Part shown: piece after piece, positions 1 to 64,000 of the stretch | How positions within the stretch are numbered: position 1 is the first letter of the stretch | Layout of the letters: every line of letters starts with the position of its first letter | Position numbers and translations under genes: made by a program | Origin: Balanoglossus misakiensis | Lineage: Eukaryota > Animalia > Hemichordata | Length of the DNA: 64,000 nt | Assembly: GCA_040954595.2 (NCBI GenBank) | Contig: CM082584.2 | Coordinates: forward strand, 11,808,552-11,872,551 | Direction: 5' to 3' | The notes under the pieces: generated by a model | What the model was told of the DNA's origin: nothing | The model's database searches: none | What the model saw: the letters and a program-made list of their open reading frames with translations, nothing else

Positions 1-2454
1 AGACTTCGCCCGGATGGTCGTGTCTCTGCTGGGGGTACTAGTGGACATGGATGGTCGAGGATGGACAGGAGGGGTGGGGGGAGGCCGAAATGTTAATGGC
101 CATCACCCCCCTCCCCCGCTTCCAGCGGCTGTTTACAGACCAGCAGTCACGGAAACCGGTGGCGTTGCTTGGGTAACTTAGGTCAGACTCCCGCGGATTT
201 CTCCGCTGATGCGCATTCTCCTCAATAAATTGTTAACAGCTACATCGATTGTCTTGCGTTTCTGCTCACCTCCCGAATAACACTTTAATCCTCAGAGGGT
301 CCCCCTTTTCCCGCAAACAGGGTCGCAGAAATTGGGGAGCGGAGGTGTCTGAAAGCGAGCAGTTGACAGATATGACCGGACCTTTCGGGTGACAGAAATA
401 AATTGTGATGTTTCCGAAAGAGAGGTGTTTTCTGAATAAATGCACAAGGCGTCGGGGTCAGAGGTCAGATATAATACTATCATGCTTCGTGTAGCGTGCA
501 CAATGGCGGGGGAAAGTCTGTCGAGTCGCGGCCAAAAACGTTTTAGAAAAGAGCACAAAAACGGCAATGTGAGAGAAAACAGTGACGCTTAGAGATGCTC
601 CTTGAATGTGTTCAATAAAGTCGAAGGGAGGCATTGAGAAAAGAAGAATTTGCTCACTGTAGCATGTGTAACGTTATTGTGTGGGTACGTCTTTATCTTC
701 CCACAAACCAACAACACAGCCCAGCCTCAGAATGAAGTGTCTAGCAGTATGACCTGGTAATTCACAATTACCTTTTTAATGATAAAAAAAGATTTTCTGT
801 CGCCCGAGAATAGCCTCTTTTTGTCCGCTTTTTACCAACTGCAGCTTTTTTGTGTGCGCTGAAGGGTGTGTGTATACTTTTTTCTTTTGGTGGAGAGTTG
901 TGATCTAAAAACGGCTTGTTTCTCACAGAAGTTAAATGCGTTTAAGTGAGCTCGCTGATTAGCGAGAAAAGTCGCCCGTGTGTGATCTTTTCTCCCGACA
1001 GGCCTTCAGTCCAGGCGTTTAATCGGAAAACAGACTATAGTCCGCGGGAGAAAACCTCAGCGCCTATAATGTAGAACACAGGGAGTATGTCTTGGACATC
1101 CCATGTGCATATATCGTGGGACTTGGGGGTAGTAGGTGGGTTGGTGCCCCGCCAGTCTCGGTCTAGGCTTCCAACCTGTAGGTTGGCAATGAACCGATGG
1201 GGACACAGCCCACGTGCTTTCAATGATAGCAAGTAATACCCTAAAAATATAATATTTTTTTGCGAAATCTTTTAACTTGGTAGATTACAAAAGAGCGGGT
1301 GTATCATTGTGCATTGGCGGAATACTGTTTCAGTGCATCCGGGAACTTCGAGATGAATTCCCAAGTCAAGCAAAATTCAAATAAGACATCTGTAGCAAGA
1401 ACGTAAATGCAAAAACCGACAGCCGGCCACAGTAGCAACGACAAATCAGGCCCTTTACATCTGTGTCACTGCTGGTCTGGACACGCACGGGCTAATCGAT
1501 TGACTGGTCACACAGGCGGTCGCCCTCTTTCGACCGGGGATTAATCTGTAATTGGCCGAAGCAAGAAGCAGCACTTTCCCGAAGAAAAGAAAAAAAAGAA
1601 GTCTGGAAATTGTCGAACATATTCTGATGATCACATATTTATTTGTTTCAGCTTTAACGCCCCTTACTGTTCGATACCACGACCGACGCTAATTCAATGC
1701 GTAATCCGCGATGATACTGCAGACCGAGCTGCCTGAACGCCGTGTGTCGTCTATCGGATCCATTGGCCGTGCTCACAGCGGGGAACACATCTCAAAATTG
1801 TTTCTCCTTTTGTGCCCAATTTCGCGTGCCCGTTTTGTGGACATTTACCCCCGGCGCAAATAATGGGGGGATAAGCGTCTGGAGGCGAGGCCAGGCAGAA
1901 AGGGGGGGGGGGGACACGGGGGTTCTCATGTGATGCGTCTGCGTGGTTGTGGCCTGTCAGTTATGCCTTGTCAGCGGGCAGCTTGGAGTTACAGGCAGGC
2001 TGTAATGGAGGGAGAATAACAAGCGAAAACATCCGTGCAGCGGGCACACTCGCCACTGAAATATATGATCACTTGATTCCGAGTACTTTTGTTGATGTTA
2101 CAACTGGTCTTCCCGGCTGAAAACCCACGGGAGTCTAGCTGTCAATGTTGGGCGTCGTTCAACCAATGGCAGGCCACCTCTCAACAGCTGATGATGACCG
2201 GTTGTCCAATGGCGTCCCCCGACACGCATCATTTGTTCGACTTTTCAATTTCAACTAAAACAAATAAACGTAGAACTGGCAAAAGAGGGCGGTACTATCA
2301 CGTCGCAGTTCACTACGTGTTGAGCGGAGTTGCCTCCGAACAAGGCAGAGAGAGCTCCAACTTGCTGTTAACACCGAATAGACAGACATTCGGGGTGTCC
2401 AACTCCGTAACCAGTCGGTTGACTTTTGAAATCGCTCAAAAAACAGCCTCCACC

Positions 2455-2884
2455 ATGAGTTTTGGGAACCACCTGGACCAGCGACAAGAGGGCATACCCG
2501 TCTCAATGGCTGGACATGGCCCACCGCAGCCACCGACTCTGCTCATACGGGCCGAAAAACCGTACCCTCGCACGCCGAAGTGTGCTCGCTGTCGAAACCA
2601 CGGCGTCGTTTCGGCCCTGAAAGGCCACAAGCGTTACTGCCGCTGGAGAGACTGCGTTTGCGCCAAGTGTACCCTGATAGCGGAGCGGCAACGAGTGATG
2701 GCCGCACAGGTGGCTCTTCGACGCCAGCAGGCGCAGGAGGAGAACGAAGCCCGAGAACTGGGACTCTTGTACGGCACCGCGGAAGGGGCCATCTTCACCA
2801 TGAACGGGCCACACGCATCGCCTCCTACATCCAAACCATACGACCCGTACAGCTGCCCGCCTTCAGACGACCCTTCCAGCCCAG
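2455..2884 (+). CDS. DMRTA2: DMRTA (Dmrt4/5, Dmrt99B-like) transcription factor, coding exon 1 containing the DM domain
   Basis: ATG in Kozak context (CACCATG) at 2455 gives MSFGNHLDQ...[73 protein letters not shown], nearly identical to the DMRTA2/Dmrt99B DM domain. It ends at donor CCAG|GTAAAA (phase 1). The symbol names the closest vertebrate paralog; the gene is probably the pro-ortholog of DMRTA1 and DMRTA2. Confidence 0.93.
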
Positions 2885-5800
2885 GTAAAAACCCACAACC
2901 AAATAAATTTCACTTTTTAACTTGCGCCACTTGGGCAATAAAACTAGGAGCACTTGTGTGAATATTGATGGGTAATCGATACGGCAAAACAACATGTAAT
3001 ATGTATTATTAACTTGTACTGTGGCACAACCACTTAACGCATTGTGTTCACATATACTTTTATTAATGGTTGCACTCAGCGAATATTTTTGTACAAATAT
3101 ACACACTTGACATAAAATTCAAGCTATCATAGAATGTTACGATGGAATTACGCATTATATAACATTCTACCAACCAGAAGCTATGCGGAAGCCTCTTTTG
3201 TCTTTAATAATTAGTTTTTTGAATTTTTCGTTTGTCTGAAATCGTAGTAACTATCATTGCCCCTATAAAAATACAGCAAAAACAGTCTTTTGGGGTCAGT
3301 AACACCGATCGCCGATCAGAGTTTAGCCGGATTCGAAGAAAATAGTCTTCATGATTGCTAGGCACTTTAAAACTCAGTAAAAGTGCGTCTGGGTTTGATT
3401 TAGTTTGTTTTGATAAAAAGTAGATGTTTTTGAGACAAGTCAGTTAGATTATATAAGGAAAACCTCACCAAACTTGATTTTTTTATCTCATTCTGAATCT
3501 CCAATTTTGACAACAAGGACTGGTGTCTACACATAACCCTTTTGAATCACATTGTAAACGCCGGACCTAAACGTTCAGCCGACCACGTGACCCAAATAGA
3601 AATGATCTCAATTGCAGTTTTTTTGTGAAACAAATCTACAAATTTAAGCAGTTACTTGTTATGTATCAAAACAAGAGCTAAACACAGGCCACCGACTTTC
3701 TTTCTGTCAAGTGTCTGTCTACATTCTTGGCAAGATTAAGAACCCTCTATCAGGCGACTTGGTAACCGAAGAAAAAAAATCGGAACCCCCTTAATTATAC
3801 CGTTTTACTCCTTCAACGCGCAAAAAAGAACAATTTGTTCCAATGCTGTTTTTGTCCAAATCGCTGTATTAGTAGCTCATTAGTCGGAATGAGGGGGGGG
3901 GGGGGGTCTTGGGAACTCGGTAAAGCTGCTTTTGATGTCTTAAGACAAAGCTCGTCGTCTGGGAACACTAGTTTTTTTAGCTGTAGTGTACTGCAGACCA
4001 TCTTGAACTTCGGCGCGTTGCCTAAGTACACAGCCACCGTGTCTAAGAGTCAGACTTCAGAAACACAGCAAAGAAGCAAATCGCGACACTGTAGTGCGGA
4101 CCCCACCGCAACACCGTCCCATTCACTGCCCATCCACAGCAACTACATGTCCGGCCCGGCCGAAGAACTGGACACATATATGTGGACTGTCCAATGCGTC
4201 AGTGTTTGTCAATGTGTACTTACGGCAGATATGTTGTTTGTTTGCCACTGTCGTACGCAAGGACGCTAAACATCAATCTCAAGAAAATCCCGGCTGAAAT
4301 TCCAAAGACATGTTTCTCGCGCGGTTATAAGCTTATGTATTTTTTCTAAACCAGGAAAATCTACAAATTAGACACTTTTGTTTCACACTTTAATAACCAA
4401 GGCCGAACAGAACAGAACGGAACAAAAACAACACAACAACCGACGAGTGATGGCTAAGATTCTATGTCATTTGACCTTAAAGTGTTTGAAGACCGACCCA
4501 GACAGTCCTTGTGTATACTCTCTGAAAGCCGGCGAATGTGTACGCGGGTATAGAAAGCCACCGGTGCTATCCGCCAGCATTGGGGGTTCTCCTCAGTTGT
4601 AATCTATTCCTCCCAACACCAGGATCCCAGTCTATGACATTTTTATCCGGCCAATCCTGAAACCCACATACACATAGACGCTGACACCTTTATACGAGAG
4701 GAACGCACCCGGCCGAGACTTGACTGGCTATCGGAGGCGAAACCAGCGCGTTGTGGTCACTTCTCGCGCAGAAACGCCACTCGCAGTACGCGCTTCTGTC
4801 GGCTAGGCAGCGAGAAGTCGAGCAGTAAATTATCAAAAAGTCAAAATCCATGCCTACTTCGACCATGCGAGGTTGAAAGCTGAGCCATAACGTTATTTTC
4901 TTCTAACGGGAAACGAGATTTCTTGTTGAATGACTTGAACTCGAAAATCTTTCAATAAAAAAACAATGCTGCAGAAGTTTGAAATTTTTTCGATGTTCTA
5001 TCACTCAAAATTCTAAGAAAGATTTAATGAAATGGGGCGGAATCGTGAAATTAATGAGCCCACATTGTGTGGACCGGAGTGGCACGGATCGAATCGGTTA
5101 TTTGATCTCCGAAGGTGGGAGCTGTTAGCTTTGACTTACATGATTATAAATTTGAGCTCCGGTGACGAAATATCCATTTATATCGATGTAATCCGTGGAA
5201 ATATCAAGTCGGTCATGAACAGTGATCTCGTTCCCCGTTACTGACAGATCGCCGTGGTGTATAAAGTTTCACTTTTTGGGGAGAATTACAAAAAAGTCTC
5301 TTTGAAGTGGACCTATCATGGTTGCGCATCACAAAGTTGTATTCCCCGGAGAGATATGCAAAGGGTACCGTTGGGATTTGACAAAGGGGAAAATTCAGCA
5401 ATACGGGAAAGCAAGAAATCAATTAAAAGACAAACACAATGCGCTTGGCATCAAGCCGCGCGAGTCGCGTCGTAGTTGTATTGGCCAGCTCAGCTCGGGC
5501 TTTCGGTCATAATGGGTAACGGCGCAGACAAACGAGACGAACACGGCAACGGAACAAATAGCGGCGAGTTAGCATTGTAAAAGTTTCATTTTCAGGGGGG
5601 ACGTTTGAACCCTTCCCTTCAAAACCGTCTATGATGTTTCCATCAGATGTTTACAACATTAAAAGAAATCTCACAAAGGGAGGAAAAAAACTTCGAGAGA
5701 AAAAAAGAAGTTTGTAGCTGAAACTCTGTCAGTGTGTATAAGGGAGGCGCTTGAAAACACGCTATTAAGCGATCAAAGGAGAAAGAGTTCGATCGCAGGC

Positions 5801-8800
5801 TGGTCCCTGCTCACAATATATCGGGTTCTTTTATTTGGTTATCAACTGCACATGGGGGAAATATTGAAAAGCTCTTTAAAGGAAGCCACAATCCACCATA
5901 ACACTTGCCACAGAGTGTTTTTTTGAAAAGCTTTTTGCATTGAACTGTCATGTAAAGATGGCGTGTTGGAGGAAATCCACACCCCGGCTTACTGATCGGT
6001 GCGAAACGCCCTCAGAAAGTGGATGTCAAGTTGACAACAAGTTTCCTCTAACCTAAAACACTGTGACGGCAAAAAAAATACGAGATACCGCCTTCTTGGT
6101 GTACAGTCGTAATCTTTTCGATGACAGGTGTTGGCCGTCAAAAGTCGGTGCCTGCAGACGGGTCCGTTCGTCTTGTTTACTTTATAGCGGTCGGCGCCAC
6201 TTCGCGTCAATATCTAGGAAGTGATCCTCAGTCAGAGCGCCAACTGTTTTCTTCATCATTTTCGCGATTTTGTTTTTGTTTATTCCACAAAACAACTCGC
6301 TGACTCCAGAATATCCCCCAAACACAGCGGGTTAATTTCCAAAATATCCGCGCGCATTGACTTAAAATAAAATCGTTTGAGCAATTATCCATATTTACTC
6401 AAAGAGGCGTTGACGAGCCCTAAAGTACCTAATTAATGAGAAGCCCCAAAATTTCGACATGATTTTAATCGGGATTCAAAGGTACAGGTGGCGTGTACTT
6501 TGAATTAATGAACTTGGAGTGAAAAGAGAGTAACTTCTCTCGCGAGAAACCTGCAGCAAGGAAGAACAGTAAACAGCATCGCGTCGCTGCTTGAGATTTG
6601 CGGTGTCTAAAAAGGACCCGCACAAGCGCTGTCATTTCCAGAATTATCTCTAGAGGTCACATTCTGAAATAATTTGAAACTGTTGATAAAAAATGTAATG
6701 CCAGCATATATAACAATTGTAATGTGTTTTCCAGGAACGCTTCCAGATCTGTGACACATGTACACTGCGGTTGCCAGTTCTGTGAGGCCTAAATGTACTG
6801 TTCCGGTAATTAATTGTAGGAAGAAATGAGAGAATATTTGGCGCAAAGTGAGCTGGCATAAATATAGATATTCACAAATGACTATTTTCGTGTCACTTTT
6901 ACTGGGATGGTCGAGTGATGGATTCATTTCATGTAATTACACGTTTTCTCTTACAAAAGGAAAAAAAACGACGTTCGGTAAAAAGAGCACATAAAACTCC
7001 TCACTCTGTGGAAAATTAAAAATGGAAACTGTACTGTGTTTCATTGTTGAAGGCAAACAGGGTGCGACACGTATACACGTCTTTTTTTGTAACTGAGCTG
7101 CGGCAGGACGAATTTGCGGACGGTCAGTTCGGAAGCGAGACCAGCGGGTGACCGTTTAAATCTCTAATGGAGAATCTAAAGCCCGTCAAAGCCTCATCGC
7201 TTGATAATTGAATAGACATCCATTTTTTTTATTTTTCAACGATTTCAAGTATGGTTTTCCATGGCAACGATCATAGAAAGGAGACCAATGCCTAGCGAAA
7301 GGAATGTGAAAGCTTGTTACCGTATTCAAATCAGGGGAAATTGGCGGGATTCCGCGCGAACACTTCATGCGAGAGTTTAATAAATACAGCGTATGTTATG
7401 TATCGAACTAATAGAAATGATCGAGAATTGATTAGCCTCTGATGAATCACCCCGAACAATCCAATTTTCGACGGGAATTTTTTGACTGTGAGCCAAATTG
7501 ACAACAGTCTTGGCCCCATTATGGCAGCCTTGCTACAGACGCCAACGGCAGAGGAACAAAAACACTCGGGGTAAAATGGTTTAGCGGTTTCGTTGGAAAC
7601 GGTGTTTTTTATTAAATTTTTCACTCACTGGGAAAAGTGATCAAGGCTTTGCGTTTGAGTGGCTCCACTTCAAACTTCCTTTTTCTAAAGTGGGCAACCG
7701 TTGTTGGGAAGACAACTCGGAATAGTTTCGGCGCACAATGAACCAGCAGGTAGCCAACGACAGGAAAGATTTAAAGATCGTAATCTCCGTCGCTCCTAAC
7801 GAAATAACATTAACAGCGACTCCATATGTACATATTATGATAAACGCGCGTGTCTCCGGTAATTAACAATTATAATGAGGGATAAATTATTTGAAAAAAA
7901 AATCACGCGATTTCAAAGACAAATATAATGTGAGATATGAACAATAAGCTTAACAATAGATTAGATATTTCTGCCTTCCGTAACCACTTAACAATTTATT
8001 GTAATTGATGTGAATGTCATTGTAATGTAATTATAGATAATCGCTGGGATACGGTTGAATATTATCGATCATAAACGCTGCTGCTATCTGCAGAGGAAAG
8101 AAAAGCGTGGCTGTTCTATACAACAACAGTTCTCACTTTGCCGTACCATGCAACTACCAGCAACACGCTTTAAAAGTGTGGTCTCTGCTATTAAAGTTCA
8201 AAACGAGCTATGTTGACTGTTGCATATACATGCAATACCACTGTTTTTATTTCTATTAGTTTGAAAGATGTAAAATGACAGATCTCCCTGTGACGAATTT
8301 TATCGCCCCCTAGTACGCGGGGAGCTCGGCGGGTGGCCAGTGTGACGCGGCGCGGGGGCAGACAATCTATGCTTGCAGCGTAAATGCCAATACTTACGAA
8401 ATCTTACGGCACTCAGTCACGTGGAATTAATGGGTAAACCCTCTGAAGCTGACAGTCAATGGCAACCCCTTAGCTGTCCGCAATTCACGGATTTTTTCGC
8501 CCATTTTTTCTTCTTCTCAAAAATAGTTATAAGTTGAAACAAAAAAGTATGAATATTTATAACAGACGCGGGACGCGCAGAGGTAACGCTATCGCGGAAG
8601 GCAGAGGGCAAAGTTAAACGCTTACACACAGATGCATTCATTGCAATGCAACAAGGGCCACACCTGGTGAAATTGTTACACCCAGTCGCTCTACTGTAAT
8701 CGTCAATTCACTTGGCGCCAGGTTTTTAACGCTAAACCACCCCTGTCAAGAAATTTAATGAAGGAGTAACGATCTATTGACCATCGCTTTGTTAAAATTC

Positions 8801-10044
8801 TATCTATGAATCGAGGCTATTTTAGAGATATGACATTTGGAATAAAATTTGATGCGCCTTGCATCGGCAGCTTGTTGCTTGGTATTGTCGACAAATAAGT
8901 GGCGACCGTTTTGTTCTTCTGGTGGTGGCAAATTACAAATCTATTGATTAAAAGCCTCTTTGTGTGGAATGGCAGGGACTATTAAACGGTTGAAAAATAG
9001 AAATTGTACACACAATACCAAATGAAATAGGCATTCTTTTCAGCTTGTACACAAAACAGCATGTGAAGTTTTTTTCTCTTTGTCATGCGGAGTATCAGTT
9101 TTCAAAACATGCTTCCACATGCTTAGAATCTGCTGCCTTCACGCGATCACACTCTAGGATGCAGTGTAACGTGTTGGGGAAAAAGTTTGACTCCAAATTT
9201 TTGAACAGAATAGCCTATATTGACTTGGCTGAATGTTCAGGCGACGGCGGCGTCTGAAATTTTTTTGCCCTCGGTGAAAGTCATCTGGATGGAGGCTTCT
9301 CTAACGCTATGGAGTTGAGAAGTGTCGCCACGGGATCTGTCCAATCACAGCACGCACTCGTGTGCGCAAAAACCGGAAAACGAGGCAATCTTACAGTGAT
9401 GTACAATTCATAGGGCAATTAGATAGTGAGCCTTTCCGACCTCCAAGGTGGGAATAATGGCCAGAGACAGCCTGCTCTGACACACCGTGAAATTGACAAC
9501 GCCGCTTGAACGGACGCCGAATCAGAACTGTATGTCAATATCACCCCGTGTCATCGCGCGATTTGAACACATGATTAATTTCATATTTGTATCCGGTAAT
9601 CACATTTCATCTTGTACGCTGACACCGTACGCATGAATTAATAGGATTATTTCATCGCTGGCTTGCTCGCCTCCCGACAAAAACTACACGGCCGTCGGCG
9701 TGTTTACCATTTCCTGCCCGCTGATTACGGCCCTATATTTTTGCGCCTTCTCGGCGGAAATTGGTCGGAAAGTGCGGGGAGAGACGTGCATGGAAGATAA
9801 CGAAATCGAATTGCACCTGTTCATTGCGCGAACTCATCCATGTTGAAAGTTGATTTCTTTCGTTTTTGAAACGATACCGCCCGTTTAGTTTGCAATCTTG
9901 AAGATTTAAATATGTCTCGATTCCTCGTTTGATGATTTTGATATCCTGATAATGGCATCATTGATGGGGAATTTGTTTTGTAAACGTGTTCTGACGTACA
10001 GTCCACACGCAAAATTGAGCGTAAGTTTTTTCTTCTTTACGCAG

Positions 10045-10961
10045 ATCTCAAGCGACCAAGACTGGATTTCTCTCTTCCCACCGTACATGGCGCTCCAGCC
10101 GCCACCTCCGCCGATCGGAAGTCGGCCTCGCCGGCGACGACGGCCAGCGATAGCGGCGTCATATCGCCCGACCCGCAGACGTCATCGTCGGCGGAAAACA
10201 GAGCACTTTCCCCGGCGCCGCCGACAGCGTCCGTCACACCGAAAGAAGAACCGCAGAGTCCCGACAGCGACGACGTCGATGACGACCCCAAGGCGGAACA
10301 TTTGCCGCTCAAAGAGCGGGTAACCCCGGAACCCCGTCACAGTCGCGATACTTTCGGGGCTGTAACGGGTAACAGCGGGGACGCTTCGTCGGGCAGAACC
10401 CACCGTTCACCGATAGAAATTTTATCTTCCGTATTCCCAACACAGAAGCGGAGTGTCTTGCAGCTGATTCTGCAAGGCTGCAACGGAAACGTGGTGCAGG
10501 CCATAGAGCAAGTTTTGAACAATCACACGGGCCCGCAGCACCACAACCCGATGACAACGGTACCCGTGACGTCCAACGGATCCATACTGACGCACAGGCC
10601 GTACCTGCCGCAAGCGCCCCTCAGTTCACCGGGACTCAAATCGGCCTTCTCGCCGATACCGTCATCCGACCGAGTCCACACCAGCGTAGGGTTGGGCATC
10701 AACCCGGCGGTCCGGTTCGCGTACGCGCCCCACCCGCGGGGGTTTGCCTTCGTCAGCCCCTACCCACCCGCCATGATGCCGCCAATCGGCGCGAGGCCCA
10801 TGGCGGACTTGAACTACAGTTTTAGCGGCATCATGCGCGGAATGTCGCACGGTCACAAAGATCGTCCCAACGGCGGAGTGTTCCCACTCTACGCCACCTC
10901 CTGCCGCTGCAAAGCGTGCCTGTCAAACGACAAGTCCCAGTCCTGTGTTAACGAACAGTAG
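10045..10961 (+). CDS. DMRTA2: DMRTA coding exon 2 (DMA domain, SAFSP motif, stop)
   Basis: Acceptor TTTTTTCTTCTTTACGCAG| at 10044. The phase-1 join gives D-LKRPRLDFSLP..., open and in frame with the 10302-10961 ORF. It contains the DMA domain RSPIEILSSVFPTQKRSVLQLILQGCNGNVVQAIEQVLN and KSAFSP, and stops at TAG 10959-10961. Joined CDS is 1347 nt = 448 aa; intron 2885-10044 is 7160 bp. Confidence 0.92.
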
Positions 10962-13900
10962 ATGTGATGTGTTTACCTGTGATAATGAAAGTTCCCCACC
11001 TCCTTTTCAAGAGCTTTAATGACTTTATTTCAACTCGGGAACAAATCTGTCAATGCTGTTAGCATAACTGAGAGTATCATAATCATAGTTTGTGCTTGAT
11101 AGAACAGTGACCGAAGGGCACGCCGTTAAATTGTGTCCAGATTGTGAAAATATGGCATGACAGACTTGCTGATTTCCGAGTCGATTTCACCTGCAGACAT
11201 AAACACACAATGAGGCAGCGTATCGAAAAGCATATGTTAATTAACATGTCTGGTGTCTTTGATAATTAGGGAGATTGTGTTTTCCAAACCACCGATTTAA
11301 AAAAAGAGAAAATGGTCAAGTGTCATCGACTGACACTTCTGGTTAAAAAATATTACGATTTGTATTTATTTTATTTTCAAAGTCCAGTACTGTCACAACG
11401 TGTTATACTTGGGCGGTTTTTAGTGATTCTGGTATTCCACAAATTCCGTCAAGTATTTTTCCGCTTCTACAGGTGTGCGGATGGGCGCGGAGGGTAAAAA
11501 CAAATATATATATTGCTGTCTATTTGTGGTTGTGAAGTAGAATCGTGCGTTGGGATAGTTCCATGCGTTCAAATGGACCCAAGCCTCGCTACGTTAGAGT
11601 TAGACTTGCAAACAGACAAGAGAGATGTCGCTTACTGGACAGTGTAAATGTCGTAATTTATAATCAAGGCCGCTTGATGTCCTGTCTGATAGATTTGCAG
11701 GCTCTGTCGTTGAGTAGAGTCGACCGCGTGGCGTTCTGAAAACCCCACGATTTTTTTTATATGCTGCCAATTTTGTCCAGACAATTTATAACTTTTTGAC
11801 AAACCTATTCAGGAGGGGGCACCGCCCTCCTCTTTGGAAAATAGGGTGTTAGTGTTAAACCGACAGTTAAAATACGATTTCTTATTTAATATTCCATCGT
11901 ATTTTCTTTCCAAAATCCTTCAGACTATAGATATGTTACGTAAGTGTTTATACGGTATGGAGTACGCGTTTTTAACACCTGTTTTCGTCACACGTCATGT
12001 GTCACGTGACACGTCTATACACGGCAAGTTGTAATCACACTTCAAAATCCATAGATATAACATGATATTGTACCACCATTATTTCGAACATTTTTTTGTG
12101 AAAAAAATATTAAAAGTTGTAAATATATTTAAATGTCCATGACGAGAGAATTAAAAACGTATGTTACTATTCGTGTCTCATTGAGCCCTGCAAGTCATCC
12201 TCTATTTTTTGTGCAGTATTTCAGTTTTAATGGGTTCGTGTCCCCGTAGTGTACATCAGTGACATGTTTCATCACGATTGCAAAGAAAAGTTATTCTTGT
12301 CGATTTTATAAGTAAGCGATGTTTTTTTCGTGTGAATTAATGAGGTAATGTAAATTGTCACCACTACTGGGGCTGAAAATAAAAAACAAAATATCACATT
12401 TTCCTAGAATCGTACATTGAACGACATACGTCTGTAAATTTTGCGAATTTCATTGGATATTTCATTTATTATTTTTTTGCCAGCGGTCATCCTTGACAGT
12501 AACACATTTCGCCCCCTCCCATGTCGTCATACTGGAAATAACAATAGTCAATATAGAGCTGACACTTTCGCCATGGCGGTGAAGTTTCCGATTTGTATTG
12601 TTTGTCTGCTTTTTGAAAACCATTGTACACAATCACTTTCCTCCTAAAAAGCGAAATCCTCGGTAAACATCTTTGCCGAGTGTAAGCCAAGATAAACAAC
12701 GGGGATTAGCCAAGACTGCTGTATATACCGAGTCTTAAAGGATTGCCATTGTTGTAGCGGTTAAACTAAAGTTTTAGGAAGAGTTACCACGGCCCTGGGG
12801 CCAGTATGTTTAGAGCACTATTCAGACGAGCGACCATTCATTGGGCTGATCGGAACCACTCGCTGGAAGACCCTATTCACCGTCAATGGCACGGGGTTTT
12901 AATTTTCGCTAATGTGCGAAAAATCACAGCCAGAAAGCAAACACACTCACGACAAAGTGCCAATCATTACCCCTGGTTCAAATTGGCGCCAATCTCGTCT
13001 GTTTTTAAAATTCCGCGCTCGGGAGCGGAAAGGTGGGTTGTATACCCTTCGGGGGACGGGAGAGCCCCGGGGGTGGGCTGTGACGTGTGAATTGCGCATG
13101 CACGCGGTGGTGGGTGGGTGCGAAGGGGGGGGGGGGTGACAGTTCCAGTTAGCTGCGCGTGGAAATGAATTGACAAATTATGAATTAATTAATACGTAAT
13201 CTGCCGTATAGCGGACGCGATTTTACACGGTGCCATGGCAACGAGTCACCTCCAAAATGGAGAATACAAGAGTCTTATAAAGTGATTATCCTAATAACTC
13301 GGAGTAATCTAATGTTACAATTATCAAACGTTTTTTCATGTGATAACAATCGTGATATATGCCCTCCTCTTTACTCCGCTTTCTTCTCAACCAGAAAAGC
13401 AACTGCCTTTCATGCGATTTGCGTTGGGCATCTCACCAACAGCTGTTCTCGTTTTGTGCCAACGCTGTGTCACTGGACAAACAGCAATTTGTAGTAATTG
13501 CCATTGCCTGCCTGGCTGAACTCTTTCAAACTCCACCACATTTTGGAGTGAAAGTACCCATTCTAGCGTAAATGGCCTCTTCCTTGTGTGACTACGCATT
13601 GTCTGGTGTGCGGTTGCTAGGCACTAAATCCCCCCTTCCCCCCTGCTTTTTAATGAGCGCGAAGGGTGAAAGAGACACACCTTGTCAGATTTCCCTATCA
13701 TGTTGTTGCATTTCCTCTTTGGGCAACAATAACGCACCGGAGCGGTTGTTGTTCGCAGCTGATGAGGCGAATGTTGGGGCGATCATTGACGGACTGATAG
13801 ACCACATATTGGCCTTGCCAGACTGTTCCCCCAAGGTATATGAGAAATGTTCTCTCTTTTGGGGGGCACGTTTCAACTATGACATGTTACAAAAGCTTGT

Positions 13901-16900
13901 TTTGCTGTCCGCCAGTCGAAGTCATAAACTGTGAAATCAGCCCTGGATTCGCATTGGGAGTGACGCTTATAGTCTGAACACGTGGTACGAGATACCTTTC
14001 CAAAAACAGAGAGTCTGGCATAAAAAACACGGTAGTTTTGTTCTCGAGAAAAGTAGGCAAATCGATGCGCGTAGAGATAAAATGAAAATGAGACCGTTTT
14101 ATTCATAACGAGATTCCGATAGTCCATCAAGAAGGCATCGTCTGCAAGTGAAAACAACATCCAGTACAATGGCTTCTCCTGCAGAGGATCATGGGATATG
14201 TGGAGAGCTAGGACCTGGGCAAGTCCGGACTCACAGAAGAATTTTGAAGAGAAACAGAGGAAATATCAGTTTGCGACGCGATGTCACTGCTCCATGACTG
14301 AGTGTTGACTGCCGGGTGAGAGTGTAAAGCGACTGGGTGGGCCCCGCTCAGCGGCAAACCTTGCCTTATTAATGGAGAGTAACAGTTGAGAGTGGCGAGC
14401 TCGGGAGACGTGTTTTGCTGCCATCGCCCGGGCCGGCGCTATTGTTGTTTTAACCAATGCCAGTAGTGGCGGGCAATCTGTCAAGTCGGAATTTGATTGA
14501 GATGTCCCAGTTGTCGCCACCTGGGTACAGATGAAGCAAGAAGAAAAGAGAACCGCGCGTGCGCTAGCAAGCCAATACAGACACCAGTTACCCCGAACAA
14601 AAAGTCGTCAGTTGAATGTTGTTTTTTGAAGCCGAGTTTGACGCGGTCTACATCTCACTCCCGGTGAACAATTCCTCGCATAGCGCAGTCCCACCACCGA
14701 GTGAGATCGCCAACTCTGTGGGTTCCTGCGCCAAACGATATGTTTATATCTCTGCTTGTGTATCGAACTAATTGCGTGCCCCCGTCCGGTAATTGACCCG
14801 ACCAGCGACACCCGGACATTATTGCATTTTCCTAGCAGTGGTCGACGCCGCCGCAGTAGCATTTTCCCTTTTAAAATAACGGCTTCCCGGGTCTCAGGCA
14901 AGACCTGAAGGCGAGAAACGTTTAAACTGGCTCCTCGTGTGTCAGTCTGCCCCGTATCTGATTCCGCTAACCAAGCAACCCGATAATTTAGGAGAATGAT
15001 GTTTGACAACACCAACGCTTTGGTGTACATTGGTTGGAACTCTCTCAGTGAGGGACTCAACAAAAATTATGAGGTGGAAGTATTCATGCGTTAGACTTGT
15101 CCAAAATTGAACACCGGTTGCATGGTGGGGAAGACGCGTTGCACCTGGACAATTTCACAAATTTTCGGTGAAATGGGCTACGGGGCGATGTTGTTGTCCG
15201 TCGCACTGGATCTTTTACCACCCCCTCAATCGAGAGCACTAGACTTCAACAATCAGCGAAACTGTTTCAGTGTTTTTTTGTAACGTTCCCTGAGCGACAA
15301 ACCTTTTGCGCTTTATTCTCAACTGCCACAGAAAAAAATGTGCCTCCCCCAGAGAAACGCGCACAATCACATTACTCCGAGCTTGACGTGGTAGGACTCG
15401 GAGACAGTAACAGTCTACTAAGGATTTGACAAAGAAACTCGTTATATGGAATGTCGGCATTGTTAGGACAGAAATACTTGCACCAAACACAAATTAGTAG
15501 AAAAAGTCCCTCCCAAAGAAAACCAATTCAAAACCACAAGGGGTTCAAAGGTCACACTGGCCACATACCAACTCTCTTTTGTTTTGCATCACTTGCTAAA
15601 TCGTACGTCACTCTTGCAATCATCACAAACAGAAAGTCGAAGAAGGAAACCAGCGCCCATCATGATTGCCTGTCTGTATAACTGTAATTATCCTGCACAC
15701 GAGCAAATTGGCCAACAATGCTTTTAGAAAGAATAGATGTAACTTTGGTATCTTTTTCAGCAGCACGCATAAGTTTTGTCGCATGTATCGCGAATATATT
15801 ATTTCATTGTTCTAACTAATCCCCCAACATGTCAAAACAACGAAACAAATTTGCGCATAATTTTTATTGTCATTTTTTTCTGTTAACTCCATTCAGGCAC
15901 AGTCGTAAACATGTTTTGGTAACATATTGTTACATATTCTATGCTACCTCTAATTGTAGATGGGACAATGCTTCCGACAAATTGAGCATACTTTGGACGC
16001 CATTTGGATTGAAAACAAGAACATTTCGTCACGATCCCTGCCTTTTGTCGCCATCTAATTTAAATAACCGACACAAAACTTCATAGCTCGGGCACAATTA
16101 GCGTCCTTTTTATTGTCGAGACAAAAATACCATTCCTTCAAAAGGCATTGCTCTCGACATTTGTTATTAATTTTCAATGAAAAGGGTGTAATATTGATGA
16201 GGCGGAACGTGCCAGTACTAATATTTCTCCGCATTCTATAAAAGAAATTGAATGGGTTAGGTAATGACACGACCCGTTTCTATTCTTTACTGCGTTAGTG
16301 TAACATTCCAGCGTTTAATTGTTGTTAATTTGGGCATGTTGAAATGATCCGGTCCGTGTGCAGCAAACACTTGTGTGCGGCGATGAAATATTGGTTTGGG
16401 CTGGTCGTGGATTTGAAAAAGCTTCGGCTATACCGTCACGGTCCCCTTCGAAGGTTAAGATGAAGATAGGGCGCAGGATTGCCGGGAATTCTTTCAGATT
16501 TTAACACGTACATTTACATCATGACATTGTAAAACACGAAAGAGAAAAATGCAGAAATGTTAAAAGGTGCTTGGTAATTGTTTGTCTTGTTGACACAGCG
16601 ACCTCCAAGGTAATCACAACAGCGTATACCTGTGCGTGTTTCTGTTTTGTGAGGATGCATATCTTTGTGTGTATGCTAGGTATATGAAATGGGGCCTGCG
16701 TTCTTCTGTTTCTCTGCCGAGGCGTGGTTTCTGCATGCCCGCTCGCGCTCCCCTCAGCGCCTGGTCTTTGCACTAGCTCAAAGTCTGGAGTATCACGTCA
16801 CACAGGGCACAGTCATCAATAGGTGCTTATGCTCTCGATGGAACACAGTGGTTGTTTCTTGAGCCGGGGCAGGTGTTTCATTTTATGTTTCAACTTCAAC

Positions 16901-19446
16901 AGCGCCACTTGACGCTCTCTGCGCCGCCGTTTTATGATCCCACAAGTAGCCGTTCGGGTGGAGGCAACCTTGGAGACACCGACTCACCTCTGAGATCATA
17001 GACAAATCGTGATCGAGACGCACAAAATAACAAAACAATTTCGAGACTCTGGAAAGTGAAATCTCCAAGAGCTGGGGGTTTCACCCGAAAGAAACCAGGT
17101 TACCCCAGCTGCGTATACAGACCCAGACTTCCTTTTGTAGCGTGTTTGCATTTCAAACCTACTGACAAAAATCCAACCGGCGTTGAAATGTTCGAACAAT
17201 CGTCCCTCAGCTCACAATTGACGATGTAGCGAAACTTATTCACTGCATTTCGCAGTCAGTTGGTTTCCCCGCTTGACCTGACGCTGAAAGCACCTCCGGG
17301 CGACATTTTTCCCCCTCGGCCGTTTTGGCTCCTGTTTCGCTCTCTCACCTGCCTCCGTGCCCGTGTGGTCTCTGGTGATGATGTAAACGTTCAATTTATC
17401 TTCCAGCAAAAATGCACATTCAACTTATAAAGAAGTTTCCCAAAGTTGCCTCAAATGTGACGAGATGACGCTGGTTAAAGCTGGTCTATTAGTTCCTCTT
17501 TTAGTCTATTAAATGTGAATAGATACTTAACCCCATGCTCGGTATATGTCGTTGTTGATATATGTTAACTTAATTTAGTGACTGTAAACCATATATACCC
17601 CACCGATACATAAAGTGTTCAAATTGTTTACGCCCCTCCAATAGTACTTTAGCGTTATTAAGGGTGGGCAATATTGAAAGTACACACTATATTAAAATGC
17701 TGATATTGGTTAGAAATTGATTCTAATTATATGAAAATTAAAGGCGTGTGTGAAGCGTACGGCAAAAAAGGGCGCGAGACGCCATGTGGTCAAACAACAG
17801 CAGCAGTGTGGACGCGTCAGAGACAGCTAATTAAAAGTGTTGGTTCACTCCGCGAGGTACTCCAAATCTTGTGTCCTCACCTCCCTTGCCGCCTGGTCAA
17901 GATCGTGTGGTTTCTAAGCGAGTGTCGCCTTGTTGCTACAGTAAAAATCAAAGAAAGCGGCGCTGGCAAAGCCGGTCCATTCACCGAGTCACGCAAACCA
18001 GTGCTTGGGTTCTCTTTGGTTTTCCCAAGAAAAGTTGACTTTAGAGTCTCTGTGTTTAATAGGCGGAGAACAATGGCGAACCTGGCTTGGGCTCTTCTGT
18101 GGGTTCCGATCCCCAACACAAACAGTATACAAGTGTTCAAAAACTTGAGTGTTTGAGGTTCGTAGAGGGCAGAGGGAAAGAGAGAAGGAAAGAAAAGAGA
18201 GAACAGAGACTGCGCACTGTTGTGTCAAGTACACAAGTGCACGATGCGAATGCTTGAGTTTCCCATTGTGTTCGGGAAACCAAAAACGAAACGTGGAGCG
18301 GTACAAGTAGCGTTCTGACGAGTGGGAGAACCATTGTCGCCGGGGGTTCAATATTTACCCCCCAAATATCCACAACGTGGCGGTGTCCCGACACAGCCAC
18401 AAACGCATGATCGTTACGTGCCAGGAATGGAATCAAGACTTCGGTGAAGAAATATGATTTCAAGACCCTTCTGTGGAATCAGTCACCTGAGAAAAAAACC
18501 ACTGACCGAGAAACTTTAACAGTGACAAACCCTGCGAAGATGCCGTAATAAGAAACATAATTTTGTATTTTAAAAAGAAAGAAATTAACGCACCAGTAGT
18601 TAGCTTCTACTGGTGTTCATGTCTGCAAGTCTGTGGTCACTGAAGCGGTTAGTATGTAGGCCTACTGGTCCACAATTTGTTGCACGGGCCTTCAAATCAC
18701 AGTGAATGAACGAATGAATCATGTTCATGTTTTTTGCACATTGCAATACCAACACTCTTTCACCACCATGGTTTGAAACTTACGGTACTCAAAATATATA
18801 TCGAGGTGAGAGAGTCTGTGACCCCGTAGTTTTTTCTGTATAAACACTGGAAGAACTTGGCAGACATGTGTTAAAATTACAGAGCTATTGTTTTGTCACA
18901 TGTGGGTCGATGTGCGTCATGTGACGTTCTGCCCAGCGATGCTGGAGAACACCATGATCGCAGCAAATATTTCACCGGCGTCGATCTACGCGGCGCAACG
19001 TTGTGGGTCGCGGTTTATCGCTGCCATCGCTTCGTCAGCTGACGTGTTGTTTCTAGCGACTACGCCGAGGCCAAATTTAGCCTCCGGTATTTACAGATAT
19101 TCTCCGTGGAACAGCGGGATGCTCCCGACCTCGCGAGGACAGGCAGTTGGATCGGGAAACCCGGCACTTGGTAGAGTCGCAAGAAACATCAATTTCTGAC
19201 AAGGAAAACACTATTCCCCGCATGTTCTAATAACAAACGGACGTAACACGCTGATAAAGCGTTCGGGTGATCTGTATCTCGGTCAGAAATGGACACAGCG
19301 GGTTTAAGCTGGCTTTATGGGATAATATTTTTTCTTTGTTGAGATGTCAAAACGTATCATGCCCCGCTGAATAAGACGTGATAGGACGTCAGCGAGTGTC
19401 AGAGTCCGGTATGCCTGAAATTTGGGCAAATGTTGCCAAGATCGCG

Positions 19447-19527
<81 letters not shown>

Positions 19528-19652
19528 TACCACCCCATCTACCACCACCACCTACCACCACCACCACCACCACCACCACCACCACCACCACCACCACCAC
19601 CACCACCACCACCACCACCACCACCACCACCACCACCACCATCATCATCATC
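19447..19652. repeat. Compound microsatellite: (ATC)27, then an (ACC)n tract, then (ATC)4
   Basis: Read directly: ATC units at 19447-19527, a degenerate junction, ACC units to about 19640, then ATC again. This explains the poly-H/I/S/T/P/V/G ORFs in the track. Confidence 0.97.
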
Positions 19653-22600
19653 GTCCATCCGCAGCCCGTTGTACCCATACCTTTCATTGATGACTCCCTC
19701 GCCTTGAAACTTTGCCAAAGCAATTAGTAACAAGTTTGTTATCAACTTGTATGGCCAAGAGAGTAGAGGTGCATTGTCTGCCGCGGCACCATGGTGGGTC
19801 CAAACCTCCACTCCAAGCCAAACACCTCGCAGGCGTTCAATTCACCGAATTGCACAACAAACTTCGCGCTTAGAAACCCATGTTTTCATTCAGATGTGGA
19901 CACAATTTCACTCCTTCTTTAAATACTGGCATTTCTTTGTTCTGTTTTCGTTTCCCTCCCAGAGACCATTCAAACTTTCCTATTTAGTGCCAACTGTGTG
20001 TGCAGTTTTTCTGCTACAGGTTTGTTTTCTTTGCTTTATTGACGTTTTTCTTGCCGCGACTCTCGCTATTTGATTCCGTTTTATTCTCCTATTAGTAGGG
20101 TCAAAGTGGGCCGATACCAGCTATAGTCTGCGCAATTTGTTTTTTGGACAAGTCCCGCGGTAACGCGGTCGCCGTATTGTTTGTTTTGCAGTTGAAAAAA
20201 TAGTCAGTGAAGAGAAGGGAAAATTACAAAATGATTGGCACGAACATGACAAAGGACATAGCTAAGTCAGGCTCGGGGCAAGACTGCAATTTTAAACAGT
20301 AAAGTTTAATTGTGTCTCGAAGACACTGGGAGTTCAGACTACACGAACTACGGTGTATGGCGCGCACCTAAAGCGAAGTAAATGAGTATAGTGGAACAGC
20401 GGATGGAATTTGCTCGAACTGAAACGTTCTTGGGCGAATTCCAAATTAAAGAGACAAATATATAGAAAGGCGTTCAGTTTAGCGGATTCACTGTTGCAGA
20501 AATTATGTGGCTTAAGGTGGGCAGTTATTTTTGTCTGTAAGAGGCAGTAGACAAACATATCGAATACAGAGTTCCAAAGCAGTGCTAAGAATTCCTGGTC
20601 ACGCTCGATTTTGGAATATCTGATCTCTGTGTGTTTGGCGTGTCATAACACACCCAAGATACTGTTTAAACGCCTGATTTCTAAAAAGCAGAGGAGGAGA
20701 AAGCTCAGACATAACCGACCAGGCTGTATGTTTGTGAGACTAGCTCGCCCGTTGACTATAGAAGAAAACTCCGTGCAGCGCCCAGCGATTGTGGGGCGGG
20801 ATCACAGCTGGCTGTGTCCGACCATGTCTTTCGTCACATCATTGGACAGGTACACCTGTGTCGACTTTATGTGTAGTGTTTCTGTTTCAATCGTTCCGAA
20901 TTAGAAAACAACTCTCCAGCCTGTCCTCAAAATCCCACCTCTTTCTTATGTAAATAGAGACCTGAGTCGAACCTGTAGTGTTTTGCTCAGTACATATATA
21001 AGAACCGGTGGCGGGGATGGTACGTGTCGGCGACTATGCTTCTAATCGCTCCCATTGTGTCCCAAGTAACTTTTGTGTAGTTGCCCCCCGAGTGTTGACA
21101 AAGATTCTTAACCTCTTCATCGGCACCCTTTGCTGTTTCTCTCCTCATTAGCATCGTCTTAAGACAAGTGGCCCAACCAAAGTGGCTATGTTGGAGTGTC
21201 TGACTATTGGGTTTCATCCCCGGATGGGCCACTCGTAGGTAAAACACTGTAGACATAATCCAGCGCAGAAGTGGCTTAAACCAGGCAACACCCATCTCAC
21301 ACACACCCATCCTACTGTCAACATTGTCGTGCCCGTGTTTTTCGCCACCGATGGTGACTCAAGCCGCATACTTAGTCTTTAATTAAAATATTACCTTACA
21401 CCGTTTCTTTTTCGCGACCAGGGTTGAGTGATCGAAAGCGAGGAAAAATACTGTATCACTCTAAACATGTCACGAATGTTCCGCGCGCGCATAGCGTGAA
21501 GACATGAATAGCCGGCGCTCTCCGGTCAGTTGGCAATACGGCGTCACCAGCTCTTCCCGCGATAATAGCACTCTTGTGTCTGCTCTACAAGCGTGTAAAG
21601 GGGGCTGTTACTGTACTGCAGAAGAAATGACCTGTGACCCCGGTATGGTCATGTTTTACTAGCCGACACTCCTTGGGAAGACTACCGCTGTCCTCGCCGC
21701 GCTCCCACGTCCAGAGTTACACCGACTGTAGTGTCAAGTCAGCGCGTAATACGGGTGGGTGCAACCACTTCCCTGTCTACTTACTGTCTCTTACACGTCA
21801 AGTACTTGGCGTAAATATTTTCAAACTTGTCGGCGAGTCAAAATATGTTCCACCAAAACAATATTATATAGCGCCCCCACGACTCGTTCTAAGGCGGTTT
21901 CATATTTAGGGAAAGTCGTCATCTCAGGCCAGCCTCGCTACTGTGCTACGCATAGAAGGAACATTTTCCATCTGTGGTTTTCAAAATACCTTTCAATCAT
22001 CAGGTGACACGTGTCCAATTTTGATAGTGTTACAACACCGGTTACCACCCTAAACACAAGTCACTTTTCGTCGCCACAATGAAAACGAAAACCAGACTTA
22101 TTTCCGCCCCCCCTTCTCCCCACAAAACCAGAGTCTTGGTTTTGGAAGGGAGGGTTACAAAGAGACATATCTGGGGTATTGCGTTGACAAAGTGGCGAGG
22201 TCGTTGAGAGACTCGACGACATCAGCCTCACAGGTGGGAATTTGACCCGAAAATTTCGGTTCACTGATATTTACTTATTTGTCTAGTTAGCTTTCGGGTT
22301 AAAGTATCCGCCATTGTGTTCGTTTGTTGTTGTTTTGTCGAATAGGCTTGTACAAAGTCATCTCAGGCTGTAGACTGCTTAAATTATGAAATAAGATAAG
22401 GCTATAGGCTTGTGACGAGTGCCGTACGCGCAGGCTCGTTCAGGACTGGTAGTTCTCGTCCCTGAGTAACCGTAATAAATAAAATTGTACAAACGTTGGT
22501 GGGTTTGACCACGCGTTGACAATCGCTGGACACAGGCGAACCCCCCGGGGCAACAAATCACAACAGTAGCGAGTGAGTTGGACCCCCATGGGAGCTCTTT

Positions 22601-25600
22601 TGAGGTGTCCCCCACAAACGCCTTGTGGTGTTATCTTAAGTCTTAAAGAAAGTCCCACATGAGAATACCCGCCAAATTAGATGACGAATTCGTGGAATGT
22701 TTGAAGAAAAGACGGGGAAATTGCACCTGTGAACAAGGGTTGTTTGTGGCCACAACTGGACAGAAACTTGTTTCACGGTAACGTCAACGATGAAAATATG
22801 AAGGATGGTGTTTGTTTGTTTGTTTGTTTGTTTTTGTTTTTTTTTTTTGGGGGGGGGGGTCCGAAGCCGTCGGATAAACTCTGAAAACAAGTTGCAACTT
22901 TCCCTAACTCCCAAGTGCCCCCGCGCAGAGCAAGAGCACAGCGCCCCTTACGACATTCATGGTTTGCCTGACGAATTTTGTGAGATATGTCAAGTAATGA
23001 TGTGACATGGTCGAAGAACTGTACCCCGGGAAAAGACAAATTCTTTAATCCCATTGGTGACTTTCTGGCCTCATTAAGTTTGATGTAATGTAGTCAATCA
23101 CGACATAGATTAAAAGATTGGGAAAGATTAGGTACCAACTCATTTGGAAAACGAACAAAACATTTTACGTCACCGGTGATCGTCTGCCGAACTTTCAACA
23201 AATCTTTGACACTTGTGTGTTTAAGTGCACTCAGGTGTGTGGTGTGTTCGCGCGTTTGTGGCGCTCAAAAATGCCAGTGAAAGACCCGTGATTTTTTAGC
23301 ACCGTTCTGATTTTCGCACATATCTTTGAAATCCAAAAGACACTGGAAAACCGCAAACGATACCCCCACCCCCTAAAAATGGGGGAAAATAAGCTTTAAT
23401 ACGAACAGTGATGAAAGAGATGGATTCGCCAGAAAATACCGATACCGCTGAATTGCAGAAAAGAAAGCGCCCAGGAAGTGAGCACGTCACAATGTTTGCA
23501 GAAATAGTATTTCTCTGCTCGGATGGGTTTCTATAGAAACGAAATGGAGCAAAGGAGCGAACAGGCCACAGCTGAGTAGAAGTTCTGTTTGCACAGAGAG
23601 GGCGGCCGTGTAATGCTCTGCAAAAATCGCTCGCCTCTAAGTGAATACATCCGGAAAGTGTACTCTTAGCTGTAAATTGCGCGGCATACATGTCACTGTA
23701 ATATGTGAGACCATTTTCTAAACTAGAGGTCAAGCTCCGTGAAATCCGATATTCTCATAACATGGGAGAAAACGGGAGAAGACTTCGCGGCCTCGATATT
23801 ACCGTTTTTCTGTTGGCTTGGTTTGGAAAGCAAGTGACAGTAATCAAGGGCCGACTTTTTTTATTGTTTTGTAAAACAAAAAAGGGGCTTAATTCGGTTC
23901 CTCGAAATCTTCTCTTCTCTAGGAGCGCTGTGAAGAGAGACAGATTCACAATTGTCGTCTGGTGGACAGCGACATCTTACGTGAGAACCTCCCCGCCCAT
24001 CAATCCGAATGCACAAGGCGAGACACAGTAAGACTTGACTACAGTAATTGGTTTGCTTTGTTTTTACTTTCCAGGTCGGTGGCTTCGTGAGGAGCTCGGA
24101 ATTCGCCGAGAAGGCTTTCACTTGAGACAAGCGTGGGGGCGTTCCTTGTCTCGCAGAAGGCATCGACTCTGGAATTCAGTTCTATTGGAAATTGGCCAAG
24201 CCTCAAACTCTGACTGGATACAGAGATAAACTCCGGTTCTCTTTTGTCTTTTGAATGGAGGAGGCTCAGGGCGCCCGTGGGCCGTAAACTGTGCGGTGGT
24301 GCAAGTTTTGTCACGCCACGCAAACATTCTAATGGATATTTCTGACGAGATTTCCCGATAAAAGCGAGAGATCCCACTCGAAAACTCTCAGTTTTGGTTC
24401 AAATCGGACATTGCAAAACCACGGCGCACTAACAAGAAAAATCTCTCTCCGTTGCGAAAACAACAAACTTGGCCAGCCAGTGCGCGCGCACAAAAGAATA
24501 CTTCCAGCTTCATTAAATCCAAAGGCGCGGCAGAAATTCGGTGCAAAACACTCGCAACTATGTCTGCATTTTAGGAGTGAACAAAAGCCGTTACAGTCCC
24601 TGTACCTGGCCCCAGTCTGATGGCATTACTCGGTAATGTACTGGACTCGCCATGAATTGAAAATACGCAAAATGCGTGAAATAGCTCAGCGCCTTTTTTC
24701 ACCCTGTTTTTCTTGTTGTCTTGGCGACTGGTAGACTAGGGTTCCACGGCTGTGCTTTTCCCATGAAAACATTTGTTTTTCAATTCGAAGAAATTGCTCC
24801 TGGTGGATGTTATCTCTTTTGCGAGTTGTAAGCAACTTCAAACATCTCAAAGGAGCGAACTAGTCAACCTTTGTGACATTTATCGTTGAGAGTTTATGAG
24901 TGTGTTCTGAGTGAGAAGTAATTTGTGTCATCTGCACGCTTCAACACATCGAAGGTGTCAGACAGCACAGTTACCGACGTGACGTAATTTCGGTCCGCAC
25001 CAGAAATCATGGCGAGTGCACGTGTCGCCAGTTCTAATAATTCAGTAATTTTGTTGTGTAAGCGCATACTTGTAGATATATTTGTGACTGTCCATAGTTC
25101 TCATACACTGTATACACAACGAGTACCTGCATGTATCCTGGGATTATACCAATTCTTTCAGTGAGGAGAGCGCCACCATAATAGAAACAAAAAGACAGTA
25201 TCACGGCTGTCGTTGGAGACGCTGTGGTGCATTCTGTCGTGGTACAGAATCCCGAGCATCCATGTAACTTTAGAAGCTGAGAGAGACGTGTGTGAACGAC
25301 ACCACATAATTAAAACCTTGAAAATGAATATCGCGATGTTTAAATGATGGATTCTGTCATCACTCAATTATTTGAGAATATCAGTAATCACCACCGACGG
25401 CGAAAGATACTTTTATCTGTTCGACCCCGAGAAGCTAACGACGGCACCGGACCTGAAATCTGAATATGATCGACAGGGAAACCGTAGATGCTGCCTGCAC
25501 GTATGGTCATAATTTTGGATTCCTGTCACTTCGAGTGTCAATCGGAGGTCACGTCTTTGTTTCTATGTCCTCAATTAGAAACAGTGGTCAGAACGTGAAG

Positions 25601-28600
25601 AAATGAAAAGCCTATAAACCAGAGACCAAAATTTGATAGTTTAATTGATTGGTCCGCCACCCGTGAAATCGTATTCAATGATTGTAATGGTGTGGCGATG
25701 GGCAAACGAGCAATCAAGTTCCGCCAACTCTTCATATAAGTTCTATTTTCTTGAAGACGATTGGCAGAAAATTGAAACAAGAACGACAACACCAGAGGGA
25801 CCCTCTCGCGTTATTTATTATCCTGTTGTGTTTCCCGGTATCGCGGCAATGTGCAGTGTCTTCCTGCCTGATTAATTATCGCCCTTTGTCGTCGGTATTT
25901 CTCTGAGAACAGCTGCTTTGCACTGACAAGGGATTGGGAGTCTCTGTACGAAGGGGGTGTTAAGGGCTCTGCCGACGGCGACTGATCAGAAAAAAGCACA
26001 CGAACAAACCAACAGACAAACAATTCCGATAGATAACCTATATGATATTTGTTTCAAGTGTTTGTTTTACGGTGGCAAGTTTGTACAGAAATTGTAAATA
26101 CTATACGAACTGTCACTCCACATATCAGTACAAATTAAACACACCACTTACAGTTTTATAGTGGTTATGTCCTTAACCCGTCCACTGTGCCTGATTTCAT
26201 CTCAAAAGCGCTGAACAGTGACACGGTTGAAACGTTTCCTTTGATTTTGTTTCAGAAAATATGCGAAGGTATTATTTATTATTGTTAGTCTTTTTAATTT
26301 AATTGTGACCTCGGGGTCAAGTGAATGTTGACACGCCGCGTATTAATATGGCGGGTATGACACTCCGGTGACTGATATGACGAGAGTTCGTGCGACGACT
26401 TGTGCGGCGTGGCTTGTCATTGCTCGACCCCAGAGTTGCCTTGATACCTGAGAACAAAAGCCTCCGGCGTTGTTTATTGGTTCTGTTGACAGATTCCGTC
26501 AAAAAGGAGGTAAAACGTTACATAGATTTGTCATATTAAAAATGATACATGTGCAGACCGGCGATGTGTGCGGGTTTTTTAGACAGGTGTGGTCTCCGAT
26601 AGCTGTGGCTTTTGAACGAGTGACACCGATTGGAAATTGAAAATAAAAAGGTCACCGAGGTGGACGGGGGAAACTTAAGCTGTCCACAATAATTACAAAG
26701 GACAACCTGTATAAAGGTGGCAGAGCTCAAATCGTGCGTTTTCGTTCTAGTTTTCGCTGCCAGGGTGCTCTCATCACTAATGAATATTCAGGTCACAAAC
26801 TGTAACAATAGACTTTGGAGCAATGCTAACAATAGCCATGAATATATTACCATATTACGCACTCATTAGGTATGCTGAGTCGTGCACCTGGGATCTCGTA
26901 TGAAAGGATTTTTCCACGCATGATTCTGGGAGAGACTGATACTGTAGCCTGTGGGACGCTTGGACGAGAGACTTCTACTGAACGCTGGTAAAACCATAAG
27001 CCGTGTGATTCTACCAGAGAGGAAACCGCCAGCAGTGTGATTCTACCCGGACTTGTGCCTGGACATTATCATTCTACAGCCAATCTGCAGACAGAGACTC
27101 TAACTCGGAGAAAGAACTTGAGCTCATCCGACAACACCTCGCCTCGTGACATTTTTAGTATCAAGTTTATTATGATGTACTGGAGTAATGAAGGTGAGTC
27201 TTGACTGAAAATTCGAATGTGCTTCACTTCCCCCCCCCCCCCCGTCTAACTATACAAAATGGCAAACGTTCGGAAAGTTCAAATTTCAAAGCCTCCAGCG
27301 CTGCGACTGTCAGTTCGTTAGGAAGATGGCCACGCGATGTACACTGTCGCCATATTCTCTCTTGCGGGCACATAGAAGCAACCAGAAAGATCAGATTGTC
27401 AGCCGCGTCTTCCGCTCAAGGTGTGAATCGCCCGGAAGCTTATGGTCAGCTGCGGCGCTGACTTATTGATATGAGCAAGCTCAAGCAACGCGCTGGTCTC
27501 CTTGGAAACCCAAATGAAAGTGACAGTCACACAGGGTGATGAGAACCCATCTCTGACATTTTGACAAAAGTTTTTTTGAAATATGAAACATGTTGCAACT
27601 TGCCGATGAGAAATTCACTTTCAGACTCGCCCAGTGAAATTAAATTTCAAAACATGAATTCTGAACAAGACCACAATGGCGATGTGTTGTGGCGATTTTT
27701 GTTTCCATAGTAAAACAAGTTCATTGACAAGGCTACTGTCTGTGGGACAAAACCCCAAGAAGAAGGTAAATTCTGTTCAAAGTTCAGGAGAAAGTTTTAA
27801 AGGCGAAATTGAGACACTTCATAGATTTGGTGCAAACAAACACATGGTCTGTTTGTTTTCGCCATCTCTCGGTGTGTGCGCCTTTTGTTCCGTAATTTAG
27901 TTGGTGTGGTGGCTAAAGAAACAACCATGTTTTCTTTTTAATCACTTTCCTAAACAAGTCAGTGAAAGGACTAGTCAGTTGTCTGCGCTGTTTGGGCACC
28001 GGTCACTTCCAACACGGACTCCCAAATCCATTAAAACTCGTGTAAATACGGCCAGGAAATAGCAACTTACACAAAAAGTCTCCCAAAGCAACGCTACACA
28101 ATGTATCGGATTTGTGTTGCCTTGCTCCAGGCGAGCCTCACTCCTTTTCTCTCGTCTGTGACGAAAAAAGGGCACTCCGGAACACGAGCAACGGCTTCTG
28201 AACTCGAAATCAGAATCGCGTGACTAAATGTACATTTTCACAGTCTCATAAGGGCTGATTTGGTAAAAATGAATATTTTCGTCAATTGCGACGGCCGACG
28301 ATTAGCATCCGTAAAACCTGGTCTGTCGTATACATGCCACGTTCTTTCTAATTTTTTTCCTCCAAATACATGAACGACAACCTGTCATGTCAGTGATTGA
28401 CAGTTATGTTATACGAGCGCGAAGATAACCACACCTGTTGTTCAAAGAATCCAGCCACACGCGCACGCATCTCGGCAATGCATGCCGGGAACTCGATTGG
28501 GTGGGACATAGGAAGTAATGGGCGTTACCGTCTCATTAATTGTCACGTTCGTTTTTGATGTACAAACACGACAATTTTTAAAAATAACAGACGAAGCAAA

Positions 28601-29200
28601 TATTTGCCTGAAGACCCCCGAATAGAGGGACAAATTAGCTGTTCTATCAGCTGCGCGTACCCATGCGAATGCCAATAATAGACAGTCAAGACCTGACGGG
28701 GGAAAATAACAAGCTTTTGCTATTTTGAAAACCCCACAGCCGTTGCTTTGAGGTTAGTAAGTCATTTTAAACGACCAAGGAAGCCAATGTGTGTCCTCAA
28801 ATTAGCTGGTATCGAATTTGACCTTGACCAGCTTCCCCGGAACAGAATTAGTCGCTGAACGTGAGGTGATTGAAGCTTAGAATGTTTGCAGCGGCCAACA
28901 CAGCCGCAGTGCCGAACAGCTGGAAAACAGCGCGTCGCAGGATGTCTGGCTTTATAAACACCAAAAAGTTATTTTAAAAGCTGATGGTCTGGTGAAGTAA
29001 TAAAAGACAATTTTTGAAATGTCTCCAAGTTTGAGGAGAGTTCGGTCGTTTAAGTGCGCGGATGATTGGCATTTTGTGTTAATCTGTCATTAACCGAGAG
29101 CATGAGCGCCTCCCCTATTTATGGTAGCCCATGCGAATTGTTACATCAACCCAAACTCTTTCATCGTGCCCATTTGTCAACAATTTTAACCGGTATTCCA

Positions 29201-29550
29201 CTGTGACGTCACAGCTGCGATGTGACAAATCACACGCCTAGTTTTGTGTGTACCCAAATTAACATCGCACCTGTCAATCATTTCCGCAAAGTCGACGTTC
29301 TCTGAAGACGTCACTGTCCAGTTGGTAATTTGACTGTCAGTCAATTTAGTTTTTGGAGTCTCAGTTTGCCTGACGTTCTACTTTTTGCCGAGAAATGTTT
29401 AATTCAATGATTTTATATTTTGAATTCTTACAGAAAACCATGGTGGTAGCCAAAGACTGGATGTGAGACAAACCACTAGGCAGGCAACCCCCAAGTGTTG
29501 ACAGCCAACAACTTGTGGCGAGCGGTATCGCTGTTGCTATTGACCAATCA
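29201..29550 (+). promoter_or_regulatory. Putative Dmrt93B proximal promoter/enhancer (CRE palindrome, PBX-MEIS decamer, CCAAT box)
   Basis: 14-bp palindrome CTGTGACGTCACAG at 29201-29214, CTGTCAATCA (reverse TGATTGACAG) at 29271-29280, GACGTCAC at about 29307 and GACCAATCAG at about 29542-29551. All lie within 600 bp upstream of the ATG. Confidence 0.5.
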
Positions 29551-29769
29551 GGAGCGGGTAAGAGGTAAATCTAGAACTCGTATACTCAATTAGGCACCCC
29601 TAATTATACAATAAAGCGTAACTGAGACCAGTCTGCTATTTGGGTGGCCGCTGTTGAAACTGCAGAAAGTAGGCGGTGCGAAGAGTGATACATATACGCC
29701 AACAGTCCCGTTAGTAACCCACGTTCTGAAACCGTAGGTTTTCACCTGTGGGTCCATCGCTGTACATAC

Positions 29770-30199
29770 ATGTTTAGAGCTGTCCACTTCGGTGATCAGT
29801 CAAGCCTGTACGCAACCACCGCCGCCGCAGCTGCAGACATGGACGCGACGGTGACACTCCTTCGGGGACCGGTGACTGAGAAGGGAGCCCGTAAACCGAA
29901 ATGCGCCCGGTGCCGAAACCACGGAGTGATATCGTGGTTGAAGGGGCACAAGCGACACTGTCGCTTCCGAGACTGCACATGTCCGAAGTGTAACCTGATT
30001 GCCGAGCGACAGCGAGTCATGGCGGCCCAAGTAGCCTTGAAGCGACAGCAGGCAGCCGAAGACGCCATTGCATTGGGGCTGCGGGCATGTTCACCAGGTG
30101 GCCCCTTCCCGTTGTTATCGTCCGGCCCGCTGTGGCCCGAATCGGAACACATTGGAAGCATGAACGATGACGACGATAAAGACGACGAAAAAATGGACG
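29770..30199 (+). CDS. Dmrt93B: Dmrt93B-like transcription factor, coding exon 1 (DM domain); alternative start ATG at 29839
   Basis: [66 protein letters not shown]. The [11 protein letters not shown] and [14 protein letters not shown] signatures are characteristic of the Dmrt93B clade. Donor GACG|GTAAGA, phase 1. Confidence 0.9.
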
Positions 30200-33100
30200 G
30201 TAAGATCACGTCAGACTAGTCTTAAAGGTCAAACAATCGTTCTTTTAAAAAGTCTTTGCCTGTGTATAACTTTCGCATCATATTGAAGATCTGGTATTTT
30301 TTACTTTAAGTTTGAGGCTTATGCGTCAACCTCTCAGAGTGAATAACACAGGAAAATATCCTGCCAAATTAAATCGTTTTGATCTAAACATCTTGTTTTA
30401 AACCAGCTTCTAAGATTCAGTGATTGATACATATAAGCTTTAGCAGTAAACTTCTTTTGAAGTTGCAAATACGTACTTATCATTGTTTGGTGGATTTGAG
30501 ATAAAGGCACTGTAAGCCGTTGAAGTAGTCATTTAACAAATTGAGAAGGATAAACGTACAATCAGTAAGTGTCACTGCTTAAAATATAATATTTTGTTCA
30601 GGACAGTCCTCCAACGTTAAAACCCAAATTCACAGGATATTCTTTCTGGATTATTCCCGCTTTAAATACGTGAAATTAAAGCGATTTATGGGTTAAAAAA
30701 ATTATACGTCCTGATTTTGATATTTTATTTGCGAGGTATAGGAAAGATATTCTATACTGCGTCACAATGACCGCAATGCGACCGGCGAACGACACTTTGC
30801 TGCAAATGTCGTCCTCGGCAGCCAGCATTGTTGTGTGATTTATTCTAACCACGCCAAATATCTGACAGTTAAACGGGAGAGGAGCACAAACGATACATTG
30901 GGTCTCCCTCTGCCATTGAAATACCGGGGCGTAACTTCATAACGCGAATACCAAGCGGTTTGCGAGACCGGATTAGGAGCCCACCGGATTCCGGCGGCAG
31001 CCGAAGTAAATGACATCATCAGAACGCGGTCGTTTCCAGCCAGAATCAGATGTGACGAAAAAAGACAAACAATCGCGCCATCCCGACATGTAATGAGATC
31101 TAGCTTCCAGATTTCTCGACTCTGTCATATCTGCTCTCCGCGCAGACAAAAGGCATATGTGGAATAGCTCCATGCAATTTCTCCGTCGTAATACAAAATG
31201 CATTGCAACAAATGGGACATAACTTGACGCTTGAAATATCAAATGCCAGATTTAGGGCTGGCAAAAAACACCCACACAGTTTGTGCTGATGTCACAAGCC
31301 GTTGTTTCAATCAAATTGATTGTTTCTTGTGGCCTATGGGGTGTCCAACGGGGGTTGTCGTTTTTTAACGACACATTTTAAGGTTTATTCCAGGGAGTGT
31401 ATTTCACCAGTGAATTTCAGGAGCCCGTTCTCGTGCCGTTAATTAAATCTAACAGGAATTCAACAGGTCTTCAGAAAACACTGCAAAATCTCTATTGGTT
31501 TAGCTTTTCCCCGCGGGACACAAGCATTGCAGCGTTGGCATAGTCTTTCAAGTTCATCTCGTCGCTGCAGCATGCGAATCCGTAGACAGCCCTGCCAAAG
31601 CCCCATCGCTTGAATTCGTTGTTCTGAGGGAGTCAACCAACCAATGACATACAGGCAAGCGTGTGGAAAGGCCTACGGACCCGCATCAACATGGCGTTCC
31701 ACACGACGCGAGAAGTATGAACCATCGACAGGCAAAATTTGTAGTCAAATTTGTGCATTTTGAGCTGAAACCAATGAGTTGTTTTGCAAGGGAGTTGAAT
31801 TCACTGAGAAATATAGCAACGGCGAAACTGACAGTGACAGATAAGATTTTATGTGGATACAGTACAGCGTTACTTTTTTCAGAGCGACATCCTCGAGTAG
31901 GCAGGCAAACACGTCAGGGCCATGACCTTGTCCGCATCAGCCCGCTTTAGTCTTTAGAAATTTGAAATCGGTTGCGTCCCGTCGGTGCAAGGGAGAAACG
32001 AACACAACACAGTTCTCTGTGTGTGTCAATTTTCAAAGTCACGAATATCAGAAAAATATGTTCACCGCTGAGATGAGAATTCGCCCGAATGACAAGCTCT
32101 ATAAACTTCACGTGGAGGGGGACAGCAATGTGCCAAGTTGAAAGCCGAAACGCCAGCACTCATTTCTGAAGGGTCCTCATCGCCGCTATGACAAGGGAAG
32201 AAAACACGGAAACAAGGGGAATAAACGGTTGGGCGTGAACTGAGAGGCTCCGTCGTCACAAGCACGGGACAAGTTGAAGTTTATATTTCCCCCGAGTGGT
32301 TTAAACATAACCCCGAGCTCAATAACCGCGCACTCTCAAACCCCCTCAACCAAAAACAGAATATTAATAATTCGTGGTTTAAAATCAACATTTATGATGT
32401 CTTTTTAAAATCGAATGAGAATGTTGGACTTCGAGAACTAGGTCCATGCATTTGCCTGGCATTCTGCGATGCCATTCTTCATAATTCGAACAACAGCCAG
32501 TTGAAACATCTCAAAACACCGGCCAAGTCGAAGACGTGAAACTTATCATCATCCTAAATGTTGTCAATTGCTTCTGATGTGTGTTTATTTTCGTCCGACG
32601 GAAAATTGCAATATATCAACTCCTAGGTTATTGGCTGTGATTGAAATCTACACTCGGCCCTGTTTATTTTGAATTCAATTAGTCGCACATTCACATGTAA
32701 TGATTCTAAAATATTTTTATACAAAGGGCGGGTTTAGGAGAATCAATTTCGAAATCAATTCTCGGACATGAAACACCAAGAATTATTTGACATGGTCTTT
32801 CGATTGATTTCAAATGTCCGAGTTCGCCGACCCGTGTAGCTATATCTTCCATTTCCCCGCCGGTTTGTACTTCAATAAAGTTCGTTCAAGTGAAATCAGT
32901 GTCGCGGTATCGCCTCGCCAAAATTTTGCCACCAACACGCGTTTAAGAAACGTTGAAATGGTAAAGTTTGGGAAAATTCGTTTATAGATCTTAAGAGATG
33001 ATGCAATTGTATATCGTTGACAGTGTTATCAGAATATTCCCCTGTATTCCTACGATGGCGTGTCTGGGGTGTAGTGGTGCGTAAGAAAGAGGCCAGCGGG

Positions 33101-34082
33101 CCCAACACTTGCAGTCGATACATACGGCAATTTTGATGACAAAATCGACAAAATAAACATAGCAGTTATCTTCGGTATTAAATTATAGCCATCGTGTTAG
33201 CTTCTGTTGTTCCTTCCATTTGAGAGAACACGAACAGCGCGAGCGATGTGTCGACAACGACAGACCAGACAAAATGATTACGGCTGGCAAGCGAAACCGC
33301 ACTCTGGATTGACACTTCGCGGCACATACTACTGGCCCGCAATAGATCAGGGATCTGCCGTGTTCATATATCGGTTATGTCAATAAGCTACTGTCAGCGC
33401 CTCCGACTTTTATCTCAAAATTCTGATCGGTGTTGACTGCGCCGGACTTGTGAGATTAAAACAAATGGTTGATGTTGCCAAGCACCGTCACTCGCCCCTT
33501 CTTTCTATGACTGACCAGAGCTGATACCATATTGGCTTCCATATTGTTGAGCGTGAAACGCGGATAAATATCTCGTTAACTTCGTACTTGCAGTGGAAAG
33601 AATAATACGCGATGTGTTCATTTACATGGTTGACTACGTTTGTGCTATGTCCCTCTCCCCAAAGTTATTTTGTTAAAAACTCCGCTCTCCTAGAGTTGTA
33701 TGCATATGCACCGTCAGCCTGACCGGCCTTCGACAGGCTTTCATCTATTGGTCCTGTTGTCAGAGCTTGTCAAAAACGAACGATACTGTCGCTTTATACT
33801 GGTGAAATTTTCTAAAATTAGCTCAATATCCGATAATATTCGTACGTTATGCATAGTTTTAGTAAATTTCTCGCCCAGATATTTGTGTGTTTGACCAGTA
33901 TTTTATAGGATATTTTTCTGGTCATGAAAAGTAAACGCGTTTACAGAGTTGATAATAACAGTTCGTATATGAGCTTATGCGGACTCAAATCATAAGTCAT
34001 GCCATGTTCTTTAAAGATAATGCGCGAATCGTTGTTTATTTATTATTTTTAAAGCCAAATTCGTTTATAAACATATTTACAG

Positions 34083-34945
34083 AAAATCAGAGGCCAGGAG
34101 AGGGGAAACACTGTGACAAGGATGAGGAGGACAGAGAATCACCAAGCACAACGAGTACGCCCGATGGAACGTCGGAGACGACAAACAACAGAATAAGAGA
34201 GAACAACTATAACAATATAGCGACAGCGATTCCGCCTTTTCGACCTGGTAGATTGTCGCCCATTGAAATCCTGATGCGAATTTTTCCTGCGCAGAAGAGG
34301 AGCGTGCTGGAGCTCGTCTTGCAGGGCTGCAACGGCGATCTGGTTAAAGCCATCGAACACTTTCTCTCTGCAAGCGACTCCTTTCTGCTGACGGAGTCCT
34401 ACGGCGGCACTTCCAAGATGGGACCGAACGCGGCCGCGTCGCTGCGATTCGGAGCCAATCCACCGAGCATCCCGTGCTCCAACGCTAACTATCTGGCGGC
34501 TTTCCGTCCCCCGCCGCCCACGAACGGCAAAGTGCCCATCGGCAGCGTCAAGTCTGCCTTCACCCCCTTGCCGTCGCCCGCGTCGACGATGAACTTGGCT
34601 TTCCCGCCGCGGTTGCACCCGTTCTCCGCCGAGTTCCTCCTCGGGAGGACGTCCTTCCTGGCTCCGCCGCGACCGGGTGACACGCCGTACACCTCGGCAG
34701 CCCCGCACTTTACGCTACCCGCGCTCTTTCCGATGCCGCCACCGACATCGCACAACAAACTACCTCCCACAAGCAACGGATTTATATTCAGCCACTCCGG
34801 ACTTGGCGGATGCTTTCCTAACTGTTCGCAGTGCCCGCCGAAACTGGATCTGGTGGAAACGGACAGCCAGACTTCAAATTCCAAACTCTCCTCACCGGAA
34901 AACACGCCACCGATACCACAGTCGTCACAAAACGACAAGAAATGA
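34083..34945 (+). CDS. Dmrt93B: Dmrt93B-like coding exon 2 (DMA domain, SAFTP motif, stop)
   Basis: Acceptor ATATTTACAG| at 34082. The phase-1 join gives E-NQRPGEGK... in the frame of the 33977-34945 ORF. It contains the DMA domain [39 protein letters not shown] and KSAFTP, then a TGA stop. Joined CDS is 1293 nt = 430 aa (407 aa from ATG 29839); intron 30200-34082 is 3883 bp. Confidence 0.9.
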
Positions 34946-37900
34946 CACTTTCTGCTCGTTCTGTTCAGAGAGCCTTTACTGCATTCCTCCGACGAAAAGC
35001 TTCGATTTTTTTGTAAAAAGTTCATAACTTAATATTTATGTTGTACGAGAATCTTCTTGCTGTGATTGTCAATAGAAATCAGTTTCAGAGCCGATACGTG
35101 AATTTGAAAGTTTTCTTAGAGTAGCTATAGACGGCCGACTGACTAGTAGGTTTCAAAGCTTCAATTTTCCTCCTTCATAATATCCACGGTGATTTATGCC
35201 CGTCACGATTAGCGGAACCGAAACACACTCTCAGCGACAATAACGGCACCCGTGTAATCGCAATTAAATGGGCTCTTAATGGTCGCCGCGGTCGTATCAC
35301 TTTCCAGCAGTGCTCCAAACATGAATTGCTTTGTTATACCAGTATGGCATTCTAAACTTTGATATTGAAATTTAAAAAGGGACACGATTGAGATAACCCC
35401 TTGACACTGAATTCCATTTGACACGGGAACCCATCGTGTACTTTTTCAATGAACACGCATACGTCACACAAAGTCAACACACAGGAAAATCTAAGTTTAT
35501 ACATGTATATACAAACATGCATGTACAACCACACACAAACACACACATATACTCAGCTGCCTAGCTTACATGGGTGTATAAGAATTATTAAAAGAAGAAA
35601 AGGGTGAGAAAAGTCCATGATAAGAGTCTTACTTGAAATTTCATGAAATTCCTTTCAAAATGTCATAATTTACGCTTATTTGTTCAGGTGTTGAATAAAA
35701 AGCTCGTGAAAATAATAAGTTTTTTGTTGTTGGTGAAATTGTCGACATGAGTGAGGCTTGGATGCCCGGTTTCATAGTTTCCATATTTTAAAAAAATGAT
35801 ATAAGCTTTGAATATTGAAACAGTGATTTGCCTTACTTTCGTCAGGGCTATTGCGTCAGTATAGAGGCCTACTCCCCTGTAACTCAAGTTCTGAAGTATC
35901 GAAGTCACAATATCGATGTGACAGATACTGGAGACGCATTCCATCTTTTATTCCCCCATCAAAAACACTTTCGGTAAATATTGTTCCTACATCGTTCGGC
36001 CTTCGGTGACACTTTTGGCAATGTTTGACTTTTGGGAACCCGAGGCTGTGTGGTTGGCCGACCGGTTTCGCGGCCGGGAACCGAGCGTAGGCAGCGTCGC
36101 GCTGTTCCCGGCGTGCCATGTACGCGCGCGGAGTGCGTTTGTACACAGGCGCGGCGAAAATCGATTATCACCGCGCGCGCATTACCCTAATGTTTCATTT
36201 CCACGCCCGAGATGTTAATTTCGTAGGATCCAATTGAATACAACCTTAACGCCTTTAATCCACCATGGAAAATCAATTACCTTTGCCTAATAGTTGGGTA
36301 AACTTTGTCATATGTATCCGTGCAATCATCACCGCTATGTACCGGGGTAAAATTTCATCCTACCACGATTGATTTCCTGTGAACAAATCAATAGTCCGGA
36401 CATTATGTGTGCTTGCACGAGTGAAAAAAATGCGCATTGTTAATTTTTGTGCGGAATTGATTAAATTCGCGGAAAATGAGATTTTGATCGCCTGATTCAT
36501 TTGTAACTGTTGTTCGAGTCAATATGTCGGGGAAGTTCCATAAATGTTGACATATATTTTTGTTGCTGTTACATTACTGTTATGCAAATGTACCGGTGTG
36601 CATTTCATATGTTGGGGGCCCATTGTGTATAATTTTACTGCAGCCTCCAACAACACACCGTGTCGATTGTTGCCGAGGTCTGTTTTGCTCTCCCAACAAA
36701 GCGGAGAATGATCTGAAGTAGAAATATCGCGAAAATCTCCATTTGCCTGTCTGATTGTGAGTTTAAAGAGTGTGTAAACGACGTAGATGAAGCATGTCTT
36801 TTGGGAGAGAGGGAGAGAAAAGGAAAACCCTTTCTTTTCTTCTTTGTAGCTGTCGACACGGGCTGGCGAGATCCTTCACACTAAACTACCCGTTTCAAGA
36901 GAATATCTGTAACTTTTTCTGAGGATCAAACGCTACGCCTCGTCGCATGTCAAAACTAGTGGCCCAGGTGGTTTTCGTTCTGGAGTTCTCCGCGCTTTGA
37001 CTGTCGATTACATTTTCGTTCTCACGACAGGAACCGTGCGGAGTTCTCAGGTTTGAAAGAAGCCCCTCAGTCAGCCGTCTCCCTCTCTCTCACACTCTCT
37101 CTCGCCAACAAAAAAATAAACCCGCAGTCAATCGCCGACCGGGTGGCTAAAACAATACATTTCACTGGTTTAAAAAGAGCCAGATCATGTGATACATTGT
37201 ACAGCGTATCAAATGTCTTCTGACGCAATTAGCTTACATGTACATTTCAACGTCTGCGAAGTATTGCATGGTCAGTCGAGTTTCTTGTAAATACTCAATT
37301 CGTCACTGTTGCTGCAGATCGACCAGATGACCGTCTGAAATACCACTTTCACCACTGAAACCTGATTTATACGGGTACAGGCAAATCATGTTTTAAAGAA
37401 AAGAAATACATTATAATATTAACCAAGATTCAAGAAAAAAATGACTTAGTATTACGGAGCGAGCAGCGGCCTCTTGTTAAGGTCAAATATATCCCCACTG
37501 TCGCAGCCTCTTTGACATAGAAACGATTTATTTGAAAGAGAGACCAGTCAAAATATTTCGTCTGCAACTCAAAGAAGGTTCACTGTGATGATGGATCTTC
37601 AAGTATCCAAAGTTGAACGGTTCTTCTGATATATTGAATTCGTCGGTTCATTTGAAGAAAAAAATACGCAAAGACTTTTTGTCCGCTTTCATTGTCACTT
37701 TGGCCAATTCTTTTGGCCTCATGGTCCATTTTTTTAATGTTGCCCTGTTAGTGGCGTTTCCCCAGTAAAGCATTTAGGGAAGCGTGTTTCAAGCCTGTTA
37801 GGCGAATGCCACCACCTTTTGGCCTCGCCACATATACAAAAATAACGATTTGTTGAGTCGTGATCTCCAATGAACCGTGTTTACTCAACTAGAAAAATTC

Positions 37901-37989
37901 ATATGGCTTAGAACGCAACATGGCTCAGCCAATGCGGTCGTGGAAGACGGTCGTGGATTTCGAATCGAAATGTCAAAAGGGAACATTAT

Positions 37990-38017
37990 GGGGGTGGGGG
38001 AGGGGGGGTGGGTGGGG
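37990..38017 (+). other. G-quadruplex-forming motif
   Basis: GGGGG-T-GGGGG-A-GGGGGGG-T-GGG-T-GGGG: five G-runs of at least 3 separated by 1-nt loops. Confidence 0.6.
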
Positions 38018-38631
38018 AGAGAAACAAACCCTTGTCGTGTAGACTAAACATTCCTCGATCTGTTTAGAAATGAACCTTCAAACTCCGAGTCTGCCAAGCC
38101 TCCACGTTTTGTCCTTGTCCACGTGCGTGTCAATATAAAAAAAATTACTCCGTGGTTTTGTCGCGCATATCTGAAATAGCCACATTTTTCTCGTGATATT
38201 GAATTTGACGAGAGAAATTTGAAAATTTCGGCTCAGCCTTTTCTGATTGACATTTTTTTTCTTCAAAATTGTCGCCACACCCGCGTGTGATGGGGAATAC
38301 AAAATTTGATACGCTCCATTAAGGTACGTGTCAACACACAATAGTACGGATAATAGAAGCTTTTAAATTTCATTTAGATTTCAATTGGGGCATTTGTGTA
38401 CATTACACGACTCGGTGTGTAACCAAATCGCTTGTTCTCGGACAAGGATATGAATGAAAGAACAGCTCTTTGACTTTCCTATACACACGCAGTTTTCTTT
38501 CTGGAAGTTCGGTCGTTGTGTTGTTATATCTATGGCCGCTGCAAATCCCAATATCTGTTTGGTGTCGAGCTTGCCCTCATTGAAAAGAACAGGTGCCAAG
38601 CTCAATACAGTAGTCGAGCGTATTCGTACAT

Positions 38632-38775
<144 letters not shown>

Positions 38776-40339
38776 TGAGAAGACCCCCCCCCCCACGGTT
38801 CATGTCCTGACGCGGGTCCTACACGTATGTTCCATCCCGTTGTTTTTTGTTTATTTACCGGTGCAGGAGAAAGTATTTCAGTCGACTCGCCTGCCATCGA
38901 TCAGACTGTTCCCATTCGTTTGCGCTGCGTCATACAAACACTGGGAGTATATACATGAAAGCATGACATTGTCTACGTATGCTGTTACCCCAGTGGCCAT
39001 GCTGTGTAAAACAACTTGCATAAAAAAATACACGACACATTTGTGCTGACACGATTACTGCCAACCCTGTAGAAAATGTTAACACAGCTTTGTAGAATTC
39101 AGGTCGGCTGTTTTGGATTTTTCTACTTGCACTGTCACGCGAAGAAGAGAGAAGAACCTTGTCGCGGTTTGAGTCAAATTTCTAGATTTGTCTTTGATCT
39201 CTCAGGGCCAAGAGACGAGACCCAGGCTCCGCGGTCGTGTAACGGAGAATACTGCAGCTCGGTAGGGCGACCGGAATTGGCAGGACTAATTGCTTCGCAT
39301 GTTGCAACTCTGGGAATGCAGACTCGAAAACATAACAGGCAAATGGGGAAAATCTATCCACTTCAATGGCAATAAGAACAAACGTTCGCAGCGGGTACGG
39401 ATTCTTGGCCGTAGCAACTGGTTTTAGTCTGATGGATTCGCAGTAACACTAGACGGCCAGGGGTCACTCTCTACCATTGAGCCGGTTTCCAAATTGGTGT
39501 ACAGTTGAAACTATACAAGCTCCGCTAATTACACCGTATCATTAGCGCCTATCACCGCTTGGCCTCTTGTTAAGTCGACGGTAATACTGCCCCTGAAATG
39601 TGCAGGGCTAATAATGGCCGCCGCATTTCAGCCCCGGATCACCGTACACCGCATTAGGGGCGACACACGTCATTCCAGAACGTAACACCCACACACGGCG
39701 TTTCTGCACAGCCCTGGAAATTAGTAGCTCGGGAAAAGTGGTTTAGATCGCTCGTGTCAGATTCACAAACCACTGCTTTAAACGATGCAGAGTCGTTATT
39801 TTATTCTCCGGCATTTAACAAGAAACCATGTTTTATACAAGGCACAGAAATACTGAAATAAATAGTCCAAATTACAGACAGTGGCACTTTAATACCAAAT
39901 GCGTTCCGTGTTAATGGTCTTTCGGGCCGTCCGGTGTTGATACCTGTCAACGCGACGGGAAATCACTTTTCTGGGTCTCTGGTGTTTATTTCTTCATTTA
40001 TCTTGTTTTCTTTCTCTCCTTCTTTGATGACTTGCCCTCCTTCGCAGTTTGGGATCGTCGTTAATTGTTACCATCTGAGTTCGTGTTTCCACCCGTGTGG
40101 TTTGTGGCGGTTGAGAAGCGCCGTTGTTGTGACTGGTTGTCCACGTCTGCAAACTTCTACTTCGTAATTGAGGTGGTCCCATTTTCCTTTGATGTACACC
40201 TGACGTGAGTTATTTCCAGGTCCAAAAAACTTCTTTATGAGATCTCATACAGAAATCACATGAACATTTGGCACTTTGATTCATCCCAGCTGATAGATGG
40301 ACAGCCTTTAAAACTGCCCACGTGACATAGTGGGGAGGC

Positions 40340-40371
<32 letters not shown>

Positions 40372-43300
40372 AGACGGAGATGGTAGAGAGAGATTTCTCG
40401 GCCAGATGGCAGCATCTCAGTTGTTAGGCGATAAATGATTGTCAAATCACAAAGTTCAAAGGTTATTTTTCTATTACTTGGCCTATGATTATTTATAAAT
40501 CGATATTTAGTTTTCTTGAAGCACAGTTTGTTTGAAATTAAGACGTGGTAGAAATATAACAATCTCGCCCCCATACCGGCGTTGAAATGCGACGAACACC
40601 CACCCAGATTCAACTTGCGACGTGACGTCACGCTCGGCTTGCTGGAGTGGCAGCTTCACGCATGCCTGGTACGTGTCTTCCGCTCTTCTTGTATATTTTC
40701 TTTGGGAAATGTTACAGAAAACGCGTTTTAACGGACCCACGAAACTGTGCAGCATGTGAACGAAAGACGATTACCCAAACAAATCGGGTCTCTTCTCGCT
40801 GGAGGCGTTGGTAACCGTCACTCAATACCCAGACGCGAAATCAAGATGTGAAGCGTTGTTGAAGCCTTTCTCCGTGGTCCGAGTTCTGTGGGTTATTTTA
40901 ATAGACAAAAAAAATATGCTCAGAGCTGTACTTGTGCTTTGAGCAGTTCTCATGACTTTACCCCATCTTACAGGTTTTCGATTTCATTCTAGTTATGATT
41001 GACAGGCGGAGATACATTGTAATTATCCGGTGAAGCATTGCAGTTAAATTATCATGATTACAATTATGACGAAACGACAACAACATATTACATGGACGTT
41101 ATCCGTCTTCAAATCTGCCTAGAACCTATAGCCTGCCACCGGTACCGTTTGCGTCAAAACAGAGCCGTGTGTCCCACAAGCAGACCGCAGAATGGCCCCA
41201 ACCGTTTCAGACCGGTTTCAACGAGCCGATCTGCCCACTTGGATGCTGTGGAAACCGCGTTGAAAACCTGCCAAGCGTCAGCGGCCGACAAAACCAGAGT
41301 CAGTAACTCCCCAACGTTGAATAAACTCCGAGTGTAAACCGGCGCAGAACTGGAAACTTTATACAATGGAAACTTAATTGATTTTGATTGATGGTTCAGT
41401 TTGCTCGGGTATTAGAGGAGTCAACATTTATTCGCATAGGAACAGATTGGTTTAGATTGTGGGGTTTTAGCATAATGGTCTCTAAAGCACACAGAGGTAA
41501 GAAGCTTGTACCCCGCTTTAATATGTTAAGTCAATGTAGCGAAAACACTTGGTTTCGTAGGGATACAAAAACACGGGTGCGGAAGTTACATGTTGGAAGT
41601 CAAAGGTGGTTGCATTAGCCCCAGCGCTGATTGATAGATAGATAGATCAGTTGGTATCGTTTTTTGTGTGTGTGACTCTTACCCGGAATAACCAACTTAA
41701 CTCGAGTGCCAAATGGTGATTTTTTTTTTATATTTCTATGTCCATATAAGGACGAGAACCTATTGGTGTAAGTGCAAGTCCGGCCTGACGTCACTAACAG
41801 CAACCAAACATTAATCACTGCGTTCGGTTTAGCAGTGACAAAAAGACGGGAAAATAGCGCAAGAAGTCTGCCAGACATATTTCCCTCGAATCTTAAACCT
41901 CTCTGAGTAACTTTTTTGTATGTTTTGTCGTTTAAAAACACATGGTGATATCCCAGAAGCTGTGATGAAAATGCCACAAACCTTTACAAAAGTTACATTT
42001 GTTTGTTGGTGGTTTCAATTGGAGGGACCGCAAACAGAGGCTGAATGATGTGTGATGCGCTTTTGTTTTGGATTATAGGTCATTAATGTCGAACGCGGAT
42101 TCTGGGAGAGTTAAAAACGACGACTTCGACATGAAAGATGTCGGCTGACAGCTGCGTGTATGCCGCGGCTTCATTTTTAATAGCGGATTTTTACATTACT
42201 GTACTGAAATAGCGGCGGTGACGTAGACAGTCGCATATAGACTTATACAAACACTAACAAACAGTTTTAATCTGTGAGTCGTTTTCTCCATAGCTATACA
42301 GCGAAGGGGGTACAGGACTGTGGGCTGTGCAATTCGGTATTGGCACGCGGTTCAAATCAGAGACGCCAGCGCGCAGGTCGCACGCGTACGCGCAAGTGCG
42401 CTAACCCTCTGTAGCAAATGCCAGTCACCTCAGAGGTGGAAATATCTCGCTACAAAAAAAACGGACAGAAGTTTAAATTACAGTTAGAGTCACAGAATCA
42501 ATTCTGAAACATCATTATATAGGCACGAAATTAAACACTCGAGCACAACGCTTATTGCTTTTAAAAAAAACTTGTGATCGCCCCAAAACGCTGCAGACTC
42601 CTTCGACTTCCGTGACGACACGCTAAGTGCTTATCGATTTTCTGTTACCAGGGCGACAGGGGAAGTTTGAAACGCTTGAATGCTAAGAAAGGAAGGAGGA
42701 CTTTGGGAAATTTGGTTCGAAATCCTCCAGCTTAGAGCTTTTAGTTGTTAGAGTAGTAAGCAATTTCCTAAGTCACTTCAAAAGTCCACAAATTTAAAAA
42801 AGAGCGCATTTTAGTTCGTTAATAGGATCCAAGTTACATCGAATTCACTTTGCATATATTCTATTAATGTCATTAAACCGGCGGGTAAATATCACCGGCT
42901 TTTGATTTCAAAGAAATCCACATTAAACACTATTGGTAATATACTTATATTTTCAAAACTCAACCCCTTTTTGTCATGTGTATCAACTATATTCTCACAT
43001 TTCAAACGCGATTACTTTGAGATGAAAATCAATTTCGTATTGATTTTAAACAAAAAATTATGTGGCCGTAAGATTTGCTATACTTATGTTTTTAAACGAC
43101 CGAAATAGCCAGTGTATACTCTGGCTTTCTTGATATGCAGGGCGAAGTTCAAGTCGCAGGAGAGGTAACTTTAAAAGTGATGCGCTGCAAATTGTATTAT
43201 ATTCAATTTGGAAATTAGAACGCAATGGATGATGGGTCACCTGATGACTTCGCCGTCCGAACACGAGGCAGAGAAGGCGAGAAAAATGTAGTAGAGAGGT

Positions 43301-46300
43301 GACATGGTCTTGTCGGAGTCGGACAAGAAATAGGCGGGAGGAAAGCTGGTCAAATTACGAAGAAGACGGCACCGCCAGTTTATGCTAGTCTGTCTGTCAG
43401 AGTTACACCGCTACACGGACAAAACTCACTGAACCAAGAACAAACACTACAGTCTGGCTCCTCGGATCAGCAGAGGTCAGGGGTCAAAGTAGTTGTGCTG
43501 TTGAAGTTGATACTACACTTGCCAGGTCAATGTTGTTAAACCCGAATTTATCATCGTCAACTGACCAGTACTTTGACACGTGGAACGTTGACTGGTAACG
43601 TGGGACAGTTGTCGTTTGTAATCAACTATCGATAAATTCTTGGTGACCTTTGACCGCCAAGAGAACTTAACATGTTCCTTGCCAATCTATATTAACGCGC
43701 ACAGGCGGTTTTGTCGGACTTCTGAGCGGAAACACGAAGACGAGTCTGTACATCTGTCTGTCAATCCCAAGACGGTGTTAATGTCATCTTTATAACTTTC
43801 GGCCGGTCTCTATACAATCTGTTGGCGAGTTTTACGAAATTCCAACTTTCGTTTAACGTTCCAATCGCACGACCTCATCACTAAATCGTTGTACATTGTA
43901 TTATTAATCGACGCTGACATAAATTTTAATAACACAAAATATTACCCCATAATAGCAGCGTGGATAATTTTCATGTCGGTCTTATAACCTTAGTTTAGTT
44001 TGATGAATGACTCTCACAAGATTTTGGCAATTTGTTTTTCTTCAAAGGTAATAAACTTGACTGTCACAGATCTTGACAGTGGTTTATGACAAATGAAGAA
44101 ACGTGCGTGGTTCACTTCTTTGTTGCTTCCCCGAAGTGTCAATAATCGTATCTGAGATTTCTATAAATAAGAAGAATGTCTACAGAGAGCGAGGACATAG
44201 GCGATAAGACTTGTGATCGCATCTCGACCTCGGGAGGACTCATTTCTTAACGAGCAGCTGTTGCTATTATTTGAATCGCTAATTGTGAGCAAAGCCAAAA
44301 TGTGAGGCTCCGTCGTAGCCAGATAGCCAAATGTTTTATTTCTCGTTATTTATCGCTTTTGCCCATTTCTGAACCGCAATATCATAATAATCATGGCTGC
44401 TCAACAACTTTCGTGAACAGCAACTTGAAGTTTGGTAGTATGGCTGCCGGCTGTGAGACGATAAAGAGCGTGAATGCACGCAAGACTTATTTGTTGACTT
44501 TCAGTATTTATTTTCTACATTTTTTCTATATTTTGATTTATAGCACGTGTACTATCACTGTTATCATCAACAACTCAAGACGAAAAATGTGTCGATTGTG
44601 AAGCTAGAGCAAATAAAAAGTACGGTACAGTTCGATTTATTTTGTAAAGCCTCTTCAAGCCATCATTCTTCGAACCTGATAACTGTTCGCCTCCGCATCC
44701 GTAGTGCGGTTCATCGGCGGCGTGGTGTGTGAATTCCTGCGTGACTAAACACCTATACCCAATAGAGAACGTATAGTTCGACCCTTTCACAGTCTATGTC
44801 AGTGTCTTTGAACTTGAACACCGTGCAGACTTTCTCTCGCAGTTCTCTCCGTGTGATATTTGCGCATAAGCACTACCTCACAGCTGGAAATCTCACCAAA
44901 ATCGTTCCCACCGTCGTGTATTGACCGAAAGGATGATCCCGACATTAAACTTCAATTACCGTGAAAATTATTCATTATTTGACGATGCTATTTCCTAGGA
45001 TTATTCTCCTTTCAGAGATAATTTAAACGTTTTACGTCAGCCCATTATCTTCTGCATTTTTTTTACTTCTGTCAATAATTCTCGATGAATGTGGAAGGTG
45101 ATGAAACTATCGCCATTATACGGAGAATGCGCAAAAAGTGTCCTCGCCTCTCGGTGTTCTACACTACGGCTTGAGTGTTTGATTCATATCTGTGAAATAT
45201 TTTTTAAATACTATTTTTGAACTGTATCTTTATATACTGTGCACAGCTACATCAATTTTCTCTATTTTCGATTTATATATTCTCTGATACCGCTCCGAGA
45301 GTTTCGTGATTTGTTGGCGTAGCGAGATATAACCTTTGACACATTGACCGTTGGCAGACTGTTTCGACTTGACGCTCGACTTCATACACCACTGCGGCGG
45401 TCTGTAGACGAGCTGCGTTGATCATGTTGATCTCTACTGTGCAAATAGCGATGTCACAGGGCAGACAGTTTCGGTAACTTTCACCACGACGACAGGAGAA
45501 CTTCAGTCGGGCAGAAGTTGGTAGATGTAGATAGAAACAACAGAGATCGATCTCCACACATGTCAACGTGAAGAAAAAGTTTGGGATATACTTTTCCCGG
45601 CGCTTAATTATAACGAAATCCCCCCTCCCCCAATATTTATCCCAGCAGCGTGTGCACGCTCTAAATGCGTTCTTTCCAGAAATAGTCTGTAATTTCAATG
45701 CCATGAGAACTGCTTCGCTCGTGTTTTGGAATTTTTTTTACCCTTGCAACAAAAGTATATCCTTGACAGATATTTACCGGTGCCCGACTTGTCACAGTCT
45801 CGAGTTGAAAAATTTAACACCGTCGGTTGGCGAAGTTTGTTTTGGGTGAGTGTTAAGTTAACAGACGACACCACGCCTTTTCTCCCGCCTTTTACGCTAA
45901 ACAAAGAGCTTGACAACCGGCAAAAACTGAATACATGCTAAATAAATATGTGTACAAAACAAGCTAATGCATGGCGATTGTTGTGAAAACACTGTCTGCG
46001 CCAAAGGTCGTTTGACCAATCAATTTATTTGTCTCTGCTCGACGGTCAAGAAAATAAAATTGCACACACGCAAGAAGGTTAAATATAAATAAGTGGCGAC
46101 TTATAACATCTGGGCAATATAATGAAATAACTGTACGTCTTCTTAAGACACCAAGGGAAGTTTCAGAATTTAGCAAGGGGGTGGACAAGGCAAAATTGCA
46201 TTGTATTTCATGACTTATTTGTGTCTAAAAGTTGGTTTTGTACTGATTACCATGTGTTATGATTTCTAGGTTTCCAACGGTTCAGTGACCAGGTGAACCG

Positions 46301-49300
46301 CATTTCTTTTGTTTTAACCCACCGAGCGACCAGGTGTTAATGAATTATGTATTTTTGTTGGTATGCAAAAAAGGCACGGACATTGCCACGCTGCCTTGCT
46401 GCTACTTGTGTGCGCTTCGCCATGCCGTCTCCACGTTGATAAGTTTATTCCCGACCTCGTGTGTTTGCTACCTATGTGTGGTTCCGTCAACCGCCCGCTA
46501 GGACTACGGTTACAGCGCGAGGGACGCTACGTACTGGTGGGCTTTCCCGAAAATACTGTTCTTGGAGTACTGGAAGTTCCGTAAGTACACGTATATCAAT
46601 ATGTTAAACATGGCGGCCTATCTGAGATCGTATTTACAGTAAGAGCTTGGTCCGTGTGTGATCTTGGTCACGGTGCGCCCTCAATCCTGTGAGTGAGGTG
46701 ACCATTAGAGTCTTGTTGGCTTCCCTGGGTTATGTTAGGGTCAGGAGATGTCTCATGGAGATATGATAGCATTGGCAAGACATCAGGTGAAAATAAAGGC
46801 CCGTGACAGCGTACGCGAGCAGATTTTATAGCACAGCAGCAGTAGTTATATAGGTACTAAGATTTTTCTTGAGCCTGAAGTTCGAAAACTTATCGGCTAG
46901 TTATGTGTGATAGAAGCAGAATTTTGAATTAAATTTTAAACCCCTCCCCATGTTTGTTATTAGAACGCTCCCTGAGATCAGGAGTCGCAACACTCAACAC
47001 TGTGCAAGTATATTGCAGTGAAATCTGACTAGCGTCATGAGACCGGCCCTGTGTACCGGGGGTTGTTACTTTTCAAAGGGTAAAGAGGCAACGGTTCACG
47101 GCGAATCGAACACCGAGAAGCCGCGGGAGGAAAAACAACCCGCGACTCGGTTACGTCTCCGACAGAAAATATACAACTTAGCGAAATAATCAGACTGTTG
47201 GCAGGAACGCCTTACACGGGTCAAGTTGCCAGCTCCCAGCTCCGGGGTCTTTGAAATCGAAAATGGACAGTCACAAAGGAAATGTATCAGCCCGCGGTGA
47301 AAAAAAGACCATGAAAGGACAGACGCATTAGCAACGCCAAACAAAAAACTATCATTCGTAAATATAAATGCGCGCTTTCACTTTCATAGCCCAGGCAAGC
47401 AGATCGATAAGTACGGTGCCTTCCGTGTTTGCGTATCGGCTCTTTTTCGCCTTTCACTCACTAAGAAAAAGTTGGCGTTCAAGACGGAAGATCTCGGCTG
47501 AAGTGGGGCTTATGCCTGCCTTTTGTATGGGGTAATCTTTAAGTCTTGTACGCTCGAGGAGTGGACACGCCGGGCGAACAAAAAGCGCCGAGTGGGGAAA
47601 ACCAGATCTGACACCAAGAAGGAGGGTTTGGATACAAAAACGAAACTCGAGCCGCGGATAAAGTCACAAGCTTTTCTGCGCGATCCCCGGTATCGGCCGC
47701 GCTGGTCCATGAAAAGTCTCTTTCCGCCGGTAACATTATCAAGCGTTACATGTCAATTAGCACGTGCGGGTACTTCGAAATGAAACCGGGGTACGTTACA
47801 CACTTACAGGTGGGCTGCACGGTTACTGTAGCAACTGATTGGCGCCCTTCTCTTGTTTGTCACGTTTTGTTCGGCAAAGTTTGTTGCTGTATACAGAACG
47901 ATGAAAAGGGAAAAGGGTAAAATGGCCACAGATGCAAGAATCATCATGATAACCTGGACGGCTTTCATTTATTAAAAATAGATTTAAGTAAAAAGTCTTG
48001 CCATTATGTAACGCACTTAATTATTAGGACGCGCTTCCTGCCAACAGGGGCGCTTGTTGCATGAAAATAACAACACATTTTTTAGTTTCTTCGTCGCTGC
48101 TAACGCGACCATGAAGGCACGTCGCGGAGAATCGTAACATATGGGCGAGAATTAACCATGCGTGTTCAATTCAGTTCGTGTGTGATTTGTTTAGCATCAG
48201 ACAATTGAACCCCGTCTTTTTCTTTCAAATTGAAAAAAATAGCCACTTAAAAAGCCATTGCTCTTTGTTTCAATGGGTTTCCCCGTTTGCCCCATAATCG
48301 CGCAAAGTGCCCACTCTTCAACTCATTGACGTCGATCACGAGACGAGATGGGTTTCTCGTATACACACACTGCGACAAGTAGTCACTTTTCGGCCATATT
48401 GCGCGCCCGAGTGTTTCGCGATTGCTGTTTGCGCGCCCGATGACGGCGCGGCAGTCACGTATCGTCAACGCAACGTCTTGGAAAGAGCGTCGGAAAAACA
48501 ACTGTTCCTGTGGCCCGCCCTGGCCCTCTCTCTCTCTAAAACTTTCTCCTCACAGTGATATTTTTGTCAATCGAAGAGGGGCTAGTTCATTTTTTAAAGG
48601 ATGGCGAACAAACGGAAAGCTTTTAATGGGCACAGAGCATAGACGGCAGAGTGCAAACACGGTGAAACGAATATACGAGGCGAGTCAATATGTCAGCGGA
48701 GAAACTGGCAACAAAAGAGGTGGGGTAGGCTATAGAGAAAAAAGAAGAAGGTGTCTAGAGAGTAAGTGGGGAAGAGAAAAGAGCGATGTGTGCATATAGA
48801 ACAAAGGGGGTCTGTAGATGCTATCAAAACTTGGTAGAATAACAATCCGAGTGGTTTGTGGTTGGGTAAGGCCGGACAAAAAGTTCATTTAGGGTTGCCA
48901 ATTGCAGTCAATGATCACTTTGCGCGTATTTCATCGCCGCTGTTCAGCGGAAGATACAAGTACTTTTTTGTTGGAGTGTGATAACAGCACGGTCCTGCGT
49001 GACACTGAATAAAGCAGACATTAGCTTCGTCTCATGATCGCTTGAAAGTCGATCCCGGCCGTGTTTTTTTCTCGGCGAACTACTTCATGCGTGTTGACAC
49101 AATCTGAAAAAAACACGAGAGTGGCGGAGCTCGGTTCTGTCTCACTCATAGATCTTTAGCGTTCCCTCTTGATGTCAATTCTGATTTGGACTTAACGAGA
49201 GTTATACAGCGGTGTAATTAATATCAAACAGAACGAGGGCCGCCCGAAACATTTGATGAATGTCCCGAATACACACACAGAAGTCATGAAAGCGCAGTTT

Positions 49301-52300
49301 AGTGCTCTTTAAAGAGAATGTGATTGTTATTAATTTTACAAAATCGCCACTTAGGTAATATATGTAGACAACCCGCAAGCGATCGAGTGAGGGTTTTTGA
49401 TCGGTTTCCTCGAGCGGCTCGGTTAAACATTCGTCTTCGCCATATTGCGACACAAGTATATACAATTTACACACTCAGTTTCTCCGTCCGAGTCATGTAA
49501 ATTTATTATCTTTTCAATCGGTACGTTCAAAAGCTCAACTCGAGTTCTAATACGTTTCCTTCCGTTTTACATTTTCTGCTAGTAGACATTGATTAATTAC
49601 GCGTTCAATTTCACCCTCGCGCAATATTTTCAAAACGCGAGAATATTAAATCATTCTTACTACCAAATATGATCAATTCTCCCCCGTTACTAGAGAACAC
49701 ATTTTCTCTCTATAAACTATATTTAAATGTAAGTTCGCTATAAGCTTAATGTTTCTCATATATAATGCAACTTTGGGAAATAATTTTCAGTGAAACGTAC
49801 AACAAAAGCCGCATATTTAGCCGAGTTTAAATTTAATGGTAGGTCTGTTCTACAACTGCTGATATTCCGAGGTGGTTGTTTTTTTCTTCTCATTCAGCAC
49901 ATCTGGAAACAGACACACTGTGGTGCCGTTTGTATGTTTATTCTTTTCTCCATACGTGCAGAGATGGTCTGGCCTCAATGCCCCAAGTCTCTCTGTTTAC
50001 CGCATGGATGTCTGCAACTGAGTTTCGCGGATGTTTACTCAAAATATTGGAAAATAATCCATTGGAGTGAGGACACGATTGAAATCGCGCGTTGTAACAG
50101 AATCTGTTTGGTCCTGCAGTCGTTTCTCAAACCCTCAATTATTTGCATGAAAGAAATGTGCTTCAGACGGGGTAAAAATAGGCCTCTCACGACAGGCTTG
50201 TCGAATTTCAATCGACACAATTTTTAAAGTTATAATTAACCATCTGAAAAAATAATTCGCGCTCCTGGCGAAGTTTCCTGTAAGCGATATCTGGAGGAGA
50301 CACTTTTCCCGGAGTTTCAACTTTTTTTTCGGATCTGTATCGGGTGGATCAGTTGCCGATATCATATGGTGACGTCACGCGTCTTCGCGTTACATTCAAC
50401 AGGGTGCTCGCTTTAAAATAAACCAATTTAAAAATTATTAAATGGCCGTAAAATATGTTATGTCCAATCTTCTTCTGGTTCCACGCTTTTATACACACGA
50501 ACACGACCAGCGCAGTGCAGACGAATCGAAATTCCAACGATTTTTTTTTATTTCTGTCAATCAGGCGACCAACTGCGGGAGAGCGACCGTATCCACGGCC
50601 GTCCATGGATACAGACTCGTGTGTCTAATTTGAACTAACGGGCAAGGCTGGGCAGATCTTCTTTCAGAAGAGAAATCAATCAGGAACCGCACAGGTAAAC
50701 TCCATTTTAAAATCCCCACACCTTTTGGGTTTTTATGAAAGTTAAACTTTAGATAATACACCGACGCCGTATATTAGAAAAACGGGAGCTAAAGAGATTA
50801 CGAGAGTTTCCGGATTAACAGTAACAATTTGTCACGAACAGAGAAACAAAAACGTGCTAAGCTGACCAACCCTTTGTCTTTTGAACAGAAGTCGGAATAC
50901 CTCATCCATAATTTCCGGATTAAACAAATATTTCTTATTAATATTTAATACTATTTTACATGCGTGTGCACGAGTTTTTGGGGTCGTGTTTAAGAGGTTA
51001 CTTAATTAGTTATAGAGACACCCTCCCCCTTCCAGTTTTTCACTTCTGTCTGTAACTTCCCGTAACATATGTCGGTGAGCAATCCACGTTTGTTTCCTCT
51101 TTTCCGATTTGGATAACTCACGTTTACACTTGACCTTGGCCTTGGCTGCCAAGTTGATCTGTCTTAATTAGATCACAGAAACTTGTGATTATGAATGGTA
51201 AGCACCGCGCGAATTGACGGTTGAGGATAGGTTGCGCAATGAATGTTGGGAAGGTGTCCGATGAACTGTTGGAGGGGGGTCTCGCTCCTTTCCCCTCCCA
51301 GACGCAAACAAACTGATGGAACGGGGTCAAAAACACCGTGTAACCGCTAGATGTGACAAACAAAATTATCTCCAGTCAGGGCGACATGTTACTGAACACT
51401 AGATACATAGCCCCCGACGTGACAACTGAAAAGGCGAGAGCGCCTCACACCTGTTTGCCGACTTTCACCGTTTTTTGAACAAACTGGTATCTTTTTACTC
51501 TTCTGCAAACAAGAGCACAAAACTTGGAATATCAAGTTTTGCCAACGGCTCCCACCGAGGCCCTTCACAGTTTCGTCCGAGGAGAGGGGTCCCCAAAACA
51601 GCTGCTGTCCGCCATTGTTTCAGCACGCACTGCCTGACCAAGAGTATGGCCCCGACGCTCATGAGCAAATATGTATTCTTTGCAAAGATAGTTTTGAAGG
51701 AGCCGCGCACATCAAAGACTTTCCCTTCTCTAAAAGCCAATGTATACACTTTAAGATGACCATTGTCCCCTGAAATGTATATATTTTATCGCTTATTCTA
51801 AATCCATCATGTCTTTTAATGTCCATTTGACTACTTAAGAGTTCGGCTCTGTCTTATGATGGCCGCGGACAATAGGAGGCATTCTCTCCTCGTCAGCACC
51901 GGAGCTGGCGTGGAAGCACGTACGGCTGAAGTGCTAACAGTCTTTACCCCAGGGACAAGCAGGACAGTGTGGCCGCAGAATATTTACATGCCTGTACGTC
52001 GAGTCCGTTAAAGACAGGTTTGACACGGCCGGCCTCAGAGTTCGCTGGCTGGTGAGGCCCGCGCCGTGCGGACTTTTTTATATGGAGGCGCGCGCGTACA
52101 TACGCACTAAAGAGTAGTTTTCCTCCCGAGGAGAGTGGACCAGTTCGTTTTCGCCAAACCGCATTACATCGCGCCGTGTCTTAACTGTCAACCGCACGAA
52201 ACAGTCAACAGCTCAATAAAATGTGAGATAAACAGGCCTGAGTGCTGAGGTACAACGACGAAGCGCCGAAAGCAGCGAGCGAATGATAAACAACAGGAAA

Positions 52301-54631
52301 TAATTCATTGTGACAACTGGTGCATCACCACCACCACTCAGAAAAAAAACTTTCAAGTCAGCTGTACACTGTGATGTTAACAGACAACGTGCTGCCCAAT
52401 CCCATGACGTCACATATAGTAAAACAAAAAAAAAGCTATACAGAAATATATAAAATCGCGTAGTTAATGGACTGCCACTGCAAGTCGTCATTTGACAAAA
52501 ATCAAAGCGACAATTAGCCACCAAAATGTCTTTCTAGATGACGAATTAAATATGGTGAAAAGTTTGACAAACTTTCTGTTGTATCATATAAATAGAGACA
52601 CATATTACAAGACGCACAGCTGCCGAATTTCTAGATTTATGAGACACAGTGAGTCGGTAGAGAGCGTAGTTTGTAAGACATGTACGTCGCGAAGTTCCTC
52701 ACCCAACAATAATGACTCTAGTTTCCATTGGTGAAGGTTAATAAGGAAGGGGAGGGGTCTTCTGAAATTCTTAACAATAAAAAGGTTCATTTGTTTGTTA
52801 TAAATCACTGAGTTTTAATGGGCAGCTTCGACAGAGATAACTAGGCTTTTGGAGTGCACTGGTAAACAATATCTTGAAGTCTTGTCAAAGCGAGGCAACC
52901 TTCGCGTGTTTGCCCGCTGGCGTCGCATCTCTATGTCGCCTCGCCGTCTCTCTATACAGATTAGCATACGGTACATTTAGCTTCAATTAACGGGGGTGAT
53001 TGAATTCAACAGGAACAATATTGAAAGTTACATTTCTTTTGTGCAATATACCACAAAGTTTGTTTGTTGTTTTTATAAACCCAACAAGACTTAGAGTATA
53101 TCGTATACAGAAAACAAAGTCATGTTGCATTTGGCTTCAACAACAAATGTTTAAGCAGCTTACACCCTACCCTACTTTAGCGGCTCCACCGATAGAGAAA
53201 TGTGCATAAAATTTAAACTTCTCTTTCATTGGCCGATTTAATGGAACAAATCAAACGAAAGGGGACATACTTGCTTTGTATTACCAAAGAGGGCGACACA
53301 GCCAGATCCTCACTCACACATGCCAAACAACTCCAAAAAGGAAAACTAACAATGGTTTTAATTTTTATTATTTTTTTTTATTTTCAAGACTAGTGAATTA
53401 AATTAAAAGAACATTCTGGTTATATTTCAGTGAAGTGACGTGTAAATAAATTCATATACCTGCATAGCCGGCGTCCATGATAATTGCCTCCTGTCAAGTT
53501 AGAATTACTATTTTCTTTTTCAGTATTTTTTCCCATTTATCAACTCAAGGTGGAGCCAAGTTGTGCCAATCATGACAGGGATGGCAAAGGTCAAAATGAT
53601 GGACACCTTCTATGAAATTATAGCATAAATAAGTGGCGTTGATTCGTTAAACTGCCACAATTAAAAATTATTTACATTTATGTTTCGTCTTTTTAAAGGA
53701 AAGGGTACATTACTGTTACAAACACACCACAGAGCATTCGCGTGCATAACAGAAATAATAGAACTTAAAATGAATATTTTAAAATCAGATTAGAATACTC
53801 AACAGGCACAAACACACAAAATTGATTGCAACTTACGTTAGACAAGGAACATGCCCGAATTAGAAATAAATATTTAGAAAACAAATATTACTATACCACA
53901 CACCACGTATGTATATATTGCACTTCAAAAAAATGTACAATAATATGTTTACATCGACGTCAGCAGAAGGAAAGTAGCCATTACTATTGAAGGTAAAAAG
54001 CCAATTTCTCACAGAAATATATTTAAAAAAATTAAAATGTGCTAATATTGTAATATCGTATTGTATAATCGGGTAAAATTATACACAATAATGTTAATTT
54101 TAATGTATATTTTTTCTGCTATTTTGAAGAGTATTGCACAAAAGGTATAGACAGTTTCTTGCACCGTGGCACAATATGCAAATTTTGGCCGCAGTGGTTG
54201 ATTAAAAGCACACGAGTCAAAGTTCATTTAGGTCTGCATCAGTTAGTCCCGTGGATCCACAAAGCAAACCGAAATTCGACTAAAAATTCATTTATTTATT
54301 TTGTTCCTACCCTTTGTCTTAAAATTTATGTACAGCATTAGGTAGTACATGTATTCTACACGTGTTTTTGAGTCACAGAAAAAATGATACAAATGTAAAT
54401 ATACGCAGTGGATATATATTAACTTTTAGAGTCAATTGATTTGTCCTAAGCATACCAAGATAATGCTTGGTCTGATTTTTCAGCTGAGGTACTTATTTCT
54501 AGATATACCTCCACGAATTCCACAGGAACAGCCTCGAGTAACTGTTGGTGAATAGATTCGAAGTACTGGCTCCGGTAGCCCTGGTGTCGCATTTTCTTTA
54601 ACTTAAAATAACGCGTTTTACAGTGTGAGCC

Positions 54632-54724
54632 TTAACCTTTTCACCCCAGTTCCCTCTATAGAGGTCCAACTTTGCCATAGAAAACAATGGGTATGGATGG
54701 AACCATGGTGGTGGAAAGGGTTAA
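54632..54724. mobile_element. Short piggyBac-type MITE-like element (85 bp) flanked by TTAA
   Basis: TTAA (54632-35) CCTTTTCACC...GGTGGAAAGGG TTAA (54721-24): imperfect terminal inverted repeats starting CC(C/T)TTT with a TTAA duplication, which is the piggyBac-superfamily signature. A similar end fragment (CTCTTTCACCACCATGGTTT) occurs at about 18755-18774. Confidence 0.55.
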
Positions 54725-54739
54725 GTCTCTCGATCCCTT

Positions 54740-54861
54740 TCATCGCAGCTTGACGTAATCTCTGAGTCGGTCAGGTAGATCGCTACTGACCTCATCGATT
54801 CTGTTGCCACACGCCTTCCTGATCGCCAGCCTACACAGGTGTTGTAAGGTTTGAGTCTCCT
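54740..54861 (-). CDS. INK4/CDKN2-like gene, coding exon 4: SOCS box and stop
   Basis: Acceptor TTGTGGCTTTTGCAG|, phase 1 matching exon 3. Translates (E)ETQTLQHLCRLAIRKACGNRIDEVSSDLPDRLRDYVKLR*, with a BC-box (TLQHLCRLAIR) and an LPxxLxDY C-terminal motif. Too short for the ORF track. Confidence 0.82.
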
Positions 54862-54939
54862 CTGCAAAAGCCACAACAGTACAGTCGAGAATTAGTTAAG
54901 ACAGCAAGAACTCCTTCTTTGCAGATTTATACGCCTTTA

Positions 54940-54969
54940 CCTCTAGAGGGCGCTGTTTCAAAGATGGCG
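54940..54969 (+). promoter_or_regulatory. CTCF-like motif adjacent to a YY1-like motif
   Basis: CCTCTAGAGGGCGCTG at 54940-54955 (consensus CCASYAGRKGGCRSY, 1 mismatch), followed by AAGATGGCG at 54961-54969 (YY1 core). Confidence 0.5.
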
Positions 54970-56390
54970 ACCGGACCTGGTTATTTTGGTCGCCTACATT
55001 AATTCGTCGTTATACCAATATAAATCTGTTCCCAGTGTTGCAGCCTGCGTTGGGGCGAATGATTAGTTAATGGCTAATGGGGCGAGTAAGACTTGTCAAC
55101 ACAATAGGGATAATGTAATAGTTTTTGGTAAACTGATCGCCATGCGCTGCAATGATATATCTTGGGTGCTTTGGGGCAAGATGGTTAGTCGTCGAGAAAT
55201 GCTTAAGATGCTCAGCATTCTTTAGCCGTGACGCTGACTTGGTCAAGTGGTAGGGCGGCAGCTTCGTGAGTTTGCCGTGATACATGTAATATGTGATGTG
55301 ATGACAGTCTTTTGGTATTCTCCGTAGAATGGTATTTTACAGACAGTATTTTGGATTTGCTTTACACAAACAAGAATTGCTTATTTTTTTATAAAGTAAG
55401 AACCATTTTCATTAAAAAGAAAACTAAGGAAACAATTCAACGCATTTCAAAAATTCAAAAAGCATGGGGGAAAGACGCGAAGTGACCGTGGTGCAAATCT
55501 GTAGCCGCATTTATCGCCCCATCACAGGTCAAAGGTGACTCGCGAGGGTTAGAGTTTAACTCATTGGCTTCAAATTTCCCATTTAGCGGTCATAAAAGTC
55601 CCCAGGCGTCCATTTGAAGCGACAGGCATTAACGCGAACACTCTCCGTCGCGTGCCAGCTTTTTAATTCGGTTTCCAAGCGACGCTATCAAATGCTGCCC
55701 GCGGGAACCCTGGATCAACGTGACCTTATTTTAGGGGTCGCAGACGATAGTTTTCAACCCGCAGCGTTGGATTATGTTGGCCATTGATTGATTAGGCCTG
55801 CAGGCGGACGCGACGCCCAGATGTGTTTTGGCAATGAGCAACGCCACATGTAATATGCAGTGTCTCTTTCTATATGCTTATTTCAATTAGGCCAAGCATT
55901 AATCTGTTCCAAATATCGGCCGCTTTGCACAGAATAAATTTCACAATTATTGCAAAATTGTCGACGGCCGGGGTTGCTGTTCGTACCATCGTCATCCATG
56001 TGTACATGTATTAGCATGGCTTTAGTCGCCATCTTTAGCCCGCGTATGAAATATAGTCGTTATTTTAAAGCACACTCCGACAACACGTACACGTGTTGGT
56101 GAGTGTCACATCTGTTGAGGAATGTCTGACCTTTGACATTATCTTTGACTTTCTTTCGTCGCTCTCTTCTGAATGAGTAAAGCATAGTGGATCCCTAGAG
56201 GGAGCTGATGCTATTTCAATTTCAATAAAAATATGGATAGAGGCTGCGAATTTAAGTGAGCGGTTTCGGAATAATTTAACTGGTATACCAATACCAAAGA
56301 AAAGACTTCGTGTATTTATAAAGCCCAAGTCAAGTTGCTGTCGGATTACTCAATAAACAAACAAACAGATGAAAAAATATTGTCACCTAC

Positions 56391-56508
56391 CTAGGATGGC
56401 TCTTACACAGTCAACGAGTGCAGGTCTTGCTGAGGCTATGTCAACCACCGTCTGTGAGTTTGAATTTCGGGTGAAAAGGTAGCTTCCTCTTGACAAAAAC
56501 AGTAATGC
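56391..56508 (-). CDS. INK4/CDKN2-like gene, coding exon 3 (end of ankyrin repeat 4 and repeat 5)
   Basis: A long C/T tract ends in CCCCTCAG|. Phase-0 reading gives ALLFLSRGSYLFTRNSNSQTVVDIASARPALVDCVRAIL, resembling the fifth repeat of p18/p19 (RNxxGxTxxDLA). Donor CTAG|GTAGGT, phase 1; 118 nt. Confidence 0.8.
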
Positions 56509-56778
56509 CTGAGGGGAGGGGGGGGGTGAGGGAGAAAGAGAAAGAGAGAGAGAGAGAGATGGAGAACGTTAATCCATTTTTATCACTTTTTACGCAAAAC
56601 ATCCATCCGTCTGTCCAGTGACTGTCTAATCTGTCTATCAGTTCGCAAGCCTGGTCGTTTTCAATCAATCGATCAATCAATCAAAAGATATGTCTATCGG
56701 TCAGTCAGTCAGTCAGTCAGGTTCCATATATGTTTTATATGACTTAGGTAAAATCACGTGTGTCCATCATAAGCTTAC

Positions 56779-57000
56779 CTGTGTGTTGCCTTTCATTGCA
56801 GCTACATGTGCCGGCGTGTTGCCTAGCTTGTCCTGAAGAGTCAGATCGGCGCCCTTCTCAACCAGAACTTTCAGAGTCTCCACGTAACCCGATTGAGCGG
56901 CATCATGGATCGGTGCCCTCAAGAAATCGTCGGTCTCGTTCGGATTGGCCCCGTTCTCCAGAAGCATTCGGGCGATGTCGGCGTTACTGAAATTCATTGT
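56779..57000 (-). CDS. INK4/CDKN2-like gene, coding exon 2 (ankyrin repeats 2-4)
   Basis: Acceptor AATTCGCAG|. Translates TMNFSNADIARMLLENGANPNETDDFLRAPIHDAAQSGYVETLKVLVEKGADLTLQDKLGNTPAHVAAMKGNTQ, aligning with p16/p18 (…VAELLL.HGA.PN..D…PVHDAAR.GFLDTL..L…GA…D..G.LP..LA). Donor CAG|GTAAGC; 222 nt, phase 0/0. Confidence 0.92.
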
Positions 57001-58042
57001 CTGCGAATTGGTGATGAGAAGTGGTATAAATGCAAACTCATCATTCAATGAAGGTAAACGAAATTTTTTTTCACTCATTAAAGGATTTAAGAAGCATAAC
57101 ATACAGTAAACTAAAAGGAGACATTTTTTCATTCCATCTCTGCGGCGTTGCTTCTGAATTCTTTAAAGCCCCGAGTAATTTCACTGATTGTCGCTATCTT
57201 CCAGGCGCGTATAATCAGTAATTCCTCCTGATATATTGACGTCACACCAGAATAGCATCGACCTTTCACCCTCTGAGAGAAAGAACGACGCCGACATCTT
57301 TCTATTTTGGAACAGCGCCTCTCTGCATAAGTCAGAAGTTTGTCCTACCACGAAAATAAATGTAGTTGCAAAAAAAACGAGCGCCGCAAAGCAAGGCAAT
57401 ATTTTCCTCTTGTGCTAGTCATAACAGCGTCAGAACTTCCTCCAAGTTACATAATAATATAACCGTCCTTCATGTTAAAAATATTCCGGCGTTGGCAGAC
57501 TTGCTCTTAAGGCTGAACTCGTTTTAAAATTGGCCGGGGCACTGTGAGATCAGAAGATCGATTTGAAGGGCAAGACATACACACCACATGTGATATAATG
57601 ACGTCATTCTAAAATTGAAATACTGTCAACTCTCATTTGGCTTCCCCGCAATAACCTCTGCATGGGAATATTGACAGACGGCAGTTCAGACTGACAGAAA
57701 AAAATGCACTCCAAGAGGATGTTTACGATGATCACATGGACGGTTGGCATTTTATTATGTAATGGATCACATTTAAAAAAATTGTGACCAGTGATATATT
57801 TACCAGAGAAAAACAATCACAAAGCCACTTGTTCGATAACTGGTCGGAAAAAAATTATCACGGTGACTTGTATCACGTTTCACATCAAATTCAGACGCGC
57901 ATGCCTTTTCAAAATAACTTATGGTGTACAAATGTACGTAGAAGAATTCTCAACCAGAGTGTAAAATGTGAACTAAAATATGATTCAGTTTGAGGTAATT
58001 GATGTGTTTTCAAAGATGCAAATTTACACGAAGGCGACTAAC

Positions 58043-58183
58043 CTGTATGGCCGTCCTGTTGTAAGTGTTGCGTTGGTGGACGCTCACTCCTCGGGCAAGG
58101 AGATCGCGAACGGCGACTTCATCTCCCCTGGCCGCAGCTTGCGGCAACGACAGCTGCTGGACTTGTCCGCCATGTTCGTCCAT
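58043..58183 (-). CDS. CDKN2: INK4/CDKN2-like (CDKN2C/p18-like) cyclin-dependent kinase 4/6 inhibitor, coding exon 1
   Basis: MDEHGGQVQQLSLPQAAARGDEVAVRDLLARGVSVHQRNTYNRTAIQ|GTTAGT matches the INK4 first repeat (L..AAARG..E.VR.LL..G...N..N.YGR.(P/A)IQV). The phase-0 intron falls after the same Gln as in vertebrate INK4 genes. An acceptor (TTTTTGTTCTTGCAG|CG ATG) lies 2 nt before the ATG. Full CDS is 603 nt = 200 aa. Confidence 0.9.
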
Positions 58184-61100
58184 CGCTGCAAGAACAAAAA
58201 TATTCGTGAGTCCGAACGTATCTTCAATTTTAAGCAACATATTGGCGTAGACGCATGCAGACAAGAGTCGCAGTAGTATTTTATTTGCACGTCTTCCTCG
58301 GTCGATGTTGCGATCAGTTCCTAGTATCTGTGGCAGTAAATCAGTCCTGGCGGCGTCGATGTTTCACATCACTTGCGCAGTGATTGAATAATTTCAGAAT
58401 AACGCGTTCACCGCCCCGTGTCCGAGCATCAAACAGACGCGAGGCTATATTCGGTTACACACACATACTTGGGGCGTTGGTTTAATGTGGGTATGCGAGT
58501 GTGCCGTATCACGGCTCGGCGCTCAAATTAGCCACATTAAAATTAGATTCAACCTTAGTATGGAAGATTAATTTACAGGTCAAGGCCAGGGGTCAATGTG
58601 CTTCTGGATTACGCGAAAAATAACTCTCGAGTCTCGATAAGGACTGTTAGTCCTAGTCCCAGATAGGGCCTATAGCCTATGCTCATGTTACTTCTCTAAG
58701 GAACCATTATTTTACCTAGTTATCTGTAATCCGATATTATAGTAGTTATACACCACATTACTGAAAGCGTATTGTGCTTTATCAGATTTTTTTTACAGAA
58801 GAATGCGATGAAAGTTCTTAAACCAATATTGCAAACTGCAATCCTAATTGACCTACCGACGAAACAATATTTAAAGGACATAACCGGTGTTGCGGCAAAA
58901 TCAAACATCTTTCTTTTCTAACGATGACTCGTATAACGTTTGCGCATTTGCTCACAGTGGAAACTGAAGTTCTAACACTGTAGTAAGAACTAGAATGTTT
59001 TCATCGCGTTGCGTGGCAACCCATGCATCTCTCTCGCGTGACTTTGTGTTCGACATCTCACCCGTCCGCCGCGCACGAACCTTAACCACGCGTTTACGTG
59101 TACGCACGTAAAAACGAAAGCATTGTCATTTCATATGAATGTGAATCTGGAACAAGTCCACCCTTGTTTGGAAAGTACGCTAAAACAATGGGTGCCGCCG
59201 TGTTTCAAGCATATAATTTGATTCAATCTTTGCATATTTTTTCATTGCTGCGTTATTATGGAACATATTTTTACACCCAACTTGTGACGCGCAAAAACAG
59301 GCAGGAAACGTCGGAGTTTACTCCGCGAAGCAGGAAACAAGCGCTTATCCCAAAATAGACTCAGACGAACTAAAATGAGATCATTTGAGTTCAGTTGCCT
59401 GAGATTCAATGCTCGGTTCTTTCGGGCAGCCACAACAGATGAATTGTTTAGGGTTATTAGTTTGTTCAACCTTTAAACAAAGTTAACCGGCTCAATCTTT
59501 GTCCGCGGTTTTACTGTGGCATAAATCAACGCCTGAATAAAAGAAGCGTTATGAATTGATTTTTTGTTTCACTTCCCATTCAATTCTTTCACTAGAAAAA
59601 AACATTCAGAATACACGTCACATCTGTGTCAATAAATCCGCTGTGAAATCGCGGAATAAAAATGGGCAGGTGCACAGTTACGAAAATTTAAAAAAATAAC
59701 ATACTAGTATGTTAGTATTCTTGTATACTATGAGTCATACTGAGTATGAGGAATGCGATAAAATAATGGAGGTATGTACTCACTTGTTAATTCCAGTGGG
59801 ATTTACGCAGGCCAAGTACGGATATAGCGATCGAGTTTAAGCGCTCCACTTCCAGTCTATAGTACACGGGCAAAGATGTCAGACACTACAGCATCGTACC
59901 GCAGGTGAAGGCAAGGCAGAAAACGTTTAAAACGGCATTGGAGTTTCTGAAATATTTAACAGTGACGTGCTTGTTCAACCATTGAATACAATTACGATTT
60001 ATGCTGAAAAGCATTAAATCATAAAATAACAGTGGCAAACGGTAGTTTCCGATCCCCGGGGCATTTCAGGTGAGATAATATGGTATGGCATTGCGTCCTG
60101 GCAATCGGTGCTGTTAATGTTGTGAGTAGGCGCTTACGATGCGAGTTATTTTGAAAGGCGCCACCACATGGCAATTATTTGTACCCTTCCTTCTTTCTTT
60201 CTGTATAATCTCAAAGTCGAAGTTCGGGTGTTGGTTTGTGTTTGGCCAGTGAAGATGGAATAACATGAATTATGGATAAATCATAATAATATGGGTAGAT
60301 CATAACTCATAATGTAATGGGATATAGACATTGCCAGCCTAAATGTTTTGTCACCTCTATTTATATTTCAGAACTAACAATGGCTAGCCTCATAGATGTC
60401 AGCAGGTCTCGCTCCACTGGCTTGATGCATACACCTGTCCTACTTAACGATGAGTCAGCCATCATTACTTGCGACGGTGGGTGAAATTATACCTTCTCGG
60501 GTAGGATATTAGTGAGGGGGATTTTTACAAAATGGATGTATCTCGAAATGAAACTCGAGCGCCAACAAAGATATATCACTTTCGGATGGCTCTAAAATCA
60601 CCGATGAGTCAGTTGTTCGTACCCGTCTTTGTAGGATTACGTGTCAGTATGTTTTCAGGACTTGCAAAATGTGTTTTTTCCCCAAAGTGACTAACAATCG
60701 GCAGTGAAAGTCCCCCCGTAATGTCAACATCCATCGGTATGGAAACTTCTAACAGGCTTTACCCCTGTGAACGCGAATCGAATTGTCACCGACGTATGAC
60801 ACAGATATGACAGGTGAAGTCCCCAGCCCCCGACGGAATGTCCCACCGTGTATTTTTGCCTTTCCAAGTAATTTAACAGTTTCGCTGCGAAAATTTACAC
60901 CCGCCTACGTTACCGAAAGTAAGGAGAAACGTAACGCAACAAGAGTTTGTCGCAGTAACACCAAGTCCGTCACTCACAAATGAAAAAACAGGAAAAACTT
61001 GAAGGGAGGGGAATGTCCTGCCTGAAAAGTAGATTTCTCCCATAGAATCGAGCAATGACACGTGTACACGAACGTTTAGAGCGGAAGCCTCCTGTTCAGA

Positions 61101-61420
61101 CCTGGGGTTGGACCTTGAATGACATATGCTGAAATACTAGACATACATGTCTTCTTTTTCCCCGGGCTCTCATTGTTTTTGAACCCCCAAAATATTTTAA
61201 TGACAGATAAAAATTTCTCCTGGAATGGATTCGTGTCAGGGCATGTCTCGAGATCGGTGACGATCGATGCGTGACCTCATGAACTTGTTCAACTGGACGA
61301 CACCCCTATAGTTATGATAGTCCCTGGAAATGCAGTTGCACGGGGGATGACTCACTTTCTTCGGGACAAGTGGATACATGTCTGTTTTCGGGAAGTACAG
61401 TCACTTTCGCAACTACCAAT

Positions 61421-61670
61421 CCCGAGGGGGGGGGGGTACTCCCACTATTTTCATATGGAGGTGTGCGGTTCAAGACACCAACCCATGTATATACTCTGGT
61501 CACTTACCGTTATTGTGTTTCATGTGAAGTTTTTTTTCTCGATAGTATTGAGACTTTTCCTGATTTATAGACCTATGTTTCGGGGTTGTTTTAGGGTGAA
61601 AAGTTGACCCATATTTAGTGATTTTTAAATTAAAAAGTGACCAATTCGGGTGGCATTCCCGTTACAGCCG
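61421..61670. mobile_element. Probable remnant of a non-autonomous DNA transposon/MITE (CCCG-G(n)-TACTC end)
   Basis: Begins CCCGAGGGGGGGGGGGTACTCCC...ATATGGAGGTGTGCGG and contains repeated GACC(C/T)AT...TT motifs, a type of repeat end I recall from marine invertebrate genomes. No matching right-hand inverted end was found, so it is truncated or misidentified. Confidence 0.4.
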
Positions 61671-61937
61671 TATACCATGACTGTCTGTCGGCACAGGTCT
61701 TTGTACAGCTTGCGAAACCAATAGTTTATCTCGGAATTTTAGTTGTTTTATCGGAGTTATATACAGCAAGTGTTCTGAGAAAAGCCTTGATAACACTTCC
61801 ACAGCGACTACTATTGTGATAACGCCTATCTTTGCACAAGTTTTACGATGGGAACGCAACACATGCCAACTTGGAATTATAAATAGTTTTGACTAAATTC
61901 AAATTACCAACGATTTATCGGTATGACTATGAGGATT

Positions 61938-62002
61938 TGAGAGAGTGAGAGAGAGAGAGGGTGGGAGAGACAGAGAGAGAGAGAGAGAGGGGGGGGGGAG
62001 GG
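61938..62002. repeat. (GA)n/poly-G purine-rich simple repeat
   Basis: GAGAGAGTGAGAGAGAGAGAGGG...GAGAGAGAGGGGGGGGGGAGGG read directly. Similar tracts lie at about 40340-40375 and 56511-56560. Confidence 0.85.
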
Positions 62003-62407
62003 ACTACAATACCGTTATGACATCTGACCTTAACTGATGGTTGCTATGGTTATCAACAATGCATACCGACGCCACAGACCCGGCGATTGCAACTGTGCAC
62101 TGTGCAAGTGCAAATCTAGTTTGCTTATTACACGATTCCAGAATTTCAGATGCAAGGAAGGAGGTGCAGTCCACTCCACCTACATGATATTTTAATTTTG
62201 TAGTATGGGAGACTTTAAAAGTGCAAATAAAACATAGGCCTGGGACTTCGACATTGTGTTTTAACGGTGGCCTTGTTCACGCTCCGATCAATTAAATCTG
62301 TGTCTGTGTCTAACTTGAAATAAAGCACGTATTAGAGCACACAGTCGTTTGGACAACTCGATGACACTAAAACTTGCAAATAAACGAAATCAAATCGATG
62401 TACTCAC

Positions 62408-63046
62408 CCGAGCGACATTTTCACAAACAAGCGTCCGTCATGATCGCGTCTGCACGTAGGAACCGCAACTGCAATCTGGGCGTCGCGTCTATTTCGAGCT
62501 GTCAATTTCGGTAACCCGGCTGAAAGCCCGTGCACAGTAATTTTGAATAATTTGGGGGAGCGTACCACCCTCAGTCGACTGTCTGGTAAAAAAAATTACC
62601 CGATCTATATATGTGGTGTGTATTGCACGAATGTCCACCATACGCTTCCGTGTTTTAAAATAACCTCATGGGGACATAGGGTAGTTTAAAATACGGCGTC
62701 CAGTAGACCTTTAAATTTTCCCAGCCAATCCCAAACGGCTAGAATGTGTATTTTCAGACATGTCCTGAGCATGTTGAAATTTCGTGTAGTGATTGGTTGC
62801 GGCACTCTGCGCATCAATAGCTTATTCACCGACGCTGGGCATTGTGCCAACTTGTAAGTCTAATCTATTGTTACCACACGCGTGTGGCATCGCATGTCAC
62901 AACAATAAGATAAAAACAGTAGACGTCACAGATGCGAAGTACGCAGGATCAGACGTCGCAAAAGATGTCTGTTGAAAATGTCGTAAAAAGCAACAAATAC
63001 CGGAAATCAACACGACCATGCGCATTTCAGACATTGATAGACAACA
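62408..63046. promoter_or_regulatory. Putative bidirectional promoter region between the INK4-like gene (-) and FAF1 (+)
   Basis: Lies between a minus-strand donor (CGG|GTGAGTA at 62407) and the FAF1 ATG. Contains oppositely oriented CCAAT boxes (CAGCCAATC at about 62722, GATTGGTT at about 62791), GACGTCA at about 62922, an ETS-like CCGGAAA at about 63000 and an NRF1-like ATGCGCAT at about 63018. Confidence 0.55.
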
Positions 63047-63085
63047 ATGGCGGCGAATAGAGAAGAAATTCTAGCCAATTTTCAG
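63047..63085 (+). CDS. FAF1: FAS-associated factor 1 (UBA/UBX protein), first coding exon; the rest of the gene was not found in the window
   Basis: ACAATGGCG start gives MAANREEILANFQ|GTATTT, which matches the FAF1 N-terminus (human MASNMDREMILADFQ|ACTG) with a phase-0 intron after FQ. It is head-to-head with a CDKN2 gene, as FAF1 and CDKN2C are in vertebrates. Only 13 codons are visible. Confidence 0.8.
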
Positions 63086-64000
63086 GTATTTGGGGTGATA
63101 TTTTAATTATATTTCAATATATTGCCTATATTACGTCGTCATTAAGTTATCAGAAGTATTTAGGATATAACGGGTAATTTATCTGTTCAGAAACGATTTA
63201 TATTTTCAATAAATTGAGAATTATTAGTGCCATCGTGACGCAGCATCAACCGACTTTCTTCCGATGACTGAAAACAGAGTGGATAAAAATAAGAAACGTT
63301 TGTCTGATGGTCCACCTATCGTCCAGCCAATATCGGCCGTCAAATTACTCAGTCTTTTTGATATATATAGTCTACTTGCTCGATTTGCGTGAGGGAAATT
63401 CTCTCACCACGGGCGCGGACTACTTTTGACTGTAAACAGCTGATCAACGTTACATCATCGCCCGTTGGAAACGGGGATTATGGGCAAAACCCGGCAATAT
63501 GCCTTTTAAAGATACGTCATGTCGTTCTCATCCGTCTTTTACTGTTATTTGTTATGTGCGTGGGAAGAGAACTGCATATCGTTGATATATTTGCCACGAA
63601 TCCCAAGTAAAACGAGCCTCTCAGTGAAACTTGAAATGTAAACAAGCTCGAGCTCACTGTACTCAGAATGTAAATTTCATTTGGAGCGATTGCATAACCA
63701 GGTTAAACCCACATAAATAAAAAAGCAGGAGAACTCGATCAGCAGGCCCGAGAACTCGGCTAATTGGAAAAATTTGTCCGCTTTGTACCTGACCAGCTGT
63801 AATTTTGCCATTCATTGATTTTTCACAATTTGTGTGTCATCATTGCAGCCATTATTTATCAGCGGTTTAGTCAAGGTTCTTCCATGGTCATTTCACAAAG
63901 AAGTGACCATGGTCATTTCAACAGCATTTTCAACCTGCTGTTGGGAGATTATAAGGTCAAGTTGCAGTGCTCTCCAGTCAAATCTATAACACAGTCCTTA

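Follow-up and report, generated by a model that had tools for sequence, protein, structure and literature searches.

Here we describe a gene on the minus strand of the window, a 64,000-nucleotide stretch of the Balanoglossus misakiensis genome, whose four coding exons encode ankyrin repeats followed by a C-terminal SOCS box (Table 1). The exons are bounded by GT donors and AG acceptors and join in phases 0, 0 and 1 to give 603 nt (200 amino acids and a TGA stop), reproducing the coordinates, splice sites and phases of the model proposed in a first-pass annotation of this DNA. In tblastn searches the Ptychodera ortholog matches all four exons in order; with 25/40 identical residues in exon 4, compared with 30/46 in exon 1 and 48/74 in exon 2, the terminal exon is as conserved as these two ankyrin exons, and it is identical at 20/40 positions to Glandiceps and to Saccoglossus alike. 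It is highly likely that exon 4 is spliced into the B. misakiensis transcript. Pfam scans place exon 2 among ankyrin families (Ank_4, E 2.6e-16) and exon 1 weakly so (E 0.055), and exon 3 alone returned no Pfam match. The five repeats read from the translation at the outset recur as five helix pairs in an AF2 model of the Ptychodera ortholog, which adds three tail helices (pLDDT 92.3). The possible N-terminal extension is accompanied by an acceptor-like site just ahead of the main ATG.

Table 1. Gene features and neighbouring genes, in window coordinates.
Feature	Position	Strand	Remarks
Coding exon 1	58043..58183	-	141 nt; from the initial Met to Q47; covers repeat 1 and the first part of repeat 2
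Coding exon 2	56779..57000	-	222 nt; repeats 2-4; contains D71, D80 and Q83
Coding exon 3	56391..56508	-	118 nt; remainder of repeat 4, then repeat 5; phase 1 at its end; tblastn matches of three hemichordate orthologs
Terminal coding exon 4	54740..54861	-	122 nt; SOCS box and stop codon; Pfam and tblastn
BC box, predicted Elongin C-binding helix	54821..54850	-	residues 165-174; fits consensus
Cullin box	54752..54778	-	residues 189-197; P190 is the retained fourth-position Pro; leading LP of Cul5 LPxP missing
Start of intron 3	56383..56390	-	read-through gives Gly-Arg-stop; possible 162-aa isoform lacking the SOCS box
First AATAAA past the stop, candidate polyadenylation signal	54295..54300	-	440 nt after the exon-4 stop
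In-frame upstream ATG extension	58184..58240	-	19 codons; resembles N-terminus of Ptychodera isoform X3
DMRT gene (DM + DMA)	29689..34942	+	likely Dmrt3, judged by synteny; closest gene detected on the 3' side
DMRT gene (DM + DMA + DMRT5_DMB)	2077..10958	+	Dmrta2-like
FAF1-like first coding exon, divergent	63047..63085	+	13 codons, then GT donor

The order of the two Dmrt genes matches that in Saccoglossus, whose ortholog has Faf1 as its upstream neighbour, and vertebrate CDKN2C sits by FAF1 and DMRTA2. Of the FAF1/DMRTA synteny initially suggested for this locus, the FAF1 side consists of a single candidate exon, putatively FAF1 exon 1; Pfam scans of the 282 window ORFs of at least 64 aa detected no FAF1 domain.

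INK4 proteins, which are major tumour suppressors, are the textbook case of stoichiometric inhibition, and several lines of evidence support the identification of the B. misakiensis gene, from its sequence and the predicted fold of its ortholog, as an invertebrate INK4/Cdkn2 ortholog rather than a generic ASB protein, as had been proposed. In a phylogeny of the ankyrin region, designated beforehand as a test of this proposal, six ambulacrarian and 18 vertebrate INK4 rows fell on one side with support of 98/95, relative to 18 outgroup rows of our own choosing in which ankyrin-SOCS proteins were represented by ASB13 and one other; with these outgroups no sister group was settled for the INK4 clade. 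An AU test rejected a grouping of the ambulacrarian sequences with ASB13 (p=0.0044), which argues against ASB13 orthology of the ankyrin region. The ankyrin part is 37-46% identical to vertebrate INK4 rows, compared with 34-35% to ASB13 over shorter spans.

Gene structure and contact residues point in the same direction. The phase-0 intron between Q47 and T48 lies at the equivalent of the p16 Q50/V51 exon junction, which served as a Cdkn2 criterion for Yuki et al. 2024 (PMC11555623). In the p16 numbering of Fig S1b of that study, D80 (codon 56904-56902) supplies the acidic residue at the D84 position and D71 occupies that of D74; the R87 position holds Q83 and the T79 position Arg. As D84 is kept in 57/60 invertebrate Cdkn2 and its occurrence is correlated with that of R24/31 in Cdk4/6 (PMC11555623), the kinase appears to be the conserved ligand, and hemichordate Cdk4/6 keeps R24/31 (PMC11555623, Table 2).

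Structural searches with the Ptychodera ortholog model recovered both halves of the architecture. In Foldseek, ranks 1-12 were all p18/p19 chains (TM 0.88-0.91 over target). In a wide VIA search the model aligned with human ASB8-ELOB/C over 191 positions (Z 17.8, rmsd 4.0, residues 8-201) and with ASB9-ELOB/C over 193 (Z 16.1, rmsd 4.8); since these alignments span ankyrin repeats and tail, the overall layout resembles that of an ASB receptor. INK4 chains were missing from the top rows of this search, a p18 NMR model standing at rank 39, and in a narrower run INK4 came ahead of DARPins by about 1 Z unit. By ESM Atlas features the ortholog was nearest to ASB13, ASB9, ASB8 and ASB7, not INK4, a proximity probably driven by architecture, and exon 2 fell among generic ankyrin clusters. 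Word-based homolog searches with single exons returned generic multi-ankyrin proteins or no match, and in PDB sequence searches DARPins and ankyrins rose to the top through summed repeat scores, such that INK4 and ASB are not rankable there. The protein thus has the ASB-family layout of ankyrin repeats and terminal SOCS box, and differs from chordate-type INK4a-d, which are ankyrin-only and end after repeat 4 or 5, in that a SOCS box follows repeat 5.

The tail, about 40 aa long, is a match to SOCS_box PF07525 that spans positions 3-39 of the 39 in the profile (E 3.8e-10), its 40.3 bits lying above the Pfam gathering cut-off of 23.5, and it aligns with the SOCS box of human SOCS2 (E 0.018). 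Its BC box follows the consensus (S,T,P)Lxxx(C,S,A)xxx-hydrophobic (PMC4878042), and such a box is present in 6/6 ambulacrarian sequences and 0/4 vertebrate INK4. As a control for chance, 1200 terminal ORFs in the window, each bounded by AG and 30-55 aa long, were searched for a BC box with a hydrophobic-PxxLxxxL-type motif behind it, and the one occurrence was exon 4 itself. An isolated model of the 40-aa exon formed three helices (pLDDT 80.6); Foldseek gave no hit for it at E<=0.001, and in VIA its scores were at noise level (SOCS1 Z 2.8, ASB9 Z 2.2, among unrelated rows).

The SOCS-box tail claimed in the first-pass annotation is accordingly upheld in its Pfam match and BC box, but its Cul5-specific motif is incomplete. 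By published cullin-box definitions, covering Cul5 LPxP and the Cul2 pattern, LPxP is described as needed for specific Cul5 binding (PMC3355856). The full motif occurs in one of the six ambulacrarian sequences (Glandiceps), and in B. misakiensis the fourth-position Pro alone remains of LP-hydrophobic-P; the Pro and its downstream hydrophobic pattern are kept in all six. The VHL-box (Cul2/CRL2) pattern hydrophobic-PxxLxxxL also fits, 14 residues past the BC box where 8-23 are allowed, though this pattern does not discriminate, since it fits equally within the full Cul5 box of Glandiceps. The incomplete LPxP lowers the likelihood of a canonical CRL5 member and leaves standing that the protein may work like one.

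The annotated Ptychodera, Glandiceps and Saccoglossus proteins share the ankyrin and SOCS layout, with SOCS_box scores of 30.6, 38.1 and 36.1 bits, respectively, all over the cut-off, and the B. misakiensis protein is 60% identical to Ptychodera XP_070563695.1 and 51% to Saccoglossus XP_006816138.1. The gene is not new, as orthologs have been published as invertebrate Cdkn2 (PMC11555623), the Saccoglossus protein being listed there and placed in a phylogeny alongside 73 human ankyrin proteins; the SOCS domain, moreover, is already precomputed on the orthologs' database records. The novelty first claimed consequently narrows to the architecture: SOCS boxes are mentioned nowhere in the main text of Yuki et al. 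2024 or its preprint, where no ubiquitin role is proposed, and we found no paper describing an INK4 ankyrin region joined to a SOCS box, a combination apparently without published description.

These features suggest an inhibitor that may also act as a degrader. In the manner of p18, the five-repeat ankyrin part likely binds CDK4/6 and inhibits it, the SOCS tail is the predicted docking site for Elongin B/C and a cullin-RING ligase, and the bound kinase would thereby be marked for ubiquitylation. CDK4/6 binding through a predicted D80-R24/R31 contact is very probable, and so, to an equal degree, is the predicted binding of Elongin BC; for the explanation overall, with CDK4/6 as the ubiquitylated substrate, the chances are roughly balanced. 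The tail need not block kinase binding, because four-repeat p15/p16 work without repeat 5 (PMC11555623). The cullin would most likely be Cul5, with weak binding as in SOCS1/3 proposed because LPxP is incomplete, and Cul2 is also possible. Observations running counter to a degrader comprise the single full LPxP among six sequences, the R87 to Gln and T79 to Arg differences, sub-cut-off tails in Diadema, short echinoderm isoforms, the dispensability of the tail in chordates, and the ESM Atlas and wide VIA rankings.

The protein might instead inhibit CDK4/6 stoichiometrically and use its SOCS box chiefly to control its own abundance, with Elongin BC stabilising it or autoubiquitylation clearing the free protein, and the kinase no substrate. 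Such a role, which we consider unlikely, would accommodate a Cul5 motif incomplete in 5/6 ambulacrarian sequences next to a BC box intact in 6/6, the precedent of SOCS1/3, which bind Cul5 10-100-fold more weakly and also inhibit directly, and the tolerance of chordates for tail loss. Set against it are the cullin-box Pro and hydrophobic pattern kept in 6/6 of these sequences, the LP- or xPLP-type motifs in sea-star, Glandiceps and Dimorphilus tails, and the finding that SOCS1 still promotes substrate ubiquitylation (PMC3355856). It is decidedly improbable that a working cullin-RING receptor targets, in place of the kinase, a partner, for example a cyclin D that joins them in a ternary complex, or some unrelated protein bound by the ankyrin repeats: structure 1g3n does show p18, CDK6 and K-cyclin together in one ternary complex and two CDK-contact positions differ from p16, as noted above, but the conservation of D84 and its correlation with R24/31 favour the kinase.

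Marginally less probable again is that the SOCS exon is minor or vestigial, the main product being the 162-aa read-through, an ordinary p18-like inhibitor. The stop two codons into intron 3, the acceptor score of exon 4 (2.6, the lowest of three, the others being 2.9 and 4.9 in a crude matrix), RefSeq short isoforms ending just past repeat 5 in three echinoderms and degenerate urchin tails are all compatible with this, but exon 4 is conserved as much as exons 1-2, the SOCS exon is present in 4/4 Ptychodera RefSeq isoforms and in the Saccoglossus and Glandiceps models, and intron 3 contains no AATAAA (one ATTAAA lies at 55667), the first such signal following the exon-4 stop. Finally, the gene could be an ordinary ASB member that resembles INK4 superficially, as its layout, its ESM Atlas neighbours and a tree holding just ASB13 and one other ankyrin-SOCS protein might suggest; this reading is largely refuted by the tree and AU test, the identities, the INK4-type intron and D84, the Dmrt neighbours in Cdkn2 order, and the published Cdkn2 status of the Saccoglossus ortholog.

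Returning to the inhibitor-degrader reading, we surveyed the tail across invertebrate INK4 orthologs, as the initial proposal had recommended. Read by eye, a BC-box-like tail occurs in 32/60 invertebrate species rows of Fig S1b of Yuki et al. (PMC11555623), among them echinoderms, annelids, gastropods and a brachiopod, and in 0/3 Branchiostoma (amphioxus) rows; protostome, sea-star and most urchin tails in that supplement were judged by eye alone. Of the 61 Cdkn2 in Table S1 of that study, 16 are short models, from onychophorans, Patella, Nautilus, Phoronis, Sipunculus and crinoids. From this distribution, the ankyrin and SOCS combination is probably the ancestral bilaterian INK4, its tail having been lost once in the chordate stem, which agrees with the earlier suggestion that vertebrate INK4s may derive from a protein that lost its last exon. 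A recent lineage-specific fusion was rejected, as deuterostome and protostome rows alike carry the tail; of the original description as a fusion, the SOCS tail itself is real and shared with three other hemichordates, but it is probably ancestral. In sea urchins the box appears to erode, since Diadema tails score 17.4 and 18.1 bits, under the cut-off, and amphioxus and vertebrates do without the tail, making it dispensable for the INK4 role. The read-through that yields short echinoderm isoforms is also open in B. misakiensis. We tentatively propose, at somewhat less than an even chance, that INK4 in the bilaterian ancestor was inhibitor and degrader in one, a SOCS-box receptor that blocked CDK4/6 and handed it over to an Elongin BC-cullin ligase, with intron-3 retention as a switch, that p15/p16/p18/p19 arose by last-exon loss in the chordate stem, and that hemichordates, sea stars, annelids, snails and brachiopods keep the natural degrader.

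An overlooked SOCS box on invertebrate INK4 orthologs changes the account of the family's origin, suggests regulated CDK4/6 turnover as part of G1 control in many animals, and leads one to ask why the tail was abandoned in chordates while the INK4 family was expanding. If it works, the protein would be a natural template, 200 aa long, for a biodegrader of CDK4/6, and human-cell tests are feasible because its box aligns with that of human SOCS2.

The ASB family comprises the ankyrin-SOCS receptors of Elongin BC-Cul5 ligases. Like ASB8, ASB9 and ASB13, the B. misakiensis protein passes directly from ankyrin repeats to a terminal SOCS box, and the whole model aligns to both ASB8 and ASB9 as they stand in complex with ELOB/C; unlike them, its ankyrin part is INK4-type, not grouping with ASB13, and its LPxP is incomplete. 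The published invertebrate Cdkn2 of Saccoglossus and Ptychodera share the Q50/V51 intron, D84, the Dmrt-Dmrt neighbours and the tail, which was not recognised there as a SOCS box (PMC11555623). With p18INK4c/p19INK4d (CDKN2C/D) it has in common five repeats, a short first helix of repeat 2, the D74/D84 equivalents and the fold, whereas those proteins end after repeat 5, carry no BC box and have Arg at the p16 R87 position. SOCS1 and SOCS3 use SH2/KIR elements instead of ankyrin repeats and target JAKs, not a CDK, yet they offer a functional analogy, each combining a direct kinase inhibitor with a SOCS box whose Cul5 box is imperfect.

The four minus-strand exons proposed in the first-pass annotation were borne out. 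The GT-AG introns between them have phases 0, 0 and 1, and the predicted product is a 200-aa protein, in which exon 2 encodes ankyrin sequence (Pfam Ank_4, E 2.6e-16) and exon 4 the claimed C-terminal SOCS box, a near full-length Pfam SOCS_box match at 40.3 bits (cut-off 23.5 bits). The gene is a real and conserved, and probably ancestral, SOCS-box form of the known INK4 family. The human SOCS2 box aligns with the exon 4 product (E 0.018), and of the 1200 terminal ORFs in the window that are AG-bounded and 30-55 aa long, exon 4 was the sole case of a BC box (the predicted Elongin C-binding helix) followed by a cullin-box-like pattern. Read-through of intron 3 reaches a stop after two codons, giving a predicted 162-aa protein. 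At the 5' end, an extension resembling Ptychodera isoform X3 and an acceptor-like site two bases 5' of the main ATG suggest a putative upstream exon and alternative starts.

In the Ptychodera ortholog (XP_070563695.1), ankyrin repeats and SOCS box are present in all four isoforms of its cluster. Exon 4 identity to Ptychodera (25/40) is similar to that of exons 1 and 2 (30/46 and 48/74), with exon 3 lower (17/39). Among the best 120 of 140 profile-search matches, the top ranks were held by Ptychodera, Glandiceps, Saccoglossus and two Diadema proteins, with mainly vertebrate CDKN2D/C/B below them; PF07525 was precomputed on four of these 120, namely three hemichordates and frog ASB13. Rescanning for the SOCS box gave 38.1 bits for Glandiceps, 36.1 bits for Saccoglossus and sub-threshold scores for the Diadema proteins (17.4 and 18.1 bits). 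One 169-aa protein from a turtle bears the name 'transcription factor SOX-30'; its Pfam hits are to ankyrin alone, its score resembles that of p18INK4c, and it is probably mis-annotated.

The INK4 locus itself is already known, since its Saccoglossus ortholog (XP_006816138.1, the protein compared here) is among the 61 invertebrate Cdkn2 catalogued by Yuki et al. 2024 (PMC11555623), whose criteria for the family were the Q50/V51 junction, conservation of D84 and other residues, Faf1 linkage and a tree that includes 73 human ankyrin proteins. 'SOCS' and 'ubiquit' are absent from the main text and bioRxiv version of that study, and the three occurrences of 'socs' in its searched supplements all fall in the Faf1 synteny table. 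The earlier statement that no description of this architecture was known holds to the extent that no paper emerged from titles and abstract beginnings, most subscription journals lying outside reach; however, the orthologs are published as Cdkn2 and the SOCS domain call stands on database records, so the feature is public, though apparently unremarked. Unpublished work cited in PMC9178385 places Cdkn2 in cnidarians, contrary to the consulted text of PMC11555623, which reports none outside Bilateria.

Fig S1b of PMC11555623 allowed tails to be judged by eye in 60 invertebrate species rows. A BC-box-like segment follows repeat 5 in 32 of these (Saccoglossus, six sea stars, six urchins with degenerate forms, five annelids, 13 gastropods and Lingula) and is absent from all three Branchiostoma rows. 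Nine rows break off before repeat 5 is complete, and 16 end within or soon after it, 15 of them tblastn-derived models. In many of the short models, divergence sets in directly behind repeat 5 with a Gly, Ser, Cys or Arg, as an xGT read-through codon would encode (compare window 56383-56391, minus strand), which suggests a conserved phase-1 intron and last exons that may have been missed or skipped. RefSeq isoforms in S. purpuratus, L. variegatus and Asterias also end after repeat 5, so tail-less products may be natural. Because the tail occurs in Ambulacraria and Lophotrochozoa and is absent in amphioxus and vertebrates, the distribution would most simply reflect, onychophorans left out, a tail present ancestrally and lost once in chordates, as the first-pass annotation had envisaged for vertebrate INK4. 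Within the same figure, the RefSeq protein of the crinoid Anneissia japonica carries D84Q and also has no tail, the Phoronis ovalis row was singled out alongside it, and caenogastropod Cdkn2 bear a further ~110-aa Ser-rich extension beyond the BC-box-like segment.

The proposed FAF1/DMRTA synteny stands on its DMRT side, with two tandem genes 3' of the INK4 gene (DM regions 77% identical); the FAF1 side consists of one short exon that we take to be FAF1-like, its start codon ~4.9 kb from that of the INK4 gene. The Saccoglossus order is Faf1-Cdkn2-Dmrt3-Dmrta2 (PMC11555623), and the DMRT pair in the window matches it, read as Dmrta2-Dmrt3-Cdkn2-Faf1. Long trinucleotide microsatellites (ATC x27, ACC x37, ATC x48; 19447-19641 and 38632-38775) produce spurious low-complexity ORF hits.

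Features of the window around the INK4 gene
Feature	Position	Strand	Basis or remark
DMRT gene, two exons (DM+DMA+DMRT5_DMB)	2077-10958	+	Pfam
DMRT gene, two exons (DM+DMA)	29689-34942	+	Pfam
In-frame upstream ATG extension	58184-58240	-	resembles Ptychodera isoform X3 N-terminus
Candidate FAF1 first coding exon, 13 codons	63047-63085	+	divergent to INK4 gene

INK4 proteins contact CDKs through their N-terminal repeats. In CDK6-p16, D74, T79 and D84 are contacted by R31, with R87 helping (PMC6170502); the window equivalents of D74, T79, D84 and R87 are D71, R75, D80 and Q83. Both acids are thus kept, including the D84 equivalent noted previously, and the T79 and R87 positions are changed, as in many invertebrate rows (PMC11555623). 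The BC box consensus (PMC4878042) fits six of six ambulacrarian sequences, whereas none of four vertebrate INK4 proteins carries it. For the Cul5 motif, LP-hydrophobic-P, the fourth Pro matters most (PMC3355856, PMC4812663); the whole motif is complete in Glandiceps alone among the ambulacrarian sequences compared, and the window protein keeps the fourth Pro and the subsequent hydrophobic pattern, a looser Cul2 box also fitting. SOCS1 and SOCS3 are precedents, two kinase inhibitors whose Cul5 boxes are weak and which promote ubiquitylation nonetheless (PMC3355856, PMC4812663), and repeat 5 is dispensable, as the four-repeat p15/p16 show (PMC11555623). On these grounds we favour, at about an even chance, a protein that would inhibit CDK4/6 through its ankyrin repeats and whose tail would recruit Elongin BC and a cullin, making it a receptor with CDK4/6 as target. 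It is possible, though unlikely, that the SOCS box instead controls the protein's own turnover; a receptor for a substrate other than CDK4/6 is doubtful, and a vestigial or minor exon 4 more doubtful still. That this is a plain ASB (ankyrin-SOCS box) protein is highly improbable, as grouping the ambulacrarian sequences with ASB13, the ASB member tested, was rejected (p-AU 0.0044).

The ankyrin-region tree comprised the window protein and 41 of 174 collected proteins, chosen by us (five ambulacrarian, 18 vertebrate INK4, three ASB13, one ankyrin-SOCS protein from a fish and 14 further proteins with ankyrin repeats). The INK4 rows of vertebrates and the ambulacrarian rows fall on one side (98/95), the ambulacrarian group (98/94) being sister to the vertebrate paralogs (88/86), and the window protein lies within enteropneusts with Ptychodera as sister (99/92), which points to an acorn worm as the probable source. 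The tree, in which ASB13 stands for the ASBs, thus upholds the earlier assignment to INK4 rather than a generic ASB; the nearest ESM Atlas feature neighbours of the ortholog, ASB13/9/8/7, count against it, a proximity we attribute to the ankyrin and SOCS layout common to both.

Modelled with AlphaFold2 (pLDDT 92.3), the Ptychodera ortholog has five helix pairs, the first helix of repeat 2 being four residues long, followed by three tail helices. With this model, p18/p19 chains occupy Foldseek ranks 1-12, and eight INK4 entries top the VIA search (Z 20.9-21.4), leading DARPins by only ~1 Z. In a wide VIA search of cluster representatives, DARPins came top and p18 ranked 39; there, ASB8-ELOB/C and ASB9-ELOB/C align with the model over 191-193 residues, tail included, so its overall layout is like that of an ASB receptor.
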